Source: an uncultured Bacilli bacterium
GTDB lineage: Bacteria; Bacillota_I; Bacilli_A; RFN20; CAG-826
Direction of reading: 5' to 3'
Assembly: GCA_944363565.1 (NCBI GenBank)
Contig: CALVUI010000002.1
Span: forward strand, 206,408 to 270,407
DNA: 64,000 nucleotides
Shown: positions 1-64,000 of the stretch, in pieces
Layout of the letters: each line of letters starts with the position of its first letter
Position numbering within the stretch: position 1 is the stretch's first letter
Made by a program: the position numbers and the translations under genes
Notes under the pieces: model-generated
What the model was told of the DNA's origin: nothing
Seen by the model: the letters and a program-made list of their open reading frames with translations, nothing else
Database searches by the model: none

Positions 1-389
1 CCCAACCCCGAAAGTTCCCGATCCCCTATGACCGTACCATCTACCAGATGATCGCCTTCTGCGACGAGTTCGACGAATCCCTCTTCCTGCCCCACCTCCA
101 AAACTGCAAGGCCGCCAGGTGGGATGAGTATGCGGTCGACATCATGCCCAAGGACAGCGACAAGGCCAAAGGCATCCTCGCCGTCCTCGAACACTACGGC
201 TATGAACCGACCGAAGCCCTTTCGATCGGGGATGGGAACAACGATATCGAAATGGTCCTCTTCACCGGAATCGGGATCGCCATGAGGAACGCGGTTCCCG
301 ATTTGAAAAACGTCGCCGATTTCGTGACCGACGACATCGATGAGGACGGTTGGGCCAAGGCCATGGCCAAATACGGCCTCCTCGACTGA
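1..389 (+). CDS. HAD-superfamily Cof-type (subfamily IIB) phosphatase, C-terminal part; gene starts upstream of window
   Basis: Frame open to window start; GDGNNDIEM motif and C-terminal cap-domain pattern typical of Cof/YidA hydrolases. Confidence 0.75.
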   Translation, partial: QPRKFPIPYDRTIYQMIAFCDEFDESLFLPHLQNCKAARWDEYAVDIMPKDSDKAKGILAVLEHYGYEPTEALSIGDGNNDIEMVLFTGIGIAMRNAVPDLKNVADFVTDDIDEDGWAKAMAKYGLLD

Positions 390-869
390 TTACTTGTGAT
401 AGGGTTCGTGCCTGAGGATCCTAAAGGACCGGTATAGCTGTTCCAAGAGAATGACCCGGCTCATCTGATGGGTGAAGGTCAACCTAGACAAAGAAATAGA
501 AACATTGGCCCTCTTTTTTACTTCCTCGCTGAGGCCAAGCGACCCACCAATCAGGAAGTAAAGACGGCTCGAAGAAGCGACCATCCATTTTTCTATAAGG
601 GAGGCTAGGCCAGGGGAATCCGGTTCTTCCTTCCCAAGGTCGAGGGCGACAGCGAAATCGGTGGGTTTGAGCAAAGAGAGAAGCCGGGCCCCTTCCTTGT
701 TCTTGACCTCTTCTTCCTCGGCTTTCGAGAGGTCATTCGAGGCCATTTCTTCCTTTACTTCCTTGATGATGATTTCGGCGTAACTTCCTAGTCTTTTTAT
801 ATATTCCGCCGCCATTTTGCGGAGATAATCCTCTTTCAAGGATCCGACGCAGAGGATGGTGATCTTCAT
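390..869 (-). CDS. rlmH: 23S rRNA (pseudouridine1915-N3)-methyltransferase RlmH (SPOUT family)
   Basis: 159 aa; MKITILCVG N-terminus and SPOUT-knot C-terminus characteristic of RlmH/YbeA. Confidence 0.85.
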   Translation of the reverse strand: MKITILCVGSLKEDYLRKMAAEYIKRLGSYAEIIIKEVKEEMASNDLSKAEEEEVKNKEGARLLSLLKPTDFAVALDLGKEEPDSPGLASLIEKWMVASSSRLYFLIGGSLGLSEEVKKRANVSISLSRLTFTHQMSRVILLEQLYRSFRILRHEPYHK

Positions 870-1612
870 ATTTCAAAGTACGTTTCTTCCCATTGCTTGA
901 GGCAAGCCAGATGGGTAGAAGAGAGGTCCAACCCTTCATTTAGAAAGCTATCCCTAAGACAAGCCAAAGCCAAATCCTCTTTGTTGCATTCTTCGCTCAA
1001 ATGGGCGAGGAAGATGGCCTTGGTATGGGAACCGACCATCTTCAGCAAATAGTCGGCGGACTTCTGATTGCTTAAGTGCCCCTTGGTGGAGCCAATACGT
1101 TTAATGAGCATCATCGGACGCCCGGAGTTTTTGAGCATCTCGGGATCGTGGTTGCTCTCGAACATATAGACGTCGGCGTCGACACACTTCTTGACCACGT
1201 CCTTCTTGATCCTACCCGTATCGGTCATGTAGACGATCTTCTTGCCCTCGGCCTCGATGAGGTAGTCGGTAGGATCCGGAGCGTCATGGCTGGTCGGAAG
1301 GACGGTGATAACAAATGGATCGATATTGTAGGTCTCAAAAGGCGCCAAGGAGACGTGTGGCAAATCGATGGTAGCTTCCCGCGATAACAGGGTAACGCCC
1401 TCAGGCAGGTATTTGAGGCCCTTGATGTGATCGCTGTGATTGTGTGTCAGGAAAACATGATGGAGATCATCAAAACCAAAGCCCAGGCGTTTAAGACCCG
1501 AACCCAAAAGATGTTTTCCGACCCCATCATCGAGGAGGAATACGGTATCGTCGCAAGCAAAAAGGGTGGCGTTCCCCTTGCTTCCGGAAGCGAGATTGAG
1601 GATTTTGATCAT
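866..1612 (-). CDS. MBL-fold metallo-hydrolase, YycJ/WalJ-like
   Basis: HNHSDH (HxHxDH) zinc-binding motif; 248 aa; 4-nt overlap with rlmH, same neighbourhood as Bacillus yycJ-rlmH. Confidence 0.7.
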   Translation of the reverse strand: MIKILNLASGSKGNATLFACDDTVFLLDDGVGKHLLGSGLKRLGFGFDDLHHVFLTHNHSDHIKGLKYLPEGVTLLSREATIDLPHVSLAPFETYNIDPFVITVLPTSHDAPDPTDYLIEAEGKKIVYMTDTGRIKKDVVKKCVDADVYMFESNHDPEMLKNSGRPMMLIKRIGSTKGHLSNQKSADYLLKMVGSHTKAIFLAHLSEECNKEDLALACLRDSFLNEGLDLSSTHLACLKQWEETYFEI

Positions 1613-3105
1613 CAGTCGATGGAAAGCGAATCGGCGGAATGGCCCTGTTTGACCTTCTCGATGTTTTCCTGGAAGTTCATCGAAGGATTGTCGAAGCGAC
1701 TGTGGTCCTTGTCGAACATGAGGGCGAAGTTCCCGATGGCCCCGTTCCGGTTCTTGGCCACCGAGATTTCGACCACGGAGATGGAATTCCTCGTGTCCTT
1801 GACCTTCTCGGCCTTGACCTGCTCCTGGAGCATCCGGGTGGAGGTTCCTTCCTTGGCCATCCCCTTGTCGGCATCCTTCTTATGGCCGGTTTCGGCATAG
1901 TAGTCGCTCCGATACATGAGGAGAACCATGTCGGCGTCCTGCTCGATGTTCCCAGACCCCTTGAGGTTGGAAAGCTTCGGACGGTTGTCGTCATTGCCTT
2001 CGACGTCGCGGTTGAGCTGGGCCAAGCACAAGACCGGGATCTTCAGATTCCTGGCCAGGCTCTTGAGGGCCATCGTGATTTCCCCGATGTCCTCAGCGGT
2101 GCTGTTGCCCTTGGTCTCGAGGTTGATGAGGGTCAGGTAGTCGATGACGACGAGGGCCAAGTCCGGATGCTCGCTTTGGAGCTTCCGGGTCTTGCTGATG
2201 ATGTCGCCGAGCTTGGCGCTCGGGGAGTCGTCGAAATAAAGGGGGCAATCCGATAGTTGCTTTAGACCGTCCCGGATCTTGATCTTGTCCTCTTTCCTAA
2301 GGTCACCGGTCGCTATCTTGTCGCCGCTTACCAAGGAGACGGAGGAAAGTAGACGGGTCAGGACCTGCTCGTTGCTCATTTCGAGGCTGAACAAGGCCAC
2401 CGGATGGCCGGTGAGAGCCGCTCCGTTATAGGCCAGGTTGACGGCGAAGGCCGTCTTACCGACCGAAGTACGGGCCGCCAATATGATGAGGTCGCCCCTT
2501 TGCCAACCGTGGGTAATGCGGTTCAAAGCGATGTAGCCGGTATCGACCCCAGTCAGGTGCTTGTCGTTACTTCTAGCCGAGATGTAATCGATCCGCCTTT
2601 GGACTTGCTTGGCCACTTCGGCCGCCGATTCGAAATCCCCGACCGAGCGTTCTTCGCTGATAGCCCTGAGGTCGGAGGTCGCCTTCTCCATGAAATCACC
2701 GGGGGAGGGGGCCCCGCCCCGGGTATAATCCTCTTGGATTTCGCTTAGTTTTTGCAAAAAGTCCCGCAAAGCGGCCGTATCTTTGACGATCGTGATGTAA
2801 TGGTCGGCATTGCCCGGGGTGATCTGGGCATTGAGGATCTCGAAGATGTATTCCGCTCCGCCGGCCTGATCGTAGAGATGGAGGTTCTGGAGCGAGGCGA
2901 TGACGGTCGTGGCGTCGATGGCGCTTTTGGCATTGGCGCAGTTGACCATGGCCCTAAAGATCAGGGGGTTCCTGGGATCGACGCCGGAAAAAGAGCGCTC
3001 CTGGAGGCGGGCCAAGCCGGTGGCGGCCGCGTTTTCGTCCATCAGCATGGCACACAAAACGCAGCGTTCGGCTTCTTCGTTGTGGGGCAAGACGATCTGG
3101 GCCAC
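1612..3105 (-). CDS. dnaB: replicative DNA helicase DnaB (DnaC in Firmicutes nomenclature)
   Basis: LPHNEEAERCVLCAMLMD N-terminal domain; Walker A ARTSVGKTAF; RecA-like C-domain. Start chosen as the GTG overlapping the rplI stop (TAGTG), since the table start at 3252 would overlap rplI by 147 nt. Confidence 0.85.
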   Translation of the reverse strand: MAQIVLPHNEEAERCVLCAMLMDENAAATGLARLQERSFSGVDPRNPLIFRAMVNCANAKSAIDATTVIASLQNLHLYDQAGGAEYIFEILNAQITPGNADHYITIVKDTAALRDFLQKLSEIQEDYTRGGAPSPGDFMEKATSDLRAISEERSVGDFESAAEVAKQVQRRIDYISARSNDKHLTGVDTGYIALNRITHGWQRGDLIILAARTSVGKTAFAVNLAYNGAALTGHPVALFSLEMSNEQVLTRLLSSVSLVSGDKIATGDLRKEDKIKIRDGLKQLSDCPLYFDDSPSAKLGDIISKTRKLQSEHPDLALVVIDYLTLINLETKGNSTAEDIGEITMALKSLARNLKIPVLCLAQLNRDVEGNDDNRPKLSNLKGSGNIEQDADMVLLMYRSDYYAETGHKKDADKGMAKEGTSTRMLQEQVKAEKVKDTRNSISVVEISVAKNRNGAIGNFALMFDKDHSRFDNPSMNFQENIEKVKQGHSADSLSID

Positions 3106-3566
3106 TACTTTTCCTCGGAGATATGGACGTTGACGATGCCGTCGACTTCGCCCTGGCTTCCCTTGTAGAGTTCGATCTTCAGACGGGTATAGCCAAGGGC
3201 GTTGGCCGGATACTTGTCGATGAACTTCCGCTTGTCGATCTTGATCCCCCATTGCTTGAGCATCTCTTCTTCGATCTGCTTGGGAGAGATGGAACCGAAC
3301 ATCCGCCCGTCGCTTCCGACCTTGGCCGTGAATTCGACGTTGATGGATTTGAGCCTCTCGGCCACTTCTTCGGCTTCCTTATAAAGGACCTTCTGCCGTT
3401 CTTCTTCGATGGCGTTGCTCCGGGCTAGTTCCTTTTGGCTTCCTTCGGTCGAACGGAGGGCGAGCTTCCGGGGAATGAGGTAGTTGGTCGCATAGCCATC
3501 GCTGACGGAAATGGTGTCGCCCTTCTTTCCGAGCTTCTTGACGTCTTCTAACAAAATGACCTTCAT
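3105..3566 (-). CDS. rplI: 50S ribosomal protein L9
   Basis: MKVILLEDVKKLGKKGDTISVSDGYATNYLIPRKLA is a canonical L9 N-terminus; 153 aa. Confidence 0.95.
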   Translation of the reverse strand: MKVILLEDVKKLGKKGDTISVSDGYATNYLIPRKLALRSTEGSQKELARSNAIEEERQKVLYKEAEEVAERLKSINVEFTAKVGSDGRMFGSISPKQIEEEMLKQWGIKIDKRKFIDKYPANALGYTRLKIELYKGSQGEVDGIVNVHISEEK

Positions 3567-5593
3567 TGTTTGTCTCCTTCCTTGGTAATGTCGATGCGGG
3601 CCGAATCGAGGTATTCCTCGAGGGTCTCGAGCAAGGTTTTCTCGGCCTGCTCGACGGTTTGGCCGTTGAACGAGGCGGCCGCCGAGGTGAAATGGCCCCC
3701 GCCGCCCATTTTCTCACAAAGCAGTTGGACGTTGACCGAGCCATCGCTCCGCGCCGATATTCTAACCATTTTTTCATCGGTCTTGCCGATGACGAAGCAG
3801 GCATTGATGCCCTTGAGTTGCATCAATTGGTTGGCAACCTTGGCCAGGGTCGAACGCTCAACCAAATACTTCCCATCGGTCTTGCAGTAGACGATCCCAT
3901 AGTAGGGGGTCGTCATGGTGGAAATGATCTTGGTGATGAGGGTATATTCCTCGAACTCGTCCTTCAGATAGTAATCGGCGACCGCGTTGTCGGCCCCGAA
4001 GGACTTGAGGATCTCCGCCGCTTCGAAGGAGCGGGAACCAGTCGACTGGTTCTTGAAGAAATTGGTATCGAGGAAGATGCCCGAGAGCATGATGGTGGCG
4101 TAGGCCGGCTTGATCTCGATGGCCGGGTTGGCGGTCGCGTAATGGATCATCTCGGCGATCATTTCCGAGGCTGAGGAAGCCGAGGGGTCGACGTAGTTCA
4201 AGACCGGCTTGCTGACATATTCCTCGCCCCGGCGGTGGTGGTCGATGATGACGACCTTGCCGGCTTTTTCCAGCAAAGCGGGACACATGGTGAGGGAGGG
4301 GCGGGAAACGTCCACCACGAAGACCAGGGTCGAATCCTTGATCGAAGACAAGGCTTCGGACGGAGAGATGACCAGGGAATCGTAGACATCCTTGGGGAAG
4401 GCTTCCTGGAAGGCAATCCGGGCCTTCTTTTCCGCCTGCTTGGGGGAATAGACGATCTTGCAGGCCTTGCTGCAGTATTCGCAGAGGGCCTTGATGCCGA
4501 GACAACTGCCGAGGGCATCCATGTCCATTTCGTCATGGCCCATGACCATGACCGAGGAAGCCGAACGGATGAGGGCTAAGGTCGAGTCGGCGACCGAGCG
4601 GACCTTGACCTTGTTGGTGGCCTCGAAGGCCGCCGTCTTGCCGCCGTAGAAGCGGAGGTCGGAGCCGTACTTGGATACGACGGCCTGGTCACCGCCGCGA
4701 CTGAGGGCGATGTCGATGGCGTTGGAAACCATTTCGTTGAGGCGGATGGCATCCGGGAAGTCATGGGCAAAGCCGATGGACAAAGTAAGGGGAGCGGAGG
4801 GCCCGCTTTGGCAGGAACGGACCTTCTCGAGGACGGCAAAGCCATCGAGCTGCATCTTCTCAAGAGAGGTCCAGTTGCAGACCGCGAAGTAGGTATCGGC
4901 GCTCACCCTTCTAAGCAAGGCGCCCTTCTCCCGGAAGTAATCGCCGATCTCGCTTCTGACCTTGGCCAAGGTATCGTTGGTGTCTTCTTCCTCACCGGCC
5001 CTTTCGGCGTAGTTGTCGATCATGACGACCCCAAGGGCCAAGGCCTGGCCCCGGGAATAGGAAAGGAGGTTTTCGTATTCGGTGACGTCATGGAAGATGA
5101 AGAGGTGCGACTCAGCCACGTACTTGACCGAATAGGTCCGGCCCTTGAGTCCTACTTCGATGGTCTTGCTGGCCGGCCCGTCCATCAATTTCAGCAAGGC
5201 CGGGTCGACTGAAGAAAGGGGCTGGTCAATAAAATCGATCTGCCGTTCCTTGAAGAGGGAGTTGGTCCACATGACCGATTTCTCGTCATCGATGACGATG
5301 AGGCCGATCTTGGCAAAGGAATAGGCTTCCTGGATGTCGCTTCCGACCAAGGTCGCGGTTTCCAAATCGGACTTGTTCCTGACCCGGCTCAAGGAGGCGA
5401 CCGAAAGCCAGTAGAGGAGGAAGTTAAGGAGCAAGAGGACAAGGGCCATCACCACGACGTAGGAAACGGGGATGACCTCGGAAATGGAGGCGAAGTCAAA
5501 ATAGTAGGCCACCAGGGTCAAGGCCAGCAAAATGAATTCGATTCCCGCGATCAGCGTCGCGTAGATCCGGATGCGGCGGATGGCTTTCCTCAT
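3563..5593 (-). CDS. gdpP: c-di-AMP phosphodiesterase GdpP (2 TM helices, degenerate GGDEF, DHH and DHHA1 domains)
   Basis: N-terminal TM pair; DHH motif IIDHHRRG; DHHA1 GGGGH motif; conserved yybT-rplI-dnaC gene order. Confidence 0.85.
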   Translation of the reverse strand: MRKAIRRIRIYATLIAGIEFILLALTLVAYYFDFASISEVIPVSYVVVMALVLLLLNFLLYWLSVASLSRVRNKSDLETATLVGSDIQEAYSFAKIGLIVIDDEKSVMWTNSLFKERQIDFIDQPLSSVDPALLKLMDGPASKTIEVGLKGRTYSVKYVAESHLFIFHDVTEYENLLSYSRGQALALGVVMIDNYAERAGEEEDTNDTLAKVRSEIGDYFREKGALLRRVSADTYFAVCNWTSLEKMQLDGFAVLEKVRSCQSGPSAPLTLSIGFAHDFPDAIRLNEMVSNAIDIALSRGGDQAVVSKYGSDLRFYGGKTAAFEATNKVKVRSVADSTLALIRSASSVMVMGHDEMDMDALGSCLGIKALCEYCSKACKIVYSPKQAEKKARIAFQEAFPKDVYDSLVISPSEALSSIKDSTLVFVVDVSRPSLTMCPALLEKAGKVVIIDHHRRGEEYVSKPVLNYVDPSASSASEMIAEMIHYATANPAIEIKPAYATIMLSGIFLDTNFFKNQSTGSRSFEAAEILKSFGADNAVADYYLKDEFEEYTLITKIISTMTTPYYGIVYCKTDGKYLVERSTLAKVANQLMQLKGINACFVIGKTDEKMVRISARSDGSVNVQLLCEKMGGGGHFTSAAASFNGQTVEQAEKTLLETLEEYLDSARIDITKEGDKQ

Positions 5594-5629
5594 AGGTGCC
5601 TATTATAAACCCTAATCCCAAGGGATTAG
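5594..5629 (-). promoter_or_regulatory. putative gdpP promoter: TATAAT 8 nt before the ATG (possibly leaderless) next to a perfect 8-2-8 palindrome CTAATCCCAAGGGATTAG (5612-5629)
   Basis: Minus-strand reading ...CTAATCCCTTGGGATTAGGGTT TATAAT aggcacct ATG; no Shine-Dalgarno between the -10 and the ATG. Confidence 0.4.
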
Positions 5630-5839
5630 ATAGGGCTTGCACCCAAAAGGAATTCCTAGAAAGGCCGGTATCCAATCAAACCGAAAACCGATATATCGAA
5701 AACCCCGCAAAAGTGAATCATTTGGAATGTTATCCCCATTTTAGGACTCCTTGGGTTATAAAAAGGACAAATAAGGTTTTCATGGGTCTTAATGATGCCA
5801 TTACCCCCGAAATCAGAGCCTTTTCCACCCTTTAAGCAA

Positions 5840-5869
5840 CAAAAAAAGACCTGCCTTAACGGACGGGTC
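5840..5869 (-). terminator. rho-independent terminator downstream of the vat remnant
   Basis: Minus-strand imperfect GC hairpin GACCCGTCCGTTAAGGCAGGTC followed by TTTTTTT. Confidence 0.5.
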
Positions 5870-5885
5870 CTTCGACTCGTTTTTG

Positions 5886-6003
5886 CCTAATGTCGCCATA
5901 CGACACCATCCGTCTCCGAAACTACGATCTTCTCCCTTCTGGTGCGATCATGCCGCGTTTCCCTCCTTCCGCGAACGACTTTTTCAAAATATCCCTTGCC
6001 CAT
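5886..6003. repeat. composite island repeat, copy A (unit 2 only), fused to the vat remnant
   Basis: About 85-90% identity to 8609-8740 and 10783-10920 (TAATGTCGCC..CCATCCGTC.CCGAAACTACGATCTTCTCCCTTCTGGTGCGATCATGCCGCGTTTCC...). Confidence 0.85.
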
Positions 6004-6291
6004 TATGTTGAATGGGTAGGTAGAGATTCCGTTAAAGCGGTGATTGGCGCCGTTCATGATGAACCTAACGCCCTTGGCGATTGCGCAGAACTTCCCGATG
6101 ATCAGTTTGTCCCCGATGAATGGGTAATGGTGGCTTACGTGGCTTTCGAAATCCACACCGCCGGTTTCGCTATCGTCATAATAGGTGTAGTCGCCAATGA
6201 CGATATTGGGGTTTTTGACGACGTTTTTTATAAAGCAGACGCTTGGGACCTTTGGATTGGGATGGATGTCGTTCTTATTGGGGCCTTCCAT
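5887..6291 (-). pseudogene. vat: truncated streptogramin A / xenobiotic acetyltransferase (Vat family, hexapeptide-repeat) remnant: about 110 N-terminal codons, then repeat-derived sequence and a stop
   Basis: MEGPNKNDIHPNPKVPSVCFIKNVVKNPNIVIGDYTYYDD...HYPFIGDKLIIGKFCAIAKGVRFIMNGANHRFNGISTYPFN matches the Vat(D)/SatA N-terminal half; the C-terminal ~100 aa of LbH repeats are missing and the ORF ends inside repeat copy A. Confidence 0.7.
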
Positions 6292-6470
6292 AACGTGCCT
6301 CCTTTTTTAGCGACATTAAAGGCATGCCCTAAGGGATTTGGCAATAGAGGGATTATGGGCAATTCGCCCAAAAGGCGAGCGGATTAAACCAATAGGCGTT
6401 AAACTTGCCTTATGCGTCATTGTCCATAGGCGGCCATCACCACACAATGTAGCCACGAAAGGACATGTAT

Positions 6471-6706
6471 ATGACAAACATCCAACAAAGACTCCTCGAC
6501 CTAAGCTAAGGAAGGAAAAGGGGCTGACCCAGGAGGAGGTGGGCGCCAAGCTCGGCGTCTCCCCCAAAGCGTCTCAAAATGGGAAAACGGCCTCACCTAC
6601 CCCGACATCGACCTCCTCCCGGAGATCGGGGACTCTATCGAGGTAAGCTATTATGACGGCCTTCTTGGCGAGCCATATTACATATACGCAGGCTACGTCT
6701 TTTGAA
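6471..6706 (+). pseudogene. XRE-family (Cro/CI-type HTH) transcriptional regulator disrupted by two frameshifts
   Basis: Three frames together spell MTNIQQRLLDL / RKEKGLTQEEVGAKLGVSPKA / VSKWENGLTYPDIDLLPEIGDSIEVSYYDGLLGEPYY. Shifts lie at a CTAAG direct duplication (~6505) and near a C5 run (~6570). AAAGGA RBS 7 nt before the ATG at 6471. Confidence 0.55.
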
Positions 6707-7095
6707 TAGGATCCCACGGCCTTCTCGCAAAACGCCGTCAGGAGGCTCCTCCAGTAGCATCCGTTCCTAGGCGAGGCGCGCCCGTCTTCGCATTCCCCTG
6801 TGGAATCCAGGAGGACGCCCTCCACAGCCTCGCTGAAATCCTTCTCCATCCCGCATCTTAGCATCTCGCCAGCGGGAATGGGGCTTCCTCAAGGGAGCCC
6901 TTCGCGTCGTCTTTTGCCATGCGGCTTTCTCTTTCCTAGGCAAATGCAAGGATAGAAGTCTACTTCTTGGGAATCTAGCCCTTCCGCGGTAGCCCAGTGG
7001 ACGTTCGCGGACGGGTTTTTAGCTTACACAACATTTATCCGCGGTCCCGAAGATTAGGCCAACGCTTCCCCCGCGTGTGAATCCCTCTCCCAATG

Positions 7096-8340
7096 TCAAA
7101 TGGCTTCCTTCCCAAGGAATAAATCGATTGCATTTATGTGGCGAACCCCTTCTTGCTGATCTCTAAGCAGATCAAGGGAAATGATATATCGGGGATAGCC
7201 ATCTCTTATTTCCCTAAATGGCCTATATTCCCTTTCCTTGGTTTCCTCGTTTCCCGTCATCGTATATGCGACTTGGATATAGGCATAATCGCCATTTTGC
7301 TTTCTTACGATAAAATCGCATTCGAAATTGCCGATTTTCCCCACGCTTACTTGGTATCCGTTGCTAACCAAATAAAGATAAACAATGTTTTCCAATGAGT
7401 GGCCATAGTTCAATTTGTTATTGACGTTAGTTGAAAAATACAACGCCAAATCTGCTAGGTAATACTTTTGTTCTCTCAACAAGGACCTTTTGGATTTCAA
7501 ATCGAATCTATCGCATTCATATATGATTTTGGCTTTCTTTAAAACCTCAATGTAGTTCTTAATCGTTGCGATCTTTGCTTTAATGCCGGCTTTAGTTAAC
7601 GAATAGTGAAAGCTTTTTAGGGAAAAGGGCGAAGCGTAATTGTTGATGATGTATGACTGAACCCTCTCAAAAAGGGCTAGATTGGAAATCCTGTTTCTGG
7701 TTTTGACGTCTTTATTGAATATTTCGGCGATTATCTGGCTTGTATATAGTTGTTTGGCGCTAAAATCGTCAAACTCCAAAGCCTTTGGAAAACCGCCTTC
7801 CATGATATAGGAGTTAAATTCTTCGTAAACATTATTCTTGATTGTCTTGCTGAAGAATTTTTTCATTTCAAGATATTCGCGAAAATCCAATGGATATGTT
7901 TCGAAAGCAACATATCTTCCGGTCAATTTAGTCGAAATTTCATCGCTTAAAAGATATGAATTTGAACCGGTTAAAAAAACCGAGTAGCCTTCTTCTTCGT
8001 ATTGAAGCACCACTTTTTCAAAACCTCTGACATTTTGGACCTCATCGATAAATAGATAATATCTGCCTGAGTCATGAATCCGTTCTTCTATTTTGCTTTC
8101 CAGTTGCTTTGGGGTGACGATATTCTTGTATCCCCTTTTATCCAAGGGCAAATAAATGATTCTGTCAGACAGGTTCCTTGACTCCAATTCGCTGATAATG
8201 GATTTCAAAATCGATGTTTTGCCAGACCTTCTAATGCCCGTAATAACCTTTACGACATCGCTATCGTAAAATGGCCTGATTTTCGACAAGTACTTTTCCC
8301 TTGGATAAATCATATTCTCCATAAGTTTGTTTCCGTCCAA
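7096..8340 (-). CDS. AAA+ superfamily ATPase (AAA_14 + DUF4143, COG1373-type)
   Basis: GIRRSGKTSIL P-loop, LFIDEVQ Walker B; 414 aa; gene is markedly AT-rich relative to its flanks. Confidence 0.75.
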   Translation of the reverse strand: MDGNKLMENMIYPREKYLSKIRPFYDSDVVKVITGIRRSGKTSILKSIISELESRNLSDRIIYLPLDKRGYKNIVTPKQLESKIEERIHDSGRYYLFIDEVQNVRGFEKVVLQYEEEGYSVFLTGSNSYLLSDEISTKLTGRYVAFETYPLDFREYLEMKKFFSKTIKNNVYEEFNSYIMEGGFPKALEFDDFSAKQLYTSQIIAEIFNKDVKTRNRISNLALFERVQSYIINNYASPFSLKSFHYSLTKAGIKAKIATIKNYIEVLKKAKIIYECDRFDLKSKRSLLREQKYYLADLALYFSTNVNNKLNYGHSLENIVYLYLVSNGYQVSVGKIGNFECDFIVRKQNGDYAYIQVAYTMTGNEETKEREYRPFREIRDGYPRYIISLDLLRDQQEGVRHINAIDLFLGKEAI

Positions 8341-8530
8341 TGGTTTATATCATTAAATCGGGTTTAAGGGTAGTGTTTTTGAGAAAAGTTAAAAAAACAG
8401 TCCCCTTAAACGGCCATTTACTTGCAAAACGGAAGTCCTTGGCTTATTGGCTTTTTAGTGGAAATAAAATCTAACCCCCTATGGTTTGACGGAAATGGCC
8501 ATCAGGGTAATGCCCTGATCAAATAGTAGA

Positions 8531-8930
8531 AAAGGGCCTCGCCGAGGAGGCCCTTGGAGAACGGTTCTTGTTGTGATTTCCGGGGCAATCGAGCCCGGGA
8601 AACTACAATTAATGTCGCCGCACGGGCCCATCCGTCCCCGAAACTACGATCTTCTCCCTTCTGGTGCGATCATGCCGCGTTTCCCTCCTTCCGCGAACGG
8701 CTTTTCCAAAGGATCCCTTGCCCACGCCCAGGCAGCCTCGCATAAGGACAATGCAGGCGCCGTCTTGATTATCCGGCCTTGCCACGAAGCGATCCGGGCT
8801 TGCCTGGAAAGCGTTTCTGGCAGTCTAAGGAATTCGCCAAGGCATAAGTAAAAGGCCGCGCCGAGCAGGCCCATGGAGAACGGTTGCCGCATCTGGCCTA
8901 TCCGGGCTGCCACAGAGAAAACTAGACTGT
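8531..8930. repeat. composite island repeat, copy B (unit1-unit2-unit3-partial unit1/3)
   Basis: Unit 1 (8531-8606) ~90% identical to 10696-10790 and 11028-11100; unit 2 (8609-8740) to 5886-6003 and 10783-10920; unit 3 (8745-8855) to 10920-10990 and partly 10640-10700. Confidence 0.85.
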
Positions 8931-9079
8931 TTTAAAAGCGTAGCTGGCTAGCTAGATGCTTTACCTAAACGCAAGAAAAGTCCTCTTGGAGAGAGCCCTT
9001 TAAAAACGGTTTTTCTGTCGCTTCGGGCGGATCGAACTGCCTGACCGTATAGCCCGCCGGCTTTAAAAAGAGCGAATGG

Positions 9080-10408
9080 TCAGAGTATTTCCCAATACCC
9101 GCTTTTACGTGACCCGATGCGTTTCAGAATTTTGCCATCGCGTAGGGACTTAAGATGACGGTAAACGGTTATTTCGGCTTTGCCAGTTGCCTTGGCCAAA
9201 TCATCAATCCGGCTAAATTTGTTCTTGCGCAAGGCATCAAGTATCGCCTCGTCGACGTCGTCTTTCGCATTATCGATTCCATCATTCAAGAATCGCTTGT
9301 TCCTTATGAAGAGAAAAGTGAAGCCGAACTCATCGTTTCGGTACTCGTAGCCAATGCTATTGCGGTCGCAAAGAGTAAATGTTCTCTCGAAGCCGGTTCC
9401 GAAAGCATCGATATACCCGCATTTGTAAAGCACAGACGCAATGAGCACGTTCCGTATTTTGCTGCCTACCTCCGCGGTGGCGAATTTCATTGGGTCGATG
9501 TTTTTGTAAATCGATCCCGGGTTATAAATCCGTATCGATGACTTGAATATCGTTATTTGGTTGAAATCCCCTTTGACCCCGTACTTGCTATGCACAAAGC
9601 TGTTCACCACGATTTCGCGAATGGCTTCAATCGGTATTTCGGGCGTTTCGACCCTTTGAATTCCTTGAATTTCCGATTTGTAGCTTATGTGGTTCTGAAT
9701 ATAGGAAACCGCTTCGCGGATGCACTCAAAGATGTTTCCCTTGAACTGTTTGATTTCGCCGAATTCGGTGCGGCTGTCGGTTGGATACGAGGCTTCTTTG
9801 ACCATTACCGGCTTCCCTTTACCGAAAAGATAGTATCCAGCGGTTTTTATCCTCCCGTCCTTATCTACAAGGTCTAATTTTGTCATCGCTTCCTTGAGAC
9901 CTTTGTATACGTAATTGAGGCGTCCTTTTTCATTTGCCGTCCTTATGACGTCCAGAACGAGGTCCTCGTCGATATCCTCATAACCGCAATCGGCCGGCTT
10001 TTCCTCCCACCCCGAATACGTATCGTCCTTGGCTTCGAAGTATTTCTGAAGCTGATTATTCGTCATCGGGATGTCACCGTCGTCGAGCCGACAGAAATAG
10101 CGGCCATAAGCGGAATAGGGAGTGTCTTCTCCTTCCGCATAAACGCGGATTACTTTGCTTCCGTCAACTTCGACCACATTGATATCGAGCGTAGTTGGCA
10201 TCGGCTTCAGGCTTGTCCGTATTTCGTTCGAAAGATCAGGTAGCGTCTTAGGGCCAATGGTGAGCGGATGGGGCTTTTTGTCGGGACCAATGCCGAAAAA
10301 GACTTCTCCGCGATGGCTTTTGTTCAGCATAGCGCTTAGCGAAATGACACCTTCCCTTTCTTGGCTGAGAGACTTTTTATATTCAGTGACGACATCCTCG
10401 TTTTTCAT
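9080..10408 (-). CDS. Schlafen/AlbA_2-domain + HATPase_c_4 + C-terminal wHTH protein (COG2865-type putative DNA-binding regulator)
   Basis: 442 aa; N-terminal divergent AAA/AlbA_2 region, central ATPase-like region, C-terminal winged-helix (ITVYRHLKSLRDGKILKRIG); lower GC than flanks. Confidence 0.65.
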   Translation of the reverse strand: MKNEDVVTEYKKSLSQEREGVISLSAMLNKSHRGEVFFGIGPDKKPHPLTIGPKTLPDLSNEIRTSLKPMPTTLDINVVEVDGSKVIRVYAEGEDTPYSAYGRYFCRLDDGDIPMTNNQLQKYFEAKDDTYSGWEEKPADCGYEDIDEDLVLDVIRTANEKGRLNYVYKGLKEAMTKLDLVDKDGRIKTAGYYLFGKGKPVMVKEASYPTDSRTEFGEIKQFKGNIFECIREAVSYIQNHISYKSEIQGIQRVETPEIPIEAIREIVVNSFVHSKYGVKGDFNQITIFKSSIRIYNPGSIYKNIDPMKFATAEVGSKIRNVLIASVLYKCGYIDAFGTGFERTFTLCDRNSIGYEYRNDEFGFTFLFIRNKRFLNDGIDNAKDDVDEAILDALRKNKFSRIDDLAKATGKAEITVYRHLKSLRDGKILKRIGSRKSGYWEIL

Positions 10409-10635
10409 GTCTTTCGCTCCTTTGAACTAACTGCTGCTTTATCTTATCATTTATCTTATCATTGATGAAATAAAATGATGATATAAAAACCGGGCAGCAG
10501 TCTGCTTATCTTGGCGATTGGTAAACAATCACGGGCTTTGTTATTCGTCTTGATCATAAAACCCATCTACTTATCGACCCCGTAGGCAACCGGTCGAGGG
10601 GAACACTCAGGTCAAACTAATCTATTCTAGGCTCG

Positions 10636-11103
10636 CCATGAAGCCGTGCGGGCCCGTCTGGGAAGCGTTTCTGGCAGGCCAAGCAATTCGCCAAGGCATA
10701 AGAAAAAGGCCTCACCGAGGAGGCCCGTGGAGAACGGTTCTTGTTGTGATTTCCGGGGCAATCGAGCCCGGGAAACTACATTAACTGTCGCCATACGACG
10801 CCATCCGTCCCCGAAACTACGATCTTCTCCCTTCTGGTGCGATCATGCCGCGTTTCCATAAATCCGCGAACGGCTTTTCCAAAGGATCCCTTGCCCATGC
10901 CCAGGCAACCGGGCGACGGGAAAACGCAGGCGCCGTCTGGCTTATCCGGGCTAGCCACGAAGCGATCCGGGCTTGCCTGGGAAGCTTTGTCGGTTGATTA
11001 GTCTATTTATCTATAGGCATAGAAAAAGACCTCCCGGAGGAGGCCCTTGGAGAACGGTTCTTGTTGTGATTTCCGGGAAAATCGAGCCCGGGAAACTACA
11101 TTT
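10636..11103. repeat. composite island repeat, copy C (partial unit3-unit1-unit2-unit3-spacer-unit1), abutting the rpsR stop
   Basis: See copy B; the last unit 1 (11028-11100) is the native rpsR terminator region. Confidence 0.85.
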
Positions 11104-11110
11104 ACGCCGC

Positions 11111-11335
11111 TTATTGTCCGGCGTAGGGAAGAAGGCCCATGAAGCGGGCATTCTTGATGGCCCGGGCCAATTGGCGCTGATACTTGGCGCAAGTACCGGT
11201 CGCGCTCCTCGGGGCGATCTTGCCTTCCGGGGTGATGAAGCGCTGAAGCAACTCGACATCCTTGTAGTCGATGTGCTTGATGTGGTTCTTGGTAAAGTAG
11301 CAGACCTTCTTCCGGGGTCTCATTTTCTTGTACAT
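11111..11335 (-). CDS. rpsR: 30S ribosomal protein S18
   Basis: 74 aa, [17 protein letters not shown]...[27 protein letters not shown]. Confidence 0.95.
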
Positions 11336-11354
11336 TTCTGTCTCTCCTTACTGG

Positions 11355-11810
11355 TCAATCAAAAGGGAATGGGATGTCGTCCTCGAGGACGTCGAAGTCG
11401 TCGCTTTGGGCCGCGTTGTTATTGTTGGAAGCGGGGGCCACGTCGGGGGTAAAGCCGACGTTGGTCGCTCCGGCGGAAGCCGAGGCGTTCTTCGGGTCGA
11501 GGAATTCGACACTGTTGGCAACGATTTCGGTCGAAGTGACTTCGACGTTGTCTTTGTTGCGGACGTATTTGCGCTGGACCAGACGTCCATCGACGGCCAC
11601 CAAGGAGCCCTTGTGGGTGAACTTGGCGACGGTATCGGCCCGATTGCCGAAGACGGTAACCGGCATGAAGATGGTTGATTTCTCCCCGTTGGCGTTCTTG
11701 TAGCTATCGTCAACGGCCACCGTGAAGGAAACGATGGAGGTTCCGCTGGCCGAACGGGCCAACCGGGGATCGCGGGTGAGTCTACCGATCAGGACGACGT
11801 GGTTAAGCAT
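11355..11810 (-). CDS. ssb: single-stranded DNA-binding protein
   Basis: OB-fold N-terminus MLNHVVLIGRLTRDP, Gly/Asn-rich linker, acidic DDIPF C-terminal tip. Confidence 0.9.
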   Translation of the reverse strand: MLNHVVLIGRLTRDPRLARSASGTSIVSFTVAVDDSYKNANGEKSTIFMPVTVFGNRADTVAKFTHKGSLVAVDGRLVQRKYVRNKDNVEVTSTEIVANSVEFLDPKNASASAGATNVGFTPDVAPASNNNNAAQSDDFDVLEDDIPFPFD

Positions 11811-11830
11811 GAATGTTCCTCCTGGACTAA

Positions 11831-12115
11831 TTAGTCCTCATCGACTGTGATGAGATGGCGGAGAACATTCTGATCAAGCCCGGCGACGCGTTGGAACTCG
11901 GCGAGGGGTTTCTCGGCGTTCACCTTGAGGATGACGTAATAGCCCTTGGCCTGTTCCTTGATGGGATAGGCGAAGTCCCTTACGCCCCATTCCTTGGTGT
12001 CGGTCACCTTGCCCTTTTCGGACTCGATGATCTTTTGGAGCTTGGCGATTTCATCCTTGCGGGCCGCCTCTTCGAGGTCGGCGCGGAGGATGTACATGAT
12101 CTCGTACTTCTTCAT
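11831..12115 (-). CDS. rpsF: 30S ribosomal protein S6
   Basis: MKKYEIMYILRADLEE N-terminus; GGAGGTG RBS 7 nt upstream of the internal ATG, so start placed at 12115 rather than the TTG at 12130. Confidence 0.9.
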   Translation of the reverse strand: MKKYEIMYILRADLEEAARKDEIAKLQKIIESEKGKVTDTKEWGVRDFAYPIKEQAKGYYVILKVNAEKPLAEFQRVAGLDQNVLRHLITVDED

Positions 12116-12280
12116 TATCAGCACCTCCAATTCGGTTGCTAGACCAGGTCGATTGCCTGGCCATAGAAGTGTGGATGCCTTAATTCCTTCCTTTAAGGCC
12201 GAATAATGATATTATCCCGGGCCAAGAAAGGCAATGAAGAAATGCCATCGCGGGGCCAGTCGCCACCCCGCACCCCAAGA

Positions 12281-12307
12281 TAGGAAAGAAAAAGGGCCAC
12301 GGGCCCT
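12281..12307 (-). terminator. rho-independent terminator downstream of the small membrane-protein gene
   Basis: Minus strand AGGGCCCGTGGCCCT hairpin followed by TTTTTCTTTC. Confidence 0.6.
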
Positions 12308-12331
12308 AATTCGGAAAAGAACGAAAATCTT

Positions 12332-12670
12332 TTATCCGCCCGCCATCAGGAGGGGGGCGATGTAGATGAAGACCCCGAGGCAGACAATGATGACGAAGAC
12401 CACGCCCCAGACGCCCCTTTGGAAGGGGGTGACCGGTTTGAGGAAGACGACGAGGCCCGGGATCAGGGTCAGGAGGGCCAGGATCCCGATGGCGATGGAA
12501 CAGCCGAGGACGACGTCAGGATAAAGGGCGGCCGCCGTCTCCGGGAAGACCGGGTAGAGGTAGTAGCAGATGATCCCGGTCATGACGAGGAGGATGGAAG
12601 CCACGCTCCCGATCAAAAAGCAATAACGGAAAAACCTATCGCGTTTCTGCGGGTTTATTTGGAGCATCAA
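12332..12670 (-). CDS. small hypothetical integral membrane protein (3-4 TM helices)
   Basis: 112 aa, strongly hydrophobic; 4-nt overlap with the lysS stop. Confidence 0.5.
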   Translation of the reverse strand: MMLQINPQKRDRFFRYCFLIGSVASILLVMTGIICYYLYPVFPETAAALYPDVVLGCSIAIGILALLTLIPGLVVFLKPVTPFQRGVWGVVFVIIVCLGVFIYIAPLLMAGG

Positions 12671-14166
12671 AGCCCCTCCTTGCTCGGCTTGAGGGTCGGG
12701 AAGAGGAGGACTTCGCGAATCGAATCGACCTCGGCGAAGAACATGGCGAGGCGGTCGATGCCGACCCCGATCCCACCGGCCGGCGGCATGCCGTAACTGA
12801 GGGCGTCGAGGAAGCTGAGATCCATGTCGTTGGCCTCTTCGTCCCCGCGTTCGCGGGCCGCGAGTTGGGCAAGGAAGCGTTCCTTCTGGTCGAAGGGGTT
12901 GTTGAGCTCGCTATAGGCATTCCCGAATTCGGTCCCGCCGATGAAGAGTTCGAAACGGTCGACGAAACGCGGATCCTTGGTTTTCTTGGTGAGCGGCGAG
13001 AGTTCGATCGGATAGGTATGGACGAAGGTCGGCTGGATCAAGGTATCCTCGACGAAGGTATCGAAGAAGGCCTGCATGATGTAGCCGGTCGAGTTCCAGG
13101 ACTTCTCTAGGGTGACCTTCCTTTCCTTGGCTAGTTCCACCGCTTTTTCGAAGGGGATGTCCTCCGTGAAGTCGATGCCGGTCTGCTCCTTGATGAGCTC
13201 GGCCATCGAGGCGCGGCGGAAGGGCTTGGAGAGATCAATGTCATGGTCGTCCCAATGGATGACTTCTTTCTTGACGACGTCCTTGGCTAGCTTCCGGAAT
13301 AGGCCCTCGGCCCACTCCATCATGTCGCCCAAATCGCCATAGGCCTGGTAGAGTTCGATGGTCGTAAATTCGGGATTGTGCTTGGTATCGATGCCTTCGT
13401 TACGGAAGATGCGACCGATTTCATAGACCCGGTCGATGCCGCCGACCATGCACTTCTTGAGGTTGAGCTCGGTGGCGATCCTCAGGTAGAAGTCCTTGTC
13501 GAGGGCGTTATGGTGGGTGACGAAGGGACGGGCGCTTGCCCCGCCCAATATCGGCGAGAGGACGCTGGTCTCGACTTCGACGAAGCCGAGATTGTCGCAA
13601 TAGTCGCGGATGGCCTTGACCAGGGCCGGACGAAGAAGAGCGATCCTCCTCGACTCATCGTTGACCAGAAGATCGAGGTAGCGTTTCCGATACCTTTCCT
13701 CGCGGTCGGTAAGCCCATGCCACTTCTCGGGCAGGGGTTTCAGACACTTGGTGATGTGGGTGTATTTCTCGCACTTGATGGTCAGCTCGCCGGTCCTGGT
13801 CAGCATCAAGGTCCCTTCGATCCCGACGATGTCGCCGAGGTCGGCCAATTTGAAGACGGCATAGGCTTCTTCCCCGATGACGTTTTTCCCGATCCAGACC
13901 TGGATGGTCCCGTATTCGTCCTTGACGTTGACGAAGGCGGCCTTCCCCATCATCCGGATGGCGGAAAGGCGGCCGGCCACGTTGACTTTGATGGCCTCGG
14001 CTTCTAGTTGCTCGGCGCTTTTGCCGGCATGGCTGGCCCTGATGTCTTTGATCTGGTCCTTCCAGTCGTAACGCGACCCGAAGGGGTCGACGCCTAGTTC
14101 TTCGTACTTGGGAAGCTTGGCCAAGCGGGCCGCTTCCTGATCGCTGATCTTCTCGTTAGTTTCCAT
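12667..14166 (-). CDS. lysS: lysyl-tRNA synthetase, class II
   Basis: 499 aa; N-terminal OB anticodon-binding domain; class II motifs (FRNEG, GGIGVGIDRLAMF). Confidence 0.95.
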   Translation of the reverse strand: METNEKISDQEAARLAKLPKYEELGVDPFGSRYDWKDQIKDIRASHAGKSAEQLEAEAIKVNVAGRLSAIRMMGKAAFVNVKDEYGTIQVWIGKNVIGEEAYAVFKLADLGDIVGIEGTLMLTRTGELTIKCEKYTHITKCLKPLPEKWHGLTDREERYRKRYLDLLVNDESRRIALLRPALVKAIRDYCDNLGFVEVETSVLSPILGGASARPFVTHHNALDKDFYLRIATELNLKKCMVGGIDRVYEIGRIFRNEGIDTKHNPEFTTIELYQAYGDLGDMMEWAEGLFRKLAKDVVKKEVIHWDDHDIDLSKPFRRASMAELIKEQTGIDFTEDIPFEKAVELAKERKVTLEKSWNSTGYIMQAFFDTFVEDTLIQPTFVHTYPIELSPLTKKTKDPRFVDRFELFIGGTEFGNAYSELNNPFDQKERFLAQLAARERGDEEANDMDLSFLDALSYGMPPAGGIGVGIDRLAMFFAEVDSIREVLLFPTLKPSKEGL

Positions 14167-14205
14167 CTCGCCGCATTATAGCAAGAAAAGGCCGGCATTA
14201 TATGC
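14167..14205 (-). promoter_or_regulatory. lysS promoter with extended -10 (TGcTATAAT) 8 nt before the ATG (apparently leaderless), preceded by palindrome CCGGCAT-TAT-ATGCCGG
   Basis: Minus strand: CCGGCATATAATGCCGG ccttttcT TGCTATAAT gcggcgag ATG; no SD. Confidence 0.45.
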
Positions 14206-14257
14206 CGGAATACACCTCGATTTCAAAATCCCCGCAAAAGTTCGATATCTCAAAAAG

Positions 14258-14296
14258 AGACAAAAGAAAAAGGAAGCCCCTTTTGGACGCTTCCCT
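14258..14296 (-). terminator. rho-independent terminator of the marR-ABC exporter operon
   Basis: Minus strand GGAAGC-(11 nt loop)-GCTTCC followed by TTTTTCTTTTG. Confidence 0.65.
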
Positions 14297-14307
14297 TTTG
14301 TAACGAG

Positions 14308-16245
14308 TTACTTTTGGTACTTGGCGGCGTTCCCGGTGTAGAGCTGGTAGTACTTCCCTTGGAGGGCCAAGAGCTGCTCGTGGGTCCCGCGTTCGATGAT
14401 GCGACCCTGGTCGAGGACCATGATGGCGTCGCTGTTCTGGATGGTGGAAAGGCGGTGGGCGATGACGAAGACCGTCCGGCCCTTCATGATCCGATCCATC
14501 CCTTCCTGGACCAAGGCTTCGGTCCTCGAGTCGATGGAAGAAGTGGCTTCATCAAGGATCATGACCGGGGGATCGGCGACGGCGGCCCTAGCGATCGAGA
14601 GGAGCTGCCTCTGGCCTTGGGAGAGACCGATACCGGCGTTGGTCAGAACCGTGTCGTAGCCATTGGGCAAGAGCCGGATGAAGGAGTCGGCATTGGCGAG
14701 ACGCGCGGCGGCGTAGATTTCCTCGTCGGTGGCGTCCAATCTCCCGAACCTGATGTTCTCCTTCACGGTCCCGGTGAAGAGCTTGACGTCTTGCAAAACG
14801 ATGCCAAGCGACCTTCTTAGATCGGCCTTCTTGATCTTGTTGATGTTGATGTCGTCATAACGGATCTTCCCGTCTTCGATGTCGTAGAAGCGGTTGATGA
14901 GGTTGGTGATGGTCGTCTTCCCGGCCCCGGTCGGACCGACGAAGGCGATCTTCTGACCCGGCTTGGCGTAGAGGCTGATGTCGTGGAGGATGGTCTTCCC
15001 CGGGACATAGCTGAAGTCGACGTCGTAGAAGTCGATCTTCCCCTTCATCCACTTGTAGTCGGTATGGCCGTCGTGGTGGGGGTGCTTCCAAGCCCAGCGG
15101 CCGGTCCTTTCTGTCGTTTCGATGATCTCGCCGTTTTCGCCTTCCTTGGCGTTGACGAGCTGGACGTAGCCGTCGTCGACCTCGGGTTTGGCGTCGATGA
15201 TCTCGAAGACCCGGACCGAACCGGCGAGGGCCAGGGCGATGATGTTCATCTGCTGGCTGATCTGGCCGATCGGCTGGGTGAAGGACTTGCTATAAAGGAG
15301 GAAGGAGACGATGGTCCCGAAGGTAATGCCCGGGACCCCGTTGATGGCGAAGATGCCGCCTAACAAGGAAATGAGGGCGTACTGGACGTTGCCGAGTTGG
15401 TTGACGGCCGGCATCAGGATCGAGGAGAAGCTAGAGGCCCTCCGCGCCGCCTGATAAAGGGTGTTGTTGAGTTGGTCGAAGCCCTTCTTGGCCCTATCTT
15501 CGTAGTTGAAGACCTTGATGACCCTTTGGCCCGAGGTCATTTCCTCGATGTAGCCGTCGGTGGCCCCGAGGGCCCCCTGCTGGCGGATGAAGTACTTCGA
15601 AGCGGTTCTCGCAAAGTAGACGGTCAGGAAGAAGATGATGAGGGCGAAGACCACGACGATGATCGAAAGGATCCACGAGGTCGCGAGCATCACCACGAAG
15701 ACCGCGACCATGGTGACGAAGCTTTGGATGACCATCGGAAGGACCCGGCTCAGCATTTCGTTGAGGGCGTCGACGTCGTTGGTGTAGACCGACATGATGT
15801 CGCCGTGGGTCCTGGTGTCGAAGTAGGCGACCGGGAGGTCGAGCATGTGCTCGAAGAGCTGGTCACGGATCCGCTTCTGGATCCCCTGGCCGATGACGGC
15901 CATGGTCCGGTTGTAGAAATAGGTTCCGATGATCCCAAGGACGTAGATCCCGATCATGATCCCGATCGTCACGTAGAAGGTATCCCACTGGAAGACCCCA
16001 TCGATGTAGTTGGCGGTCTCGCTGAGCGGATTGATCATGTCGGTGACACGGCCTAGGAAGTAAGAGCCGATGACCCCGGCCGAAGCCGAGAAGAGAATGC
16101 AGACCAAGACCACCGCGAAGGGGATCTTGTAATATTTGAAGACGTAACCGAGGAGGCGCTTGATGGAAGCCAGCTTCTGTTTGTTGGAAATGCTTTCGAG
16201 TTTCTTGGCGTTTTCCATATGGACGTTCTCACTCATCGAAGTCAC
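14308..16245 (-). CDS. ABC exporter half-transporter (TMD-NBD), multidrug-type; non-canonical signature LSQGQ
   Basis: 6 TM helices then NBD with Walker A GPTGAGKTT, signature LSQGQRQ, Walker B ILDEATS, H-loop AHRLST. Confidence 0.85.
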   Translation of the reverse strand: MTSMSENVHMENAKKLESISNKQKLASIKRLLGYVFKYYKIPFAVVLVCILFSASAGVIGSYFLGRVTDMINPLSETANYIDGVFQWDTFYVTIGIMIGIYVLGIIGTYFYNRTMAVIGQGIQKRIRDQLFEHMLDLPVAYFDTRTHGDIMSVYTNDVDALNEMLSRVLPMVIQSFVTMVAVFVVMLATSWILSIIVVVFALIIFFLTVYFARTASKYFIRQQGALGATDGYIEEMTSGQRVIKVFNYEDRAKKGFDQLNNTLYQAARRASSFSSILMPAVNQLGNVQYALISLLGGIFAINGVPGITFGTIVSFLLYSKSFTQPIGQISQQMNIIALALAGSVRVFEIIDAKPEVDDGYVQLVNAKEGENGEIIETTERTGRWAWKHPHHDGHTDYKWMKGKIDFYDVDFSYVPGKTILHDISLYAKPGQKIAFVGPTGAGKTTITNLINRFYDIEDGKIRYDDININKIKKADLRRSLGIVLQDVKLFTGTVKENIRFGRLDATDEEIYAAARLANADSFIRLLPNGYDTVLTNAGIGLSQGQRQLLSIARAAVADPPVMILDEATSSIDSRTEALVQEGMDRIMKGRTVFVIAHRLSTIQNSDAIMVLDQGRIIERGTHEQLLALQGKYYQLYTGNAAKYQK

Positions 16246-17986
16246 CTCCTCCTAGTTGCGAATCATAGAGTTCCTTGTAGATCGAGCAGTTCTTCATCAG
16301 CTCGTCGTTGTTGCCCGAGGCGATGATCTTCCCCTCGTCCATGACGTAGATCTCGTCGCAGTCGCGGATCGAAAGGATGCGCTGGGCGATGATGATGCGG
16401 GTGAGGCCCGGCATCTTGTGTTGAAGCTCGTCCCTGATCAAAGCGTCGGTATGGGTATCGACGGCGTTGGTGGAGTCATCGAGGATCAGGATCTTCGGCT
16501 TCTTGAGCAAGGCCCTGGCGATACAAAGCCTCTGCTTTTGGCCGCCGGAGACGTTGGTCCCGCCTTCGACCAGCATGGTGTTGTACTTGTCGGGGAAGGA
16601 AGAGATGAAGCCATCGGCCTGGGCCAAACGGCAGGCCTCGACGATCTCGTCCTCGGTGGCGTTTTCGTTGCCCCACTTGAGGTTGTCGCGGATGGTCCCG
16701 GTAAAGAGGGTGTTCTTCTGGAGGACGACGGCCACCGATTCCCTGAGGGAATAGAGGTCGTAGTCCCGGACGTCATGGCCGGCGACCTTGACCTCGCCGC
16801 TGCTTACGTCGTAAAGACGCGCGATGAGGGAAATGAGGGTGGTCTTGCCCGAACCGATGCCCCCGATGATCCCGATCGACTGGCCGGACTTGATGTGGAG
16901 GTCGATGTCATGGAGGACCTTCTTGCCGCCGGAAGCCAAGTAGCCAAAGTCGACGTGGTCGAAGTCGATGGAGCCGTTTTCCACTTCTTTGAGGCCGTTT
17001 TGCGGGGAAACGAGGTTCGGCTCCTCATTGAGGAGCTCGGCGATGCGTTCCGCGGAGTTACGGGCGATGATGATCATGGTGTAGACCATCGAGATCAGCA
17101 TCAGGGAGAGGAAGATGAGCTGGACGTACATGAAGAAGGTGGTGAGGACGCCCGGGTCATAGACACCGGAGACGATGAGGTTCCCGCCGACGACGGCGAG
17201 GGCCACCATGGTGGCGTAGACCGCGAACTGCATCGAGGGGGCGTTGAAGGCCAAAATCTTTTCGGCTTTGGAGAAGCACTTGAAGATGAAGAGGCTGACC
17301 CCGGAGAACTTCTCCTTGGCCTTGTCCTGGAGGTTGAAGCTCTTGACGACCCGAATGCCGTCGAGGTTTTCCTGGACGTCTTCGTTCAGATCGTCATAGG
17401 TATCGAAGACCTTGACGAAGAGGGGGTGGACGACGGTGGCCAAAACGATGAGGACCACGAGGAGGATCGGAACCACGATCAAGAAGACCCAGGCGATCTC
17501 GGGGGCCGTGATGAAGGCCATGGTGATGGAGATGATCAAGAGGAAGGGCGAACGCATGACGGCCCTGATGATCTGCATGAAGGCGTTTTGGACGTTGGTG
17601 ACGTCGGTGGTCAGACGGGTGACGATCGAAGAAGTCGAGAACTTGTCGATGTTGTCGAAGCTGAAGGACTGGATCTTGTAATACTCGCCCTGACGGAGGT
17701 TGCGGCCAAAGCCGGTGGCCGCCCTAGCGGCCGTAAAGCCGGCGATGATGCCGGTCACGGCCCCCATGATGGCGAGGCCGAAGATGATGCCGGAATAGAG
17801 GTAGACCTCTTCCATCGCCGTTTCCGCCAAGCCGTTGGCGGCGTCGTTGACGGCCCCGGAGAGGAATTGGAGCGTGAAGGCGATCCCGACTTCGCAGACC
17901 GATTCGAGAAGAACCAGGACCCAAGTCAAAACCGTGACGCCCCAGACGCCCTTGAGGTAACGGGCCAAAGTCTTGACCGTATTCAT
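16229..17986 (-). CDS. ABC exporter half-transporter (TMD-NBD); Walker-B catalytic Glu replaced by Asp
   Basis: Walker A GGIGSGKTT, signature VSGGQKQR, Walker B ILILDDSTNAVD; overlaps partner gene by 17 nt. Confidence 0.85.
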   Translation of the reverse strand: MNTVKTLARYLKGVWGVTVLTWVLVLLESVCEVGIAFTLQFLSGAVNDAANGLAETAMEEVYLYSGIIFGLAIMGAVTGIIAGFTAARAATGFGRNLRQGEYYKIQSFSFDNIDKFSTSSIVTRLTTDVTNVQNAFMQIIRAVMRSPFLLIISITMAFITAPEIAWVFLIVVPILLVVLIVLATVVHPLFVKVFDTYDDLNEDVQENLDGIRVVKSFNLQDKAKEKFSGVSLFIFKCFSKAEKILAFNAPSMQFAVYATMVALAVVGGNLIVSGVYDPGVLTTFFMYVQLIFLSLMLISMVYTMIIIARNSAERIAELLNEEPNLVSPQNGLKEVENGSIDFDHVDFGYLASGGKKVLHDIDLHIKSGQSIGIIGGIGSGKTTLISLIARLYDVSSGEVKVAGHDVRDYDLYSLRESVAVVLQKNTLFTGTIRDNLKWGNENATEDEIVEACRLAQADGFISSFPDKYNTMLVEGGTNVSGGQKQRLCIARALLKKPKILILDDSTNAVDTHTDALIRDELQHKMPGLTRIIIAQRILSIRDCDEIYVMDEGKIIASGNNDELMKNCSIYKELYDSQLGGGDFDE

Positions 17987-18477
17987 TCGTCTTTGCCCTC
18001 TTCGTTATAGGTTTCTAGGCCCTTGATGGCGTTGGCCCTCAGTTGGTTGCAGACCCGGACGTAGGTCTCAAGGTCTTCCTTGCTGATCCCCTGGGTCAAA
18101 AACTCATGGGCTTCATAGAGGACCCGGTGGTTGGTCTTGATGGCCTCGACGCCCTTAGGCAAAATCCCGAAGCTTTTGCGACGGCGATCGGTCGGATCGA
18201 CGAAGCATTCGATCATCTTCTTGCGGCCCAGGGAGGAAAGACACTCGGAAATGGTTCCCTTCGAGGCCTTGGCCTTGCTCTGCAAGAAGGAGAACGGGAT
18301 CCCGTTTTCGCGTTCGTTCTCGTAGATGAAACGAAGGAGATAGGATTCGGGGGGAGTCAAATCGCAATCATTTCTCCGCATCGCCGCGTCAAGATAGCTT
18401 TTGACGCCGTAATGGGTTTTGGCCACGTAGAAGGCCAAGACCGTTTCCTTTGGCATTTGTGTTTCCATGACGTTCAC
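17983..18477 (-). CDS. MarR-family transcriptional regulator
   Basis: 164 aa winged-HTH (GISKEDLETYVRVCNQL / SECLSSLGRKKMIECFVDPTDRRRKSF); first gene of the ABC exporter operon. Confidence 0.75.
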   Translation of the reverse strand: MNVMETQMPKETVLAFYVAKTHYGVKSYLDAAMRRNDCDLTPPESYLLRFIYENERENGIPFSFLQSKAKASKGTISECLSSLGRKKMIECFVDPTDRRRKSFGILPKGVEAIKTNHRVLYEAHEFLTQGISKEDLETYVRVCNQLRANAIKGLETYNEEGKDE

Positions 18478-18572
18478 TCTTTCTATGTTTGTGCCCGAAC
18501 ATTTTAGGAATATAGCCCCGCCATCACAAGGGCATGAAAACGCTTTCCTCCTTAATTCTTCTTATATGGGGC

Positions 18573-19553
18573 TTAAGCCCCAAGGCGTTTACGCAAGCCA
18601 GAAAGGAGAAGATAGATGTCCTCCATGGAGGAGGTTCCGGTCGCGATGTCGTTACGGATCTTCTTGTAGCCTTTGAAGCCCTTGAAGAAGTGGGGGAGGA
18701 TGTTCCTAAGCTTCAAAGAAGCGACCTTGGACCCGGCTTCTTCTTCCAAGAGATGGCAGTACTTTTCGGCGTATTCCAGCTGTTCCAACAAACCCGGTTC
18801 CGGGAGGGGTTCTTCTCTATTGATCGCCCGGTTGATGTCGCGGATCAAAGTGGGGCGCCCGACCGCCCCGCGGGCCACCATGACAAAAGAGGCCCCAGAG
18901 ATCTCCATGGCCTTTAGGGCCGCTTCGGGGGAGAAGATGTCCCCGGAGACGATGAGGGGGATGGAGAGGCTTTTGCCTAAATCCCTAATGGCCTCATAAT
19001 CGGCCTCCCCGGCGTAGAACTGGACCTTGGTCCGGGCGTGGACGGCGAGGGCCTTCACCCCGGCTTTTTCCAAAAGGGAAGAGACCTCGAAGACATTGAT
19101 GCTTTTCTCATCGATTCCGAGGCGGATCTTCGCGGTCACCGGTTTATGGGAAACGGAGACGATACCCCTTACGTATTCATAAAGTTCCTGGGGGTGGGCC
19201 AACCAGGCCGAACCGGCCCCGGTCTTGGTGACTTTGTGGACCGGGCAACCGAAATTGAGATCCAAAATCTCGTAGTCCCCCTTTTCCTCCATGATGGCGA
19301 TGGCCTTCTTGGAGGTTTCCAAATCGCTTCCGAAGAGCTGGAGGGCCAGGGGATGGTCGTCCTTGGCGGTCGAGAGGTAATCAATGGTCCGAGCATTCCC
19401 ATAGGCCAGACCGCAGTCGCTGATCATTTCCGAGACGGCCAAGCCAACCCCGAAGGGGCGGTAGAAGCGGCGGTAGGCCAAATCGGTGATCCCGGCCATC
19501 GGGCCGAGGACCACCGGGGTTGGGATTTCGATACCGCCGATCCTTAGGGACAT
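18573..19553 (-). CDS. dus: tRNA-dihydrouridine synthase (Dus, TIM barrel FMN enzyme)
   Basis: VLGPMAGITDLAYRRF...LNFGCPV motifs; start taken at MSLRIGG (19553), since the longer table ORF has a low-complexity N-extension. Confidence 0.85.
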   Translation of the reverse strand: MSLRIGGIEIPTPVVLGPMAGITDLAYRRFYRPFGVGLAVSEMISDCGLAYGNARTIDYLSTAKDDHPLALQLFGSDLETSKKAIAIMEEKGDYEILDLNFGCPVHKVTKTGAGSAWLAHPQELYEYVRGIVSVSHKPVTAKIRLGIDEKSINVFEVSSLLEKAGVKALAVHARTKVQFYAGEADYEAIRDLGKSLSIPLIVSGDIFSPEAALKAMEISGASFVMVARGAVGRPTLIRDINRAINREEPLPEPGLLEQLEYAEKYCHLLEEEAGSKVASLKLRNILPHFFKGFKGYKKIRNDIATGTSSMEDIYLLLSGLRKRLGA

Positions 19554-19569
19554 AGGAAAAGGACGGGTT

Positions 19570-21735
19570 TTATTCCCCGTCCTCCTTTTTCGAAGAATCA
19601 GCGTCCTTTGGCTCGTCTTTGGCGGGCTTGGGTTCGCTGGCCGGTCGTTCGTCCACGCTGGCGGGAGGGACTTGTTCATGGACCTTCCCTTCCTCGGCCT
19701 TCGGGAGCTTGCCGGTCTTGATGAGGGATTCGATTTCCTCGCTGGTGATGGTTTCCTTCTCGAGCAGGGTATCGGCGATGAGCTTCACCTCGTTGCGGTG
19801 CTCGATCAGGATCCTCTTGGCCTCGAGGTGGGCGGTGTCGATGATCTGACGGACCGCCGTATCGATTTCATAGGCGACCTGGGTCGAGAAGTTCTTCTGG
19901 ACGTTGTTGTAGTCGCGGCCCAGGAAGACCGAACTCGAGTCGCGTTCGTATTGGACGGGCCCGAGGCTGGACATCCCGTATTCGGTGACCATGAGGCGGG
20001 CCAAGCGGGTGGCTTCCTCGATGTCGTTTTGGGCCCCGGTGGAAATGTCGTCGAAGAAGATTTCCTCGCTGCTACGGCCGCCCAGATACCCGGTGATGCG
20101 GGCCAAGAGTTGCTTCTTGGTAAGCAGGAAGCGGTCGCTATCGGGGGTCATGAGGACATGGCCGCCGGTCCGTCCGCGCGGGATGATGGTGATCTTCTGG
20201 ACCTTGTCACTATAGGGGAGGGTGAGGCCGATGACGGCGTGCCCGGCCTCGTGGTAGGCCACTTGCTTCCGTTCTTCCTCGCTCATGCCCTTGCCGGACT
20301 TGGCGGGACCGGCGATCCGCCTGTCGATGGCTTCGTCGATGTCGTCGAGGCCGATGCAGGGCTTGTTGCCCCTGACGGCCAAGATGGCAGCGTCATTTAA
20401 AATGGATTCGATATCGGCACCGGAGAAACCGACGGTCCTCTTGGCCAAGGCCCCGAAGTCAACGCTCGGGTCGATGGTCTTGCCCCGGGCATGGACCTTG
20501 AAGATGGCCTCGCGGCCGGCCTTGTCGGGGAGGTTGACGGTGATGGTGCGGTCGAAACGCCCGGCCCGCATGAGGGCGGGGTCGAGGACGTCTTCCCGGT
20601 TGGTGGCGGCGATGACGAGGATCCCTTTGTTGGACTCGAAGCCGTCCATTTCCACCAGGAGTTGGTTGAGGGTCTGTTCGCGTTCGTCGTTGCCACCGCC
20701 CAGACCAGCGCCACGCTGACGGCCGACGGCGTCGATTTCGTCGATGAAGATGAGGCAGGGGGCGGTCTGTTTGGCCTTGCGGAAAAGGTCACGGACCCGG
20801 CCGGCGCCGACGCCGACGAACATTTCCACGAAGTCGGAACCGGAGATCGAATAGAAGGGGACCCCGGCTTCCCCGGCCACGGCCTTGGCCAGCAAGGTCT
20901 TACCGGTACCCGGGGGACCGATCAAGAGGACGCCCTTGGGCAGACGGGCTCCGAATTTCGAGAATTTCTGGGGATCCTTGAGGTATTCGACGAGTTCGAC
21001 CATCTCGGCCTTTTCCTCGTCGCAGCCGGCGACGTCGTCGAAACGGACCTTGGACTTATCCTCACGGCGGGCCGGGGACTTGTTGAAATCCATGGCCTGG
21101 CGGTTGGCCCCGCCGGCCGAATTGAAGGCCCGGAAGAGGAAGAAGATCATGAGGCCCATGATGGCGATCCAAAGGATGGTCGGACCCCAGGCTTCCCACC
21201 AGGAGGTTTCGTAGGCACTTCTGACGGTGAAGGCGCCGTTGTCGGCAAGCTTGGGGAAGGCCTCCTTCCATTCGGCGATCTTTCCTTCGAAGAGGGTGGA
21301 GTAGCTGTAATGGTAGAGGACGTTATCGCTTACGTAATAAAGGTTGGGGTCGGGATTGAGGCCATCCACGGCTTCGCCGACCGCCCATTCCTCGTTCCAG
21401 CGGTTGGTCGGGATGGTGACGGTGAAGGTGGTGACGGCGAATTCCTTGTTCTCTTCCGCGGCGTTGGGATTGCGGTCATCGGCGAAGTTCCCGGTGACGT
21501 TGACCACTTCACCGCCGATCGAGGCCTCGGCCTTGTAGACATAGTGGAGACCGGTATGGGGCGCTTGGGAATTCGCGGCAAAGAAGGCCGCGTCCAATTG
21601 GTCGACCCGGAAGGTGGTCCCGCCGCCAAGGCTCGAAGAAACGACCCAGGCGATGATGAGAATCACGACCACTCCCATCAAGAGGTAAGGCAGGATATAG
21701 GAGAAGGTACTTCTTTTTGGATTATTGTTGTTCAT
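19570..21735 (-). CDS. ftsH: ATP-dependent zinc metalloprotease FtsH with an extended extracytoplasmic domain
   Basis: AAA module [17 protein letters not shown] zinc site; TM1 near residues 15-33 and TM2 near 185-205 (about 150 aa between); Lys/Glu/Pro-rich C-tail. Confidence 0.95.
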
Positions 21736-21816
21736 CTAGGCTAACTTTCTGCTCAGGATATTAAGGCATACCGGGAGCACGCGCAATTTATATCACGCCG
21801 TGAATTAATTCAATGA

Positions 21817-23064
21817 TTATTTTTTGATGAGGGGATCGAGGTGGAGTTTGAGGACCGAGGTGTGGTATTCGACGAAGTCGTGGCGGAAGGTCGGGACATA
21901 GACGATCTTCCCGTTGCGGTCGACGAAGACCGGCCAGCGGCTGATGAATTCGGGCGGCATCTTCCAGTCGTGGAAGAGGGCCCTGACGAAGTAGAGGTAA
22001 TCCCCGATCACGTATTGGTCGGCCGGTAGGACCGTTCTGATGGTCAGGGGATAGCTATCTTCCTTGATCCCCCGGTCCTCGGCCCCCATCGAGAAGTCGA
22101 GGGTGAATTCCTTGGTTTCCAGTTTCCCGGGTTTTTCCAAGGTGTAGGAATAGGGCAGGGCCTCGGGATTGGTCCCGATGGTCAAGATGTCATATTCCTT
22201 GATCAAATAGGTCTGGCCCTTGAGGTGCATCGAGTCGAAGAGCTTGCCGTTGAGGCACATGGCCCGGATCTGTTCGATCTTCTTGGCGCTTAAGGTCGGC
22301 TCATCGGGGGAGCGGGAAACGAAGTTGATTAGGGTTTGGGCGAATTCGTCCTCGTCGAGGGCGATGATTTCCCTGATGTTCAGTTCCTGGGCTTCGCCCG
22401 CGGTCTTGTCCATGTTGAGGAAGTAGGTGTAGCGCTCGCTATTGGCGGCCGTGATCTCATCGACCATCCTTTCGCGTTCGGAGGCGTTCATCTTGTCGAC
22501 GGTTTCGCGGCGGATGGCGCTATGGGTGTGCTCCCTTTCGAAGATGGTCATGGCTTCGCTGAAGCGGACGGCGTGTTCCTTCACGTAGTCCATGACGTCG
22601 TCGAAGCTATAGGGCAAAAGGGGTCTAACGACGATCATTCCCTGATAGGTGTTGATCTCGTTGAGGCCATAGTGTTCGTCCTTGCCCTTGGATTTCTTTT
22701 GCAAGAGGTAGGCTTCGATCATGTCGTCCTGGGTATGGGGGACGAAGAGGGCGGCGGCGGCGTACTTCTCGTACATTTCGTGGAAGAAGTCATAGCGGAC
22801 CTGTCTGGCCCATTCCTGATAGGTTTCCCCTTCTTTTGCGGGGATTTTGGTGGCATCGCACACTTCGATGACGAGACCGTTTTCGGCGCAGTACTGCTTG
22901 ACCCCGACCAGGTCTTCGGCACTGGAGGGGGCTTCCTTGTAGTCGACGAAGAGGACGATCGGATGGCAATTGCGTCTCAAAAGCCAATCAAGCAAGGCCA
23001 TCGATTCGGCACTGAAAGAACAAGCGAGCAAATAATTGCGTCCCTTGATGATTTTATATTCCAT
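21817..23064 (-). CDS. tilS: tRNA(Ile)-lysidine synthetase TilS homolog with degenerate PP-loop
   Basis: TilS-like layout and HTQDD / RQVRYDFF motifs, but the SGGxDS P-loop position reads CSFSAES. Confidence 0.7.
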   Translation of the reverse strand: MEYKIIKGRNYLLACSFSAESMALLDWLLRRNCHPIVLFVDYKEAPSSAEDLVGVKQYCAENGLVIEVCDATKIPAKEGETYQEWARQVRYDFFHEMYEKYAAAALFVPHTQDDMIEAYLLQKKSKGKDEHYGLNEINTYQGMIVVRPLLPYSFDDVMDYVKEHAVRFSEAMTIFEREHTHSAIRRETVDKMNASERERMVDEITAANSERYTYFLNMDKTAGEAQELNIREIIALDEDEFAQTLINFVSRSPDEPTLSAKKIEQIRAMCLNGKLFDSMHLKGQTYLIKEYDILTIGTNPEALPYSYTLEKPGKLETKEFTLDFSMGAEDRGIKEDSYPLTIRTVLPADQYVIGDYLYFVRALFHDWKMPPEFISRWPVFVDRNGKIVYVPTFRHDFVEYHTSVLKLHLDPLIKK

Positions 23065-23347
23065 CTTGCTCCTCCTTCAGGGACCGATCTTCGAGGATTT
23101 CGTACATGGTCCCGGCTTCTTCTTTATTCGCGAACGGGCGGACGGATAGGACCTTGGCCCGGACGTAGCGCCGTCCCATCGTCAAGCCGATGATCTGACC
23201 TTCGGTCAGTTCGGCGCTGGGCTTAACGGCCTTTCCGTCGATGGTGACCAAAGAGGCTTCGCAAAGGGCCCTCGCGGTTTCCCGCCTTTTGGTCAGACGG
23301 CTGACCTTGAGATACTTGTCGATCCGCACGCCGTAATGGTAACACAA
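23054..23347 (-). CDS. S4-domain RNA-binding protein (YabO/Hsp15-like)
   Basis: RIDKYLKVSRLTKRRETARALCEASLVTIDGKAVKPS is an S4 fold; lies upstream of tilS as in Bacillus yabO-tilS. Confidence 0.7.
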   Translation of the reverse strand: MCYHYGVRIDKYLKVSRLTKRRETARALCEASLVTIDGKAVKPSAELTEGQIIGLTMGRRYVRAKVLSVRPFANKEEAGTMYEILEDRSLKEEQDGI

Positions 23348-23403
23348 AGGGGAATGTTTCTAGTGCCCTTTGCTCAAGGTTCTTTCCGTTTTATACGGAA
23401 ACC

Positions 23404-24285
23404 CTATTTCATTTTGGTCAGGCGGCGGTACTCCTCGGGAGAAAAGCCGGTGGCCTTCTTGAACATGTGGTAGAGGGAACGATACTCACTGAGACCGACC
23501 TTGTCGGCGATTTCCTTGAGCGACATGTCGGTGGAAATGAGCAACTCTTCGCTTCTTAGTAGGCGCAGGTAGAAGAGATAATCCTGGATCGTCATGTTCA
23601 TCTGGGCTTTGAAGAGGCGTTCGAGGTGGTTTTTGCTATAGGTCGTCTTCGAAAGGACGTCCTTCAAAGTCAAAGGCTTATCGAAGTTGTCCTTGATGAA
23701 GGCCACGACGTCGTCGACCGCCGGATTGAAGGACTGACGGGCTCTGTTGTCCGCCTCCTCGGCAATCCCGATCATCATCGAATAAAGGATTTGGGAGATC
23801 GAATAGTCATCGCCTTCCCTTTGGTCCTCGAGCTTGGCCAAGACGGCATCGAGGGGCGGGACGATCTTCTGACGGGCGATGCCGCGCATGATGAAGCCCT
23901 GCTTGGCGACAATCGATTGGTAGAGCTTGCTGACGATGTCGTTGTCGAAGATGTGGATGCAGTAGAATTCCCAGGGTTCGCCCGGGGAGGGTCTGAGGAT
24001 GTGGTGGAGGTAGTTATGGATCAAGATGAAATCCCCGGGGAAGACGGTTTGGTCGTTGTTGCCGACCTTGAAGACCCCGGAACCCGAGATGGTGTAATTC
24101 AGCATGTAGGTGTTGCCGAACTCGACCTCGTTGAAATACTTGGGCCCGACGATCTGGTGCCCGACCAGTTGGGGATAGATCAAAAAGGGCTTGGAATGGC
24201 TCGGGTTGTAGTTATAAAGGGTGTAACTGCCCTTTAAAAAGTCGTCGTTGAACTTTGCTTTTACTCCCATGGTGCTAACTTGCAT
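23404..24285 (-). CDS. AraC-family transcriptional regulator (N-terminal cupin-like sensor + C-terminal double HTH)
   Basis: C-terminal LTLKDVLSKTTYSKNHLERLFKAQMNMTIQDYLFYLRLLRSEELL...EIADKVGLSEYRSLYHMFKKATGFSPEEYR; divergent from the GH2 gene. Confidence 0.85.
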   Translation of the reverse strand: MQVSTMGVKAKFNDDFLKGSYTLYNYNPSHSKPFLIYPQLVGHQIVGPKYFNEVEFGNTYMLNYTISGSGVFKVGNNDQTVFPGDFILIHNYLHHILRPSPGEPWEFYCIHIFDNDIVSKLYQSIVAKQGFIMRGIARQKIVPPLDAVLAKLEDQREGDDYSISQILYSMMIGIAEEADNRARQSFNPAVDDVVAFIKDNFDKPLTLKDVLSKTTYSKNHLERLFKAQMNMTIQDYLFYLRLLRSEELLISTDMSLKEIADKVGLSEYRSLYHMFKKATGFSPEEYRRLTKMK

Positions 24286-24344
24286 ATATTGCCACGCTCT
24301 ATGGGGACGGGAAACTATTTAGTCCGTTTAAAATTAAGCTGTCT

Positions 24345-26123
24345 ATGGAAAACATCCGCCACGTGGAGGGTTTTGACCCCCGATATCCCCGTCCTTCCTT
24401 TGCCCGCAAGGATTACCGTCTCCTCGATGGGATTTGGGGCTTCGCCTACGATGACGAAGACCAGGGCCTCAGGAAGAAGTGGTACCGCAACGCCCCGGAG
24501 AACAAACTCCAAATCCGGGTCCCCTACGTCTACCAATCCGAGAAATCCGGGATCGGTAACCCCGAGCACCACCGGGTGGTCTGGTATTTCCTCAAAACCG
24601 AGATCAAGAAAAAGGCCCAAAGGAACGTCCTTTTGAACTTCGGGGCCGTCGACGATAGCTGCATGGTCTTCATCAACGGCCATCTGGTCGGGACCCACGA
24701 GGGGGGCTATAACGCCTTCGCCTTCGACATAACCGATGCCCTCAAGAACAGCGGGATGACGGAGATCGCCATCCGGGTCGAGGACGACCTATCGACCGAC
24801 AAGCCGCGGGGCAAGCAGTCCTGGCGCGACAAGCCCTGGGGCTGCTGGTACGTCCCCTATACCGGGATCTACCGTTCGGTTTACCTCGAATACGCCCCCG
24901 CCACCCGCTTGAAAAGCGTCCGCTTCAAGGCCGCCGAAGGGAAAGATTACGCCGAGATGGCCTACGAAATCGAGAATCCCTGCCCCGAGATGGAACTCGA
25001 GGCCATCGTGACTTTCAAAGGCCAATACATCAGCCGCTTGACCATCGAAAACCCCCGCAAATCCGGGGTGGCCGCCATCGATATCAGGACCGAGATCGGC
25101 AGCGATTTCGGGCGCGGCCTCTGGTCCCCGGATTCGCCCGACCTCTATGAGGTGAAGCTTTTGCTCTCTTCCAAAAACGGGATCGATGAGGTGACTTCCT
25201 ACTTCGGCCTCCGTTTCTTCAGGGCGGTCAAGGACTCCTTTGTTTTGAACCGCAACCCCATCTATCTGAAGATGGTCATGGACCAGGGCTTCTTCAAGGA
25301 AAGCGGGCCGACCTATCAGAGCTTCGAAGACATCATGCGCGAGGTCAAGCTCATCAAGCAGATGGGCTTCAACGGGGTCAGGATGCACCAGAAGATCGAA
25401 GACGACCGCTTCTATTATTGCTGCGACATCGTCGGCCTCCTCTGCACCTTGGAAATGCCTTCCCCCTATAGCTATTCCCAAAATACCGTGAAACGGGTGA
25501 CCAAAGAATGGACCGAGGCCTTGCTTAGCAACTACAACCATCCTTCGATCGTCATGTACATGCCCCTCAACGAATCCTGGGGCGTCCCCGACATCACCCA
25601 TGACGCCGGGCAGCAAAGCTTTGCCTGCTCCCTCTACCACGTGAGCAAAGCCCTCGACGATAGTCGCCTATGCATCAGCAACGACGGCTGGGAGCACGTC
25701 CTAACCGACGTCATCACCCTCCATAACTACGACCAGGAACCCAGTAGCCTCAAGGACTTCTACGCCGACATGGACCGGGTCTTGGACAATCTCGGGCAAC
25801 CCAAATACACGCAAAGCCGCCTTGTCTTCTCCAACGGTTACCATTATGAAGGCCAACCCATCTTCATCGACGAGTTCGGGGGCATCGGCTTCAATGCCTC
25901 GAAGCAGGGTTGGGGCTATGGCCTCGTGAGCGACGGGAATACCTTCGAAGAACGGTTCAAGGGTCTGATTGATGCCATTAGGAGCAACAAACGGATCGCC
26001 GGTTATTGCTGGACCCAATTGACCGATACCTACAGCGAGCAAAACGGTCTGCTCGACGAAAACAGAAAACCGAAGATTCCCCTCGAAGACATATCTAAAA
26101 TAATTAACGGTGAAGATCACTAA
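24345..26123 (+). CDS. glycoside hydrolase family 2 enzyme (beta-glucuronidase / beta-galactosidase / beta-mannosidase-like)
   Basis: GH2 sugar-binding domain (NGHLVGTHEGGYNAFAFDITD), TIM-barrel with NESWG acid/base region; 592 aa. Confidence 0.8.
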   Translation: MENIRHVEGFDPRYPRPSFARKDYRLLDGIWGFAYDDEDQGLRKKWYRNAPENKLQIRVPYVYQSEKSGIGNPEHHRVVWYFLKTEIKKKAQRNVLLNFGAVDDSCMVFINGHLVGTHEGGYNAFAFDITDALKNSGMTEIAIRVEDDLSTDKPRGKQSWRDKPWGCWYVPYTGIYRSVYLEYAPATRLKSVRFKAAEGKDYAEMAYEIENPCPEMELEAIVTFKGQYISRLTIENPRKSGVAAIDIRTEIGSDFGRGLWSPDSPDLYEVKLLLSSKNGIDEVTSYFGLRFFRAVKDSFVLNRNPIYLKMVMDQGFFKESGPTYQSFEDIMREVKLIKQMGFNGVRMHQKIEDDRFYYCCDIVGLLCTLEMPSPYSYSQNTVKRVTKEWTEALLSNYNHPSIVMYMPLNESWGVPDITHDAGQQSFACSLYHVSKALDDSRLCISNDGWEHVLTDVITLHNYDQEPSSLKDFYADMDRVLDNLGQPKYTQSRLVFSNGYHYEGQPIFIDEFGGIGFNASKQGWGYGLVSDGNTFEERFKGLIDAIRSNKRIAGYCWTQLTDTYSEQNGLLDENRKPKIPLEDISKIINGEDH

Positions 26124-26976
26124 AGCCAAGGAACTAGGCCTCCCGATTTCTAGAAGGGGCGTTTTGGCCTTGGCTTTGACCTACCACAAACTACCCCTCT
26201 TCAAATTGTCACTTCTGGCCTTCCTCTTTTTCTCGCCGGTCCTGGCCTATTTTGCCTACCACCTGATCGCCGAAGGAGCCATCATGCTCCAGTATCAAGG
26301 GGAGGCGACGGCCCAATGGACGGAACTGCTTTCCTTCCGCCGCTGGTCGTATCTTGCCATCATTCCCACTTATCTCTTGGCCGCGGTTTACCTTTCGGGG
26401 GCCATCCGGGTCTACCGCCGCTTCGCCTTCGGGGAAGGCTACATCCTCAAGGACGACTTCCTCGAGGGGATCAAAGACAACTGGAAGGGGAACCTCCTAA
26501 GCGGCCTCTTCTTCGGGGTTCTTTCATATCTCTCCTATTTCCTCATTTCCCTCTTCTCGAGCCCCGAGGCCCTTTTCCTCCATTACGGCCTCCTCATCGT
26601 CTACTTCGTCCTCCTGATGTTCTTCTCGGTGGCCTTCTTCCTTACCGTTTGCCTGAGGGATATCTACACCAATACCTTCTTCGGCTACATCAAAGGGGCG
26701 GTTTCTTTATTCATTGCCTATCTTCCTTCATCCGCCCTCATCTATTTGATGTTGGTTTTGCCTCTCGCTCTCTTTATTTTCCTAAGCGGCGTCATCCCGA
26801 CCGGCTTCTGTCTAATTGCCTACTTTATTCTCGTCCTCCTCTATGCCTTCTTCGGCTATTCATTGGCCTATCTATCCGCTTTCCTCCTCTACGCTAGAGC
26901 GGCCGACGAAGCCATCAACAAGACCCAATTCCCTTCCGAATACCGCAAGGGCCTATACAAAGGTGACAACCCGTGA
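26110..26976 (+). CDS. polytopic membrane protein, DUF624/YesL-like
   Basis: 288 aa, 6 or more TM helices; overlaps GH2 by 14 nt and the ABC ATPase by 4 nt. Confidence 0.55.
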   Translation: MKITKAKELGLPISRRGVLALALTYHKLPLFKLSLLAFLFFSPVLAYFAYHLIAEGAIMLQYQGEATAQWTELLSFRRWSYLAIIPTYLLAAVYLSGAIRVYRRFAFGEGYILKDDFLEGIKDNWKGNLLSGLFFGVLSYLSYFLISLFSSPEALFLHYGLLIVYFVLLMFFSVAFFLTVCLRDIYTNTFFGYIKGAVSLFIAYLPSSALIYLMLVLPLALFIFLSGVIPTGFCLIAYFILVLLYAFFGYSLAYLSAFLLYARAADEAINKTQFPSEYRKGLYKGDNP

Positions 26977-27641
26977 GTGACTACGTCTTAAAGGATCTAT
27001 CCTTCTCCTATCCGCCCAAGAAGAAGGGCGAAACCCCAACCAAGGTTTTCGAAAACCTATCCCTAACCTTCGACCAAGGGGAATTCATCTTCCTCGAGGG
27101 GAGTTCGGGCTCCGGGAAAACAACTCTTCTCCGTCTTCTGGCCGGACTCTTGGATCCCGATAATGGGACCTTCATGAACAAAGGCGAAAACCTCTTCGAA
27201 TTCAAAACCCAATCCCGGGACCTCGGTTATTGCTTCCAAGAAGCCTTCCTTTATCCCTTCGCCACGGTCTACGGGAACATCTACATGGCCCTCAATGGTT
27301 TCGGATTATCTCGTCTCGAGAAGGACAAACTCATAAAGGAGATCATCAAGGACACCGATCTCTTGCCCCTCCTCAACTACAAGCCCAAACAACTAAGCGG
27401 CGGCCAAGCCAAGACCGTGGCCCTCTGCCGGGCCCTCATCAGAAAGCCCTCCTTGCTCCTGGCCGACGAGCCTTTCGCCGGGACCGACGAACGGCTGAAA
27501 GATCGGTTACGGCAAAAGATGTTCAGGATCTGCAAGGATAACCACACTTCCGTCATCTACGTCAGCCACGACATCAAGGAGAGCTTGGGTTTTGATTCCC
27601 GTTACCGCCTCGAAGACGGAAACCTCATCAAAATCATCTAA
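26973..27641 (+). CDS. stand-alone ABC transporter ATP-binding protein
   Basis: Walker A GSSGSGKTTLL, signature LSGGQAKT, Walker B LLLADEP, H-loop VSHD; 222 aa. Confidence 0.85.
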   Translation: MSDYVLKDLSFSYPPKKKGETPTKVFENLSLTFDQGEFIFLEGSSGSGKTTLLRLLAGLLDPDNGTFMNKGENLFEFKTQSRDLGYCFQEAFLYPFATVYGNIYMALNGFGLSRLEKDKLIKEIIKDTDLLPLLNYKPKQLSGGQAKTVALCRALIRKPSLLLADEPFAGTDERLKDRLRQKMFRICKDNHTSVIYVSHDIKESLGFDSRYRLEDGNLIKII

Positions 27642-27653
27642 TAAGACCAAGAG

Positions 27654-27680
27654 AAAACGGGACCGCGATGGTCCCGTTTT
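27654..27680. terminator. bidirectional rho-independent terminator (convergent ABC ATPase / lipoprotein genes)
   Basis: Perfect 11-bp stem AAAACGGGACC-GCGAT-GGTCCCGTTTT with A/T runs on both sides. Confidence 0.8.
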
Positions 27681-27700
27681 CCGTAGGAGGATGATGGGCG

Positions 27701-29608
27701 CTAGGCAATCTTGAATCCGGTGTAGGTAGTCGGTTCCCCTTGGCAATAAAGGCCTAGATGGGTCGGGGCAGTGCTGATACCGCTCACGGTCCTCGAGCCG
27801 ATCTTGCTGTAGGCTCCCGCCCTCAAGGTAGCCTCGAATGTGGCCGAATCTCCGGCCATCGTGACCTTCACTTCGAGATCGAAGCCATCGGCCGGATGGA
27901 CGGCGCTTCCGTCGGCCCAGATATCGTGCCAGCCGAGGTCGGCGCCGCCGATGGTCCCGGTGATTTGGATGCAACGGATCTCGTGGGGCCGATCGGAGTC
28001 CGCGTATTGGGCGTAGACGATGACGAAGTCATTGGGTCCGGCGTAATAGGCGAGGTAGCCGAACATCAATTCCTTGGTGGCGTTCCCGGTCGTGGTCCCT
28101 TTGATGTGGCCACTTAGGGTATAGGAATTACCGACTTCCACGGGCTTACCGACGAAACCGGCCTTCCAGTTGGAGTTCTCGACGACAATGGAATCCCCGC
28201 TTTCCTCGAAGGTCGTGGGATTTCCGCCCGGGGCCAGAACCTGCCAGTCGGTCTTGATTTCTTCCTTTTCGAAGACGATGTTGCTGAAGGTCGCAACATC
28301 GCCGTTGCTATAGACGCCGGCATAGGCCGAGGGGCCGAAGCTACCGGTCATCGAGGTCGAACCGACCTTGACGGTCGACCCGGCAGTGACGTTGGCGGTC
28401 GCGGTGACACCGCTATTGGTGATTTGGACGCTGACGGAGAGACTGAGGCCATCGGCCGGGGCGACATGACAGCCATCCATCCAGATGGGACTGGGATAAG
28501 TGACCGCTCCGTTGACGGAGACGGCCGGTTGGATGGAGGTCAGGTCGCTAGGACGACCGGCACCGTTGGCCTTCCATTCGGCATAGTAGGCGATCCAGTT
28601 CTCGGCATCCTGGTAATAGGCGACGATCCCCACGGCGACGTCGTGGTCGATCGGGAGGGCGTCAATCGTCCCCTTGATGTCGGCCTTGACGGTATAGGCG
28701 TTGCCTAGCTCATTCGCGGGCTTGACCACGAAGTTCTTGAGGTGGTCGTTGTTGCTGATCTTGACGGAGTCACTAGAGGGTTGCCCATAGGCAAACTCGG
28801 CCCCGGCATTGACGACCTCGAAGCCCTTTTCGAAACCATCATAGGCGATTTCATCCCCTAGGGTCTTGGTAGCCTTGCTGCCGCTAAGGTAATCCATGTG
28901 GAAGGGGGTGCTTTCCACGTCCTTGATCGAGAGGACGAAGGCCCCATAGGGATCGACCTTGGTCATCTTCCCTTCATAGGTGAGGATGTCGTCGGCGTTG
29001 GCCTTAAGGACGACCGAAGAATCGCCTTGGGTCAGGCGGACTTCTTCGTCGGCCTTCAGATAACCCGGCAGCTTGATCGAGACATCGAGGTCAACATAGA
29101 CCGGATTGGGGTCGCAGCTATAGGTGATGACCAAACTACTGATCGTCGTCTCCTCGAAGGCCTCCAAGTTGAAGTAACTCGGGGAGCCGATGACCTCGGT
29201 CGGGACTTCGTTGACCGGAAGCTTGACGGGGACAAGGGCCCCGGCCTCACTCCCGAAGGAGAGGGCCAAACTTCCCTCATAGGAAATGGTGATCCCCTTG
29301 ATCCCGGTGATGGGATCGCTGTTGGAAAGGCTCCCGCCCCGATTGAGGAGGGCGTGTCCGGCCTCCGGCTTTTCCCCGAGGCCTTCATAGACGAACTTGA
29401 CCTTCCCTTGCTTGGTGTTGCTGAGCAAGACCTGTTCCTTGGTCCCGGCTTCCGGGGCGTTGTCGGCACTGAGGGTGAAGGTATAGCCCTCGTCGGCTCC
29501 CGCCACGACGGGGTCATTCCCATAGGCCGAAGCGCAGGCGATCGCGGCCACCATCCCGGTCGCTAGTAAGCCCACGCCCATGATTTTGGCAAAACTACTC
29601 TTTTTCAT
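27701..29608 (-). CDS. secreted lipoprotein with repeated beta-sandwich-like (carbohydrate-binding?) domains
   Basis: Start at MKKSSFAKIMGVGLLATGMVAAIACASAYG (lipobox AIAC), AAAGGAGA RBS; shares W/YY-x-D-x-N-[YWF] repeat-domain signatures with the 954-aa neighbour. Confidence 0.7.
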   Translation of the reverse strand: MKKSSFAKIMGVGLLATGMVAAIACASAYGNDPVVAGADEGYTFTLSADNAPEAGTKEQVLLSNTKQGKVKFVYEGLGEKPEAGHALLNRGGSLSNSDPITGIKGITISYEGSLALSFGSEAGALVPVKLPVNEVPTEVIGSPSYFNLEAFEETTISSLVITYSCDPNPVYVDLDVSIKLPGYLKADEEVRLTQGDSSVVLKANADDILTYEGKMTKVDPYGAFVLSIKDVESTPFHMDYLSGSKATKTLGDEIAYDGFEKGFEVVNAGAEFAYGQPSSDSVKISNNDHLKNFVVKPANELGNAYTVKADIKGTIDALPIDHDVAVGIVAYYQDAENWIAYYAEWKANGAGRPSDLTSIQPAVSVNGAVTYPSPIWMDGCHVAPADGLSLSVSVQITNSGVTATANVTAGSTVKVGSTSMTGSFGPSAYAGVYSNGDVATFSNIVFEKEEIKTDWQVLAPGGNPTTFEESGDSIVVENSNWKAGFVGKPVEVGNSYTLSGHIKGTTTGNATKELMFGYLAYYAGPNDFVIVYAQYADSDRPHEIRCIQITGTIGGADLGWHDIWADGSAVHPADGFDLEVKVTMAGDSATFEATLRAGAYSKIGSRTVSGISTAPTHLGLYCQGEPTTYTGFKIA

Positions 29609-29756
29609 GGTTCTCCTTTTTGTAAGCGCTTCCAACGCCTTCCGCCCCAAAGACTGACGACGGGGGAACGTTTTCTGACGCAAGTCCATTCTAAGGGGGC
29701 CATATAAGGGCCTTAATGCCACAAGCCTAGGCTCTTATACAATTTGGCACCATGAA

Positions 29757-29797
29757 TGAAAAACGCCGCCCGGCTTGGCCGGGTCGGCGCTTTTTGG
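29757..29797. terminator. strong GC hairpin / terminator between the two large surface-protein genes
   Basis: AAAAAC-GCCGCCCGGC-TTGG-CCGGGTCGGCGC-TTTTT. Confidence 0.75.
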
Positions 29798-29812
29798 TGT
29801 TTAGGCTATTAG

Positions 29813-32677
29813 TTACTTGGCCTTTTTGTTGCGTTGACGCATATAGAGGTAGACGCCAAGACCAACGAGGAGAAGGACGCCGATCCCCCCGAAGACGAGG
29901 CCGAGGATGAGGCCGAGGTTTTCGTTTTCGGGTTCGGTCGGAGTGACGTCGGTACCGCCAGTCGAGGTGCTGCTTTCGCCCTCTCCGGTCGCCGGCTTTT
30001 CGGCAACCGTGATGTCGTATTCGATCGGGTCGGCTTCGTTGCCCCAGTCATCGATGCAGGTAACGCTGACATGGTAGGCCCCGAGCTTTTCGGCCGTGAA
30101 GGCATTGGAGACCAGGGTCACGGGATTATCAGTCGGATCGGTGACGTTGACGATGGCGTTCAAAGGATCGTAGTTGCTATTGGAGGCGGTGTAGATCGGA
30201 AGACGGACACTATCCCCTAAGTAGGCCTCGGTGACCCGGGTCCCGACTTCGGCGATGACCGGCTTTTCGTTATAGGAGTAGACCCGTTCGTCGACCCCGA
30301 GGGCGAAGTCCTTGAAGGTCGCGGAGACGTTGGAGATGTTGAAGCCGCTCTTGGCTCCGCTTAGCCGTCTAGCCGATAGACCCGGGTATTCGCCCTGGTA
30401 GACCGGGGCGAAGGTCCCGCCGACATAGACGGAGATGGTATCGCCTTCGATATGGGCTTCGAGCTTGTTGTCGGCCCCTTCGAACTGGATCCCGACTTCC
30501 CTCTCGCCCCATTCGGGCGGGATGATCTGGCCATTGATGCGGACCGTGGTGTTGACGTTGGTGGTCGAACCGGCCCAACGGCTGAACCAGACGAAGACGT
30601 AGTTGTTGCTGTCGACGTAGTAGGGGACAAGACCGACCTTGTGCTCGCTGGCGGTCACTTCGGAAACATTGACCGTGGCCCCGCACCAGAAGTCGGTCTT
30701 TTCGTTGCTGATGAGGGCATTGGTCTGCTGCCAGACGGTCCCGCCATCGAGCTTCCCGGTGACGGTCCCGTTTTCCTCATCGATGGTCCAGGTATCGGGA
30801 CGGGGGCCGTTCAGGCTCCAATCCCCTTCCTGGACGGTGCTGTTGGGAAGGAAGCCGGTATAGGTAAGGCTATTGAGGCTCCCGCCCTGGCCTTCAAAGA
30901 AGAAGCCGGTGGCTAGAGCTTCGGAGAAGTCGAAGTCGTTGAGGACGAAGCCTTCGACGACAGAGGTTCCGTCAAGGCTGACATTGAGGACGCCCCTCTT
31001 CAGTTCGGTGGAAAGTTCATGGGGAGCCAAGGCATCGAACCCTTCGGGGAGGGCATTGGTGGTCGGGGTTTCCACTCCGTTCACGCAGACATAGACGGTG
31101 ATGGCGGACTTGCCCAAAGCGACCCTGACGTAATTGTCGACATCTACCAAGAAGGCATAGAGACCGTATTCCTGGCCATCCTGCAGAGCCGCGAAGGTGG
31201 CGCTGACCGAGATATTGCCGACATAGCGAGTAGAGAAATAAAGTCCGGCCACTCCTTCCTGGTCGCCGCTTTTGACGGCCAGATCATCGACGGTGTAGGT
31301 CCCGCCTTCATAGGAGAAGACGCTATCGTCGTCGGTGGCCGACTTGACATTGACAAGCTGGCCACCGACCGAGGCCACCCGCCAGTCGAAGGCCTGGTAT
31401 TGGATGGAGGCGGTTTCGTAGGTGAAGGTGACGTTCATGCCGCTGACGGCCGTCCCGATCATGTTAGAAGAGGCAAAGGTGGCATTGGAAGCAGTCAAGA
31501 CCGTGGCCCGGTCGTTTTCGAGATAGACCGAGATGGTGTTGCCCTTCTTTTGGGCAATGATGGTGATATTGCCATCTTGGTCGGCTTTTTGCGCCGATTC
31601 ACCAAGTTCCAGGGATTCATAGATCGGGGTTTGGTTCATGGTGCCCCCGGCCCCGTAGACGGTGACGAGGCCTTCGATGTAGAGGGTCCTCTTACCGCCC
31701 AGATCAAGGATATAGGCGACTGCGTAGTTGGTTTCGTCGTTGTACCAGGCGACCAGGCCGATCGCCGACTTGTCGACCAAGGCGGTTTCCGGGAAGGTGG
31801 CCTTCAGCTCATAGTTCCCCTCATAGGGGTTCTTGCCAAGGGCCATGGTCGAGGCCACGCCACTCGCGGTGGTTTCGTCAATCGCGTAGGTCTTGTCGTT
31901 GATGGTCCAATTCCCGGAAGCGGATTTGGCGACGATCCCCGGAGTGACTTCGTGGTAGAGGTCGGTCCTCGCATTTTCGGCCACTTCAAAGGAAGTGATC
32001 TCGAGGTTCTCGTTGTAGGTATAGATCCCGACCTTCGAGGGTTTGGTCGAATACTTGGGAAGATCGCGGAAGCCATAGAAACCGACCTTGTTGCCGTTGA
32101 TGTAGGCGCTGAATTCGTCGGTATCCCCGGCCGCGCTCCTTTCCTTCTTGACCTCGAAGGTCCAGGAGGAGTCGGGGGAGACGGCAAAGCCCTCGTTGGC
32201 CCCGTCCATCCAGGCGTCGTTCCACTCGGCTTCGACGAAGCCCCCGTCCTTGTAGACGACCGGGGCCTTGCCGTCGATCCGGCCGGTGAACTCGACGACC
32301 CGCATCCCGCTCGGCCTTTCGGTCGGGCTCCATTCCATGTAGACCACCAGGTAGTTGTTGGCGTCCAAATACCAAGGGACAAGGCCGATCTGGATGTTCT
32401 TGGTCACGGGCCAGGCCGTTTCGCCCTTGCCCTCGATCTTGACGCTGTAGTCGCCTAAATAACTATCGGCTTCATAAAGGAGGAAGTTGTCGCGCATCCC
32501 GGTTTGGGAAGCGGAGGCAAGGATCGAATCCTCGCTTATCGTGTAATAACTCGAGACGTCTCCGCCGGTAGAAAGCGACCAGTCGGCGGCCTTGAAGGCC
32601 GCTCTCGGGGCGGCATTAGCCCCCGAGACGCCGGTCAAGGAAGCGAGGGCCAAGACGGGGATCAACAATCCGTTCAT
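29813..32677 (-). CDS. large cell-surface protein: signal peptide, 4 or more copies of a ~110-aa repeat domain, C-terminal TM anchor with basic tail
   Basis: MNGLLIPVLALASLTGVSGANA signal; repeats containing GLVPWYLDANNYLVVY / GLVAWYNDETNYAVAY / GLYAFLVDVDNYVRVA / GLVPYYVDSNNYVFVW; C-terminal hydrophobic segment LGLILGLVFGGIGVLLLVGLGVYLYM then RQRNKKAK. Confidence 0.75.
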   Translation of the reverse strand: MNGLLIPVLALASLTGVSGANAAPRAAFKAADWSLSTGGDVSSYYTISEDSILASASQTGMRDNFLLYEADSYLGDYSVKIEGKGETAWPVTKNIQIGLVPWYLDANNYLVVYMEWSPTERPSGMRVVEFTGRIDGKAPVVYKDGGFVEAEWNDAWMDGANEGFAVSPDSSWTFEVKKERSAAGDTDEFSAYINGNKVGFYGFRDLPKYSTKPSKVGIYTYNENLEITSFEVAENARTDLYHEVTPGIVAKSASGNWTINDKTYAIDETTASGVASTMALGKNPYEGNYELKATFPETALVDKSAIGLVAWYNDETNYAVAYILDLGGKRTLYIEGLVTVYGAGGTMNQTPIYESLELGESAQKADQDGNITIIAQKKGNTISVYLENDRATVLTASNATFASSNMIGTAVSGMNVTFTYETASIQYQAFDWRVASVGGQLVNVKSATDDDSVFSYEGGTYTVDDLAVKSGDQEGVAGLYFSTRYVGNISVSATFAALQDGQEYGLYAFLVDVDNYVRVALGKSAITVYVCVNGVETPTTNALPEGFDALAPHELSTELKRGVLNVSLDGTSVVEGFVLNDFDFSEALATGFFFEGQGGSLNSLTYTGFLPNSTVQEGDWSLNGPRPDTWTIDEENGTVTGKLDGGTVWQQTNALISNEKTDFWCGATVNVSEVTASEHKVGLVPYYVDSNNYVFVWFSRWAGSTTNVNTTVRINGQIIPPEWGEREVGIQFEGADNKLEAHIEGDTISVYVGGTFAPVYQGEYPGLSARRLSGAKSGFNISNVSATFKDFALGVDERVYSYNEKPVIAEVGTRVTEAYLGDSVRLPIYTASNSNYDPLNAIVNVTDPTDNPVTLVSNAFTAEKLGAYHVSVTCIDDWGNEADPIEYDITVAEKPATGEGESSTSTGGTDVTPTEPENENLGLILGLVFGGIGVLLLVGLGVYLYMRQRNKKAK

Positions 32678-32695
32678 AGATATCTCCTTTCCGAA

Positions 32696-35062
32696 TCAGA
32701 TGTTGGAAATGGTTTTCCCGCCGAGGCCATAAGCCTCGAGGGCGTTGATCTGTTCTTCCTCACTCATGGTGAGGCTTTCGATGGAGTAGGTCCCGAAGCA
32801 GGACTTGAACTGGATGATGGGTTCGATGTTGGCGATGCCGCTCCAGGGGAGCCAGGTGCCGACCGAACTGAAGTTGAAGTCGGCCACGGTCGTGGCCTCG
32901 GGTCCGAGGGCCCGGTACTTGAAGCCCATGCGGCCGTCGTAGTCGTTGCTGAGTTTGGTGGCGTTTTCGATGAGGAGGGCGGCCGAGCGGTAGAAGTCAT
33001 CCCCGGTCTCGAGATACATCCGATAGAGGGCGAAGAAGATGTAGGCCGCGTAGTTGTCGGCGCTGCTATGGCCGGTGGCGATGAAGGAGAAGCCGATGAC
33101 CCCACCGTCTTCGAAGGTGTTGATCTCGCGATTGGAGATTTGGCTCGGGACCGCGAAGTCGTAGACATAGACCCAGCTCATGGCCGAGACCGAGGCGTGC
33201 TCGGCGGCCTCCAAATACTTCTCGTCCCCGCTTAATTCATAGGCGGCTTGGAAGCAATACATGGCGTAAACCGCGGCTTCCTTGTCGACGGTGTTGGGGT
33301 TGTCCGGAGTCCCGCCGACGTACTTGCCTTTGTTTGAATAGAGTTCCTGGTAGCTATATTCGGCGGCCTCCAAGGCCGAGGTTTTGTATTTCTCGTCGCC
33401 GGTGAGTTCGTACGTCTTCCCGAGGAAGCGGACGGCGACCGGGGTATTGAGCTCGCTCTTGCCTTGGTAGGCGACATTGGAGGTATCGGTGCAGACGGTC
33501 CCGTTGAGGTTGTAGGCCCGGTTAAAGGAACCGTTCTCGTTTTGGACGGCGGTCAGGTTGTCGGCGATCTTGGTGATGGCGTCCAGCCACTGGGGATGTT
33601 CGATCCCAAGGCCCTTCTCCATCAGATAGCCATCGAGGATCCCCTCGGCCGCGTCGACCATGCATCTCAGGAAGGTCGGATAATCGCGCCTGGTCCCGCC
33701 GGCGATCCCATTTCCCGGATCCCACCAGATGATGGGGAAGTAGTTCCCCATGATGGTGCGACTCGTCCAAAAGTCGAGGGACCTGAGGCCCTTGTTGATG
33801 AAGTCGCTATCGCCGTGGCTACGGCCATAACGGAGCATCTGGTAGGCGGCGGCCGCCTGCTGTCCGACGAAGCCGGACTGGGAGGCATAGCCTTGGTCGA
33901 CCGAGCCATCGGGCAGGGTCAGGGACCAGGGAAGGCCCCCATAGACGTCATTGGTCCCGAAGGTCCGGTATTCCTGGCCAAATAGATATAGGTTGTCCTC
34001 GTAGATCTGCTCCATGTCGACTTGGGGGTAGGCGATTTCCTGGGATCTAAAGGCTTCCTTGTAGGTCGCGACCATCGCGTCGTTGTAGGAGGCTTCGTTC
34101 CGGAGGATGATCCCGGCCTTGTAGGTATGGGCAAAGCCCTTTTCGAGGGGGTGGTAACGCTTGGCCCAGCCTTGGCCCGAGTCGTAGGTGTTGGGGCCTT
34201 CGCTGCTGGGGTAGCAGAAGTCGACCCCGACATAGGGGGTAATCTGGAAACCGACCGAGCCGTATTCGAACTTCTCGGAGATCTCCCCGTTGGCCCCGCC
34301 TCCGATGTCGCCGTTGACGGAAATCTCGGGTTCGAAGTGATATAAGCCGATCGAGTAGCCGCTATTTTGGCGGATGAAGGAAAGGGGCATCCCGGTCCTC
34401 GTTTCCTTGACCATGACCTTGCCGGTCAGATTGAGGTTGCTGGCAATGGAGCCACTCCGCATTTCCGAGGTATCTTTGTAGATGATGGCGGGAATGAAAT
34501 AGGTAAAATCCTCGTAATTCGAGGAGCCTTCTGCGTTGATAATGAGCATTTCGCTTTGGAAACCGGCGTCTTCGCCGCCCTTTTCCAAAACCTCAACCGT
34601 CCTTTCAAAAGCAAAGGAATTGCTGCCTTCGGGGACGAAGTAGGCGTCGGTGACGGCGAGGCGGCTCCCTTCCTCGGTGCTGACATCGGCCCGGCCGATA
34701 TAACCAAAAGAGGTTTGCTCGATATTGGAGTAGGTCCGGGTGTAGGTATCCTCGTCGTAGGTGGCAAGGATGCCCGAGGAATCACTACGGACGTTGATGG
34801 TGACCGGGCTCTCGGCCTTGTAGGCCGTCACCCCTTCGTAGACGTATTCGACAGAGTAGCCGCCTTCGGCCTTCTCGACGAAGCGGAGGGCGGTCTTGCC
34901 CAAGGTGATGGCGTTGTCGCCAAGGCTTCCGTTAGGGGCATCGGGCAGGTCATAAGAGATGGAAGAAGAGGACGAGGACGACTCGCTCGAGATGGCGGGA
35001 GTCGTCGGTCCGCAGGCCACTAAGAGGAAGGCGAGAGGGATAACTAAACTGCTTCTTTTCAT
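32696..35062 (-). CDS. lipoprotein, putative (alpha/alpha)6-barrel glycoside hydrolase / polysaccharide-degrading enzyme
   Basis: Lipobox LLVACG; N-terminal beta-rich region then a Trp/Tyr-rich helical C-terminal half resembling unsaturated-glycosyl hydrolase / heparinase-type barrels; family not assignable by eye. Confidence 0.5.
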   Translation of the reverse strand: MKRSSLVIPLAFLLVACGPTTPAISSESSSSSSSISYDLPDAPNGSLGDNAITLGKTALRFVEKAEGGYSVEYVYEGVTAYKAESPVTINVRSDSSGILATYDEDTYTRTYSNIEQTSFGYIGRADVSTEEGSRLAVTDAYFVPEGSNSFAFERTVEVLEKGGEDAGFQSEMLIINAEGSSNYEDFTYFIPAIIYKDTSEMRSGSIASNLNLTGKVMVKETRTGMPLSFIRQNSGYSIGLYHFEPEISVNGDIGGGANGEISEKFEYGSVGFQITPYVGVDFCYPSSEGPNTYDSGQGWAKRYHPLEKGFAHTYKAGIILRNEASYNDAMVATYKEAFRSQEIAYPQVDMEQIYEDNLYLFGQEYRTFGTNDVYGGLPWSLTLPDGSVDQGYASQSGFVGQQAAAAYQMLRYGRSHGDSDFINKGLRSLDFWTSRTIMGNYFPIIWWDPGNGIAGGTRRDYPTFLRCMVDAAEGILDGYLMEKGLGIEHPQWLDAITKIADNLTAVQNENGSFNRAYNLNGTVCTDTSNVAYQGKSELNTPVAVRFLGKTYELTGDEKYKTSALEAAEYSYQELYSNKGKYVGGTPDNPNTVDKEAAVYAMYCFQAAYELSGDEKYLEAAEHASVSAMSWVYVYDFAVPSQISNREINTFEDGGVIGFSFIATGHSSADNYAAYIFFALYRMYLETGDDFYRSAALLIENATKLSNDYDGRMGFKYRALGPEATTVADFNFSSVGTWLPWSGIANIEPIIQFKSCFGTYSIESLTMSEEEQINALEAYGLGGKTISNI

Positions 35063-35065
35063 GGC

Positions 35066-35965
35066 TTACTCCTTTAAACCGGTCATGGCGATGCCGTCGA
35101 CGAAGAAGCGTTGGCAGGCCACATAGAGGACGAAGGTCGGCAGCAGGGCGGTGATGGCCCCGGCCATCAGGAGGGTGTATTGCTTGTTGTGGCTGGTCGA
35201 TAGACCGCTCACCAAAAGCTGGATGGTGAAGAGATCGGGGTTGGTTCCGACGTACAGGAGGGGCGTCATGTAGTCGTTGTAGGCCCCGTTGAAGGCGAGG
35301 ATGAACTGGGTCAAAACCGCCGGTATCGAGAGAGGCAAGATGATGGTGAGGAAGATCCTAAGACGCCCGGTCCCGTCGATCTCCGCCGCTTCTTCGAGTT
35401 CCTTGGGCAGGGTCTTGAAGTACTGGTGCAGGAAGAACATGGCCCCGGCTGAACCGAACATTCCGGGGATGATGATGGGGAGGGGCGTCCCGTACCAACG
35501 GTAGAAGTTGACGAAGAGGACGTAACTCGGCATCAGGGTGATGACACCCGGGATGACCATGGTGGCGAGGATCAGGTAATAGACGATCCGTCTCCCCGGC
35601 CACTTCATGCGGGCGCAACTGTAGGCGCAGAGGGCGCTGCAGAAGGTCCCGATGATGGTGGTGGGCACCGTGTAGAGGAAGGTATTGAGGAAGGCGCCCC
35701 AGACGTTGTTTTCACTAAAGAGCTTGTCGTAGTTTCCGATATCGACGGGGGAGGGAATCCACTTGAAGTCGAAGATGTTCTCGGGGCTGGTGAAGGAAGT
35801 GGAAACGGCGAAGATGAAGGGGATGAGGATGAGGAGGGCGAAGAGGACCAAGACGAGGTACATCCCGGTCTGCGATAAGACAAAACGGACCTTTTCCTTC
35901 TTCTTGGCGTTGGAGCGCCTGATCTCGGGGCTCAAGGGGGCCCGGACTTTCTTTTTAGTTATCAT
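35066..35965 (-). CDS. carbohydrate ABC transporter permease (CUT1, MalG-like)
   Basis: 6 TM helices, EAA-like loop (EAAEIDGTGRLRIFLTIILP); start placed at MITKKK (35965). Confidence 0.85.
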   Translation of the reverse strand: MITKKKVRAPLSPEIRRSNAKKKEKVRFVLSQTGMYLVLVLFALLILIPFIFAVSTSFTSPENIFDFKWIPSPVDIGNYDKLFSENNVWGAFLNTFLYTVPTTIIGTFCSALCAYSCARMKWPGRRIVYYLILATMVIPGVITLMPSYVLFVNFYRWYGTPLPIIIPGMFGSAGAMFFLHQYFKTLPKELEEAAEIDGTGRLRIFLTIILPLSIPAVLTQFILAFNGAYNDYMTPLLYVGTNPDLFTIQLLVSGLSTSHNKQYTLLMAGAITALLPTFVLYVACQRFFVDGIAMTGLKE

Positions 35966-36863
35966 AGTGGACCCAGAACCTCGAAACGCCGAACTGAATG
36001 GCGGACAAAGCCAAGATGATGAGGCCGAGGATGATGCCCATCGCGCAGGCATAACCAGCCTCGTAGTTGAATTGGTTGGTCGTGTATTTGTAGATGTACC
36101 AGACCGGCATGATCGACCAGTCGGTGATCTGATCGCCCCGCATGACCTGGAAACGGGTGAAGTCTTGGAAGGAGCCGGAAATGCCGGTCAAAAGGATGTA
36201 GAAGGTGACCGGGGAGACCGAGGGCAAAGTGATGTGGAAGAACTGCTGGACGGCATTGGCCCCGTCGACCGCGGCCGCTTCATAAAGGGCCTTGGGGACG
36301 TTCTTCAAGGAGGCATAGAGGAGGAGGATCGAAGTCCCGAGCCCCGACCAGACCCCCATCGCGATCATCGAGGGGAAGAAGAGGTCTTCGCCGAGGAAGT
36401 TGATGGTCCCCCAGCCGAAGACCTGGCCCAGTTGGGCAATGAGGCCGTAGAGGGGTTGGTAGACCCAACTCCAGACAAACGTGATGGCCACGGCCCCGCA
36501 GACGGTCGGGATGTAAAGGATCGATCTGAAGACCGAGGAGAAGCGTTTGACCTTGGTCATGAAGACCGAAAGGATGAGGGCCAAGACGATGCCGATCGGA
36601 ACCCCGATGGCGTTGATCAAAGCGTTGACCAAGGACCTAACGAAGAACTGGTCATGGAAGGCGTTGATGTAGTTTTCGAAGCCGATGAACTTGAAGGAGT
36701 TCGCGGTCGCGAAGGTATAGTCGGTGAAGGAAATGATGAGGGCATATATCAAGGGGAAGGCCAAGAAGAGGAGGAGGCCGATGACGAGGGGAGCGGCAAA
36801 GGCCATGCCCTCGAGGGCTTCGATCTTCTTCTTGGTTTTTCGTGTAATTTTGGCGCGGACCAT
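35955..36863 (-). CDS. carbohydrate ABC transporter permease (CUT1, MalF-like)
   Basis: 6 TM helices, EAA loop YEAAAVDGANAVQQFFHITLP. Confidence 0.85.
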   Translation of the reverse strand: MVRAKITRKTKKKIEALEGMAFAAPLVIGLLLFLAFPLIYALIISFTDYTFATANSFKFIGFENYINAFHDQFFVRSLVNALINAIGVPIGIVLALILSVFMTKVKRFSSVFRSILYIPTVCGAVAITFVWSWVYQPLYGLIAQLGQVFGWGTINFLGEDLFFPSMIAMGVWSGLGTSILLLYASLKNVPKALYEAAAVDGANAVQQFFHITLPSVSPVTFYILLTGISGSFQDFTRFQVMRGDQITDWSIMPVWYIYKYTTNQFNYEAGYACAMGIILGLIILALSAIQFGVSRFWVHYDN

Positions 36864-36882
36864 CTAATTATCCCCGCAAAAC

Positions 36883-38325
36883 TTATAGATATTGATTGAC
36901 AGCCTTCCGGGCGGCGTCGATGAATTCATCGACCGTATAACGGGTGCTGGGGTCAGTGGAGAACAGGCGTTCCGAGGTCGTGTCGTAACCGAGTTCCTTC
37001 CACCTGATGTTGGCCCGGTACTGCCAGAGGCCATAGGACTGGTTCTGGGCCGACTCGACGAAGACGTCGTAGTTCTCGTAACCAAAGAGTTCCTTTTCCC
37101 TGGCCCTCACGTCATCGCTCTTGGCGAGTTCGTAGTAGCAGGGGATCTGGAAACCGGTGGCCGAAAGGATTTCCTGGCCCTCCGGGGAGGCGATGTATTC
37201 GACGAGCTTCCAGGCCGCTTCGATGTGCTCCGAGCCATTGTAGATGGCGTAGCCGACCGAGCCGCTGTACATGTTCTTGGTCGGATTGACCTCGAAGGCC
37301 GGGACATAGGCCACGTCCCAGTCAAAGCCAAGGGTCCTGAAACTAGTGACGTTCCAGCGTCCGGCGATCAAAGTCGAGATCTTCTGCATCGAGAAGAGGG
37401 TTTCGGCATCGGTCCCGGCCGTCCATTCGTTGGGCGGCATGATCTTGGTGGTCAAATAAGCATCCTGGAGGAATTGGTAGCCGCGCTTGAGGCCGTTGAT
37501 GTCTTTTTCTTCGGTCGGGAAGGCATCGCGTTCTTCGTTCAGGAAGTCGCCGCCGGCGCTCCAAACCAGGCCTTCCGGCCCAATGCCCCCGAGGGCATAA
37601 CGGCTGATGTTGCCATTGCTGTCGTATTTGGTGAGGGCTTCCCACATCTCGATGGCCTCATCGATGGTCATGATGCGGTCATCTGGCGGGTATTCGACAC
37701 CCATCTCGTCGAACTGGTCTTTGTTGTAGAACATGACGTAGGGGCCGACGTCCTTGGGCAAGGCCAGTTGGACCCCGGACCCGGCTTTCTGTTCGGCCGA
37801 ATTGTATTGGTAACGGGAGATGACGCTGGGGAACATCTCGTCGGTCTTCACCAAGGTGGAGGCTGCGATGTAGGGATTGAGGTTCACCATCTTGTTGAAA
37901 CCGGCCCAGGAAGTGAAGGCCCCGTCGGGGACCAGGAAAACGTCGGTGACGTTGCCGGCCACCAGGTTGTTGCCGTAGGTCTCTTCGTAGCTTCCTAGAA
38001 TCTGGAGGTCGACCGTGATCGTCGGATAACGGGCGTTGAAACCCCTAAGAAGGGCTTCGATGACGCTGCGTTCGACGGTGGCACCGGAAGAATCCCAGTG
38101 GGTCATGGAAATGGTGCAAGGCTCACCGGTATAGGAGTACTCATACCCGGCGGCGTCGTACTTCCCGAGGATGTAGTCGAGGTCGTCGATATCGACATCG
38201 ACCGAAGTTCCCGTATCATCGGGAACCGAAGTCGAAGCGGAAGCATTGGAATTGTAACAACCGGCCAGCGCGAGGATTCCGGTGGTCAGAAGGATGGGCA
38301 AACAGAGTTTTTTCAACATAGGCAT
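36883..38325 (-). CDS. extracellular solute-binding lipoprotein of the sugar ABC transporter (SBP family 1)
   Basis: Lipobox LALAGC; 480 aa periplasmic-binding-protein fold; first gene of the transporter/surface-protein operon. Confidence 0.85.
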   Translation of the reverse strand: MPMLKKLCLPILLTTGILALAGCYNSNASASTSVPDDTGTSVDVDIDDLDYILGKYDAAGYEYSYTGEPCTISMTHWDSSGATVERSVIEALLRGFNARYPTITVDLQILGSYEETYGNNLVAGNVTDVFLVPDGAFTSWAGFNKMVNLNPYIAASTLVKTDEMFPSVISRYQYNSAEQKAGSGVQLALPKDVGPYVMFYNKDQFDEMGVEYPPDDRIMTIDEAIEMWEALTKYDSNGNISRYALGGIGPEGLVWSAGGDFLNEERDAFPTEEKDINGLKRGYQFLQDAYLTTKIMPPNEWTAGTDAETLFSMQKISTLIAGRWNVTSFRTLGFDWDVAYVPAFEVNPTKNMYSGSVGYAIYNGSEHIEAAWKLVEYIASPEGQEILSATGFQIPCYYELAKSDDVRAREKELFGYENYDVFVESAQNQSYGLWQYRANIRWKELGYDTTSERLFSTDPSTRYTVDEFIDAARKAVNQYL

Positions 38326-38355
38326 TCCTCTTTACGCCTAAAGTTTCGGAAGATA

Positions 38356-38369
38356 TGAAACCCCTTTCA
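38356..38369. promoter_or_regulatory. cre-like (CcpA) site TGAAACCCCTTTCA upstream of the sugar-uptake operon
   Basis: 13/14 match to TGWAANCGNTNWCA, ~30 nt upstream of the SBP start codon. Confidence 0.4.
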
Positions 38370-38521
38370 ATGCAAGTCTCCTTTGGTTATATGCAACTTG
38401 GCACCATAGGAAAAGAAAGCGATAATTTTGAAAGAAAACCTTCGATGATTGGCTCTCTTTTTGATAAAAAACAAATGGCCGATTTTTCGTCGATTCGGAA
38501 ATTAAAGGGCCGTTAGGCATA

Positions 38522-41500
38522 TCAGGCGGAGGGTTTCTTGGCTTCATAAAGTTCTTCGACCGCCGAAAGGATCTTCTGCAGTTCCTTCAGCCAGCCGTCG
38601 CCCTTCACGTAACGGATTTTCAGTTTCCGGTCGATGTAGGTGACTTTGATCCTAGATAAATAAGGCACGAGGGCGGAGAAGAGGTCGCTCCCGATCCCCG
38701 AGATGTCGCTGAAGCCGCGGCTCAAGACGACGTCGACATAGGTCGGCCCTTCCTCGAGGGCTTCGAAGGCCGGACGGCTGACCAGGATGTCGATCTTCTT
38801 CTTTTCGACCAGAAGCTCCACTTCCTTCGGCATCCGCCCATGGGCGTCCTTCATCTTGGCGACGACGGCCCTGAGGTCCTTCAACGTCTTGGCCCCGTCT
38901 AGTTCCTGATAAAGGGCGATCCGTTCCTGCTCGGAAGCATAGGAAGGCGGAATATAAGCATCGATGTCGAAAACCTGGACCGGCTTGACCGCTTCCTTTT
39001 GGAGGCCGGTCTTCCTCTCCTCGATGGCTTCGTTCAGCAATTTGAGATAAAGGTCGAGGCCGATCGAATCGATGAAGCCGGCTTGCTCGGGTCCCAAGAT
39101 GTCCCCGGCCCCGCGGATTAAGAGGTCGCGTTGGGCGATCTTGTAGCCGCTTCCGAGTTCCGTGAATTCCTGGATGGCCTGGAGGCGCTTGACCGCGTCT
39201 TCGTTCATGTCCTTCTCCGGACGGTAGAAGAGATAGGCATAGGCCATGCGGTCGCTCCGTCCGACCCGGCCCTTGATTTGGTAAAGCTGGCTGAGGCCGA
39301 AGCGGTCGGCATCTTCGACGATCAAAAGGTTGGCATTGGGGACATCGATTCCGTTTTCGATGATCGAGGTGGCGACCAAGACGTCGATCTTCCCGTCATA
39401 GAAGTCCTCCATGACGTCCTCGACCTCGCTTTTGTCCATCTTCCCATGGACCACCCCATAGGAGGCCCCGGGGAGAAGACGCGACAAAGAGGCGGCCTTC
39501 TGGTAAATGGAGTCGATGTTGTTATGGATGTAGTAGGCCTGGCCGCGCCTGGCGATCTCCCGGCTGATCAATTCGACCGCGATATCCTCGTTATAGGGAG
39601 CGACGTAAGTTTCGACCGGAGTCCGTTCGCTGGGAGCGGTATTGATTTCGCTTAAGGGCCTGATGCCGAGCAAGGACATCTGGAGGGTCCTCGGGATCGG
39701 GGTGGCAGACAAAGAAAGGACATCGACGTTGTGCTTCAGTTCCTTGATCTTTTCCTTTTGCTCGACCCCGAAGCGTTGTTCCTCGTCGACGATCAACAAG
39801 CCGAGATCCTGGAACTGCACTTCCTTGCTCAAAAGGCGATGGGTCCCGATGACGAAGCGGATCTTCCCTTCCTTGATCCTCTTGATGATGGCCTTCTGGC
39901 GGGCCGGGGGAACGAGGCGGGAAAGATGGGCGATATCATCGTAATAGCCGTGGAACCGTTCGAGGGCCACCTCGTAATGCTGGCGGGCCAAGAGGGTGGT
40001 GGGGCAAAGGAGGGCCACTTGTTTGCCGGCCTCCAAAGCTTTGAAGGCGGCCCTGAAGGCCACTTCAGTCTTCCCGAAACCGACGTCCCCGCAGAGGAGG
40101 CGGTCCATGGCGACCGGGGCCTCCATGTCTTCCTTTATTTCCTTGAGGGAGCGATATTGGTCTTCGGTCAATTCGTGGGGGAATTCGCTTTCGAAGCGCT
40201 TCTGCCTTTCGGTATCGGGCGGGAAGGCATAGCCCTCGACCTTGGCCCGTTCGGAGTAGAGGGCCATCAGGCGTTCCGCTAGTTCGTTGACCTTCTCCTT
40301 GATCTTGGCCTTCCGCTTCTCCCAATCCTTGGAATAAAGACGGCTGAGACGGGGGGCGGCCCCTTCGCGGCCGGCATATTTCCTAACCAGCCTGAATTGC
40401 TCCAAGGGAACGTAAAGCTTATTATCGTCGGCGTAGATAATCTCGAGGTAATCCCGATGTTTTCCTTCGGTCTCGATGGTGGTCACGCCTAAGAACTGAC
40501 CGATCCCGTTGTATTCATGGACTACGTAATCGCCGGGATGGAGATCTTCGTAGGAACGAAGGACCGTTGCTTCCTTAAAGCGGCTCTTGACCCGCTTTCC
40601 GCCGCCTTGCCTTCCGAAGAGTTCGAAGGAAGAAAGGACGTTGAGTTTGAGGGAAAGGGATTCGAAGCCCTGGGAGAAAGACCGTTCGGTGATGTAGACC
40701 CCGGGCTCAGAAGGAACGTCGTCCCCTTTGATGTTCATATAGGGGATTTCGTTTTCCTTTAATATTCCTTCCGTCACTTCCCTTTCGTGGGGTTGCGGCA
40801 AGGACAAAAGAGTTGTGAATTCCGGATTGGAATAGGACTTGATGGTCGCGCTTAAACCGGTGAGGCCCTTCCCGGCCGGGACGATGGGACGCAGGTCGAT
40901 GACGTTGTCGCCGGAGCCTTGGGCAAACCTTTCCCCATAAAGCACATGGTGGGATTTGAAAGCTTCGTCGACAGTCATGTATTGGGCAAGACCCGTCGGG
41001 ATCAGATAGCGTTCCCTTAACTCGTTGTAATAATGGGAGGCCTCGGTCAAAAGGTTGGTCACGCTTTGCGTAAAGCGGGTACGATCGGCCACATATACAG
41101 CTTCGGGATTGAAATAGTCGAGGACCGAATAGGCCTTTTTCACCGCAAAACCGAAGTATTTGTAGAGTTTCGGGTCGGGTTTGCGTTCGACGATGGCGGC
41201 AATGGCCTCGTTGACTCGAGCCAGGTATTCCCTAGCCGTATCTTCCTTCATCGAGGCGGCATCGGCGGTCGATAGGGCCGTCATCCGTTTGGCGAAGTCC
41301 TCGATCTCTTCGTTGGAGAGCACGATGTCGGAACCCGGTAGGACCATGGCCTCCTTGATGGCTTTCTTGGAAGTTTGGGTGGCAATGTCGAAGTATCTGA
41401 TCGATTCGATTTCATCATCGAAGAACTCAACCCGGATCGGGGCTTCCTCGGAGACCGAGAAGAAGTCGACGATGTCACCGCGGGCGGCAAACTGGAGCGA

Positions 41501-41956
41501 TTGGTCGATCTTGTCGACCCGGGTGTAACCTAGTTCAGTCAGAAGGTTTTTGAGTTTCCCCATGTCGAGCTTCTGCCCGACTTTCAAAGAAAGACTCGAG
41601 TCTTTGAAGACCGCGGGGTTGCTTTGGAACCGGAGCAAAGCCGCGGGGTGGGTAACGAGGATCTTCGGAGAAGGATCCATCAGACGCGAGAGGGCATAGA
41701 GTCTTTGGGAGAGGAATTCCTTGCCCGAGGTCACGGCCTCGGCCCTTAAAAGTTCGTCGGCGGGGAAATAAACGACGTCCTTCTCGTCGAGGAAGTCCAA
41801 AAGGGAGGTATAGACCTTTTCGGCGGAGTACAAAGTGCTGGCCACGATGGCCAGCGGCTTCCTTCTTTCCTTGAAGAGGGCCGCGGTCACGACCGCCAAA
41901 CCGGCGGACTCATCGACGACAAAACGCCCCGCCTTGCTCAGGAGGGGGGAGGTCAA
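38522..41956 (-). CDS. mfd: transcription-repair coupling factor Mfd
   Basis: 1144 aa; UvrB-homology N-terminus, RNAP-interacting domain, SF2 helicase motifs (GDVGFGKTEVA, DEEQRFG), TRG motif and C-terminal D7. Confidence 0.95.
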   Translation of the reverse strand: MTSPLLSKAGRFVVDESAGLAVVTAALFKERRKPLAIVASTLYSAEKVYTSLLDFLDEKDVVYFPADELLRAEAVTSGKEFLSQRLYALSRLMDPSPKILVTHPAALLRFQSNPAVFKDSSLSLKVGQKLDMGKLKNLLTELGYTRVDKIDQSLQFAARGDIVDFFSVSEEAPIRVEFFDDEIESIRYFDIATQTSKKAIKEAMVLPGSDIVLSNEEIEDFAKRMTALSTADAASMKEDTAREYLARVNEAIAAIVERKPDPKLYKYFGFAVKKAYSVLDYFNPEAVYVADRTRFTQSVTNLLTEASHYYNELRERYLIPTGLAQYMTVDEAFKSHHVLYGERFAQGSGDNVIDLRPIVPAGKGLTGLSATIKSYSNPEFTTLLSLPQPHEREVTEGILKENEIPYMNIKGDDVPSEPGVYITERSFSQGFESLSLKLNVLSSFELFGRQGGGKRVKSRFKEATVLRSYEDLHPGDYVVHEYNGIGQFLGVTTIETEGKHRDYLEIIYADDNKLYVPLEQFRLVRKYAGREGAAPRLSRLYSKDWEKRKAKIKEKVNELAERLMALYSERAKVEGYAFPPDTERQKRFESEFPHELTEDQYRSLKEIKEDMEAPVAMDRLLCGDVGFGKTEVAFRAAFKALEAGKQVALLCPTTLLARQHYEVALERFHGYYDDIAHLSRLVPPARQKAIIKRIKEGKIRFVIGTHRLLSKEVQFQDLGLLIVDEEQRFGVEQKEKIKELKHNVDVLSLSATPIPRTLQMSLLGIRPLSEINTAPSERTPVETYVAPYNEDIAVELISREIARRGQAYYIHNNIDSIYQKAASLSRLLPGASYGVVHGKMDKSEVEDVMEDFYDGKIDVLVATSIIENGIDVPNANLLIVEDADRFGLSQLYQIKGRVGRSDRMAYAYLFYRPEKDMNEDAVKRLQAIQEFTELGSGYKIAQRDLLIRGAGDILGPEQAGFIDSIGLDLYLKLLNEAIEERKTGLQKEAVKPVQVFDIDAYIPPSYASEQERIALYQELDGAKTLKDLRAVVAKMKDAHGRMPKEVELLVEKKKIDILVSRPAFEALEEGPTYVDVVLSRGFSDISGIGSDLFSALVPYLSRIKVTYIDRKLKIRYVKGDGWLKELQKILSAVEELYEAKKPSA

Positions 41957-42003
41957 ACCGTTTTTGGAAAGGTAATCGAGGATATCGATACTAGGACCTC
42001 CTC

Positions 42004-42564
42004 TTAGTGGTTATAGGCATTCATCGCGTGGTCAAATCCCCGCAGAAGGGCATCTTTTATAGCCTTTTTGGCCTGATCTATCCCTTCGTGGATCTTCTTT
42101 TCCTCTTCGCCTTTGGGGACGCCCAAGACGAAGTCGATGGGATTATGTTCCGGTTCCCCGATCCCGACCCGGAGGCGCTTGATGTCGCTCCGGCCCAGTT
42201 TCCGGATGATGTCTTCCATCCCTTTATGGCCCCCGGAGGAACCGCTTTTCCTTAATCTGATACGCCCGGGCTCTAGGGCCATCTCGTCATAGACGACGAT
42301 GATGTCCAGGGGGTCGATCCGATAATAGGAGGCCAGCGCGGACACACTGTCCCCGGAGAGATTCATGAAGGTCATGGGTTTGAGGAAAATGACATCCTCA
42401 TCGAGGTCGGGATGCTTGAGGCGGGCATAGGTGCCCTTGAAATCATTCTTCGAAAAATCCAATGAGAGATCGTCCGCCAGGGCATCCAAAACCATGAAGC
42501 CCATGTTGTGACGGGTCTTCTCGTATTCCTTGCCCGGATTCCCGAGCCCGACCACTAGTTTCAT
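42004..42564 (-). CDS. pth: peptidyl-tRNA hydrolase
   Basis: MKLVVGLGNPGKEYEKTRHNMGF; 186 aa. Confidence 0.95.
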   Translation of the reverse strand: MKLVVGLGNPGKEYEKTRHNMGFMVLDALADDLSLDFSKNDFKGTYARLKHPDLDEDVIFLKPMTFMNLSGDSVSALASYYRIDPLDIIVVYDEMALEPGRIRLRKSGSSGGHKGMEDIIRKLGRSDIKRLRVGIGEPEHNPIDFVLGVPKGEEEKKIHEGIDQAKKAIKDALLRGFDHAMNAYNH

Positions 42565-43109
42565 GCCTTGTAGAGTCCGGAGGAGAGCCCGTTGATGACG
42601 GTCACGATCTTCTCGATCTTTTCCTTGTCGTAAATGACGAGGGGCTTGCTGACGAGGTCGCCGATCATCTTCTCGGCGGCCGAGGCGTTCTCCCTTTCCC
42701 CGATCGACTTCAGGGTCCGCTTCATCATGAACTTCGAAAAGAAGTCGAGCTTGTTGAGGTCGAAGCTCCCTTGGACCTGGTAGAAACGGACGTGGTACAT
42801 GTCGAGGAGGTTTTGGGAAATGAGGTCCTGCCGTCCCTCGGGACTAGGAAGGGCCATGCCGACCGAAAAGACGATGATGGGGATCCCTTCGAAACGTTCG
42901 TACTCGCTCAGGAATTCATTGAGGCCCTGGATGTTCCCGGCCTGGACGTTGCCTCCGAAGACCAGACACTCGGCCCCTTCGGCCTTCTTGACCCAGCCCC
43001 TCTTCAGGGGCAGGGCTTCCCCCGCCACCTGGCGGGCGATGTCTTCGGCGTACTTCTTGGTCGAGCCGGTCTTGCTATGATAGAAAACGATGGTCTTCAC
43101 GGGGGGCAT
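42561..43109 (-). CDS. flavodoxin-like fold protein
   Basis: TIVFYHSKTGSTKKYAEDIA FMN-binding loop; 182 aa. Confidence 0.6.
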   Translation of the reverse strand: MPPVKTIVFYHSKTGSTKKYAEDIARQVAGEALPLKRGWVKKAEGAECLVFGGNVQAGNIQGLNEFLSEYERFEGIPIIVFSVGMALPSPEGRQDLISQNLLDMYHVRFYQVQGSFDLNKLDFFSKFMMKRTLKSIGERENASAAEKMIGDLVSKPLVIYDKEKIEKIVTVINGLSSGLYKA

Positions 43110-43145
43110 TCTACCACGCTCCTAACCAAGCGTAGAATATCGTTG

Positions 43146-43715
43146 ATGCCCCGGACCCCCGAGAAAAACCAGAAGATCAAAGACGAGAGGGAAAGAAGCC
43201 TCCTGAAGGCGGCTTTTTCCTTATTAAAGGAAAAGGGCCTATCCCACCTCTCCTTCAACGAACTCGGGAAAAGGGCCAAGGTCAGCCATGGCCTCGTCTA
43301 CCATTATTTCGAAAACAAGGATGATTTGGTGAAGGCCATGCAGGAGGCGGTCAAGGGCTTCCGCCACGCCGAATGGGGGCGGGCTTTGCGCTTAGGCTCC
43401 TTCGAAGGCCTATCCGTCATCACTTCCTTCTACGAAACCGCCGACCTCAGCGAGATGGAGCTCTCCTTTGCCTTGTTCGAAGTGAATCGTAACCTCAAAA
43501 ACGAAAAGGAGGACCGGGCCTTCGGTCCCGATCCTTTGATGGTCCTTTCGACCCTCCTCGAACAGACGGCCCGGGAGGAATTGATCCCCTATGGGGACTA
43601 CAAGGAAAAGGGGAGGGCCCTCCTCGATTACCTCCGTGGTTACCTCATCAGAAAAGAGACCAACAAAAAGGCGACCTTCGACAAGGCCGCCTTCCAGAAG
43701 ATAATTTCCTATTGA
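43146..43715 (+). CDS. TetR/AcrR-family transcriptional regulator
   Basis: N-terminal HTH LSHLSFNELGKRAKVSHGLVYHYFENKDDL. Confidence 0.8.
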   Translation: MPRTPEKNQKIKDERERSLLKAAFSLLKEKGLSHLSFNELGKRAKVSHGLVYHYFENKDDLVKAMQEAVKGFRHAEWGRALRLGSFEGLSVITSFYETADLSEMELSFALFEVNRNLKNEKEDRAFGPDPLMVLSTLLEQTAREELIPYGDYKEKGRALLDYLRGYLIRKETNKKATFDKAAFQKIISY

Positions 43716-45295
43716 TCGAGACGCCGGGCGTGCTCGCGGTTGAAACGCTTGATGTTCCGATAGATGTCGCGGAGACGCGGATAGAGGAGCTCGTAGGCGT
43801 TGTAGAAGAGATAGTCGTAGGTCTTCTTGTTCTCCGGATTGGGATTGAAGGTCTCTTTTTCGTGGACCATGTTGAAGACCGCTTCCTCGAGGCTATTGAA
43901 TTCCCCGGCGGCGAGGAAGCCACAGATAGCAGCCCCCAAAGACGAGGTCTCGCTGGTCTGGACGCGTTTCACGGCCAAGCCGAAGATGTCGCTGGTGATT
44001 TGGCAAATCTCGTCCGACTTGCTGCCCCCGCCGGAAATCCTAATGCAACCAAAGGGGTGGCCGAGCTTCTTGGCGAAGTGTTCCATCCCTTCCCTTAGGG
44101 CATAGCCGATCCCTTCGATGATGGCCCGATACAAATGCTCCTGGGTGATGACGTCGCTCCAGCCGATGATGGCCCCTTTGGCTAGAGGCCGCGAGAGACC
44201 CGGTCCCCAATAGGGTTGGAGGACGAGGCCGTCGCTTCCGGCCGGAACCTTGCTAAGGCGCTTGTTGAACTCGTCGGCGTTGGTGGGGCTGATAATGAGG
44301 TCATCGATCGGCTGGGCGCCGAATTCCTTGAGGAACCAGTTGATCATCCAATAACCGCGGTAGATCTGGATGTCCATGTTGTAGAGACCGTCGATGCAGG
44401 ACGCATATCCCGGCAAAAACGGCTCCGATTCCACGTATTTCTTGACCGTGGTCTCGATCGTTGAAGCCGTCCCGTAGCTAATGGCCACGTCCCGATCGTC
44501 GATGACCCCTAGACCCAGGGTCTCGCAGGACTTGTCGCTGCCCCCGGCATAGAAGGGGGTCCCGGCCGGAATCCCGGTTTCCGCGGAGGCTTTTTCCGTG
44601 ATGGTGCCGATCAAATCCCCTTCCTTGACCAGTTCGGGGAGCCATTCCTTCTTGACCCCGAAGATCTGGCCCTTGAGGTGGCGTTCGGGGTGGGCGTAGA
44701 ACTTCTTGCGCTTGAAATCGATGGGGTAGTGGCCGGCGTAGTTGCTGGCGCAGTCCTTCATTATCCCCGTCAATTTCCAGGTGAAATAGGTGGAAACCGA
44801 TATGTAATGTCTTATTTTTGCGTAGTTTTCAGGTTCGTTCTCCTTGATCCAATTGGCCATCGAACGTTCGCGGTTGAGTTCGGCCGTCGGGCCCATCCCG
44901 ACGATACCGAAGAGGAGGCGGGAAATAAGGCCGAGCTTCTTGCTGGGAGAAGCCATCCTCTGGTCGATCCAAAGGATCATCGGACGGATCAATTTGTAGT
45001 CCTCGTCCAGGGTGACCGCGGAGTCACGGAAGCAGGTCAGGGTCACCCCGACCAGCCTCGAAAGGTCTTCCCTATGCTCCTTGGCGATCTTCTGGGCGCA
45101 GCGGCATAGACAAGCGTAATAGACCTCCGGGTCCTGTTCGGCATAGTTGGGCTTGACCGAGAAGTAAGGGGGATCGTACTTTTCCTTCTCCATCGCCACC
45201 GCGTTCCCCTTCTTGTCGAAAAGGGCGACCCGGACGCTTTGGGTCCCGAAGTCCACCGTCATGATGAGCGGTGATTTGAGGTTCGAATTTTCCAC
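43709..45295 (-). CDS. FGGY-family carbohydrate kinase (xylulokinase/glycerol-kinase-like)
   Basis: 528 aa; N-terminal MTVDFGTQSVRVALFD sugar-kinase fold and C-terminal actin-like ATPase motifs (GGGSKSD). Confidence 0.8.
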   Translation of the reverse strand: MENSNLKSPLIMTVDFGTQSVRVALFDKKGNAVAMEKEKYDPPYFSVKPNYAEQDPEVYYACLCRCAQKIAKEHREDLSRLVGVTLTCFRDSAVTLDEDYKLIRPMILWIDQRMASPSKKLGLISRLLFGIVGMGPTAELNRERSMANWIKENEPENYAKIRHYISVSTYFTWKLTGIMKDCASNYAGHYPIDFKRKKFYAHPERHLKGQIFGVKKEWLPELVKEGDLIGTITEKASAETGIPAGTPFYAGGSDKSCETLGLGVIDDRDVAISYGTASTIETTVKKYVESEPFLPGYASCIDGLYNMDIQIYRGYWMINWFLKEFGAQPIDDLIISPTNADEFNKRLSKVPAGSDGLVLQPYWGPGLSRPLAKGAIIGWSDVITQEHLYRAIIEGIGYALREGMEHFAKKLGHPFGCIRISGGGSKSDEICQITSDIFGLAVKRVQTSETSSLGAAICGFLAAGEFNSLEEAVFNMVHEKETFNPNPENKKTYDYLFYNAYELLYPRLRDIYRNIKRFNREHARRLDQ

Positions 45296-45422
45296 GGGGG
45301 CATTCTAAGCCTTAAGGCAAGGGGCCGCAAAAGGGTTTAGCTCCTTCTTCTTTGAATAAAGAAGACGTGTTATAGTTTCGCCGTTGGGACAATCGTCCCT
45401 CAATTTGTCTTAGGAGGACACA

Positions 45423-48113
45423 ATGGAAGAAAAAACCTACGTCTATTCCTTCGAAGAAGGGCACCAAGCCAAACTTGGCAAGGACATTCTCGGAGGCAAA
45501 GGCGCCGGGCTTAGCGAAATGACCTCCATCGGGGTACCCATCCCCCCTGGTTTTACCGTCACGACCGCGGCCTGCACGCTCTACTACGATTCCGGCAAGA
45601 AGATCCCCGAATTCGTGTGGAAGCAAATCGTCGAACACGTCCATGACGTGGAAAAGAAAACCGGCAAAACCTTCGGTGGCGATCACCGTCCGCTCTTGGT
45701 TTCCGTCCGTTCCGGTGCCAGGCAGTCGATGCCGGGCATGATGGACACCATCCTCAACCTCGGTCTCAACGACCACACGGTTGAAGTCTTGGCCAGCGAA
45801 ACCAACAATCCCCGTTTTGCCTATGACTCCTATCGCCGTTTCATCTTGATGTTCACCAACATCGCCAAGGGCTACCCGCGGACCGAAATGGACCACATGC
45901 TCGACGAGTTGAAGGAGAAAAAAGGCTACAAGATGGACTACGAAGTCCCGGCCGATGACCTCAAGGAACTCGTCAAGCAGTACAAGGAATACTACAAGAA
46001 GACCGTCGGGGAAGACTTCCCGAGCGATCCCTACATCCAGCTCAACGAGGCGGTGGCTGCCGTCTTCCGCAGCTGGGACAACCCCCGCGCCAACGTCTAC
46101 CGTCAGATGAACGGGATCCCCTATGAATGGGGCACCGCCGTCAACGTCCAGACCATGGTCTTCGGCAACCTCAACGAGCGTTCCGGGACCGGCGTGGCCT
46201 TCTCGCGCAACCCCTCGACCGGGGAAAACAAGGTCTATGCTGAGTTCTTGATCAATGCCCAGGGCGAAGACGTCGTCGCCGGCGTCCGGACCCCGATGCA
46301 CATCGAAGAGCTCAACAAGATCATGCCGGACGTCTATGCCCAGTTCTTGAAGACCATCAAGGCGATGGAAGCCCATTACAAGGACATGCAGGACATGGAG
46401 TACACCATCGAAGATGGCAAGCTCTACTTCCTCCAAACCCGCAATGGCAAGCGGACCGCCAGGGCCGCCCTCAAGATCGCCTGCGACCTCGTGGACGAAG
46501 GCGTCATCGACGAGAAGGAAGCCTGCCTCCGCGTCGAACCCAAGCAACTCAATGACTTGCTCCACCCGACCTTCGACGAAGAAGACCTGAAGCGCCATGA
46601 GCCGATCCTCAAAGGCCTCCCGGCCTCCCCGGGTGCCGGCACCGGCAAGCTCGTCTTCTCGGCCGAAGAAGCCAAGGCCCAGAAAGACGCCGGAACCAAG
46701 GTCGTCTTGGCCCGGGCCGAGACCTCGCCCGAAGACATCATCGGGATGGTCAATGCCGAAGCCATCATCACCCAACGCGGTGGTATGACCTCGCACGCCG
46801 CCGTCGTGGCCCGCAGCATGGGCAAGTGCTGCGTCGCCGGCTGCGGTGAAGCCCTGATCGACGAAGAAAAGAAGACCATCACCGTCGGTGACAAGGTCTA
46901 CAAGGAAGGGGACGTCGTCTCCGTCAACGGTTCCACCGGCCTCATCTACGCCGGGGAAGTCAAGATGGTCCCGGCCTCCATGGGCGGCGACTTCGGCCGC
47001 ATGATGGATTGGGCCGACAAGAACCGCCGTCTCAAGATCCGTGTCAACGCCAACACCCCGACCGACGCCGAAGTCGGCAACCGCTTCGGGGCCGAAGGCA
47101 TTGGCCTCTGCCGGACCGAACGTATGTTCTTCGGGGTCGACCGCATCCTCCATATGCGCGGCATGATCCTCAGCGACTCGACCGAACAACGGGTGGCCGC
47201 CCTCGAAAAGCTCCGCCCCTACCAGGTCGATGACTTCTACAAGATGTACATGGCCAACCCCGGAACCCATGTCTGCATCCGTTTGCTCGACCCGCCTCTC
47301 CACGAATTCCTCCCGGGCCTCCACGAGGATGACAAGATCGCCGAGATCGCCAAGGACCTCAATGTCTCCGAACAGAAGGTCCGCGACAAGATCACGACCC
47401 TCATCCAAGCCAACCCGATGATGGGCTTCCGTGGCTGCCGTTTGGCCGTGGCCTATCCGGAAATCTACCGGATGCAGGCGACCGCCATCGCCCAGGCTGC
47501 CATCAAGGCCTCCAAGGACCTTGGCCAGCCGGTCGAACCGGAAATCATGATCCCGCTCACCGAAGAGCTCAAAGAGTTCAAGTACGTCAAGGGCATCGTG
47601 ACCGAAGCCGTCGATGGCGAACTCGCCAAGGCCGGGGTCAAGATGACCTATCACGTCGGTACCATGATCGAAGTCCCGCGGGGCGCCCTCATGGCCGGTG
47701 AAATCGCCGAAGAAGCCGAATTCTTCAGCTACGGCACCAACGACCTGACCCAGCTTACCATGGGCTTCAGCCGTGACGATGCCCAGCAGTTCCTCGGCTA
47801 CTACTACGATAAGAAGATCTATGAATTCGACCCTTTCCAGACCATCGACAAGAAGGGTGTCGGCGAACTCGTGAAGATCGCCTTCGAACGCGGCCGTGCC
47901 ACCAACCCCAACCTCACGGTCGGGGTCTGCGGTGAAACCGGCGGCGATCCGGCTTCCATCGAATTCTATGACCGCGTCGGCCTTGACTACGTCTCCTGCT
48001 CGCCCTTCCGCGTGCCGGTTGCCCGTCTAGCCGCCGCCCAGGCCCACATCCTCCACGAAAGGGAGAAGGCCTCGGTCAAGGAAGTCAAGAAGACCTACAT
48101 CATCAAGAAGTAA
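45423..48113 (+). CDS. ppdK: pyruvate, phosphate dikinase
   Basis: 896 aa; ATP-grasp N-domain, phosphohistidine domain GGMTSHAAVVARSMG, PEP-utilising TIM barrel; GGAGG RBS. Confidence 0.95.
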   Translation: MEEKTYVYSFEEGHQAKLGKDILGGKGAGLSEMTSIGVPIPPGFTVTTAACTLYYDSGKKIPEFVWKQIVEHVHDVEKKTGKTFGGDHRPLLVSVRSGARQSMPGMMDTILNLGLNDHTVEVLASETNNPRFAYDSYRRFILMFTNIAKGYPRTEMDHMLDELKEKKGYKMDYEVPADDLKELVKQYKEYYKKTVGEDFPSDPYIQLNEAVAAVFRSWDNPRANVYRQMNGIPYEWGTAVNVQTMVFGNLNERSGTGVAFSRNPSTGENKVYAEFLINAQGEDVVAGVRTPMHIEELNKIMPDVYAQFLKTIKAMEAHYKDMQDMEYTIEDGKLYFLQTRNGKRTARAALKIACDLVDEGVIDEKEACLRVEPKQLNDLLHPTFDEEDLKRHEPILKGLPASPGAGTGKLVFSAEEAKAQKDAGTKVVLARAETSPEDIIGMVNAEAIITQRGGMTSHAAVVARSMGKCCVAGCGEALIDEEKKTITVGDKVYKEGDVVSVNGSTGLIYAGEVKMVPASMGGDFGRMMDWADKNRRLKIRVNANTPTDAEVGNRFGAEGIGLCRTERMFFGVDRILHMRGMILSDSTEQRVAALEKLRPYQVDDFYKMYMANPGTHVCIRLLDPPLHEFLPGLHEDDKIAEIAKDLNVSEQKVRDKITTLIQANPMMGFRGCRLAVAYPEIYRMQATAIAQAAIKASKDLGQPVEPEIMIPLTEELKEFKYVKGIVTEAVDGELAKAGVKMTYHVGTMIEVPRGALMAGEIAEEAEFFSYGTNDLTQLTMGFSRDDAQQFLGYYYDKKIYEFDPFQTIDKKGVGELVKIAFERGRATNPNLTVGVCGETGGDPASIEFYDRVGLDYVSCSPFRVPVARLAAAQAHILHEREKASVKEVKKTYIIKK

Positions 48114-48132
48114 GGCCTGACCTGACAATCAA

Positions 48133-48158
48133 GGCTCCCGCAAGGGGGCCTTTTTTTC
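48133..48158 (+). terminator. rho-independent terminator after ppdK
   Basis: GGCTCCC-GCAA-GGGGGCC followed by TTTTTTT. Confidence 0.7.
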
Positions 48159-48185
48159 TATCTTATTAAAGTAACTTCCGACATA

Positions 48186-48215
48186 AGAAAAACCGCCCCC
48201 ATGAGGAGGCGGTTT
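48186..48215 (-). terminator. rho-independent terminator after glmU (minus strand)
   Basis: Minus strand AAACCGCC-(10 nt loop)-GGCGGTTT followed by TTTTTC. Confidence 0.7.
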
Positions 48216-48236
48216 CATTCCAATTGGAGAAGAAGG

Positions 48237-49643
48237 CTATTCCTTCTTGTTCTTCTTGGCTTCGGCCTGGAGGCGATAGAGGTCGGCATAGCCTTCCTTA
48301 TTGACCTGGCGGTCCCTGGCGATGCCCATCGCGTGGTCGGGGACGTCTTCGGTGATGACGCTTCCGGCCGCCGAAAGGCTCTTTTCCCCGAGGGTCACGG
48401 GGGAGATGAGGATGGTGCCGCTGCCGACGAAGGCCCCATCCTTGATCTTGGACCGGAACTTGTTGACCCCGTCGTAGTTGGCGATGATGGTCCCGCAGCC
48501 GATGTTGACCCTTTCCCCGACGTCGGCGTCGCCGACATAGGAGAGGTGGGCGCATTTGCTGCCGTCCCCGAAGTTGCTGTTCTTCAGTTCGTTGAAATTC
48601 CCGATCCGGGTGTGACTACCGATCACCACGCCTTTGCGGGCCCTGAGATACGGCCCAAGGTCGTTGCCATTGCCGATTCTAACCTCGCTTAAGTGGGTGT
48701 GGGTTATGGTGTTACCATTACCGATTTCGACGTTTTCGAAGTGGCAGTCCGGCCCGATTTCATTGCCTTGGCCGATCTTCGAGGTCCCATAGATATGGAC
48801 ATTGGGAGCGATGACGGTATCCTGTCCGATTTCCACCTCGGGCCCGATGTAGGTCGAATCCGGGTCTTCGATGCTAACCCCGGAGAGCATGAGACCGGTG
48901 TTGATCCTTTTTCTAATGATCTTGGCCGCTTCGGCGAGCTGGACCCGGTCATTGACCCCGAGGGTCTCTTGGAAGTCGCGACAACTGAGGTGGCCGACCT
49001 TGTAGCCGAGGCGGTTGAAGATACCGACCATGTCGGTCAGGTAGTATTCGTGGGCGGCGTTTTCGGTCGATAGTTTATCGAGATTGTCGAAGAGCTTTTT
49101 GTTATCGAAGACATAGACCCCGGCGTTGATGGTCTTGATGGCCTCTTCTTCCTTCGAGCAGTCCTTTTGCTCGCGGATGGCCTCGACCTGACCCTTCTCG
49201 TCGACGATGATGCGGCCATAGCCGCGGGGATTATCGAGGACGGCCGTCAAGATGGTGAGGTCATTGTGATTGTTTTCGTGGTAATCCAGCAAGGCACCGA
49301 GGGTTTGCGTCGTTAATAGGGGAGTATCCCCACAGCAGACGATGGTATTGCCTTCAAGGTTAGAGAGGTTGGGGGCCGCCATCATGATGGCGTGTCCCGT
49401 CCCTTTTTGTTCCTTCTGCCAGACGATCTCGGCTTCCTTTTCGGCGATCTTGGAGGAGGTTTCGCCCCCGAAGCCGACCACCACGACCTTCTTCTTGAGG
49501 CCGAGGGGGTGGAGGGCCATGAGGACGTACTTCAGAAGCGGGGTCTTGAGGATCGGGTAGCTGACCTTCGAGATGTCGTCCCGGAGGCTTTTCATGCGGG
49601 TGCCCTTGCCGGCCGCCAAAACGATCGCGTATCTCTCTTTCAT
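48237..49643 (-). CDS. glmU: bifunctional UDP-N-acetylglucosamine pyrophosphorylase / glucosamine-1-phosphate N-acetyltransferase
   Basis: MKERYAIVLAAGKGTRMKS N-terminus and C-terminal LbH hexapeptide repeats; 468 aa. Confidence 0.95.
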   Translation of the reverse strand: MKERYAIVLAAGKGTRMKSLRDDISKVSYPILKTPLLKYVLMALHPLGLKKKVVVVGFGGETSSKIAEKEAEIVWQKEQKGTGHAIMMAAPNLSNLEGNTIVCCGDTPLLTTQTLGALLDYHENNHNDLTILTAVLDNPRGYGRIIVDEKGQVEAIREQKDCSKEEEAIKTINAGVYVFDNKKLFDNLDKLSTENAAHEYYLTDMVGIFNRLGYKVGHLSCRDFQETLGVNDRVQLAEAAKIIRKRINTGLMLSGVSIEDPDSTYIGPEVEIGQDTVIAPNVHIYGTSKIGQGNEIGPDCHFENVEIGNGNTITHTHLSEVRIGNGNDLGPYLRARKGVVIGSHTRIGNFNELKNSNFGDGSKCAHLSYVGDADVGERVNIGCGTIIANYDGVNKFRSKIKDGAFVGSGTILISPVTLGEKSLSAAGSVITEDVPDHAMGIARDRQVNKEGYADLYRLQAEAKKNKKE

Positions 49644-50491
49644 CTCATGGTCCTCGTCAAATAAACGTTGTAGCCCTTCTTTTCGAAGCGCCGGTAGGCT
49701 TCCCTGGCCTTCTTGGGATCGGTCGAGAGACCGAAGACCGAAGAGCCAGAACCCGTCATGGCGACGTAGAAGAAGGCCGGATCGGCCTGCATTTCCTTGA
49801 TGTAGTCCTTGACGGGGGGAAGAAGCGAGACCGCGGCCGCGGTCAGGTCGTTCCCGGCATTTCCGGCGATCAGTTCCTCATCGCCTTCTTCTAGGCCCTT
49901 GATGACCTTCTTGGTGTCGATGGTGAGGCGCGGGAAGTTATCGCAGATCCCATAGACGTCCTTGGTGGATAGACCCTCGTCGGGTTTTAGCAGGACGACT
50001 TCATAGGAGTTCTTGGCCTTGAGTGGCGTGACGTTTTCCCCGATCCCGGTCAGATAAGCCGGGGAGGAGGCCAGGAAGTAGGGGACATCGGCCCCGATGG
50101 CGGCCCCGAGGGGATTGAGGTCGGAAAGCTGGCACTTGAGCTTGAGGATCTTGGCGATGCTGAGCATCACCGCGGCGGCGTTGCTCGACCCTCCGCCGAG
50201 ACCGGCGGCAAAGGGGATTTCCTTATGGATATGGATCAGGAAGTTCTGGGTAAAGCCGAACTTGGCCCGCATGGCCTCGAGGCCCTTGTAGCAGAGGTTA
50301 TGGTGGAGGGCGTTCAAATGGGCGTCGTCGCAGGTGACGAAGCTATCCTGAAGATAAGGTGCGGTCGAAATTTCGATCGTGTCGTGGAGTTCGATGGGGA
50401 GGTTGACCATTTCCAGGGTGTGGTACCCGTCGGGTTTCTTCCCCTTGACTGAGAGGGAGAGGTTGATCTTCCCGAATGATTTGACAATCAT
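49640..50491 (-). CDS. ispE: 4-diphosphocytidyl-2-C-methyl-D-erythritol kinase (GHMP kinase)
   Basis: KINLSLSV...IPFAAGLGGGSSNAAAV GHMP motif; 283 aa. Confidence 0.85.
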   Translation of the reverse strand: MIVKSFGKINLSLSVKGKKPDGYHTLEMVNLPIELHDTIEISTAPYLQDSFVTCDDAHLNALHHNLCYKGLEAMRAKFGFTQNFLIHIHKEIPFAAGLGGGSSNAAAVMLSIAKILKLKCQLSDLNPLGAAIGADVPYFLASSPAYLTGIGENVTPLKAKNSYEVVLLKPDEGLSTKDVYGICDNFPRLTIDTKKVIKGLEEGDEELIAGNAGNDLTAAAVSLLPPVKDYIKEMQADPAFFYVAMTGSGSSVFGLSTDPKKAREAYRRFEKKGYNVYLTRTMR

Positions 50492-50533
50492 GGTGGCCCT
50501 ATTATTAGCAGTTTCTCTTCTTTGTAGAAGAGG

Positions 50534-51346
50534 TCAATTGGAGAGTTTTTGGAAAAGGGTTTCCAAAAGGGGGCTCTTGACGGCCTCGGCCCGCGCCGAT
50601 TGGAGGCCCAATTCCTTGAGGCTCTTATCCAGAATTTCGGCTGGATAGAACTTCTTCAGATTGTTGGCGAGGGTCTTGCGACGGAGGGCGAAGCACTTCT
50701 TGAGGAAGGCATGGAATTCCTTGGCCCTTTCCAAATCGCGGCCCTCCTGGAAATCGTAGGTAAAGACCAGACTTTCGATGTGGGGAGAGGGCTGAAATGA
50801 AGAGGGAGGAACCAAGAAGGCCTTCTTGGCCTGGCCCAAGAGGGAAAACATGATCGAAAGGGGCGAGTAATCACGGGTATTGGGCCCGGCCGTCAGCCTT
50901 TCATAGGCCTCCTTCTGGACCATGAAAACCCCGCGTTTGGCCTTCGGGGCCTCGAACAAGAAGGTCTCGATCAAGGACGAGGTAATGTAGTAAGGGAGGT
51001 TCCCGATCAATTGGACATAAGGCCCATAATCGGCCTTGAGGGCATTGCCTCTTTCGATCTTGAAGTCGGAGGCGAAGGCGAAGTCTTCCTGCAACTTCAA
51101 AACCAGCCCCTCGTCGATATCGACCGCGGTCCCGCGGTAGCCCTTTTCGATGAGGAAATAGGTCAAAGATCCGGCCCCGGGCCCGATCTCGAGGATGGGT
51201 CCTTCGGAAGGATCCAAGAGGAGGGAGACCGTTTTTTCGGCCAGGGAGGGATCGACCAAAAAGTTCTGGCCCACTTCCTTCTTGGCCAGCAGCTTGTATT
51301 CCCTGATCCGGGAGAAATATGTTTCCTTATTGACCAACGACTTCAT
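50534..51346 (-). CDS. rsmA: 16S rRNA (adenine1518/1519-N6)-dimethyltransferase RsmA/KsgA
   Basis: GQNFLVD...ILEIGPGAGSLT SAM-binding motifs. Confidence 0.9.
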   Translation of the reverse strand: MKSLVNKETYFSRIREYKLLAKKEVGQNFLVDPSLAEKTVSLLLDPSEGPILEIGPGAGSLTYFLIEKGYRGTAVDIDEGLVLKLQEDFAFASDFKIERGNALKADYGPYVQLIGNLPYYITSSLIETFLFEAPKAKRGVFMVQKEAYERLTAGPNTRDYSPLSIMFSLLGQAKKAFLVPPSSFQPSPHIESLVFTYDFQEGRDLERAKEFHAFLKKCFALRRKTLANNLKKFYPAEILDKSLKELGLQSARAEAVKSPLLETLFQKLSN

Positions 51347-51869
51347 CGATGTCCCTCAGCATTATGCCCTTGTAATGGCACCTCTTCAGCATCGTCTTGG
51401 CGTTCCCATAGCCTAGACCCAGCTTCTCCATGACCTTGATCCTTCTTTCTTTGGCGCCCGCGTCTCCCGTCAAACCTCTTTCCACGAGCGAAAAATAAGT
51501 GACATCGGAGGGTTTTGCATCCTTTTTGGGAACGAGGACTTCCGAGAGGGCCTTGAGGACCGCGTCTTTGTTTGATTCGGCCACTCCGAGTTTCTTCTTG
51601 CCCTTGCAGGCCTCCCTCTCCATGAAGGCGTGCCGGACCCCGGGAATCTCTTCTTCCAAGAGGTGGCGGATCCGTAAACCCGGATAATCGGGATCGGTCA
51701 AAACGATGATGGGCCGCGTCTTACTTACCTCTTTGAGGTAATTGATAGTTTCACGTGGAACTTCTGACCCATTGGTAATGACGATTTCCCCGCTTAGGAA
51801 AGTGGAGAGAAAGACGCGGTCCGTCTCACCTTCCACGACGATGACGCCATCGAACTCCAGGGGTTTCAT
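51327..51869 (-). CDS. rnmV: ribonuclease M5 (Toprim domain, 5S rRNA maturase)
   Basis: VIVVEGETDRVFL Toprim motif; 180 aa; between tatD and rsmA as in Bacillus yabD-yabF-ksgA. Confidence 0.8.
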   Translation of the reverse strand: MKPLEFDGVIVVEGETDRVFLSTFLSGEIVITNGSEVPRETINYLKEVSKTRPIIVLTDPDYPGLRIRHLLEEEIPGVRHAFMEREACKGKKKLGVAESNKDAVLKALSEVLVPKKDAKPSDVTYFSLVERGLTGDAGAKERRIKVMEKLGLGYGNAKTMLKRCHYKGIMLRDIDEVVGQ

Positions 51870-52639
51870 GGTTCCACGTGGAAGAGGCGACGGAAGTTCT
51901 CATCCGTCTGCCTTTCCAATTCCTTTTCGTCCATTCCCCTCAGCTCCGCGATGGTCTTTAGGACGTAGGGGACATAGGCCGGTTCGTTGGTCTGGCCCCT
52001 AAAGGGGACCGGGGCCAGATAGGGGGCATCGGTCTCTAGGAGCAGACGATCTATCGGGCAGATGGTCGCGCATTCCTTGGTCGTCTTGGCGTTCTTGAAG
52101 GTCGTGACTCCGCCGAATCCGAAATAAAACCCAAGTTTTGCGAACCTTTCAAGCATCTCCGGACTCCCGGAGTAGCAATGGAGGACGCCCCTACGTTCCA
52201 CCGTGTGGGTGGAAAGGACCTCGTACATGTCCCCGATCGCGTCGCGGCAATGGATGGAGATCGGGAGGTTCAGGCGGTTGGCCATCTCGATCTGAGCGAT
52301 CAGGAAGGCCTTTTGCCTATCTCCGGCTTCTTCCTTCTTGCGCCAATGGTAGTCGAGGCCGATTTCCCCGATGGCGATGACCTTCGGGGAAGAGGCGGCG
52401 AGTTTTTCGATTTCCTTCAGGATTTCCAAATCGACGCCTTCGATATTCTCGGGCTGGTAACCGACCGCGACGAAAACACCCTCGTGGGTGTTTGCGATCT
52501 CGACCGCCTTCCTTGAGCTCTCGAGGTCATAACCGACGCATAGCATCGTGTGGACCCCGGCTTCTTTGGCTCTTTTTATGACCTCTTCGCGAGAGTCATA
52601 GAGGGCTTCGTCATTCAAATGGGTATGGGAATCGATCAT
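51866..52639 (-). CDS. tatD: TatD-family metal-dependent DNase/hydrolase
   Basis: MIDSHTHLND N-terminus; 257 aa TIM-barrel hydrolase. Confidence 0.9.
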   Translation of the reverse strand: MIDSHTHLNDEALYDSREEVIKRAKEAGVHTMLCVGYDLESSRKAVEIANTHEGVFVAVGYQPENIEGVDLEILKEIEKLAASSPKVIAIGEIGLDYHWRKKEEAGDRQKAFLIAQIEMANRLNLPISIHCRDAIGDMYEVLSTHTVERRGVLHCYSGSPEMLERFAKLGFYFGFGGVTTFKNAKTTKECATICPIDRLLLETDAPYLAPVPFRGQTNEPAYVPYVLKTIAELRGMDEKELERQTDENFRRLFHVEP

Positions 52640-52640
52640 C

Positions 52641-53960
52641 TTATTTACCTACGCAGAAACGGGAGAAGATCTCGTCGGTGAGATCGGAGGTCACCCCTTC
52701 TCCAAGCAGTTCCCGGAGGTTGTTGTAACCCTCTAATAATAAGGATGACACGATGTCCGCGGTTCCGCCTCCCAGGGCCAGGGAAGAGGCCTCGAGAAGG
52801 GCCCCTCTGGCCTTTGATAATAAGGAGAGCTGACGGGCATTGTTGAGGCTGGGGGTCCTGAAGGCCTTTTCGCCGAGGCCGAGGCGCTTGGAGATTTCCT
52901 TGAGCAAGGGTTCGACGTCCTGCTTCAAGGCGGAGACGTAAAGCCGGCCTTCCTTTTCTTCTTTCAGGAGGTCCGCTTTGTTGTAGACCTCGATCATCTC
53001 CTTGCCCCTCAGGCTTTCGTCGATCTCCGGCCTTTCTTCGTTCAAGGAATCCAAAACCAGGACCAGGATATCGGCCTCCTCGGCGGCCTCTAGGCTTTTC
53101 TCGATCCCGATTTTCTCGATTGCCCCTTCGCCTTCCCGTAGACCCGCGGTATCGAGGAAATGATAGGAAAGGCCCTTGTAATTGAGGTCGCCTTCCACGA
53201 CATCCCGGGTCGTTCCCGGGATGTCGCTGACGATGGCCTTGTCCTTATGGAGGAGGGCATTGAGGAGGCTTGATTTGCCAACGTTGGGCTTCCCGATAAG
53301 GGCGACCTTGACCCCGTCTTTGACCAATCTTCCTTCCCGGCCTTCCTTGATCAATGATCCCAGGGCCTCCGCGACTTTCTGGGCCTTGTTCCCGATCTCT
53401 TCCAGATTCGCGGTGGCGATGTCGTCGTACTCGGGATAGTCGAAGCCGACCTCCATGAGGGCCAGCATCGTTTCGACTTCGTCCCGGAGGGGCTTGACGC
53501 GACCAGAAGAAAGGCCCTGCAGGGAGGAGAGGGCCAGGGTCTTGGCCCCTTCCGTATCGGCGGAGATGAGGTCATTGACGGCCTCGGCCTGAACCAGGTC
53601 CATCTTGCCGTTGTAGTAGGCCCGCGCGGAAAACTCCCCAGGGGCAGCCTTCCGTCCACCGAGGGTTTCCAACAAGGTGCAGATTTCCTCGACGATGAGG
53701 GGCGAGCCATGGCACATGATTTCCCCCATGTCCTCCCCGTCGTAGGAATTGGGCCCTTTGTAGAGAAGCAAAACCACCTCATCGATCAGACGGTCCCCGT
53801 CCTTGATGGTTCCCACCAAGGCCGTCCTCTTGGTGACTTCCTTGAAGGAGGGGGAGAAGCACTTTCTCAAGGCGTCGAAAACCCCATCGCCGCTTAAGCG
53901 GACGATGGAGATGGCACTTCTAAGCAAAGGGGTAGCGGGGGCGTAGATGAACTTGTCCAT
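52641..53960 (-). CDS. mnmE: tRNA modification GTPase MnmE (TrmE)
   Basis: G-domain [18 protein letters not shown]; C-terminal FCVGK. Confidence 0.95.
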
Positions 53961-53986
53961 GGTTTTAAAAAAGCGGGGTGACCCGC

Positions 53987-54586
53987 TTATTCGACGTATT
54001 TGATGACGACGGCCCGTTCCTTGCCTTCACCGACCGATTCGGTCTTGATGTTGGCCATGTTGGCCAGGGTATTGTGGACGATCCGCCTTTCATCGGGGGT
54101 CATCGGCTCGAGCTTGGCATCGAGGCGGCTCCGGATGACGTCGTGGGCCGTCCTTCTGGCGATATAGGCAATGCGGGAATATTTGTCTTCCTTGTAGCCG
54201 TTGACGTCTAAGAGGATCCGGTAACGGTGGTGGAAGCGGTTGCTGACCGCCAGCTTCGTCAGTTCGTTGAGGGCCTGGAGGGTCCGCCCGTTCTTCCCGA
54301 TCAAAATCGGGTTACGCGGGGAATTGAGGATGATGCGGATCACGTCCTCTTCGATGGTCTCGGCGAATTCGAGGTCGACCCCCATGCCGCCGACGGCCTG
54401 CCGGAGGTAATCCTCGGCATATTCCATCGCGTCGTTGATGTCGCTGACTTCGATCGTCACCTTCTTGGAGAAGAGGCCCTTCTTTTCCTCGGTTACCTTG
54501 TAGACGAGGTCCTTGGGGTCGAGGCCGCTTTCCTTCGAGGCCTCTTCAAGGGCCTCTTCGAGGGTCTTGCCGGAATATTCTTTCAT
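53987..54586 (-). CDS. khpB: Jag/KhpB RNA-binding protein (KH + R3H domains)
   Basis: 199 aa; between mnmE and yidC. Confidence 0.85.
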   Translation of the reverse strand: MKEYSGKTLEEALEEASKESGLDPKDLVYKVTEEKKGLFSKKVTIEVSDINDAMEYAEDYLRQAVGGMGVDLEFAETIEEDVIRIILNSPRNPILIGKNGRTLQALNELTKLAVSNRFHHRYRILLDVNGYKEDKYSRIAYIARRTAHDVIRSRLDAKLEPMTPDERRIVHNTLANMANIKTESVGEGKERAVVIKYVE

Positions 54587-56232
54587 TATCTATACCTTCT
54601 TTCCTTTTTCTTTTTGTCTTGTTTGGCGATGACGGCCTGGGTAATGGCAGTCTGGACCATGGAGATGAGGGCCCCGATGAACCAGTAGACCGCCATGGCG
54701 GAAGGCAGGAAGAAGCCCATGATGATGGTGAAAACCATCATCCCGTACATCACCCACTTCATGGTCTTGGTGTTCTTGTCCTGGGCCGGGTTCTTGGTCA
54801 GACGCGCCACCTTCCTCAGACGCTTCTTGTTGATCCACTGAGGGAGCAGCATCGAGACGATCTGGGCGGCCGCCATGAATATGAAGAGGACCAAAGCCGT
54901 CCACCAACCGGTCGAATTCAGGTACCACTCGCCGGTGAAGTTGAAGAAGACGGTGCTGATGGTGTCGCTTAGACGGAGATTGAGGACGGCGCCGCTAGAA
55001 AGGACGCTCGAACCCTGGAAGGCACCCCAGACGCAGAGGAAGAGGGGGAATTGGACCACCAAGACCAGCATCGAGGAGAAGGGATGGATCTTGTTTCGTT
55101 TGTATAGGGCCATCTGCTCCTGGGCCAGCCTTTGCTGCTGGGCCTGGTTGGTATTGCTATTGGGATACTTGGCCTGGAGCTTGGCCAGCTGTGGCTGGAG
55201 AGCCTGCATCTTCTGCTGGCTGATCGTCGAACGGAAGCTGACCAAAACCATGAAGGCCCGGACGATCAAAGTCACCAAACAGAGGGCGATGATCTGCGGA
55301 ACCCCGGTCATGGCCGGGTCGATGGCATAGGCGATGGTGTCGGTGAGCCAGGCGATGGGGAAGACCAAAAGGCCTTCAAAGAAGCCTTTCTGCCAGGCAT
55401 AGCCCCAATCTTTGCCCTCGATGGCGACGTCCCATTCGTTGTCGGGACCGTAGTGGCCGTAATTGCCATCCTGGGTGGCAATGCAGCTACGGGCGGCCGC
55501 GATCTTGTTGAGGGCTTGGGTCTTGTAACTATTCTCGAAGTCGGCACTCGGGCAGTTGAGGTAGCCTAGCCCCGGTTCGGTCGAAAGACGGGCCTCGTCG
55601 GTCCAGGCATCGAAATAAGCCCAGAGGGCTTCGTTGCCCTCGGGACCCCAGTATTTGAGATGGCCGAACTCACGAAGGGCGGCGGCATCGATGGGTTTGA
55701 TGGTCGTCTGGTTGCCCTCTTCGTCGACGTTGTAGGCGTTGACGTATTCCGCGGTGATGTTGAGGCGGGAGAGTGGTTCCCCATCGATGAGGATCTCTTC
55801 GTTCTTCTCGGTTTCGGGATTGTCTTCCGAATGGGCCTCGATGAAGGCATCGACCGCGACTTCGACCGTCTTCTGGTCGATGAAGGCGAAGTAGGTGTCG
55901 CTGGGGATCTGCTGGCCGTTGCTGGCGGCGGCCGCGAGGACCGTATCGCGGAGGAAGGCGGCGCCGGGGGCGCTGAAGTTACCGTTGTCGTCCTTCGGGA
56001 TATAGCCATAAAGGACGTCGTTGCCTTCGAAGATCTGGAAGGCGCTGTCGGCATAGGCCTCGGGAATGTCTTCCTTGTCGCAATAGACCGTGACCCCTTG
56101 GTCATAGGGGTAGAGCATGTTGGCCTGGTCGGCCGGACTGCAAAAAGAAGCGGTGCAGCCGCTCAAAAGCAAGAGGCCGCCGAGACCTAAGGCGGCAACT
56201 CCCACTAATTTGGTTGTTTTTTTGTTAGTCAA
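54586..56232 (-). CDS. yidC: membrane protein insertase YidC with lipoprotein-type N-terminus and a large (~330 aa) extracytoplasmic domain
   Basis: Conserved YidC core (NKIHPFSSMLVLVVQFPLFLCVWG) plus basic C-tail KQDKKKKERRYR. Start uncertain: TTG at 56232 (GGAG 9 nt upstream, 8-nt overlap with the rnpA stop) preferred over the table start at 56310. Confidence 0.8.
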   Translation of the reverse strand: MTNKKTTKLVGVAALGLGGLLLLSGCTASFCSPADQANMLYPYDQGVTVYCDKEDIPEAYADSAFQIFEGNDVLYGYIPKDDNGNFSAPGAAFLRDTVLAAAASNGQQIPSDTYFAFIDQKTVEVAVDAFIEAHSEDNPETEKNEEILIDGEPLSRLNITAEYVNAYNVDEEGNQTTIKPIDAAALREFGHLKYWGPEGNEALWAYFDAWTDEARLSTEPGLGYLNCPSADFENSYKTQALNKIAAARSCIATQDGNYGHYGPDNEWDVAIEGKDWGYAWQKGFFEGLLVFPIAWLTDTIAYAIDPAMTGVPQIIALCLVTLIVRAFMVLVSFRSTISQQKMQALQPQLAKLQAKYPNSNTNQAQQQRLAQEQMALYKRNKIHPFSSMLVLVVQFPLFLCVWGAFQGSSVLSSGAVLNLRLSDTISTVFFNFTGEWYLNSTGWWTALVLFIFMAAAQIVSMLLPQWINKKRLRKVARLTKNPAQDKNTKTMKWVMYGMMVFTIIMGFFLPSAMAVYWFIGALISMVQTAITQAVIAKQDKKKKERRYR

Positions 56233-56560
56233 TTCTCTTAGCTCCGATGGCTTCAAGATCCGCGGCCAGTTCCCCTTCGATCGCGGCCCCGGCTTGCGTT
56301 TGGTATTCATAGCGGGCGGTCACGATGAGGTCGATGGGGGTGCCTGGTTCGAGATGGCGGTCGATGGCGGCGCGGATTTGCCTTTTGATGAGGTTGCGGG
56401 TAACGGCGTTCCCGTTTTTCTTCGAGACGCCGACGCCGACCCTGGCCTTCGAGTCGTTGCTCCGGTAATGCAGAAGGAGGTTGGGGCTTTTGAACCTCTT
56501 GCCTTCCTTTCTGATTTCCGCGAACTCCTCGTGGTCGAGAATGCGGTCGGCCTTTTTCAT
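56225..56560 (-). CDS. rnpA: ribonuclease P protein component
   Basis: 111 aa basic protein between rpmH and yidC. Confidence 0.85.
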   Translation of the reverse strand: MKKADRILDHEEFAEIRKEGKRFKSPNLLLHYRSNDSKARVGVGVSKKNGNAVTRNLIKRQIRAAIDRHLEPGTPIDLIVTARYEYQTQAGAAIEGELAADLEAIGAKRID

Positions 56561-56562
56561 CC

Positions 56563-56700
56563 TTAGGCGCTGATGACGGCGCGGCCCTTGGCCCGACGGC
56601 GGGCCAAAACCTTGCGGCCGTTGTGGGTGGCCATCCGGGCGCGGAAGCCGTTGACGTTCTGGTGCTTGAGTTTGGAAGGTTGATACGTTTTCTTGGACAT
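56563..56700 (-). CDS. rpmH: 50S ribosomal protein L34
   Basis: [45 protein letters not shown]; the 96-aa table ORF carries a spurious N-extension. Confidence 0.95.
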
Positions 56701-56808
56701 GGTTGATACTCCTGGGTTTAACGTGCGTGCGGGTAGATTATAGGGATTAGAGGCCCCGCCCTCAATAACTTTCGCGCGTATATGCGTGAGAGGGCCCCTG
56801 CCAATGAG

Positions 56809-57046
56809 TTTTCCACAGGCGTGTTGATAAGTTTTCCACATTTTGGTGGACAAACCCGCAACGGACTAGTTGGAAACAGGGCAAAAAATCCTCGAAACAT
56901 TGTGGAGAAAGCGCTTATATTTTGAGTTTTCCACCAAATCGTAAAGGGCTAAAAAGTTATCCACAAGTTATCCACAATGAGCAAGTTGTGGAAAAGTCGA
57001 TTTCCTAGGCCCCGTGGGCACTATCGGGAATCGGCGTTGTGGATAA
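56809..57046. promoter_or_regulatory. oriC part 1: DnaA-box cluster upstream of dnaA
   Basis: Perfect TTATCCACA at 56957-56965 and 56968-56976, perfect TGTGGATAA at 57038-57046, 1-mismatch boxes at 56809, 56832, 56901, 56927, 56987. Confidence 0.85.
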
Positions 57047-57107
57047 ATCAATTTTTACGTTTAAACTCCTCCTACGGAGGTGGAAAAGTGGTATCTTTTG
57101 TCCGCTT

Positions 57108-58466
57108 ATGGATACGACCGTCAGTGCCCTCTCCGCCATCTGGCAGGAAACCCAAAAAAGGATATCCGACAAACTCGGGGACCCTGAGGTCTACGATGCC
57201 TTCTTCTCCTCGGCGCGGCTCGTCAAAACCGACGGCAAGACGGCCTACATCGCCGTCAATTCGGCGGTGGCGGCCCAGGTCCTTTCGAAGTCCTACTCGA
57301 GCTTAGTGGCCGAGATCCTTTCGGAAGTGACCCAAAGCGGCTTCGAAGTCGTCTTCCAGGAGAAATCCGAACTGACGGAAGAAAAGAAAGCGGCCGCCAA
57401 GGAGGGACCGCGGTTCTTCAAGGACGCCATTCTCAATCCGAAATTCACCTTCGAGACCTTTGTCGAGGGGGATTCCAACCGCGACGCCTACCAGGCGGCC
57501 CTGATGGCCGCCAAGGCCCCGGCCGGCCTCTACAACCCCCTCTTCATCTACGGGGGATCGGGCCTTGGAAAGACCCATTTGCTAAGCGCCGTCGGCAATG
57601 CCTACAAGTCCCGTTTTCCGGGCAAAGAAGTCCTTTACGTGACCGCCAACGACTTCTTCGACGAGTACGTCAAATTCGTCGGAGGCGAGCGAAGGGGCGA
57701 CGAATTGCGGGGATTTTTCCGCGATCACGTCGACATGCTCCTCGTCGACGACGTCCAATTCCTCAAGGGAAGGAAGAACACCGAGGAGACCTTCTTCAGC
57801 ATCTTCAACATGCTCATTTCCCTCGGGCGCCAGGTCGTTTTGACCAGTGATACCCATCCTAGCAAGATGGAGGGCTTCTCCTCCCGTCTACTGACCCGTT
57901 TTGCCCAAGGCTTGACCCTCTCGGTCAACCCGCCCGACCAATCGACGGCCGAGAAGATCCTCAGGACCAAGATCGCGGCCTACGGCCTCGACGAAGAGGT
58001 CTTCGATCCGGAGATCATCCCCTTCTTCGCCCGGCGTTTCTCAAGCAACGTCAGGGAACTGGAGGGCCGTTTGGTCCGCCTCATCTTCTTCATGACCAGC
58101 CATCCGGGCGAGAAGATCAGCCTCGAGGAGGCCAAGAAGGCGGTCCAGGACGACATCGAGGCCAAGGAAGAGAAGGACAAGCTCTCGGAAGAGAAGATCG
58201 TCAGCACGGTCGCCGACTATTTCTACCTAAGCGTCTCCCAGATCACCGGGAAGAATAGGACCGGCCAGATCGCCTTGGCCCGCCACATCGCCATGTATCT
58301 GATCAGGAACCTCCTCGACCTTCCCTTTGCCAAAATCGGGGAGTACTTCGGGGGCAAGGACCACGCGACGGTCATGAACGGTGTACAAAAAGTGGAAAAA
58401 ACGTTGAAAACCGATCCGGCCCTCAAGAAGACGATCGCCGCCCTCAAATCCAAGCTGAAAACCTAG
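57108..58466 (+). CDS. dnaA: chromosomal replication initiator DnaA
   Basis: AAA+ GGSGLGKTHLL, box VII, C-terminal DNA-binding domain (ALARHIAMYL); start placed at MDTTVSAL (57108), upstream table start less likely. Confidence 0.9.
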   Translation: MDTTVSALSAIWQETQKRISDKLGDPEVYDAFFSSARLVKTDGKTAYIAVNSAVAAQVLSKSYSSLVAEILSEVTQSGFEVVFQEKSELTEEKKAAAKEGPRFFKDAILNPKFTFETFVEGDSNRDAYQAALMAAKAPAGLYNPLFIYGGSGLGKTHLLSAVGNAYKSRFPGKEVLYVTANDFFDEYVKFVGGERRGDELRGFFRDHVDMLLVDDVQFLKGRKNTEETFFSIFNMLISLGRQVVLTSDTHPSKMEGFSSRLLTRFAQGLTLSVNPPDQSTAEKILRTKIAAYGLDEEVFDPEIIPFFARRFSSNVRELEGRLVRLIFFMTSHPGEKISLEEAKKAVQDDIEAKEEKDKLSEEKIVSTVADYFYLSVSQITGKNRTGQIALARHIAMYLIRNLLDLPFAKIGEYFGGKDHATVMNGVQKVEKTLKTDPALKKTIAALKSKLKT

Positions 58467-58535
58467 GAACCATCGAAAGAAAATCGATATTGTCACAGGA
58501 GGGAAAATGGGTGCTGAAATCAGGACAAAGCCAAG

Positions 58536-58612
58536 TTATCCACAATTTCCACAGACATCATCGTAATCATTATTAAAAGAACAAAATAAAATGAATAAAT
58601 AAAAAGAGGTAA
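58536..58612. promoter_or_regulatory. oriC part 2: DnaA box (TTATCCACA 58536-58544) plus AT-rich DNA unwinding element between dnaA and dnaN
   Basis: 58561-58612 is >80% A+T (ATCGTAATCATTATTAAAAGAACAAAATAAAATGAATAAATAAAAAGAGG). Confidence 0.75.
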
Positions 58613-58617
58613 TCGCC

Positions 58618-59739
58618 ATGCGCCTAACCATCAACAAAGAAGAATTCCTCAAGGGGTTACTGACGGCCGGACACGCCGTCGGACCCAAGTCCAGCAACCC
58701 AGTCCTCATGACCCTGAAGCTCGATATGACAAGCCGGGGCCTCGAGATCACCGGCAGTGACGGCGACGTCGCCATCAAGACCCTGGTTCCCGTCGCCCTC
58801 GGTGAGACCGAGATCATCCGCAACATCGGGGAAGGCGGGGCCCTGGTCGAGGCCAAGAAGCTGATCGAGCTCATCAAGCGCCTCGACACGGCCGAGGTGA
58901 CCCTCGAGGTCATCGACGGGACGACCGCCCGCATCAGCGGCGGCAACAACGTCACCAACCTCCCCTCCATCGAGGTCGACCAATATCCCGACATCGAACT
59001 CGAGGAAGCCCGCGAGGCCTTCGAGATGCCGGTCAAGACCTTGATCGACGTCGTCGACCAGACCTCCTTTGCCGCCCCCATCAAGAACTCGCGTCCGGTT
59101 TTGACCGGGATCAACCTCAGGGCCTCCGGGGGCATGCTGACCGCCACCGCCACCGACTCGGCCCGCCTTTCGAGCAAGATGGTGGCCATCCCCGAAAACG
59201 TCGAATTCACGGCCAACGTCCCCGCCAAGACCCTTTCGGGTCTCGTCAGGATGTTCGAGGGCTACGAAAGCGTCAGGATCAGCTGCTTCCCCGAGAAGAT
59301 CCTCTTCGCCTACGGGAACACCCTGGTCTCCTGCAGCGTCCTCAGCGGCGATTACCCGGTCTCGAGTCGCGTCATCCCCAATACCTTCAACTACTTCCTC
59401 GAGGTCAATGCCTTGGAGCTACTAAGCGCCATCGAGCGCATCAGCGTCCTCAATATCGACCGGACTCCCTTGGTCAAACTGACCATGACCCGGGAACGGG
59501 TCGAGGTTTCGGCCAAGAACGGCCAGGACGGCTACGCCGCCGAGTGCCTCGAGACGTTCCAGTACACCGGGGAGAGATTGGAGATCAACTTCAACTCCTC
59601 CTACGTGGCCGATGCCATCAAGGCCGTGCGCTCCCAAGACGTCCTCATTTCCTTCGTGGCCGAGATGAAACCCTTCGTCATCAAGTCGCCCAAGGACGAC
59701 TCGGTCATCGAACTGGTGACCCCGATGCGGACCCGCTAA
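58618..59739 (+). CDS. dnaN: DNA polymerase III beta sliding clamp
   Basis: 373 aa; MRLTINKEEFLKGL N-terminus. Confidence 0.95.
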   Translation: MRLTINKEEFLKGLLTAGHAVGPKSSNPVLMTLKLDMTSRGLEITGSDGDVAIKTLVPVALGETEIIRNIGEGGALVEAKKLIELIKRLDTAEVTLEVIDGTTARISGGNNVTNLPSIEVDQYPDIELEEAREAFEMPVKTLIDVVDQTSFAAPIKNSRPVLTGINLRASGGMLTATATDSARLSSKMVAIPENVEFTANVPAKTLSGLVRMFEGYESVRISCFPEKILFAYGNTLVSCSVLSGDYPVSSRVIPNTFNYFLEVNALELLSAIERISVLNIDRTPLVKLTMTRERVEVSAKNGQDGYAAECLETFQYTGERLEINFNSSYVADAIKAVRSQDVLISFVAEMKPFVIKSPKDDSVIELVTPMRTR

Positions 59740-59764
59740 GGCAAAAGCCCAAAAACCCCTCTAG

Positions 59765-59791
59765 AAAGCGCCGAAAGGCGTTTTCTTTTTT
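59765..59791 (+). terminator. rho-independent terminator after dnaN
   Basis: GCGCC-GAAA-GGCG stem followed by TTTTCTTTTTT. Confidence 0.55.
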
Positions 59792-59815
59792 ACTACGTAG
59801 TAGTAAACTATCCGC

Positions 59816-60036
59816 ATGGAAAAACAGGTCAGGGAGGTCGCCATCAATAGCGACTACATCACCCTCGGACAGCTGTTGAAGTTTCTCGATCTCGTGAGCA
59901 CCGGCGGGGAGGCCAAGGCCTATCTCGCGGATCACGAAATCAAAATCAACGGGGAGAAAGAGGATCGGCGGGGAAGAAAACTTAGACCCGGCGACGAGGT
60001 GGTCCTGGTAGAGGGAACCTTCCGCCTGATATCCAA

Positions 60037-60040
<4 letters not shown>
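59816..60040 (+). CDS. yaaA: S4-domain RNA-binding protein YaaA
   Basis: 74 aa between dnaN and recF (Bacillus yaaA position); 4-nt overlap with recF. Confidence 0.8.
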
Positions 60041-63137
<3,097 letters not shown>

Positions 63138-63140
63138 TAG

Positions 63141-64000
63141 GAGGCCGTAAATGGAAAACGAAGATTTGAAGAAGACCCCTAAAGGGGAAGAAGAAAAGCA
63201 GGACGACGTCGTCGAAGCGACCGAGGGCATCGTCCCCGGCCTCATCGACCGCGATTTGACCGGGGAAGTCCAGACCGCCTTCCTCAACTACGCGATGTCG
63301 GTCATCGTCTCGCGGGCCCTGCCCGATGCCAGGGACGGTTTCAAGCCGGTCCAACGCCGCATCATCTACGCCATGAACGAATCGGGGATGCAACCCGGTT
63401 CCCCCTACAAGAAGTGCGCCCGCATCGTCGGTGACGTCATGGGTAAATACCACCCCCACGGCGATAGCGCCATCTACATGACCTTGGCCCGTTTGGCCCA
63501 GCCCTTCTCCCTCCGTTACCCTCTTGTCGACGGACACGGGAACTTCGGTTCCATCGACGGGGACGAGCCGGCCGCCATGCGTTACACCGAAGCCAGGATG
63601 AACAAGCTCGCGGTCGAAATGGTCCGCGACATCAACCAGGATACCGTCGACTTCGTCGACAACTACGACGGGACCGAAAAGGAACCGGAGGTCCTGCCTT
63701 CGCGCTTCCCCAATCTTTTGGTCAACGGGGCCGAAGGGATCGCCGTCGGGATGGCCACCAACATGGCCCCCCACAACCTCGGCGAAGCCATCGACGCCGT
63801 CATCGCCTTGGCCAAGAACCCCGAACTCACGCCCTTAGAAATCATGAACGGCTACCTCCACGGGCCCGATTTTCCGACCGGAGGTGTCATTTTGGGCCGC
63901 CAAGGGATCCTCGATGCCTACACAAACGGCACCGGGACCATCACCATCCGTTCCCGTTACCACATCGAGGAAGAGGACAACGGCAAATCGCGGATCATCG
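63141..64000 (+). CDS. gyrA: DNA gyrase subunit A, N-terminal part (continues beyond window)
   Basis: [25 protein letters not shown]...HPHGDSAIY (QRDR region with active-site Tyr context). Confidence 0.95.

Follow-up and report, generated by a model that had tools for sequence, protein, structure and literature searches.

In an uncultured gut bacterium of the Bacilli, a block of foreign genes separates rpsR from gdpP. How did it come to lie there, and how does its content change between strains? The sequence-only reading of the DNA studied here (a stretch of 64 kb, hereafter the window) described a low-GC insertion with decayed genes, two intact foreign-looking genes and three copies of a composite repeat. 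Our analysis indicates that a strain-variable accessory island of foreign genes fills this interval, and that the site immediately 3' of rpsR is a hotspot specific to this lineage of uncultured gut Bacilli. The repeats, a point that the earlier reading overlooked, are the scaffold of this hotspot and not merely debris.

Flanks, composition and gene content of the island

The compositional contrast was borne out: the GC content of 5594-11110 is 0.470 (47%) vs 0.568 (57%) in the remaining window, and neither GC nor GC3 is uniform, the drop across the island being patchy, gene by gene. The flanking genes, with ssb and rpsF upstream of rpsR and rplI and dnaB downstream of gdpP, are all on the minus strand. 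The main features, apart from the repeats, are:

3563-5593, minus strand: gdpP (c-di-AMP phosphodiesterase), right flanking core gene (Pfam PAS_GdpP, GGDEF_GdpP, DHH, DHHA1)
5594-5840, minus strand: region upstream of gdpP, with a hairpin at 5611-5630 and TATAAT 7 nt before the ATG
5841-5872, minus strand: probable native terminator of rpsR, GGACCCGTCC...GGTC and then T7 (sequence reading and comparison)
6004-6291, minus strand: vat remnant (streptogramin A acetyltransferase; NCBIfam Vat_ABCDEFH positions 1-97 of 201, E 2.3e-43)
6503-6669, plus strand: truncated XRE helix-turn-helix remnant (tblastn, the query being the intact XRE protein of L017, 266 aa; partial Pfam HTH_3)
6621-7095, no strand assigned: decayed or non-coding block that follows the 414-aa gene (BLAST)
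7096-8340, minus strand: 414-aa cargo gene, AAA_14 and DUF4143 (Pfam; PADLOC PDC-S01, E 7.5e-131)
9080-10408, minus strand: 442-aa cargo gene, SLFN_AlbA_2, HATPase_c_4 and winged HTH (Pfam)
11111-11335, minus strand: rpsR (ribosomal protein S18), left flanking core gene (Pfam Ribosomal_S18, E 6e-27)

The repeat array begins 10 nt past the rpsR stop codon, as read from the sequence, and lies between this codon and the native rpsR terminator. The role of 5841-5872 as that terminator is probable: it is homologous to the terminator after the last module in two related loci, L009 and L017 (shared GAAGGACCC... motif). It is absent from the six sites called by a terminator scan. The region at 5594-5840 is common to L009 only in its last ~46 nt, with the hairpin and the TATAAT. 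The arrangement is not an assembly artefact, because two independent metagenome contigs from different samples are 100% identical to window positions 12200-6737 and 8013-3000, overlap by 1.3 kb and jointly cover all repeat copies. The location just upstream of the replication origin that had been proposed holds only loosely, dnaA (57039-58466) being ~46 kb away.

Both intact foreign-looking genes were recovered. The 414-aa gene, a candidate PDC-S01 defence system, deviates from 35 core genes in GC (0.377; z -6.3) and GC3 (0.448; z -5.8); the start used by other gene callers gives 408 aa. The 442-aa Schlafen/AlbA_2-HATPase_c_4-wHTH protein (gene GC 0.470; z -3.2 vs the same core genes) is a member of a large family (790 homologues at E<=1e-20), and its closest non-identical relative is just 70% identical. 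These cargo genes may well be functional, e.g., in phage defence. The decayed genes were likewise found: the vat remnant (GC 0.483), which matches half of the Vat family model, consists of the N-terminal 96 codons and ends where part M of a repeat (see below) starts, and the frameshifted XRE helix-turn-helix is split between two plus-strand frames (6503-6604 and 6562-6669). Window positions 7216-6621, i.e., the block at 6621-7095 and the 3' end of the 414-aa gene, are 97% identical to positions 1-597 of L016 (BLAST). This match stops at 6621, inside the XRE remnant, and the block travels together with the 414-aa gene.

A 314-nt module that frames the cargo

The three copies of the composite repeat are real (84-91% identical; BLAST E 1e-29 to 1e-111). 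What had been called a composite repeat is a previously undescribed, 314-nt non-coding module with fixed ends, 5'-TGTAG...GGCGAC(A)-3', in which a hairpin with an intrinsic terminator (T) is followed by a middle part (R) and a conserved 3' part (M). Its GC content is host-like (0.55-0.58). A profile search (nhmmer) splits the three copies into six segments, all within 5892-11100, and found none in the rest of the 64 kb outside the island:

10787-11100, minus strand: U1, complete empty T-R-M of 314 nt (nhmmer positions 1-313, E 6e-102; repeat families D1-D3), with ends 5'-TGTAGTTTCC...GCGGCGAC-3'
10583-10780, minus strand: U2, T and a diverged full R (nhmmer positions 1-198, E 9e-48; pairwise alignment)
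8887-9035, minus strand: U3, degenerate T-R fragment (nhmmer positions 16-169, E 3.6e-11)
8614-8886, minus strand: U4, 5'-truncated, with the last 39 nt of T, R and M (nhmmer positions 41-313, E 8e-89)
8521-8607, minus strand: U5, T only (nhmmer positions 1-88, E 2.5e-25; repeat family D3)
5892-6003, minus strand: U6, M only (nhmmer positions 202-313, E 3.6e-33; repeat family D2)

In the direction from rpsR to gdpP, these segments form three head-to-tail units, separated by 6-nt AT-rich spacers: an empty unit (11100-10787), a T...M unit with the 442-aa gene inside it (10780-8614) and another T...M unit that holds the PDC-S01 gene with the XRE and vat remnants (8607-5892). The spacer between U1 and U2 is AGTTAA (10781-10786), and U4 terminates at GGCGAC (8614), followed by ATTAAT. 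The homology of U2 ends at the R|M boundary, where the 442-aa gene block starts; U3 lies directly downstream of this gene and provides its terminator-like hairpin. The 414-aa gene block comes directly after U5, and U6 terminates at GGCGAC (5892), so that U5 and U6 bracket the 414/XRE/vat block. The three M copies share exact runs of 47-62 nt.

Turnover among related genomes and its mechanism

The two gene groups had been assumed to be normally adjacent in Bacillota. This holds in one outgroup metagenome-assembled genome, L014 (GdpP 84% identical), the sole genome tested, where rpsR and gdpP are 78 bp apart and the gap holds a terminator and a promoter; this outgroup shows the ancestral adjacency of the two genes. 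Relatives of the window do not carry the same genes in the same order, and close relatives hold wholly different cargo at the same spot, as expected of the proposed insertion hotspot. Among strains with identical SSB, one set has GH172 and GH3 glycosidases and an LRR protein in place of the window's genes, and another only the LRR protein and a decayed DUF4143 gene; the cargo of other relatives is an XRE gene, a 738-aa XRE-domain gene pair or a methylase/Z1/DUF4420 system. The different cargo begins exactly past the end of M (L005/6/8/10, L009, L015, L017, L021/22). That the locus was hit several times fits the mosaic of six repeat segments and two truncated genes, and also the presence of cargo pieces 95-97% identical to those of genomes whose core genes are ~66% identical. 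The DNA of the 414-aa gene in particular is 95-97% identical in L016 and L017, where core genes are far more diverged.

Module copies, counted within the 64 kb and in related loci of ~20 kb, are 81-89% identical irrespective of host divergence (core identity 66-99%): the module is 81% identical between the window and L009 (core 96%), 89% between the window and L017 (core 66%) and 88% between L021 and L022 (core 99%). The modules are mosaics of shuffled haplotype blocks, and modules and cargo are horizontally shared between hosts. L009, arranged as rpsR-TRM-X-LRR without the GH172/GH3 cargo, has a single module that is the same as the rpsR-proximal copy of L006 as far as ...GGACGGATGG; the only other diagnostic base, and the flanking sequence on the far side of the module, match the distal copy of L019. 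L009 shows a cargo deletion, as a crossover within the final ~60 nt of M would produce it; the diagnostic sites are few, and the crossover point could be at any position between the variable loop and the extreme end of M. Between the window and L009, gdpP is 81% and the rps block 99.4% identical, the flank-recombination signature of hotspots (PMC5635113). Recombination in core flanks is, however, implausible for L016, where an M copy and the 414 block adjoin unrelated genes in a genome of ~40% GC.

Recombination between modules is the best-supported mechanism for this turnover, to which we assign a probability of about 0.5. Foreign gene blocks would come in by horizontal transfer with module copies already attached, and recombination between copies would stitch in, shuffle and remove cargo, the modules serving as portable homology through the exact runs in their M parts; partial modules and truncated genes would be the scars of unequal and illegitimate events. 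We infer that gain likewise proceeds by homologous recombination and not through a dedicated enzyme. However, the one documented event is a loss and a gain intermediate was not seen. The module ends are also sharper than passive homology needs, with T starting TGTAG and M ending GGCGAC in ~10 contexts each. Moreover, 5-nt duplications (CTTAT in L015; GCTAA in L006/L018) flank two cargo blocks exactly in the inter-unit spacer, which homologous recombination alone does not predict. A serious, though less probable, alternative is that the T...M units, whether empty (314 nt) or cargo-bearing, are non-autonomous mobile elements. The enzyme that inserts them would have its gene at another place in the genome and be either a DDE transposase (TG...CA ends, 5-bp duplication; Tn7-, Mu- or Tn402-like) or a tyrosine/serine recombinase. 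Their target would be fixed just 3' of rpsR, with a single orientation and tandem pile-up, and homologous recombination would only reshuffle them. The invariant ends agree with this: units start with TG and, once the almost invariant A that follows GGCGAC is included, end with CA, but this A was added after the fact. The AT-rich tandem-unit spacers of 5-6 nt and the exact duplications at the two spacer cargo blocks also agree, but flanking duplications are inconsistent for the units themselves. The orientation of modules relative to rpsR is constant, and T begins 13-16 nt past the conserved rpsR Gly-Gln codons in three lineages with unrelated intervening sequence; Tn7 similarly inserts at glmS between stop codon and terminator, and defence and resistance genes such as those found here are typical cargo of Tn7-like elements. 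The patchy distribution (the module is absent from L014 but present in L017 and L021, which are no closer to the window) and a module identity uncoupled from host divergence, with a copy in a 40% GC host, point the same way. Between the unit ends, 15-18 of 33 positions agree in inverted orientation (p 0.0002-0.008 against shuffles), and the motif GTAGTTTCNNGGG occurs at the unit start and again 36 nt before the unit end; this inverted similarity is weak, however, and partly due to the left end being a palindrome. Several junctions lie inside modules (R|M boundary, mid-T, mid-R), there is no copy elsewhere in the 64 kb, and no transposase or integrase occurs in the island or the 24 related loci fetched, nor any integrase by eye on the ORF map of the 64-kb window; the only recombinase called in any island belongs to an IS3, by which a T of L023 is interrupted.

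The modules could also be oversized attachment sites in a classical integrase-made island that lost its integrase (a CIME/pseudo-SCC-like relic) or in an integron-like cassette array. Each cargo block is indeed bracketed by direct repeats in a tandem accretion on the 3' side of a conserved gene, the documented loss has its crossover in the most conserved part of M, and a T-type hairpin commonly follows cargo genes as attC follows integron ORFs. Nevertheless, we consider this unlikely: the repeats are ~300 nt and 81-91% identical instead of 15-60-bp identical cores, no intI or tyrosine or serine recombinase gene or pseudogene is present in any locus, the module is no attC (it does not form one imperfect palindrome of 57-141 nt), its borders are without RYYYAAC/GTTRRRY boxes, and empty tandem units occur with nothing between them (L017, U1-U2 of the window). 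Also weighed was whether R-M is a small RNA gene or cis-regulatory RNA, conserved for its function as RNA, in or beside which islands insert, as at tRNA and tmRNA genes. An intrinsic terminator ~10-40 nt after M in every context (five unrelated terminator sequences), M-only copies that retain the 3' end and drop the 5' part like displaced tRNA 3' halves, a conservation between distant hosts above that of core genes, and an invariant stem CGCG...CGCG around a hypervariable loop would suit such an RNA. Yet there is no Rfam match even at E<=5, the folding energy is no better than that of shuffles (z -0.33 on the rpsR strand, -1.45 on the other), covariation is found in 2 of 66 predicted pairs (14 sequences; covariation term -1.5 kcal/mol), the scan found a promoter-like site in no module, and an array sitting upstream of native terminators explains the terminators equally well, which renders an RNA gene quite improbable. 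Metagenome contigs often break in repeats (L002, L003 and L011-L013 end there), as a repeat-caused assembly chimera would lead one to expect; both such a chimera and a stable, ancestral region are, however, highly improbable, being contradicted by the two identical contigs that span all repeat copies, the adjacency of rpsR and gdpP in the outgroup, the variable gene content of identical-SSB strains and the L009 crossover.

Relation to known systems

With Tn7-like elements at attTn7-type sites, the island shares an orientation-specific position between an essential gene's stop codon, a few nt away, and the terminator of that gene, as well as TG...CA ends, 5-nt duplications, tandem pile-up and defence/resistance cargo; in size, its empty unit corresponds to a minimal two-ended element. 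Unlike these elements, it has no tnsA/B/C/D or tniQ in the sequence read (64 kb and fetched loci), no clear array of repeated transposase-binding sites and only weak inverted similarity of its ends. We know of no description of rpsR as a Tn7-type target. The island resembles MITEs and mobile insertion cassettes (MICs, of which MIC231 of Bacillus cereus is an example) in combining short, fixed-end non-coding units with longer, same-ended versions that hold passenger genes but no transposase; it differs from them in that its units lack convincing terminal inverted repeats, are not consistently flanked by target duplications and are not dispersed, the six segments in 64 kb being all at one locus. 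Tandem integrase-less relics, such as the CIMEs of streptococci and the pseudo-SCC at rlmH in staphylococci, are likewise recombinase-less blocks, bracketed by direct repeats and accreted near the origin on the 3' side of a conserved gene. Their att cores are short and identical, whereas the island repeats are ~300 nt and diverged, exist as empty tandem copies and have no known cognate integrase.

The intergenic mosaic repeat arrays of Neisseria (NIME/dRS3) are comparable in that intergenic repeats are shuffled as mosaics. The minimal mobile elements of the same genus (Saunders and Snyder, 2002, cited in PMC1538595) similarly place alternative cassettes between the same conserved genes and exchange them by homologous recombination. 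The island differs from the Neisseria systems in belonging to another phylum, in having no known uptake sequences and in its ~300-nt units with sharp ends, some of which enclose cargo. Chromosomal hotspots of horizontal gene transfer without recognisable mobile elements were reported by Oliveira, Touchon, Cury and Rocha (2017; PMC5635113). As in those hotspots, a single interval between two core genes holds strain-specific genes with fast turnover and no integrase, and a flanking core gene has recombined (gdpP vs the rps block in two strains, see above). However, those hotspots are defined by their core flanks only, whereas the island has its own fixed-end 314-nt module that frames the cargo.

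The accessory island between rpsR and gdpP

The interval between rpsR and gdpP (window 5594-11110) is an accessory island at a repeatedly remodelled hotspot, set among the following genes.

Genes flanking the island and genes at the origin (window positions)
12130-11831, minus strand: rpsF
11810-11355, minus strand: ssb
11335-11111, minus strand: rpsR, followed by 5.5 kb to gdpP
5593-3563, minus strand: gdpP, followed by rplI and dnaB
Starting at 57039: dnaA, dnaN and recF (recognised by eye) and gyrB (from precomputed Pfam domains)

Since the origin genes start at 57039, the distance from island to origin is approximately 46 kb; the island is on the replichore with leftward genes. Two independent, mutually overlapping contigs from public assemblies (L004 and L001) match window positions 12200-6737 and 8013-3000, respectively, at 100%, and the arrangement is therefore not an assembly artefact. 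The host belongs to the Bacilli and is an uncultured gut bacterium; its GyrB is 79-81% identical to that of MAGs that carry the label “Bacilli bacterium” or “Candidatus Enteromonas sp.”.

The sequence-only reading had described the interval as low-GC DNA with decayed genes, two intact foreign-looking genes and repeats, and all of this is borne out. The GC content is 0.470 in the island vs. 0.568 in the remaining window, the drop being patchy, and the composition of the cargo is atypical. Compared with 35 core genes, the gene for a 414-aa protein (GC 0.377) has a z-score of -6.3 for GC and -5.8 for GC3, and that for a 442-aa protein (GC 0.470) a z-score of -3.2 for GC; the GC content of a vat remnant is 0.483 and that of the repeats, 0.55-0.58, is host-like. 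The 414-aa protein contains AAA_14 and DUF4143 domains and matches the PADLOC model PDC-S01 end to end (E 7.5e-131; residues 5-411 vs. positions 4-409 of 412); judged by this profile match, its gene is a candidate PDC-S01 phage-defence system. The 442-aa protein, with SLFN_AlbA_2, HATPase_c_4 and winged helix-turn-helix domains, belongs to a very large family, yet its nearest non-identical relative is just 70% identical. Full-length Vat streptogramin A acetyltransferases are hexapeptide-repeat proteins of about 201-221 aa; the vat remnant, which covers positions 1-97 of the 201 in the Vat profile and scores 148 bits, below the 300-bit cut-off, is a pseudogene. An XRE helix-turn-helix remnant is split over two reading frames.

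Elsewhere in the window, an rlmH-like SPOUT methyltransferase gene (390-869, minus strand) lies 3 kb from the island with nothing inserted there; staphylococcal SCC elements attach at the 3' end of rlmH. At 27701-35062 (minus strand), large ORFs of 673, 954 and 788 aa follow one another; with signal-peptide-like N-termini, they probably encode surface proteins. Immediately before gdpP, a short hairpin runs straight into TATAAT, and the ATG comes 7-10 nt on (window 5601-5630, minus strand; 8508-8545 and 3190-3228 in the related loci L009 and L014). This layout is kept in three lineages though the hairpin sequences differ, which suggests that the gdpP mRNA may be leaderless or near-leaderless, or that a terminator is fused to the promoter.

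A 314-nt module with sharp ends

The repeats are copies of a non-coding module, T-R-M, of 314 nt. Read in the rpsR direction (minus strand, from rpsR to gdpP), its T part (about 85 nt) consists of a hairpin, TTTCCCGGG...CCCGGAAA, and then a G+C-rich terminator hairpin with a T-run; the R and M parts are about 120 and 113 nt long. A profile built from 14 copies and searched over the whole 64 kb retrieved six segments, all in the island.

Module segments in the island (window positions, in the rpsR direction)
11100-10787: U1, complete unit
10780-10583: U2, T and a diverged R
9035-8887: U3, degenerate T-R
8886-8614: U4, the final 39 nt of T with R and M
8607-8521: U5, T alone
6003-5892: U6, M alone

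Repeats of about 113-320 nt, 84-91% identical, lie at the island borders. Behind rpsR and U1, the spacer AGTTAA leads into a block that opens with T and R, continues through the 442 gene and U3, and closes with the M of U4; after ATTAAT, a second block extends from T through the 414 gene and the XRE and vat remnants to M, followed by the native terminator and gdpP. The six segments can thus be read as one empty unit and two T...M units enclosing cargo. The window, L009 and L017 have homologous terminators (GAAGGACCC...) after the last module.

The start of T is TGTAGTTTCC in each of about 10 different upstream contexts, including several cargo ends and the rpsR ends of three lineages unrelated in sequence, and the end of M is GCGGCGAC in each of about 10 contexts downstream. 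The unit termini read TGTAG...GGCGACA, i.e., a TG start and a CA end if one includes the A that almost invariably follows GGCGAC. Tandem units are 5-6 AT-rich nt apart, their orientation is constant, and in three lineages T starts 13-16 nt past the conserved Gly-Gln codons of rpsR. Only two repeats were found within the unit: GTAGTTTCNNGGG, twice direct and once inverted, which occurs at the unit start and again 36 nt before the unit end, and the 10-nt direct repeat AAGCCCGGAT, present twice in R at approximately 21 nt from start to start (window 10920-10975 and 8750-8805). The R/M boundary is a 6-nt tandem, TGGGCATGGGCA, at which two independent junctions fall (the start of the 442-gene block and that between the vat remnant and M). 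The AAGCCCGGAT repeat and this tandem may be protein-binding or slippage sites.

Several other readings of the module were rejected. Nothing relevant was found in Rfam (gathering thresholds for the 64 kb; E<=5 for the island), nor any tRNA or tmRNA. A structured RNA is not favoured by single-sequence folds that are no better than shuffles (z -0.33 and -1.45), or by alignment folds of 7 and 14 copies with next to no covariation (2 of 66 pairs for the 14); promoters were not found in the modules. That a terminator always lies 3' of M is better explained by an array upstream of native terminators than by the end of a non-coding RNA. The frames of a small protein in the repeat are broken by a 1-nt deletion in L006 and L009 and by further indels, and the residues GKGYFEK, which seem to extend Vat into M, are treated as a coincidence since they also occur in the M copy of L007, which does not adjoin vat. 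The attC sites of integrons are single imperfect palindromes of 57-141 nt with RYYYAAC...GTTRRRY boxes. An integron or CALIN array was discarded for a 314-nt module with several separate hairpins, no intI, and borders that read GACAGTTAATG and GACATTAATTG, not GTTRRRY; T alone was likewise rejected, by eye, as an attC, dif-like or tRNA T-arm-like site since neither its boxes nor its loop sizes fit. Viral contigs lack the M and T patterns, and neither the module nor the 414 block matched anything in plasmid or phage collections, so that a phage or plasmid origin was also dismissed.

Cargo turnover at the hotspot

Relatives were found via exact protein look-ups, one genome scan with GdpP (one relative), one metagenome scan (a single contig) and a protein search with a spurious ORF, a gene-caller artefact inside the repeat (8 clusters). 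In the MAG locus L014, with a GdpP 84% identical to that of the window, the module is lacking and the rpsR stop (3147) and the gdpP ATG (3226) are separated by a 78-bp spacer that holds just a terminator and a promoter-like TATAAT. Strains with an SSB identical to that of the window differ in cargo: they carry either the 442 and 414 genes with the XRE and vat remnants, or GH172, GH3 and LRR genes, or an LRR gene only. The second set (L005, L006, L008, L010 and L018-L020) is arranged as rpsR, T-R-M, GH172, T-r, GH3, T-R-M, terminator and LRR gene ahead of gdpP, and the third (L009) as rpsR, T-R-M, terminator, LRR protein gene, a decayed DUF4143 gene and gdpP. Among more distant relatives, L017 (core genes approximately 66% identical) has two tandem modules and a terminator behind rpsR, an intact XRE gene and a 414 gene at 95% identity; L021 and L022 (approximately 72%) have rpsR, T-R-M and GH172. 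A human-gut contig (L015) shows R-M, genes for a 738-aa XRE-domain protein and a 241-aa protein, and T-R. A stable ancestral region is refuted by these loci, which carry several independent sets of cargo at the one spot; the suspicion, raised from the sequence, that the hotspot has been hit several times holds up. Outside it, the module was met in public data in just two contexts. In L016, from a host with approximately 40% GC, the tail of the 414 gene and the block downstream are 97% identical to those of the window, and beyond them lie a methylase/HATPase_c_3/Z1/DUF4420 system, a truncated M, a terminator and unrelated low-GC genes; in L024 a 5'-truncated module lies between an acyltransferase gene and ppa.

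Some further features of these loci deserve mention. The five-gene block on the L016 scaffold (2281-8663; GCA_944376605.1, CALWDE010000007; 39% GC; MTaX1, DNA methylase, HATPase_c_3, Z1 and DUF4420) looks like a restriction- or defence-type system. Relative to the window, L017 contains an insertion of approximately 390 nt upstream of the 414 gene (11094-11481), which adds to the mosaicism inside the shared cargo block. LRR_5 and Flg_new proteins occur in relatives both within and near the hotspot. The only transposase in the related loci is that of an IS3-family element (HTH_Tnp_2 and rve ORFs) in L023 (1167-2700), inserted 53 nt into T.

The best-supported mechanism of cargo turnover, to which we assign a probability of roughly one half, is recombination between modules, since one loss event is shown directly. 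The single module of L009 equals the rpsR-proximal copy of L006 through ...GGACGGATGG, and at the one remaining diagnostic base, as well as in the flank beyond the module, it equals the distal copy of L019; judged by these bases, it would be the expected product of a crossover between direct copies in the last approximately 60 nt of M. This is the most conserved stretch of M, and the three M copies of the window have exact runs of 47-62 nt in common, which is ample for RecA-type recombination. Recombination of U1 with U6 would leave rpsR, T-R-M, terminator and gdpP. Each module copy is its own mosaic of a few alternative haplotype blocks, and module identity is 81-89% both between hosts with 99% identity in lysS-rpsR and between hosts with 66%. 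The rps block of the window is 99.4% identical to that of L009, whereas gdpP is just 81% identical (window 3563-5593 and L009 8545-9081 compared); between L018 and L009 a segment comprising the gdpP upstream region and the 5' end of gdpP is 93.5% identical and the rpsF-ssb-rpsR blocks 99%. Such sharp differences between gdpP alleles point to recombination breakpoints at the island edge.

The unusual sharpness of the module ends is left unexplained by homologous recombination, and with the features that follow it keeps in play the main, if less probable, rival to recombination between modules: that T-R-M is the two-ended core of undescribed non-autonomous elements of uncultured gut Bacilli, mobilised by a trans-encoded enzyme, inserted in one orientation a fixed few nt past rpsR, stacked head to tail, and carrying or capturing defence and resistance genes. 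Exact 5-nt duplications flank two cargo blocks located in spacers (CTTAT in L015; GCTAA in L006 and L018), and the placement of GTAGTTTCNNGGG near both unit ends would also fit. The short AT-rich spacers between tandem units, the fixed distance from rpsR, the TG...CA termini and the constant orientation would agree with it as well, but common ancestry could explain them too. In inverted register, 15-18 of 33 positions agree between the two ends (shuffle p 0.0002-0.008), partly as a result of the palindromic left end. L014 is at least as close to the window as L017 or L021 but lacks the module, and a copy occurs in the 40% GC genome of L016. However, neither the window island nor the fetched loci L001-L024, of at most about 20 kb each, contain a gene for a cognate enzyme, there is no convincing terminal inverted repeat (none at default thresholds), all copies in the 64 kb sit at one locus, and the flanks of the units show no consistent match. 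The L015 cargo block has no terminal inverted repeats, and L015 is not a circular molecule, since the R alleles of its two end units differ. An island made by an integrase (a CIME or SCC-like element) is unlikely: apart from the IS3 element of L023, there is no integrase or recombinase gene or remnant at a border, nor a recombinase domain in the called genes of the island loci L001-L024, and none was found in the five island ORFs scanned against Pfam.

Significance and comparison with known systems

Such hotspots are a familiar kind of feature. Unusual here is a 314-nt module with fixed ends, which provides a frame for the cargo, surrounds it in places, and passes between quite dissimilar hosts. 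Strain-specific genes for defence and resistance build up at gene-gain hotspots, for most of which the mechanism of insertion is, to our knowledge, unknown; literature searches returned nothing specific on a hotspot linked to rpsR. In this case the internal scaffold of a hotspot can be read base by base, in a module common to hosts that differ at a third of their core nucleotides and, once, to hosts with 57% and approximately 40% GC. If module recombination alone moves the cargo, this would be a concrete example, in an uncultured gut lineage, of portable homology serving island exchange. The module causes assemblies of these genomes to break at the rpsR-gdpP locus, and it offers a handle to further variable cargo in metagenomes, including candidate phage-defence genes (PDC-S01 and the Schlafen/AlbA_2 protein).

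Hotspots without mobile elements show frequent recombination at their flanking core genes (PMC5635113), and the divergence of gdpP next to a nearly identical rps block resembles this. MITEs and mobile insertion cassettes occur as many dispersed copies with target-site duplications, whereas the module sits at one locus in the 64 kb and its units lack consistently matching flanks. Tn7-like elements encode tnsABC and a target selector, carry transposase-binding repeats in their ends, have TGT...ACA termini, create 5-bp duplications, and insert downstream of a conserved gene, always in the same orientation and position. Genes for tnsABC and a target selector were not found in any locus, nor were binding-site arrays in both ends. 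The closest analogy to T...M at rpsR is a Tn7-like element that occupies its attachment site; should an enzyme act in trans, the 3' end of rpsR would be a new target site, with new element ends to search for, and the whole a gene-capture platform comparable to attTn7 or to integrons.

Follow-up and report, generated by a model that had tools for sequence, protein, structure and literature searches.

The DNA between rpsR and gdpP in an uncultured Bacilli bacterium contains an island of accessory genes interspersed with copies of one non-coding repeat. What is this repeat, and how did it come to lie beside these genes? The question was studied in a window of 64 kb, the whole stretch of DNA that was analysed. 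All genes of this region are on the minus strand: rpsF-ssb-rpsR (12130-11111), the island and gdpP-rplI-dnaB. The original prediction described a composite repeat present in three copies, with the modules in the order unit3-unit2-unit1 on the minus strand, and likened it to a cassette array built by repeated site-specific insertion with duplication of an attachment region.

The three-copy repeat is real, lies where it was predicted, and has its modules in the predicted order, as shown by direct-repeat alignments and a shuffle test. A repeat search of the window gave 89% identity over 288 nt (8528-8815 against 10701-10988), three copies of a 115-nt segment at 90-91% identity (5888-6002, 8610-8724 and 10783-10897) and three copies of an 85-nt module at 92-93% (8527-8611, 10700-10784 and 11020-11104). 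Two invariant cores, 28 and 46 nt long, are each present three times in the window and absent from all of 100 shuffles. Unrelated copies had been named as the finding that would speak against the prediction; upon alignment the copies are related, with identities of 89-93%. All of them are situated between rpsR and gdpP, and no further copies were found elsewhere in the 64 kb. The arrangement is not an assembly artifact, because it is supported by two overlapping scaffolds from independent metagenome assemblies, one running from rpsR to the AAA_14 gene and the other from the AAA_14 gene to gdpP.

Read on the minus (gene) strand, the repeat unit, here called E, is a non-coding element of about 314 bp, 5'-TGTAGTTTCCCGGG...GTGCGGCGACA-3'. 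A profile of 313 nt was built on 21 distinct full-length copies, and positions were mapped onto it by nhmmer. The modules are arranged as T (positions 1-85), a variable spacer, X (116-200) and Y (201-313). Module T comprises a hairpin, the palindrome AGAACCGTTCT and a rho-independent terminator. The best conserved modules, 1-85 and 201-313, are also the parts kept in units that carry cargo, which retain at least positions 1-85 on the left and 202-313 on the right, i.e. at least 85 and 112 nt. When placed on this profile, copy C of the original prediction consists of a complete unit (11100-10787) and a left part (positions 1-198, 10780-10583), copy B of a right part (42-313, 8885-8614) and a left part (1-85, 8607-8523), and copy A of a right part only (202-313, 6003-5892). 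E was considered as a protein-coding repeat and rejected, since 1-nt indels interrupt the apparent 38-codon open reading frame of module Y, the copies have no open frame in common, and the variation lacks a 3-nt periodicity.

The window can thus be segmented into rpsR, a first element without cargo (E1), a second unit in which AlbA_2 is enclosed by a left and a right end of E, a third unit in which AAA_14, two ORFs and a vat remnant (vat') are enclosed in the same manner, a terminator, and gdpP. All the features that follow are on the minus strand. The rpsR gene, encoding ribosomal protein S18 (11111-11335; Pfam Ribosomal_S18, E-value 6e-27), has the conserved C-terminal codons ..ARFMGLL. The first element is 28 nt downstream of these codons, which are presumed to be the target-recognition determinant. 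The rpsR flank is joined to E1 by the pentamer GTAAA (11101-11105), which is TTAAT in sister strains. E1 is complete (10786-11100; profile positions 1-313 and a terminal A; nhmmer E-value 7.5e-104), reads 5'-TGTAG...GGCGACA-3' and is connected by the pentamer GTTAA (10781-10785) to the left end of the second unit (10583-10780; positions 1-198, diverged past about position 150; nhmmer E-value 1.3e-48). The cargo gene of this unit (9080-10408) encodes a protein of 442 aa with AlbA_2/Schlafen, HATPase_c_4 and winged-helix domains according to Pfam. The same left-end piece precedes AlbA_2 in genome L015, where the counterpart of window positions 9035-10887 is 95% identical. Directly after the AlbA_2 gene there is a weak chimeric E-like fragment (8887-9035; positions 16-169; nhmmer E-value 1.2e-11), joined to position 42 of the right end that follows (8613-8885; positions 42-313 and a terminal A; nhmmer E-value 3e-85).

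The pentamer TTAAT (8608-8612) leads into the left end of the third unit (8523-8607; positions 1-85; nhmmer E-value 6.9e-26). In strain L010 this left-end junction directly follows its E1. The third unit contains a gene for an AAA_14 + DUF4143 ATPase (7096-8340; Pfam), two small ORFs of 96 and 83 aa for which family searches gave no match (6316-6864), and a truncated remnant resembling the streptogramin A acetyltransferase gene vat (6004-6291; VatA/VatD match, E-value 1e-25). Residues 3-104 of the remnant match only the N-terminal half of the VatA/VatD structures. The annotated vat' reading frame (5887-6291) is an in-frame fusion that runs into the right end of E, with the break at E position 202. 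Thus vat' is a pseudogene, a resistance-type gene that travelled as cargo and was truncated later. The right end of the third unit (5891-6003; positions 202-313 and a terminal A; nhmmer E-value 3.6e-31) is followed by the pentamer TTAGG (5886-5890), which is similar, not identical, to the other junction pentamers. Next comes a hairpin with a T-run (5841-5885), presumed by comparison with the empty sites L041 and L046 described below to be the original terminator of rpsR, displaced 5.2 kb from its gene. The first core gene past the array is gdpP (3563-5593; Pfam). An apparent -10 box (TATAAT) lies only 8 nt before its ATG (window 5594-5640, minus strand), and likewise just upstream of gdpP in L021 (about 3508-3560, minus strand), which suggests that the gdpP mRNA is leaderless.

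Several other features of the window deserve description. The region of the replication origin, oriC, lies at 56500-59800, with rpmH-rnpA-yidC-jag-trmE on the minus strand and with dnaA (57039-58466) and dnaN (58618-59739) on the plus strand; recF and gyrB come next. About 46-51 kb separate the island from dnaA, and its genes point in the direction of replication. The rlmH gene (SPOUT methyltransferase, orfX homologue) is found at 390-869 on the minus strand, with a gene of the metallo-beta-lactamase fold before it; in staphylococci the 3' end of rlmH/orfX is the attachment site of SCC. Beside a sugar ABC transporter, positions 27701-35062 (minus strand) encode three large adjoining proteins (673, 954 and 788 aa) with no or marginal Pfam matches.

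The origin of the array becomes apparent when alleles with and without E are superimposed. At the empty sites L041 and L046 the native terminator comes straight after the stop codon of rpsR. The empty L041 site, which belongs to RpsR variant P0011, reads TAA-TTCG-TG-AATTTGATT and continues into the native terminator. The P0011 sites L039, L040 and L042 are filled with a block of 1,904 bp consisting of E 1-255, a 163-aa ORF and an acyltransferase gene, and E 61-313; the junctions of this block are ..TTCGCAAT/TGTAG and GGCGACA/CGCAAATTTG. The flanks of empty L041 and filled L039 are 98.0% and 96.0% identical on the two sides of the 1,904-bp insert, and in L039 the E-bounded block is flanked by a duplication of CGCAA. 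Of the ten contig contexts listed for the species with RpsR variant P0050, seven are empty (..GATAAAAACAAACGGCC..). In strains L050 and L048 the site is occupied by E-bounded blocks of 1,894 and 5,882 bp with ACAAA on both sides, and the flanks are 98-99% identical to those of the empty site L046. The duplications around other arrays are CTAAG (L027; L016 with L024) and CCTTA (L018 with L019). The duplicated 5-mer derives from the sequence at the target, varies among species, and is present once in the empty site where that site is known. The window itself has no intact outer duplication, its pentamers GTAAA, GTTAA, TTAAT and TTAGG being merely similar, and none was seen at several single-copy loci (L021, L023, L017). 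The empty and filled alleles together with the 5-bp duplications therefore show that E is, or rides on, a mobile element that duplicates 5 bp of whatever target it enters. The prediction of a duplicated attachment region has to be abandoned: the empty alleles are wholly without the repeat, the target duplication is only 5 bp, and the repeat represents the element's own left and right ends. The repeated site-specific insertion that was also predicted agrees with the data, insertion beside rpsR being specific as to both site and orientation.

The ends of E have the characteristics of transposon termini. All 21 full copies begin with 5'-TGT and end with ACA-3' (21/21). The terminal inverted repeat is imperfect and weak, with 59% identity over 37 bp. 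In register, the first 37 nt and the reverse complement of the final 37 nt agree at 22 positions, a number reached by none of 20,000 shuffles. There is a single subterminal motif, GTCCCSGAAA, at positions 21-37 from each end. The other internal repeats are in direct orientation, and multiple transposase-binding repeats are not recognizable in the E ends. In at least nine species E starts 28-31 nt past the ..ARFMGLL codons with its orientation constant. The rpsR stop codon is situated 0 to 14 nt before E; the distance of E to the ..ARFMGLL codons is nonetheless constant.

Tn7 behaves in a comparable way. Its TnsD protein binds the conserved end of glmS, and insertion takes place about 25 bp beyond, where there is no sequence requirement, in one orientation and with a 5-bp duplication (PMC2918618). 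The ends of Tn7 are TGT/ACA, and 144 bp from one end plus 70 bp from the other are all that mini-Tn7 requires (PMC11014353). Like Tn7, E lies behind a conserved essential gene, in one orientation and at a fixed distance from the coding end, and has no sequence requirement at its insertion point. As in mini-Tn7, short ends suffice. The 5-bp target duplication and the TGT...ACA termini are shared with elements of the Tn7/Tn5053 type in general. However, the target gene of E is rpsR, and no paper in the library searched mentions Tn7-like elements and rpsR together. Each end of E has one recognizable subterminal repeat, its units of 0.3-6 kb are wholly non-autonomous, and its copies are commonly in tandem, which is not expected under target immunity of the Tn7 type (PMC11014353). 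E loci also differ from Tn7 and Tn5053-type elements in being without tnsA/B/C/D or tniQ genes. E is similar to MITEs in that it is small and non-coding, has terminal inverted repeats, produces a target duplication and would depend on a transposase supplied in trans. Unlike MITEs, which are dispersed, E occurs at just one chromosomal site in each genome, carries cargo and stacks in tandem.

The genes that would encode such an enzyme were looked for in the window and beyond it. No integrase had been visible to the original prediction, in agreement with the present search of the 64-kb window, which found neither an integrase nor a transposase of the TnsB/TniA or any other kind, nor a gene for a TnsC/TniB-like ATPase, TniQ/TnsD or a tyrosine recombinase. 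Integrase, transposase, TnsC/TniB-like ATPase and TniQ/TnsD are likewise absent beside about 80 related loci. No recombinase was found in the cargo between E pieces of the related loci, and NCBIfam gave no transposase-like matches for the unannotated cargo proteins. A search around four other RpsR variants found no cognate transposase; empty sites, more arrays and a sister family of E were found instead. An IS1634-like DDE gene in the sister-lineage array L068 was considered as the enzyme of E and rejected, because it belongs to an independent IS whose ends, CACACC...GGCTGTG, are unrelated to E. E works like a non-autonomous Tn7-type element. Since the proteins that define the Tn7 family are missing, E cannot be counted as an established member and is at best a non-autonomous relative. 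We infer that the enzyme would be a DDE transposase supplied in trans, together with a target selector of the Tn7/Tn5053 kind.

The array also has the outward appearance of an integron cassette array or CALIN: co-oriented, promoter-bearing accessory cassettes, a recurring non-coding element, variability between strains and no recombinase nearby. A tyrosine or serine recombinase encoded elsewhere could then be acting at the site formed by the end of one E, the 5-nt spacer and the start of the next. This junction, ..GGCGACA-N5-TGTAG.., is an imperfect palindrome around the spacer, and some cargo has the junction pentamer on either side. Moreover, the 3' end of rpsR in staphylococci is an attachment hub for integrase-bearing islands, those of the SaPI4 family (bioRxiv 10.1101/2020.09.30.320143). 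The E array uses the rpsR end as a safe landing site in the same manner; however, SaPI4 islands have a gene for a tyrosine integrase and give rise to a second copy of a 15-bp core in the 3' end of rpsR, and the E array does neither. The window contains the rpsR 3'-end sequence a single time, without a direct repeat, and a recombinase gene is present in no locus. The duplicated 5-mer is species-specific and derived from the target, which a core-dependent recombinase would not produce; it fits staggered-cut transposition rather than a recombinase core or an integron attC site. The attC core sites R'' (RYYYAAC) and R' (GTTRRRY) are absent from both strands of E. The attC sites are imperfect palindromes of about 57-141 bp, whereas E has 314 bp and junctions with target-derived 5-bp duplications. 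Complete integrons were not found in Firmicutes genomes (PMC4889954), and the host clade of E is Firmicutes-like. A single recombinase crossover core, as a separate candidate, was rejected because the break points of partial copies are scattered over positions 42 to 255. The integron analogy of the original prediction therefore fails on the 5-mer and the attC motifs, and an array driven by an integrase is quite improbable.

In a scan of one genome per species the Y core was found at 16 loci in about ten uncultured Bacilli/Firmicutes MAGs, among them Candidatus Alloenteromonas and a chromosome of 1.06 Mb. All of these loci are in arrays that begin right behind rpsR, and the scan found no dispersed copies. 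No matches to E were found on plasmids, phages or viral contigs, and the JGI metagenome contigs gave a single match. Contigs with an identical RpsR protein have one or two copies of E, followed by differing DNA. All 7 of 7 contig contexts with identical RpsR end 0.4-4.4 kb past rpsR; contigs of these gut Bacilli break behind rpsR because E arrays lie there.

The cargo between E pieces at related loci includes DUF2961, GmrSD, DUF4420 (PD-(D/E)XK), SPFH with a zinc ribbon, an AAA ATPase, DUF5655, Acyl_transf_3, ABC/CmpB and DUF234. The cargo of Tn7-like elements is rich in defence genes. A comparison of the window with related genomes gave identities of 65-80% for core genes, 80-92% for E and 95-98% for cargo. 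Window positions 6621-8456, with the AAA_14 cargo, are 98.4% identical to L015, and positions 6621-7282 are 97.4% identical to L019, from a species whose rpsR locus is only 70-76% identical. The acyltransferase unit of 1.9 kb is 93-95% identical between two species, the core genes of which are 64-74% identical. The cassette idea of the original prediction is supported to this extent: the repeat units delimit gene cassettes that are exchanged horizontally.

The copies of E do not cluster by genome. Pairs within a genome are 81-89% identical, compared with a mean of 84% between genomes, and the copies are mosaics of shared polymorphisms. Overlapping pieces of E flank many cargo blocks (1-198/42-313, 1-255/61-313, 1-245/148-313 and 1-313/169-313), and partial copies break off at various places from position 42 to position 255. 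Strain L010 corresponds to the window minus the AlbA_2 unit and has a hybrid E. All these properties would be expected if E were a native conserved intergenic module behind rpsR and the array grew mainly by homologous recombination, E serving as portable homology; overlapping pieces around cargo are the signature of single-crossover integration. The route would be Campbell-type insertion-duplication, or homology-facilitated illegitimate recombination after DNA uptake. The duplication of the rpsR 3' end around cargo in sister lineages (L065; L068 and L067) points in the same direction. However, a native module would not be wholly missing from the empty sites, the filled sites are bounded by a 5-bp duplication and have no flanking homology, and E has defined termini with an inverted repeat. 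The acyltransferase unit is found in species with flanks of 64-74% identity, which are too diverged for homologous entry. As the main process homologous recombination is rather improbable. It probably does occur, in a secondary role, by rearranging copies that are already in place.

The sister family, found in another lineage (L066-L075, RpsR variant P0075), is built like E and has the sequence 5'-TGTGTCAGGACGAG...GTCGTCATGGGACA-3'. It is likewise stacked behind rpsR and has diverged from E, with which it shares the AAGACCGTTCTCC core and the 3' end. Its terminal sequence is also given as TGTGTCAGGACGAG...CATGGGACA, and its junctions of 4-5 nt are identical to the rpsR flank. Among the genes that it carries are those for a Na/H exchanger, toxin-antitoxin systems and AAA_14. 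L068 and L067 additionally have a second copy, 83% identical, of the final ~70 nt or more of rpsR. These rpsR 3'-end duplications of the sister lineages are of the recombination type, showing that a second process is active at the locus.

Insertions of other kinds also occur behind rpsR. In L065 (1032-2360), which has RpsR variant P0081 and no E, a gene for a 402-aa membrane protein lies behind rpsR, and the insertion duplicates the last ~110 nt of rpsR together with its terminator. It looks like a Campbell-type insertion-duplication, and its presence in an E-free species shows that the hotspot exists even without E. In the P0050 species, an unrelated element of 243 nt in L055 (10226-10480) occupies almost exactly the position behind rpsR that E uses. 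Its subterminal inverted repeats are long (..ATCCCGTTTGGGGCAAGGAATCG / CGAATCCTTGCCCCAAGCGGGAT..), and it has a duplication of 5 to 10 bp (AAACA, up to AGATAAAACA). Small elements of more than one kind are therefore drawn to this site.

E might instead be a multi-copy structured RNA, a small RNA or a leader, that was duplicated passively. Module 1-85 ends in a terminator, and nearly every copy of E is followed by a terminator within 10-60 nt. The one-sided substitutions in three predicted pairs are mostly from G-C to G-U on the gene strand, and E is more conserved than the neighboring genes. However, Rfam 15 gave no match in the whole window at the gathering score, and over 5500-11400 there were only chance-level matches at E-values up to 10, so that the known multi-copy RNA which the original prediction had allowed for did not appear. 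RNAalifold of 33 copies gave a covariation term of -0.34 with one compensatory pair, and the folding z-scores of -1.07 and -0.35 are unremarkable. No conserved promoter was seen among the copies, and a consensus scan for promoters and terminators was uninformative. An RNA role leaves the empty sites and the target duplications unexplained. E was accordingly rejected as an RNA gene or riboswitch, and passive duplication of an RNA is very improbable.

A few other kinds of element were considered and rejected. A diversity-generating retroelement, with its template and variable repeats, does not fit because the differences between copies, as read from the alignment, are not adenine-specific. IS200/IS605-type and rolling-circle ends do not fit because the hairpins differ at the two ends and a target duplication is present, which those families do not make. 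Fragments of group I or group II introns would have matching end sequences, which are absent, and there was no Rfam match.

The most suitable explanation is that the copies of E and its separated ends represent a non-autonomous transposable element that inserts at one site behind rpsR, stacks there, and is later reshuffled by homologous recombination. We consider this reading reasonably likely. It proceeds from an insertion polymorphism, target duplications, termini with an inverted repeat, a constant position, transfer of cargo across species and mosaic copies, all of which are observed. A DDE transposase and a target selector, both supplied in trans, would insert units with E ends into the stretch that separates the stop codon of rpsR from its native terminator, in one orientation and with a 5-bp duplication. 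Some units would be empty, and others would hold cargo between a left and a right end. Repeated use of the regenerated site would stack the units in tandem. Such reuse explains why the junction pentamers within a genome (TTAAT, CTAA(A), CCAA and CTTA(T)) repeat the pentamer of the rpsR flank. Composite units might also move as one, as in L048, where the outer duplication is ACAAA and the inner junctions are CTTAT as in another species. Homologous recombination between copies of 80-92% identity would then delete or swap units, as for the AlbA_2 unit missing from L010, and deletions would truncate ends and cargo, as in the fusion of vat' to E position 202.

Two cargo blocks are bracketed by pentamers yet have no E ends: CTTAT..CTTAT in L048 (10530-14228), and GCTAAG..GCTAA around the DUF2961 cassette, present in L008, L011, L020 and L022. 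By eye, the start of the DUF2961 block resembles a 3' fragment of a histidine-kinase gene. The simple model leaves these blocks unexplained. They, the lack of enzyme genes, the weak inverted repeat, the tandem copies, the merely similar pentamers of the window and the single-copy loci with no duplication are evidence against a Tn7-type reading. Alternatively, E and its sister family could be an undescribed class of rpsR-targeting mobile elements whose mobilizing enzyme, perhaps host-encoded or unannotated, is not recognizably of the Tn7 type. They would form a recombinase-free, integron-like platform on which small-genome gut Bacilli, which are without integrons, store defence and accessory cassettes and exchange them across species. 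The blocks without E ends would then be moved by the same machinery, with the 3' end of E as a second attachment site. This version appears fairly unlikely.

The E family consists of small transposase-less mobile elements that move accessory and defence genes between species of uncultured gut Bacilli. With them rpsR joins the conserved gene ends that serve site-specific transposons as safe landing sites. They provide a route by which tiny units without a transposase ferry defence-type genes (Schlafen/AlbA_2, AAA_14-DUF4143, GmrSD and PD-(D/E)XK) and other accessory genes across ~30% core divergence, among genomes of roughly 1 Mb. If the cognate enzyme and selector are found, they would make up a small system for site-specific insertion, the ends of which measure about 100 nt.

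Follow-up and report, generated by a model that had tools for sequence, protein, structure and literature searches.

The apparent rpsR terminator of an uncultured Bacilli genome is element-borne and probably the end of a transposon-like module with Tn7-like targeting

Between rpsR and gdpP, the window analyzed here (the whole 64-kb stretch of DNA) contains an array of repeated units and cargo genes. The unit that adjoins rpsR, named unit 1, had been taken in an earlier note for the native terminator of the rpsR operon, and the other copies for duplicates of it. In this work, we found that all copies of unit 1 are element-borne, that at 11020-11104 among them, and that none is a host terminator. 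Unit 1 is the proximal end of a module that probably belongs to a non-autonomous transposon-like element with Tn7-like targeting. The features of this region, listed from rpsR to gdpP, are as follows:

11111-11335, minus strand: rpsR (ribosomal protein S18), the last gene of the rpsF-ssb-rpsR operon (open reading frame; PF01084 on the identical protein)
11137-11155, minus strand: conserved motif in the rpsR coding sequence, AAGAATGCCCGCTTCATGG (K-N-A-R-F-M-G), with its first base 55 nt upstream of the module start
11101-11110, minus strand: host spacer GCGGCGTAAA from the rpsR stop codon to the module, species-specific
10786-11100, minus strand: module copy 1, full length (TGTAG...GGCGACA; nhmmer, model positions 1-314, E = 1e-105)
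11020-11100, minus strand: unit 1 copy C in module copy 1, with a hairpin and U tract at about 11020-11048
10781-10785, minus strand: junction spacer GTTAA (5 nt), from the end of module 1 to the start of module 2
10584-10780, minus strand: module copy 2, positions 1-197 (nhmmer E = 2e-48)
10700-10780, minus strand: unit 1 copy B in module copy 2, with a terminator-like hairpin at about 10700-10726
9080-10408, minus strand: cargo gene 1, a protein of 442 aa with SLFN_AlbA_2, HATPase_c_4, and winged-helix domains (Pfam)
8887-9035, minus strand: strongly decayed module copy, positions 16-169 (nhmmer E = 1e-11, alignment)
8613-8885, minus strand: module copy, positions 42-314 (nhmmer E = 4e-91), starting with a partial unit 1 (8847-8885)
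8608-8612, minus strand: junction spacer TTAAT (5 nt), the same 5-mer as before the first module in the sister strains L002-L006
8523-8607, minus strand: unit 1 copy A alone, module positions 1-84 (nhmmer E = 4e-26)
7096-8340, minus strand: cargo gene 2, an AAA_14/DUF4143 ATPase of 414 aa, 36-37% GC (Pfam; composition)
6004-6291, minus strand: first half of a streptogramin A (Vat-type) acetyltransferase gene, truncated and continuing into a module fragment
5891-6003, minus strand: last module fragment, positions 202-314, ending in ...GGCGACA at the distal array edge (nhmmer E = 2e-32)
5836-5868, minus strand: hairpin and U7 directly distal of the array (fold -10.2 kcal/mol)
3563-5593, minus strand: gdpP-type DHH phosphodiesterase, the first conserved gene past the array (Pfam domains on the identical protein)

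Three module-based units can be recognized in the window, and their cargo comprises an AlbA_2/Schlafen-like protein, an AAA_14/DUF4143 ATPase, and half of a Vat acetyltransferase gene. The region of cargo gene 1 has a GC content of 46-50%, and the protein is 98.9% identical to one in another MAG (L009) with a different cassette order; the decayed module at 8887-9035 lies directly 3' of the stop of this gene (9080). Cargo begins directly after the U tract of unit 1 copy A, and in strain L004, the same gene as cargo gene 2 is found directly after the first module and a unit 1. Residues 3-104 of the truncated Vat protein match residues 2-100 (of about 210) of VatA/VatD (phmmer against PDB, E = 1e-25). 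The earlier view that the repeated units bound separately acquired, low-GC cargo is supported. A Vat origin of the module was rejected, as the similarity at L016 (7516-7728) is due only to the module fragment fused to the truncated Vat gene of the window. An IS256-type transposase remnant at 6574-6864 was suspected from the sequence, has no Pfam support, and is not claimed. The region beyond rpsR ends at gdpP in the window and at ppa or cysK in other species. Because we found no empty-site strain of the window's own species, we infer rather than observe, by analogy to the empty and occupied strains of two related species (see below), that the hairpin at 5836-5868 is the probable native terminator of its rpsF-ssb-rpsR operon; an empty site in this species would be expected to read rpsR-TAA-GCGGCGTTA-GGCAAAAACGAG.

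A repeat search of the window placed the 85-nt unit 1 family at 8527-8611, 10700-10784, and 11020-11104, with the second and third copies being 93 and 92% identical to the first, respectively. The ~90% identity reported previously was borne out, the coordinates agree within a few bases, and the identity is far above the ~70% that had been set as a lower limit. Unit 1 belongs to a ~320-nt period, in which the order in the direction of rpsR is unit1-unit3-unit2, and a longer repeat (D1) pairs 8528-8815 with 10701-10988 at 89% identity. The degenerate copy reported at 8853-8895 does exist, but alignment moves it to 8847-8885, where the terminator half alone is retained (39 nt, 87%); the other degenerate copy, at 8887-9035, had been overlooked. 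The segment 8886-8925, considered as a diverged unit 1 start, was rejected as such, since nhmmer assigns it to positions ~130-169 of the decayed module.

On the minus strand, two hairpins are predicted in each of the copies C, B, and A, the second one being a GC-rich stem followed by UUUUUCU or UUUUCU. The folding energies of these hairpins are -16.1 kcal/mol (z = -3.75) for C, -12.1 kcal/mol (z = -2.1) for B, and -16.6 kcal/mol (z = -3.5) for A, and copy B was also called terminator-like by a consensus scan. The hairpin is weakened in the partial copy at 8847-8885 (-9.8 kcal/mol, z = -0.5) and decayed in the copy at 8887-9035 (-5.9 kcal/mol). As had been proposed, a terminator-like hairpin is present in every good copy. 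It is not confined to the copy adjoining rpsR; C, B, and A all fold into the GC-rich hairpin with a U tract on the transcribed strand that characterizes intrinsic (Rho-independent) terminators, and transcription would be predicted from these folds to terminate at unit 1.

The module of which unit 1 forms the rpsR-proximal end is ~316 bp in length (5'-TGTAG...GGCGACA-3') and extends, in the direction of rpsR, from 5'-TGTAGTTTCCCGGG... to ...CCGTGCGGCGACA-3'. Its ends are sharp at all loci, at the outer array edges as well as at the internal junctions, which consist of ...GGCGAC(A), 4-6 nt, and TGTAG.... The ends form an imperfect terminal inverted repeat of ~36 bp, in which the exact terminal register matches at 18 of 30 and 21 of 36 positions, and only 0.05-0.09% of the other registers within the module do equally well. 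This inverted repeat is weak (about 58%), and each end is also a local palindrome. The only recurring motifs in the ends are GTAGTTTC (twice, in direct orientation) and CCC(C/G)G(G/A)AA.

The conservation of the module does not follow that of its hosts. Across genera, the module is 81-91% identical (mean column identity of 88% in the alignment), compared to a nucleotide identity of only ~70% for rpsR. For the module next to rpsR, two strains with 99% identical rpsR have modules that are 80.7% identical, and two hosts with rpsR and ssb identities of 70.7 and 58.9% have modules that are 91.4% identical. The GC content is 56-58% in the module vs. 42-43% in the host, and the few bases from the rpsR stop codon to the TGTAG edge vary by species. 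The mismatch between module and host phylogenies, the sharp TGTAG edge after a species-differing spacer, the GC difference, and the empty sites of two related species, in which a different terminator follows rpsR (see below), are the reasons why we consider unit 1 everywhere to be element-borne. They argue against the earlier reading of the unit 1 beside rpsR as the native terminator, and for the same four reasons the view of the other copies as regenerated host flank is not supported.

The earlier proposal that the rpsR 3' flank is the insertion target is supported. In all 13 distinct junctions that were scanned, and also in L031 and L037, which were counted by hand, the module begins 55-58 nt from the conserved rpsR motif, although the stop codon precedes the module by 0-16 nt; these junctions represent at least nine sequence types of rpsR. 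The positions homologous to the window's spacer are still rpsR coding sequence in L013 and L032. The orientation of the module relative to rpsR is the same in every junction. The constant distance could be partly due to common ancestry of the junctions rather than repeated targeting.

Comparison between empty and occupied strains was possible in two species. In the species of L045-L054, seven of the ten places are empty and read rpsR-TAA-AAACAAA-CGGCCTTCGGGCCGTTTTCTTTT-ppa. The occupied L047 reads ...AAACAAA/TGTAG...GGCGACA/ACAAA/CGGCC... (slashes mark the boundaries), and L049 and L031 have the same flanks minus one A at the right junction (GGCGAC/ACAAA). The second species is represented by the empty L039 and the occupied L037, whose flanks are 98.5% identical. 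The insert in L037 has CGCAA on both sides (with a 1-nt offset on the left) where the empty L039 reads CGTGAA, and the native terminator seen in L039 is displaced to the far side of the insert. In both species, the empty strains have no module and carry a native terminator unlike unit 1 directly behind rpsR; in the occupied strains, the insert is located between the rpsR stop codon and the native terminator and is accompanied by a 5-bp host duplication (ACAAA and CGCAA, respectively). The duplication is intact in a few cases only: the outer flanks of the window share just TTA (TTAAT as in L002 vs. TTAGG), the duplicated 5-mer is offset by 3-4 nt in L022 and L023, and at the array flanks of L010, it was looked for and not seen.

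We propose that the module represents an end pair or a miniature form of a non-autonomous transposon-like element, which would enter in a single orientation, behind the rpsR stop codon and ahead of the native terminator of the operon, at a point fixed 55-58 nt from the conserved motif in the rpsR coding sequence, and would duplicate 5 bp of host DNA. The proximal end would supply its own terminator-like hairpin in place of the native terminator that is cut off from rpsR, which may be the reason why unit 1 looks like the rpsR terminator. Repeated insertion at one spot would produce head-to-tail modules with host-derived 5-nt spacers in between, foreign DNA would come to sit between the modules, and homologous recombination between modules may shuffle, trim, and delete cassettes. 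The insertion would be carried out by a DDE-type transposase that acts with a Tn7/TnsD-like target selector and is encoded at some other locus. The element might also move to targets other than rpsR, a supposition given that copies were found only in the rpsR array.

The transposase is hypothetical, since no enzyme gene was found in any array. Pfam searches of the cargo proteins revealed no transposase, integrase, or Tn7-type gene in about 15 arrays, and the same scan found none among the window's cargo ORFs or the 20 large window ORFs outside the array. Likewise, no tnsA/B/C/D/E or TnsD/TniQ genes were identified in the sequences examined (arrays and surroundings). Viral contigs, phage records, and plasmid records contain no match to the module, and a scan of JGI metagenomes gave a single match.

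Tn7 has 5'-TGT...ACA-3' termini and generates a 5-bp target duplication, to which the TGTAG...GGCGACA termini of the module and the 5-bp duplications in L031/L049/L047 and L037 are comparable. The ends sum to about 240 bp in Tn7 and about 316 bp in the module, and the cargo of the rpsR arrays is also rich in defence-type genes. At attTn7, a conserved essential gene is recognized as the target, and the element inserts immediately behind it, so that genes are spared from disruption (PMC1475584). In what may be a similar arrangement to this insertion at glmS, the modules are located 55-58 nt from a conserved rpsR motif regardless of the stop codon position, in a single orientation, and between the stop codon and the terminator. 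However, there are several differences. No tnsA/B/C/D/E or transposase gene was found in or near any array, the several direct ~22-bp transposase-binding sites typical of Tn7 were not apparent in the module, whose ends are instead each a local palindrome, and the rpsR elements accumulate in tandem, which is normally barred by Tn7 target immunity. In addition, the gene targeted is rpsR, and the arrays occur in uncultured gut Bacilli.

An alternative that we regard as unlikely is that unit 1 is the native rpsR terminator and that the attP of a tyrosine integrase carries a copy of the rpsR 3' flank, which would be regenerated upon every integration; the related idea that the array is a tandem accretion of integrase-less, CIME-like remnants appears just as doubtful. 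The rpsR 3' end is an integration hub in staphylococci, where islands of the SaPI4 family, with a 15-bp core, use the rpsR neighborhood as a hub for accessory DNA (PMC8407400), and rpsI islands have 160-bp (160-163 bp) direct repeats (PMC5341023). The arrays described here resemble these islands in having the same hub neighborhood and accessory DNA bounded by direct repeats. Moreover, where two modules meet, an inverted repeat surrounds a 5-7-nt spacer, as in a tyrosine-recombinase core site, and in several genomes, the host bases to the left of the insertion point are similar to the final 8-12 nt of the module (e.g., GCGGCG vs. the module end GCGGCGAC in the window and GGCGAACGTGT vs. GGCGACACGTGT in L022). 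However, the SaPI4 and rpsI islands encode a tyrosine integrase, and the gene end is part of a fixed core in their repeats, whereas the arrays examined here have no integrase, repeats that follow a species-specific spacer, and variable host duplications. The duplicated 5-mers differ by event (ACAAA, CGCAA, GCTAA, and CTTAT) and do not provide a constant core common to attL and attR. Since the 5-mers are host sequence (ACAAA, in the empty strains of the L045-L054 species) or nearly identical to it (CGTGAA, in L039), a fixed attP core is ruled out as their source. The empty sites, which lack unit 1 and carry a different terminator, and the module identities, which do not follow the host phylogeny, also argue against this alternative. 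A lambda-like model, with unit3-unit2 as the P arm, unit 1 as the P' arm, and crossover in the spacer, fits the array layout but was dropped as the first choice because of the empty sites with variable, host-derived 5-bp duplications.

For the junctions within arrays, we found that the spacers are genome-specific and match, either exactly or within 1-2 nt, the 4-5 bases of host sequence on the left side of the first module (TTAAT, CCAA, CTTA(T), CGTGT, and CTAA). Cargo located exactly at a module-module junction is flanked by direct repeats of 5-6 bp, namely, (T)GCTAA for a DUF2961 cassette and CTTAT for an HTH cassette in L018 and again in L047. It is quite improbable that such arrays arose with no dedicated enzyme, as a recombination hot spot of intergenic repeats in which cassettes are swapped among strains by homologous recombination, and we place similarly little weight on swaps that follow transformation or circle integration, with new junctions formed by illegitimate recombination. 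Several patterns do fit exchange between repeats: overlapping partial modules flank cargo (M1-197 and M42-314 in the window; M1-255 and M61-314 in L037), the difference between L047 and L049 corresponds exactly to single-crossover integration of a circle that contains a module and cargo, cassette loss leaves intact single modules (L010 and L022), and the Vat gene joins the module within a ~25-nt stretch that is readable as both. However, recombination cannot place a module in a homology-free empty site (L045 to L049 and L039 to L037), nor can it give 5-bp target duplications or identical sharp ends next to flanks that are about 70% identical. Three independent cargo insertions at the same module-module junction, among ~320 possible positions, also speak against it. 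Homologous recombination is very likely a secondary process rather than the origin of the array.

We give almost no credence to the possibility that the ~320-nt period arose by tandem duplication behind rpsR of a structured non-coding RNA gene or of what is left of a protein-coding gene. The high conservation across genera, predicted helices with 97.5% pairing and numerous G-C to G-U changes, and open frames that persist on both strands and are annotated by gene callers may point in this direction. However, cargo interrupts the unit at many positions, and the RNAalifold consensus shows almost no covariation (one compensatory pair), which is not above controls, the observed values being attained by 96, 126, and 40 of 500 shuffles. 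In addition, neither strand of unit3-unit2, described as coding-like in the earlier note, looks coding, given variable columns of 24/24/21 per codon position with no 3-periodicity, frame-breaking single-base indels, and unconserved start codons. Rfam 15 gave no match in the window at the gathering score, and over the module there was none even at E <= 5, and a tRNA/tmRNA scan found nothing over the repeat. An antisense ORF ("MSPHG...") was used only as a handle to pull more loci from the protein database.

Returning to the reading of the module as a transposon-like element, it is conceivable, and we suggest this tentatively, that the arrays represent a new family of site-specific mobile elements in gut Bacilli that targets the rpsR 3' flank by measuring from a conserved coding motif, in the manner of Tn7 at glmS, and consists mostly of transposase-less miniature modules, with the tandem junctions acting as a gene-capture platform. 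With similar reservation, this family might be a functional analogue of the integron, which is rare in Bacillota; its enzyme, possibly of a new type, would have its gene at another locus. As in integrons and CALINs, co-oriented and acquired cassettes, often of a single gene, are separated by an imperfectly palindromic repeat next to a strongly expressed neighbor, the content varies among strains, and the cassettes contain no recombinase. In contrast to integrons, the repeat is about 316 bp rather than 57-141 bp as in attC sites, no IntI was found in the arrays, the GGCGACA-N5-TGTAG junctions lack RYYYAAC/GTTRRRY core sites, and target duplications are present. Another difference is the putative terminator in each repeat, which makes it unlikely that cassettes are expressed by read-through from the operon upstream.

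The module also has the terminal inverted repeats, target duplication, and non-coding nature of a miniature inverted-repeat element, and a short unit of this kind would presumably be mobilized in trans, as in MITEs and IS26-type arrays. The pseudo-compound and tandem-dimer behavior of IS26-type elements provides a basis for comparison: as in IS arrays, head-to-tail copies lie a few bases apart with cargo between direct copies, and the short direct repeats on the cargo side are similar to those of IS cointegrates. However, MITEs and ISs are normally dispersed in many copies, whereas the module was seen only at a single locus per genome. Its copies in the 64-kb window are restricted to the array, a GTDB scan found one array per MAG, and many dispersed copies per genome were found in neither. 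We know of no parent insertion sequence of the module.

If this reading is true, what appears to be the rpsR operon terminator in these genomes would be foreign DNA, which has implications for annotation. The rpsR-gdpP region (elsewhere rpsR-ppa or rpsR-cysK) would be a landing pad for accessory and defence-type genes in poorly known gut bacteria with small genomes, and rpsR would join the short list of "safe haven" targets recognized via a conserved coding sequence. The module would then be a natural miniature, trans-mobilized element that builds cassette arrays, for which both empty and occupied sites are in hand. Assemblies break at the array, as expected of a repeat, and because the repeat breaks metagenome assemblies here, MAGs would systematically lack such islands or contain them misjoined. 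Within a species, strains can be distinguished by the presence of entire cassettes, as seen between L004 and the window, among L028, L029, and L030, and among L045, L049, and L047.

In the window, lysS, a small membrane ORF, rpsF, ssb, and rpsR lie on the minus strand in that order, followed by 5.2 kb in which GC content is uneven and in part low (36-57%) and then by gdpP, rplI, and dnaB. The presence of dnaA, recF, and gyrB within the window indicates an origin-proximal region of a Bacillota-type chromosome. Among the loci compared, the closest named relative is the 'Candidatus Alloenteromonas pullistercoris' MAG. The stretch behind rpsR is an array of ~316-bp modules (units 1, 3, and 2 in the rpsR direction) and cargo genes, arranged as follows:

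11335-11111, minus strand: rpsR
11100-10786: first of three array segments, a full module
10408-9080: AlbA_2/Schlafen-type gene of the second segment, which runs from module positions 1-197 through this gene and a decayed module to module positions 42-314
8607-8523: unit 1 alone, start of the third segment
8340-7096: AAA_14/DUF4143 ATPase gene, third segment
6338-6646, plus strand: helix-turn-helix (HTH) gene fragment, third segment
5887-6291, minus strand: first half of a Vat gene, third segment
6003-5891: module positions 202-314, end of the third segment
5593-3563, minus strand: gdpP-type phosphodiesterase gene

Elsewhere in the window, four large minus-strand ORFs of 673-954 aa (27701-29722, 29813-32677, 32696-35062, and 45312-47654) have no Pfam match at E <= 1e-5.

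A repeat search of the window recovered an 85-nt family, unit 1, at 8527-8611, 10700-10784, and 11020-11104, with identities of 92-93% and in register with the ~320-nt module period. Minus-strand folding gives two hairpins per copy, and in the second one a U tract comes after a GC-rich stem; the energies of this second hairpin (-16.1, -12.1, and -16.6 kcal/mol) are all well below those of shuffled controls, and a consensus terminator scan also flags one of the copies. Transcription termination at unit 1 is only predicted, from this folding. A degenerate copy that the earlier note placed near 8853-8895 was found at 8847-8885 as the terminator half only, with a weakened hairpin (-9.8), and a profile search located a fifth copy, badly decayed and invisible to the earlier note, at 8887-9035, just behind the cargo-gene stop at 9080. 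The repeated terminator-like copies described in that note are thus borne out, with identities above ~70% and with hairpin and U tract in several copies rather than in the rpsR-adjacent one alone.

The same note had read the unit 3-unit 2 segment as coding-like, which did not hold. We found no coding signal in the module, with variable alignment columns spread 24/24/21 over the three codon positions. Because of this lack of codon-position bias, the single-base indels between module copies, and the unconserved apparent start codon of the antisense ORF, the module is judged non-coding. No Rfam family matches it, and its consensus fold has no covariation beyond controls. Both edges are sharp and identical everywhere, starting with 5'-TGTAGTTTCCCGGG and finishing with CCGTGCGGCGAC(A)-3'. 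The tips align as an imperfect inverted repeat (18/30 and 21/36 positions matching), a level reached by <0.1% of other registers, and form a weak terminal inverted repeat. GC content is 56-58% in the module versus 42-43% in the hosts for two species with empty sites, in which rpsR is followed by no module-bounded insert. In several genera, a variant 37-nt segment (ATGCCTATAGATAAATAGACTAATCAACCGACAAAGC) replaces the usual start of unit 3 in the rpsR-adjacent module (window 10989-11019; comparison loci L002-L004, L010, and L023), accompanied by a variant terminator loop (CCGGGAGGTC); further strains of the window's species lack this segment.

When one genome of each GTDB species was scanned for the exact pattern, the module turned up in seven MAGs, all from uncultured gut Bacilli; a spurious ORF called inside the module, used as a protein query, yielded many more module contigs. 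Wherever enough flank is available, the first module begins within a few bases of the end of rpsR, and the array has the same direction as rpsR. Two strains with rpsR and ssb 99% identical share 80.7% identity in the first module, against 91.4% for hosts with rpsR 70.7% and ssb 58.9% identical; judged by these identities, module similarity ignores host relatedness. Short-read metagenome contigs of the window's species (L001-L007 and L019-L021) break off inside the repeats, 0.4-4.4 kb past rpsR on one side and 0.35-2.4 kb short of gdpP on the other, so that the island is usually missing or split in assemblies.

Looking up the rpsR proteins of relatives revealed presence/absence polymorphism in two species. 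In the first, 7 of 10 places are empty and read rpsR-TAA-AAACAAA-CGGCCTTCGGGCCGTTTTCTTTT, then ppa, with a short 3' UTR, their own terminator, and no module. The occupied locus L047 of this species reads AAACAAA|TGTAG, module, cargo, module, GGCGACA|ACAAA|CGGCCTT; ACAAA at both flanks indicates that five host bases were duplicated. The occupied loci L049 and L031 have the same flanks with one A fewer at the right junction (GGCGAC|ACAAA); they share the outer duplication with L047, which carries an extra module and cassette adjoining rpsR. In the second species, the empty locus L039 reads TAA-TTCGTGAATTTGATTCTATAGAGGGGCTTAGTTGACCCCTCTTTTTTTG, and L037 holds a module-bounded acyltransferase cassette between flanks 98.5% identical to those of L039. 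CGCAA lies on both sides of this insert (the left copy offset by one base), and the terminator of L039 is now on the far side. These comparisons indicate that the insert brings along the hairpin that follows rpsR in occupied genomes and that the host terminator ends up distal. The rpsR-adjacent copy, previously taken for the native rpsR operon terminator, is therefore very probably element-borne, as is unit 1 generally. In the window, a hairpin with U7 at 5836-5868, just distal to the last module fragment, is probably the displaced native terminator, an assignment by analogy since every collected strain of the window's species has an occupied site. Intact 5-bp duplications are few, and the outer flanks of the window share only three bases.

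The insertion point is nearly constant relative to coding sequence. From the first base of the conserved rpsR coding motif (AAGAAYGCCCG..., K-N-A-R) to the first module base we counted 55-58 nt in 13/13 distinct junctions; for the two empty-site species the distances, counted in L031 and L037, are 55 and 56 nt. The stop codon lies a variable 0-16 nt before the module. The spacer between stop codon and module is short and species-specific, and the positions homologous to it are still rpsR coding sequence in two species. Between successive modules, 4-6 nt (TTAAT, CCAA, CTTA(T), CGTGT, or CTAA) match the host bases left of the first module of that genome, exactly or within 1-2 nt, as expected if the element inserts repeatedly at one fixed position and duplicates its target each time. 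The constant distance may also be partly inherited rather than re-created by repeated targeting.

The TGT/ACA ends, the weak inverted repeat, and a 5-bp variable host duplication checked against real empty sites, together with the single orientation, the fixed distance from a coding motif, and insertion between stop codon and terminator, argue for a reaction of the transposition type, not for conservative site-specific recombination. A selector would recognize the conserved gene and direct insertion just downstream without harm to it, and the module would be mobilized in trans by a hypothetical enzyme. Homologous recombination between modules is clearly superimposed on insertion; L047, for example, has the structure expected of L049 after single-crossover integration of a circle of module plus cargo. 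Taken as a whole, this transposon-like model is moderately probable. The inverted repeat at the module ends is weak, and an integrase-type island, with the module junction as the core site of a tyrosine recombinase, is also compatible with the junction geometry; however, the short duplications are variable host sequence and not a fixed core. In staphylococci, the 3' end of rpsR is a known integration hub for islands that bear an integrase and have a fixed 15-bp core (PMC8407400), and islands at rpsI carry 160-bp repeats (PMC5341023). The module arrays differ from both in the absent integrase, the variable host-derived short duplications, a ~316-bp module common to several genera, and the piling of modules into cassette arrays.

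The transposon-like model has a close parallel in Tn7, which makes a 5-bp duplication, has TGT/ACA tips, and inserts into the glmS terminator region. A selector protein of Tn7 recognizes this conserved gene, and the element goes in just downstream, harming no gene (PMC1475584). The module appears to share the targeting logic and shares the 5-bp duplication and the tips. Unlike those of Tn7, its ends have no clear multiple binding-site repeats, and Pfam scans and precomputed domains revealed no transposase or selector gene in any of the arrays or window ORFs examined; for these two reasons we do not file it as a Tn7-family member. The only transposase-related domain in any array examined is an IS30-type HTH_38 in an 81-aa ORF (L029, 14691-14936), far too short to function, in the cassette closest to rpsR of one strain. 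Functionally, the array resembles an integron array without its integrase; neither attC nor IntI features were found in it. We place the module with the site-specific mobile elements known from 'safe havens' beside conserved genes; the machinery behind it has a fair chance of being new.

In the arrays examined, cargo is without exception enclosed by module parts, and most of it points the same way as rpsR. Elsewhere than in the window it includes DUF2961, ABC ATPases, GmrSD, SPFH plus AAA ATPase, DUF4420, acyltransferase, a CmpB-type membrane protein beside an uppP fragment, and others. Whole cassettes differ between strains of one species, and cassette order varies between genomes. Trimming and inter-module recombination are sufficient to explain cargo between overlapping partial modules. 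Two cassettes are placed precisely at a junction between modules and are flanked by short direct repeats, namely, DUF2961 with (T)GCTAA and an HTH cassette with CTTAT, the latter in two unrelated contigs; a third insert of 73 nt at the same junction has no direct repeat.

The window's Vat-type streptogramin A acetyltransferase gene (E = 1e-25 to VatA/VatD structures) is cut off at about residue 100 of ~210 and reads on into the module fragment, with the join inside a ~25-nt stretch of similarity between the two partners, suggestive of microhomology-mediated recombination. Non-coding debris between the second cargo gene and this fragment includes the XRE-type HTH remnant (PF01381, E = 2e-5), the frame of which is broken. 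A widely shared cassette, with a 50-94-aa undecaprenyl-diphosphatase (BacA/UppP) fragment beside the CmpB-type protein (L016:6370-6654; L023, L028-L030, and L034), resembles a stretch captured from some other chromosome more than an orderly gene cassette. The cassette after the module in L014 (24-4089, minus strand) codes for an SPFH/Band-7 protein that has zinc ribbons, for three small uncharacterized proteins, and for an AAA ATPase, and may be a multi-gene defence system.

A different element of ~242 nt, with no Rfam match, occupies almost the same rpsR-terminator spot in one strain of a species with empty sites (L054:9237-9478). It starts with TGTTCTCAGG, has a long internal inverted repeat (GGGGCAAGGAATCG ... 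CGAATCCTTGCCCC), and is flanked by a ~11-nt duplication, GATAAAA(A)CA. The rpsR-terminator gap may attract elements of more than one kind as an insertion hot spot.

Follow-up and report, generated by a model that had tools for sequence, protein, structure and literature searches.

In Bacteroides, SusE and SusF are surface proteins that are anchored by lipid, lack catalytic activity and consist of CBM-like beta-sandwich domains in tandem; their genes lie inside a utilisation locus beside those for a transporter and a surface enzyme, an arrangement to which the locus described here bears a likeness. The gpPUL, as defined by Sheridan et al. in 2016 (PMC5320581), groups one or more degrading enzymes with a carbohydrate ABC transporter and a transcriptional regulator; the gpPULs of Roseburia and Eubacterium rectale typically include an ABC importer and a regulator of AraC type, and binding there was ascribed to CBMs on wall-anchored enzymes. 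Here we analysed a window of 64,000 nt from an uncultured Bacilli bacterium. On balance we consider it probable that this window carries a gpPUL of a small-genome, Enteromonas-like gut bacterium of the order RFN20, for which identity and wall loss have been reported (PMC8035907, PMC7301438), and that the locus includes non-catalytic, membrane-anchored glycan-binding proteins.

Gene content and conservation of the locus

Six genes, all on the minus strand, were verified at positions 27701-38325 of the window in the layout given by the preliminary description. The first encodes a 480-aa lipoprotein SBP (36883..38325; lipobox LAGC) that matched SBP_bac_1 (E=4e-24) and SBP_bac_8 in Pfam and, weakly, GanS/MalE-type models in NCBIfam. 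It is followed by ABC permease 1 (302 aa; 35955..36863; BPD_transp_1; UgpA E=6e-27) and ABC permease 2 (~299 aa; 35066..35965; BPD_transp_1 E=5e-21, UgpE E=4e-27, MalG E=4e-23). An extracellular SBP of the SBP_bac_1 class, lipid-anchored as in Gram-positive bacteria, together with two BPD_transp_1 permeases whose best NCBIfam matches were UgpA/GlcT/MalF and UgpE/MalG/GlcU, corresponds to a CUT1-type sugar ABC importer (TCDB 3.A.1.1).

Downstream lie the genes for a 788-aa surface lipoprotein (32696..35062; lipobox LVAC), a 954-aa surface protein (29813..32677) and a 635-aa lipoprotein (27701..29608; lipobox AIAC), the last being identical to the public-collection entry P0081. The SBP, the two permeases, the 788-aa lipoprotein and the 954-aa protein are co-transcribed, with gaps of 3 nt between the permease and 788-aa genes and 18 nt between the 788-aa and 954-aa genes. 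The earlier view of an operon followed by the 635-aa lipoprotein gene held in its layout and coordinates; the latter gene is probably a transcription unit apart from the 954-aa gene, because a terminator-like GC hairpin with a T-run (29769..29783, minus strand) follows the 954-aa gene and the 635-aa gene is preceded by an RBS of its own. A strong terminator-like hairpin with a 13-bp stem (27652..27682, minus strand) separates the 635-aa gene from a convergent ATPase gene.

The anchors proposed for these proteins were all recovered. In addition to the three lipoboxes, the 954-aa protein has a signal-like N-terminal segment and, by hydropathy, a C-terminal hydrophobic helix ending in the basic tail RQRNKKAK. 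LPXTG is absent, the lone LPWSG in the 788-aa protein being internal, and no sortase-type C-terminal LPXTG was found in the 954-aa and 635-aa proteins or among the 150 family representatives considered below.

All related contigs examined share one gene order, running from the SBP through the two permeases to the 788-type and 954-type proteins, at identities of 37-60%, and the AraC regulator, furanosidase-type GH2, membrane protein and short ATPase of the adjacent genes were also syntenic in two of these lineages. Domain content and synteny across divergent relatives thus back the description of the region as a polysaccharide-utilisation-like locus with a CUT1 importer.

A repeated module related to CBM66

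The repeat reported for the two beta-rich proteins is real: in BLASTP, residues 32-233 of the 954-aa protein matched residues 454-635 of the 635-aa protein with an E value of 5.6e-19, far above chance. Its unit, however, spans about 170-200 aa rather than ~110 aa, and the motif thought to mark five or more copies, G-[LIY]-V-[PA]-[WY]-Y-x-D-x-[NE]-N-[YW], gave only three matches in its strict form, whereas profile searches detected six modules, four in the 954-aa protein and two in the 635-aa protein. Leave-out HMMs, trained without window sequences and without the module type being tested, recovered all six copies, the weakest being M3 (19.9 bits). The 788-aa protein, which had been counted among three bearers of the repeat, was searched and contained none; nor does the N-terminal part (230 aa) of the 635-aa protein form a module.

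Modules M1 (aa 30-238; 31964..32590, minus strand) and M4 (aa 622-800; 30278..30814, minus strand) of the 954-aa protein carry the motifs GLVPWYLDANNY and EWNDAWMDG, and GLVPYYVDSNNY, respectively. M1 is the best-conserved module type (53-67% identity in a comparison with four orthologues), its strongly conserved charged and aromatic motifs being RPxxMR and EWNDAWMDG; M4 showed 43-80% identity to its orthologues. Between them lie M2 (aa 250-430; 31388..31930, minus strand; 55 bits with a leave-out HMM), which is divergent, and M3 (aa 446-612; 30842..31342, minus strand; 84 bits with the full profile), the most divergent; both lack the M1 motifs and share only 25-34% identity with the corresponding modules of orthologues, whose overall identity is ~41%. 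An Ig-like stalk (aa 801-897), with sub-threshold matches to InlK_D3, PKD_4 and LapB-repeat models, and a low-complexity linker rich in Ser, Thr and Glu with the TM helix (aa 898-954) complete the protein (29816..30277, minus strand). Its orthologues retain the four modules and the TM helix. In the 635-aa protein, a region without a Pfam match (aa 26-261) precedes two modules (aa 262-452, nt 28253-28825; aa 454-635, nt 27704-28249; minus strand).

The AF2 model of a single repeat (M1; pLDDT 93) adopted a concanavalin-A-like jelly roll, and its Foldseek matches were confined to the ConA-like superfamily, including galectins, legume lectins, PL7, GH16 and CBM66 (4b1m; E=6.5e-5, TM 0.51/0.62). 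At the profile level, the module aligned over nearly its full length with the CBM66 crystal sequence 4azz (E=0.0026); the CBM66 comparison had Prob 60% and ~12% identity. HHalign related the modules to PF06439-type domains with Prob 98.2% and E=4e-14, and on protein P0143 the window profile covered residues 1469-1630, where the Pfam-validated PF06439 domain spans 1461-1629. The originally proposed signature motif proved to be a variant of the family's core beta-hairpin, GxxFRYxDxxNYY, seen in PF06439-type sequences. By these profiles and the predicted structure, the module is a highly divergent homologue of the DUF1080/PF06439 domain, DUF1080 and CBM66 being one domain under two names (PMC5673643), and represents an uncurated branch of a known carbohydrate-binding superfamily; the fold is not new.

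Taken at curated thresholds, the earlier statement that the repeat fits no named family holds to the letter: none of 32 modules reached a Pfam or NCBIfam cut-off, PF06439 matched neither these modules nor the full proteins in Pfam even at E≤10, the 954-aa and 635-aa proteins gave nothing in either collection, and the full-length proteins had no match among PDB sequences. The families named in advance as grounds for rejecting novelty (CBM6/35/32, FIVAR and Big) were likewise not matched at high significance, and the idea of novelty therefore survives, though weakened; to call the module a novel domain overstated the case, given its ConA-like fold and remote homology to PF06439/DUF1080.

Both the modules and CBM66, whose type is that of Bacillus subtilis SacC (4azz, 4b1l, 4b1m), share the ConA-like beta-jelly roll and a core hairpin of the form G-hydrophobic-hydrophobic-aromatic-x-Y-x-D-x-x-N-Y, and both occur as accessories on carbohydrate-active enzymes. 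The modules differ from CBM66 in being 20-40 aa longer, with an M1-type insertion that holds RPxxMR and WxDxWxDG, and in forming tandem arrays of four and two in proteins without a catalytic domain. The modules are putative carbohydrate binders; PF06439 includes enzymes (3-keto-disaccharide hydrolases), and homology is therefore no proof of binding. The known ligands of CBM66, fructan ends and xanthan side chains, are not implied for the window modules.

The wider module family comprised 1296 representatives (E≤1e-3), with fusions to CE2 esterases, to F5/8-type-C domains and to LamG_3 with a phosphoesterase, and the module also lies within a giant GH2/BNR_4 enzyme. Of the top 150 proteins, 130 contained 2-13 copies, 118 had signal-like N-termini, 40 had lipoboxes and 59 ended in a TM helix with a basic tail.

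The candidate glycan-cleaving enzyme and the divergent genes

For the 788-aa lipoprotein, no PDB sequence match, no sequence or profile match to 5no8/PL27 and no sequence-level family were found. Its AF2 model (pLDDT 91, pTM 0.91) combines a beta-sandwich with an (alpha/alpha)6 barrel, the architecture described for PL27 (PMC8377490). The closest structural match in Foldseek was the PL27 L-rhamnose-alpha-1,4-D-glucuronate lyase BACCELL_00875 (5no8; E=4e-10), followed by GH94, GH116, GH52, GH88, cellobiose 2-epimerase and GH76. These matches, which range over lyases, hydrolases, phosphorylases and epimerases, were weak (whole-chain TM 0.37-0.42; 8% identity to 5no8), and since GH94, GH116, GH52, GH88 and the epimerases matched nearly equally, they do not fix the reaction type or the family. 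The protein exceeded the cut-off for Pec_lyase PF09492 (PL10; 22.7 versus 22 bits), but only over a 39-aa stretch covering 39 of the 292 profile positions, which is probably why the homologue P0036 is called ‘pectate lyase' by NCBI; its profile reached Pel10A at E=0.015, the PL10 domain being (alpha/alpha)3 and the barrel predicted here (alpha/alpha)6. Many polar and aromatic residues are invariant among the 36 homologues; 788-type homologues also occur alone, without a transporter. Judged from the predicted fold, the protein is a candidate lyase or hydrolase acting on glycan.

On the other side of the locus, the gene for an AraC-family regulator (293 aa; 23404..24285, minus strand; AraC_binding and HTH_18/HTH_AraC), syntenic in relatives, is divergent from that of a cytoplasmic GH2 glycosidase (592 aa; 24345..26123, plus strand; Pfam GH2 domains) without a signal peptide. 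The NE acid/base motif of the latter is intact in translation (MPLNESWG), and its best PDB relatives were 7xyr (GH2_19; E=6e-72), 7sf2 and 9j6n (GH2_18 beta-D-galactofuranosidase; E=1e-45). By PDB sequence similarity it is closest to group III (the GH2_18/GH2_19 furanosidases) and of GH2_19 type; the enzymes of group III act as alpha-L-arabinofuranosidases or beta-D-galactofuranosidases, those of GH2_19 being mostly non-secreted (PMC12243196). The enzyme is probably an exo-glycosidase, and it offers a weak hint of an arabinofuranose- or galactofuranose-containing substrate. The hints from neighbouring genes conflict between lineages: a GH2_19-like neighbour occurs in three, whereas L009 lacks it and instead has a fucose-isomerase-like gene, a kinase, an aldolase and a glycyl-radical enzyme.

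The GH2 gene is followed by that of a polytopic membrane protein (288 aa; 26110..26976, plus strand), whose frame overlaps the GH2 and ATPase genes; it had no Pfam or NCBIfam match, and its position is conserved in L001-L005. Next comes a short ABC ATPase (222 aa; 26973..27641, plus strand; ABC_tran), syntenic in relatives, which resembles the N-terminal nucleotide-binding half of GlcV/UgpC/MalK, its best NCBIfam matches spanning positions 13-205 of ~355-aa importer NBDs, and lacks the C-terminal regulatory domain. It is the sole ATPase of the locus, where no ATPase of the MalK/MsmK type, with its C-terminal regulatory (TOBE) domain, was found, and it is a candidate energiser of the importer; a full-length MsmK may be encoded elsewhere in the genome, and the short ATPase, lying in the GH2 unit beside an uncharacterised membrane protein, may serve a different transporter.

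Proposed function and comparison with known loci

In the reading we favour, the 954-aa and 635-aa proteins would be non-catalytic surface glycan binders whose multivalent lectin-fold arrays hold polysaccharide at the cytoplasmic membrane. Tethering by lipid or a TM helix is proposed because most RFN20 genomes lack genes for peptidoglycan synthesis (mraY and murG; PMC7301438), leaving no wall for sortase. The 788-aa candidate enzyme would cut the bound glycan, the SBP would pass oligosaccharides to the permeases, powered by the adjacent short ATPase, and in the cytoplasm the GH2 would strip off arabinofuranosyl or galactofuranosyl residues, with AraC inducing both divergent units when product is present. 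Our leading guess for the substrate is a furanose-decorated plant or microbial glycan, for example of the arabinogalactan or arabinan type.

Given their size, repeats, membrane anchoring, Ig-like stalk and long linker, the two proteins could also be adhesins for host mucus, feed particles or other microbes that lie beside a sugar transporter by chance; lectin folds are common among adhesins, and related module arrays co-occur with Listeria-Bacteroides and FG-GAP repeats. We regard this as rather unlikely, given the tight, translationally close linkage of the genes and a gene order kept down to 37% identity, and glycan adhesion can in any case coexist with nutrient capture. It is unlikely, too, that the modules are themselves catalytic, as divergent DUF1080-type 3-keto-glycoside hydrolases or GH16/PL7-like jelly-roll enzymes, which would make the two proteins multi-catalytic. 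The name of PF06439 derives from 3-keto-disaccharide hydrolases, PL7 alginate lyases and a GH16 lichenase matched in Foldseek at E values similar to those of lectins, and the M1-type motifs are strongly conserved; yet 4 to 13 repeats per chain are rare for catalytic domains, the four modules of the 954-aa protein are very unlike one another, the closest sequence-level PDB match is a CBM, and elsewhere the module is appended in the manner of a CBM to true catalytic domains (CE2, GH2).

That such large, beta-rich, membrane-tethered proteins form a structural or protective coat of a wall-deficient cell, without a specific ligand, would suit the lack of mraY and murG in most RFN20 genomes and the frequency of C-terminal TM anchors in the family. 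Each gene, however, is present in a single copy, within a regulated sugar-uptake cluster with AraC; for a coat, linkage to a transporter and an (alpha/alpha)6 enzyme would hardly be expected to persist from one lineage to the next, and orthologues are rare (10 word-index matches in 5.8 billion clusters), which together make this very unlikely. Least probable of all, and by our estimate scarcely credible, is a new domain unrelated to known CBM or lectin families: the missed curated cut-offs, the lack of PDB sequence matches and a best Foldseek TM of only ~0.54 would accord with one, but the unambiguous ConA-like fold, the profile-level homology to PF06439/CBM66 and the shared hairpin speak against it.

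The favoured reading, of a gpPUL with membrane-anchored glycan binders, invites comparison with both kinds of described locus. To our knowledge, the proteins have no sequence relationship to SusE/SusF and the cell has no outer membrane, unlike SusE/SusF hosts; the beta-sandwich is ConA-like rather than of the SusE/F CBM-like type. The mark of a Bacteroidetes-type PUL, an adjacent pair of SusC (TonB-dependent transporter) and SusD (PMC5320581), is absent from all locus proteins. With the gpPULs of Roseburia and Eubacterium rectale the locus shares the complete trio, here a GH2 and a candidate (alpha/alpha)6 enzyme of predicted activity, an ABC importer and an AraC regulator. It differs from them in that the presumed depolymerase falls outside all curated families and in that binding would fall to dedicated putative binding proteins, which a lipid or a C-terminal helix tethers to the membrane, the lineage being mostly without peptidoglycan genes.

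Gene layout, importer and surface anchors

The sugar locus comprises six minus-strand genes, placed as in the preliminary description: a lipoprotein solute-binding protein (SBP; 36883-38325; SBP_bac_1 in Pfam and NCBIfam, lipobox LAGC), two BPD_transp_1 permeases (35955-36863 and 35066-35965), and three large surface proteins of 788 aa (32696-35062; lipobox LVAC), 954 aa (29813-32677) and 635 aa (27701-29608; lipobox AIAC). The best NCBIfam and Pfam matches of the two permeases were UgpA/E, MalF/G and GlcT/U, and with the SBP they make up a CUT1-type sugar importer. The 954-aa protein starts with a signal-like segment and ends in a hydrophobic helix with the basic tail RQRNKKAK; no LPXTG motif was found in the surface proteins of the locus, in agreement with the anchoring originally proposed. 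Intergenic gaps across the SBP, permease, 788-aa and 954-aa genes were 3-19 nt or the genes overlapped, whereas the 635-aa gene was separated from the 954-aa gene by 204 nt. Because a GC hairpin with a T-run also follows the 954-aa gene, and the 635-aa gene has its own ribosome-binding site (AAAGGAGAA) and a strong terminator, the transcription units are probably a five-gene operon and one separate gene. An Rfam scan of the window returned neither a riboswitch nor another RNA element.

The C-terminal TM region of the 954-aa protein (residues 898-954; window 29816-29986) gave a sub-threshold match to NCBIfam 'MyrrCad' (E 7.6e-4). A Ser/Thr/Glu-rich linker leading into a Gly-rich TM helix and a KK/RK tail is common to the 954-aa orthologues and remote relatives, and this pattern may be a recognisable sorting or anchoring signal of these lineages. 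Many long opposite-strand ORFs shadow the genes of the locus (for example, 31019-32458 on the plus strand), and elsewhere the pyruvate phosphate dikinase gene (45423-48113, plus) is overlapped on its opposite strand by a 780-aa ORF lacking a Pfam match (45312-47654, minus); these are probably high-GC artefacts rather than genes.

Extent, fold and kinship of the repeat module

A shared repeat is clearly present, since BLASTP aligned residues 32-233 of the 954-aa protein with residues 454-635 of the 635-aa protein (E 5.6e-19 over ~200 residues). Iterated HMM searches that included orthologues placed four modules in the 954-aa protein (M1-M4, N- to C-terminal; approximately aa 30-238, 250-430, 446-612 and 622-800) and a further pair in the 635-aa protein (aa 262-452 and 454-635). 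HMMs retrained without the window sequences, and without the module type being tested, recovered all six modules (M2 with 55 bits, M3 with 19.9 bits and the 635-aa pair with 25-51 bits). Taken together, the boundaries and this recovery define a unit of 170-200 aa, not the ~110 aa first estimated. The strict signature motif by which the repeat had been marked matched only three times, although the underlying repeat is real. Neither the 788-aa protein nor the first 230 aa of the 635-aa protein, both searched for a degenerate module, contained one, and the module is thus carried by two of the three large proteins and not by all three as had been claimed. Comparison of the 954-aa protein against itself by BLASTP revealed no internal repeats; the four modules have diverged beyond what pairwise comparison can detect and required profiles. 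Within the window, M1 is close to both 635-aa modules, the three making one subgroup (alignment z 16-33), while M2, M3 and M4 are related at the profile level only. Relative to orthologues of ~41% overall identity, M1 (53-57%) and M4 (43-49%) are far more strongly conserved than M2 and M3 (25-34%).

Pfam and NCBIfam yielded no model at threshold for any of 32 modules, and searches of Pfam, NCBIfam and PDB sequences with the three large proteins gave nothing useful. At these thresholds the repeat is indeed unassignable to a named family, as had been stated, but it has remote kin in a well-known group. AlphaFold2 predicted from the 32-sequence alignment a confident all-beta jelly roll (pLDDT 93, pTM 0.90), a fold that is already known: Foldseek against the PDB matched the model solely within the concanavalin-A (ConA)-like lectin/glucanase superfamily, including the thrombospondin C-terminal lectin domain, galectins, PL7 alginate lyases, GH16 lichenase, CBM66 (4b1m) and legume lectins. 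These matches reached E values of 1e-6 to 1e-4 and TM scores of at most 0.54, and none is a close structural relative.

Profile comparisons were more specific. The best PDB match of the module profile was the CBM66 of Bacillus subtilis levanase SacC (4azz; E 0.0026, near full length), to which HHalign assigned Prob 60%. Furthermore, in P0143, a public-collection protein taken from the best 150 of 1296 listed family representatives (protein E 5e-27), the window profile matched residues 1469-1630, coinciding with a genuine Pfam PF06439 domain (3keto-disac_hyd, formerly DUF1080) at residues 1461-1629. Profile-profile comparison of window-type modules with PF06439/DUF6250-type domains gave Prob 98.2% and E 4e-14, with the caveat that the latter domains had been gathered with the window profile itself, although they are independently validated by PF06439. 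CBM66 and DUF1080 are two names for one domain (PMC5673643). The signature G-[LIY]-V-[PA]-[WY]-Y-x-D-x-N-N-Y is a local form of the PF06439-type G-x-x-F-R-Y-x-D-x-x-N-Y-Y, and in the AlphaFold2 model it forms the central beta-hairpin (strands 66-76 and 79-87); the motif belongs to the structural core and is no obvious site for a ligand. Within the ConA-like clan, the module is therefore an uncurated, deeply branching lineage of the CBM66/DUF1080 group, and its fold is not new.

An exhaustive search of 1.84 billion cluster representatives detected 1296 proteins at E<=1e-3, 86 of them at E<=1e-30; cluster look-ups attached neither a taxon nor a function to the wider family. Among the best 150 representatives, 130 carry at least two module copies (maximum 13), 118 have a signal-like N-terminus, 40 a lipobox and 59 a C-terminal TM helix with a basic tail; LPXTG was found in none of the 150. 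On CE2 carbohydrate esterases the module lies at the C-terminal side; a 2981-aa GH2/BNR_4/SLH enzyme also carries it, and other partners of the module are F5/8-type-C, LamG_3 with phosphoesterase, and aBig_2 domains. In a set of public metagenome proteins (P0070, P0084, P0057 and P0125/P0127/P0131/P0118), module arrays comprise up to 13 copies and the proteins run to 3465 aa, and a C-terminal module pair is fused to ~1000-aa CE2 carbohydrate esterases. Accessory carbohydrate-binding modules behave in this way, which is the main, though indirect, argument for a binding role. The matched superfamily includes enzymes as well as lectins, and the modules could themselves be catalytic; set against the fusion pattern, we consider this less likely than binding. 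Membrane-anchored proteins bearing module arrays could also serve as adhesins or as a structural coat, and for the 954-aa and 635-aa proteins both alternatives likewise appear less likely than glycan binding.

The 788-aa lipoprotein, adjacent genes and relatives

Thirty-six homologues of the 788-aa protein were found. All are ~750-825 aa long, the lipobox cysteine is near-invariant in them, and numerous polar and aromatic positions do not vary, among them R466, D470, E473, R515, Y517, D587, N588, D593, K594, E595 and E722, with H665 almost unchanged. AlphaFold2 predicted for the 788-aa protein a beta-sandwich plus an (alpha/alpha)6 barrel (pLDDT 91, pTM 0.91). The top Foldseek match of its model was the PL27 L-rhamnose-alpha-1,4-glucuronate lyase BACCELL_00875 (5no8; E 4e-10), a weak match (TM 0.37-0.42, identity 8%) closely followed by GH94 phosphorylases, GH116, GH52, GH88, GH76 and cellobiose 2-epimerases. 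5no8 has the same two-domain layout as the 788-aa model (PMC8377490). Sequence and profile searches gave only helix-hairpin similarities to GH76 and PL10. Assignment to PL10 was rejected, as the Pec_lyase match (22.7 bits) spans only 39 residues; the same short match probably explains the NCBI label 'pectate lyase' on one homologue. In our view the 788-aa protein is a candidate enzyme for glycan cleavage, perhaps a lyase or a hydrolase, from a family not yet classified. Homologous genes also occur standing alone.

Convergent with the 635-aa gene are the genes for a cytoplasmic GH2 (24345-26123), a 288-aa polytopic membrane protein without family assignment (26110-26976) and a 222-aa MalK/UgpC/GlcV-like ABC ATPase (26973-27641), and the gene for an AraC regulator (23404-24285) is transcribed divergently from that of the GH2. 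The enzyme keeps an intact NE acid/base motif; its closest match is 7xyr (E 6e-72) and another near relative is the beta-D-galactofuranosidase 9j6n, both members of GH2 group III (GH2_18/19). Characterised members of this group are alpha-L-arabinofuranosidases and beta-D-galactofuranosidases, and GH2_19 is non-secreted in most cases (PMC12243196). The ATPase matched GlcV, UgpC and MalK only over their N-terminal, nucleotide-binding halves, and is thus a plausible truncated energiser of the importer. The 288-aa membrane protein gene overlaps the GH2 gene at one end and the ATPase gene at the other, and the trio is syntenic in relatives; its product may be a transporter subunit, a YesL-like accessory protein or a sensor. 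An FGGY-family sugar kinase (43709-45295, minus) and a TetR-domain protein (42771-43715, plus) lie just past mfd (38522-41956), ~5 kb upstream of the SBP gene.

The full arrangement (SBP, two permeases, 788-type, 954-type and two-module proteins on one side, the ATPase, membrane protein and GH2 opposite them, and AraC farther out) recurs in contigs whose orthologues show 60% and ~41% identity. Three further MAG contigs share the core of SBP, two permeases, 788-type protein and four-module 954-type protein. On L009, a JGI/NCBI Bacilli MAG contig (1-22463), the core consists of the SBP and two permeases with a 788-type protein of 820 aa and a four-module protein of 968 aa, and genes for a Fucose_iso_C isomerase, an FGGY kinase and an F_bP_aldolase flank it. 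Further along, a radical-SAM activase accompanies a PFL-like glycyl-radical enzyme, and a MalK-type ATPase of full length, with TOBE_2, is also encoded there. Within 10 kb no GH2 was found. These neighbours hint weakly at deoxy-sugar metabolism, and a fucose or rhamnose substrate is only a faint indication because it comes from a single lineage with ambiguous Pfam assignments.

Host setting and a proposed route of glycan capture

RFN20 and related small-genome Bacilli are uncultured and abundant in the animal and human gut. The relatives of the locus are MAGs, one of them named Candidatus Enteromonas, a genus of order RFN20 and family CAG-826 that includes a species with a 1.2-Mb genome of 57% GC (PMC8035907), a GC content close to that of the window. 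The lack of mraY and murG in most RFN20 genomes (PMC7301438) rationalises anchoring by lipids and TM helices instead of sortase or wall-binding domains.

The window also includes the chromosomal replication origin region (52641-63137), with mnmE (52641-53960, minus), yidC (54586-56310, minus), dnaA (57039-58466, plus), an ORF that is probably dnaN (58618-59739), a recF-like gene (60037-61104, plus) and gyrB (61104-63137, plus). Cumulative GC skew peaks at ~56-58 kb, where gene orientation also flips, and the sugar locus lies ~20-30 kb away from the origin. A low-GC island (6000-10500; GC 0.46 versus ~0.56) encoding an AAA_14/DUF4143 ATPase (7096-8340) and a Schlafen AlbA_2/HATPase_c_4 protein (9080-10408) may be a mobile or defence-related insertion.

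From fold, homology and synteny we infer a route in which the 954-aa and 635-aa proteins would act as multivalent, non-catalytic glycan binders on the cytoplasmic membrane, and the captured glycan would be depolymerised by the 788-aa lipoprotein. Oligosaccharides would then be imported via the SBP, permeases and short ATPase, and their furanosyl residues trimmed in the cytoplasm by the GH2, with both units presumably under AraC control. A Gram-positive polysaccharide utilisation locus (gpPUL) is defined by an enzyme, a transporter and a regulator (PMC5320581); the locus, with predicted enzyme activities, satisfies this definition, and the initial polysaccharide-utilisation-like reading is upheld. 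In function, the proposed binding proteins of the locus would parallel the SusE/F-type binding lipoproteins of Bacteroides.

A domain family of ~1,300 clusters outside every curated database can now be linked to CBM66/DUF1080, and a candidate lipoprotein-type enzyme family with ~36 known members emerges beside it. The locus would exemplify how a probably wall-deficient Gram-positive captures glycans at its surface with neither sortase nor anchoring in a cell wall. If binding and activity hold true, a CBM subfamily would be added to CAZy, perhaps along with a PL or GH family, and metagenome annotation of these lineages would improve. This extends the gpPUL paradigm and leaves current concepts standing. 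For CAZyme and gut-microbiome specialists, the value lies in the uncurated CBM-like family, the candidate enzyme family and membrane-tethered capture in a poorly known lineage.

It is possible, and in our estimate rather improbable as a whole, that the 788-aa protein founds a new CAZy family (PL or GH; beta-sandwich plus (alpha/alpha)6), that the tandem modules constitute a new CBM family or a deep CBM66 subfamily of new specificity, and that, with lipid and TM tethering, they form an undescribed 'wall-less' glycan-capture system characteristic of RFN20 and related reduced gut Bacilli, the functional equal of the Sus outer-membrane complex yet wholly on the cytoplasmic membrane.
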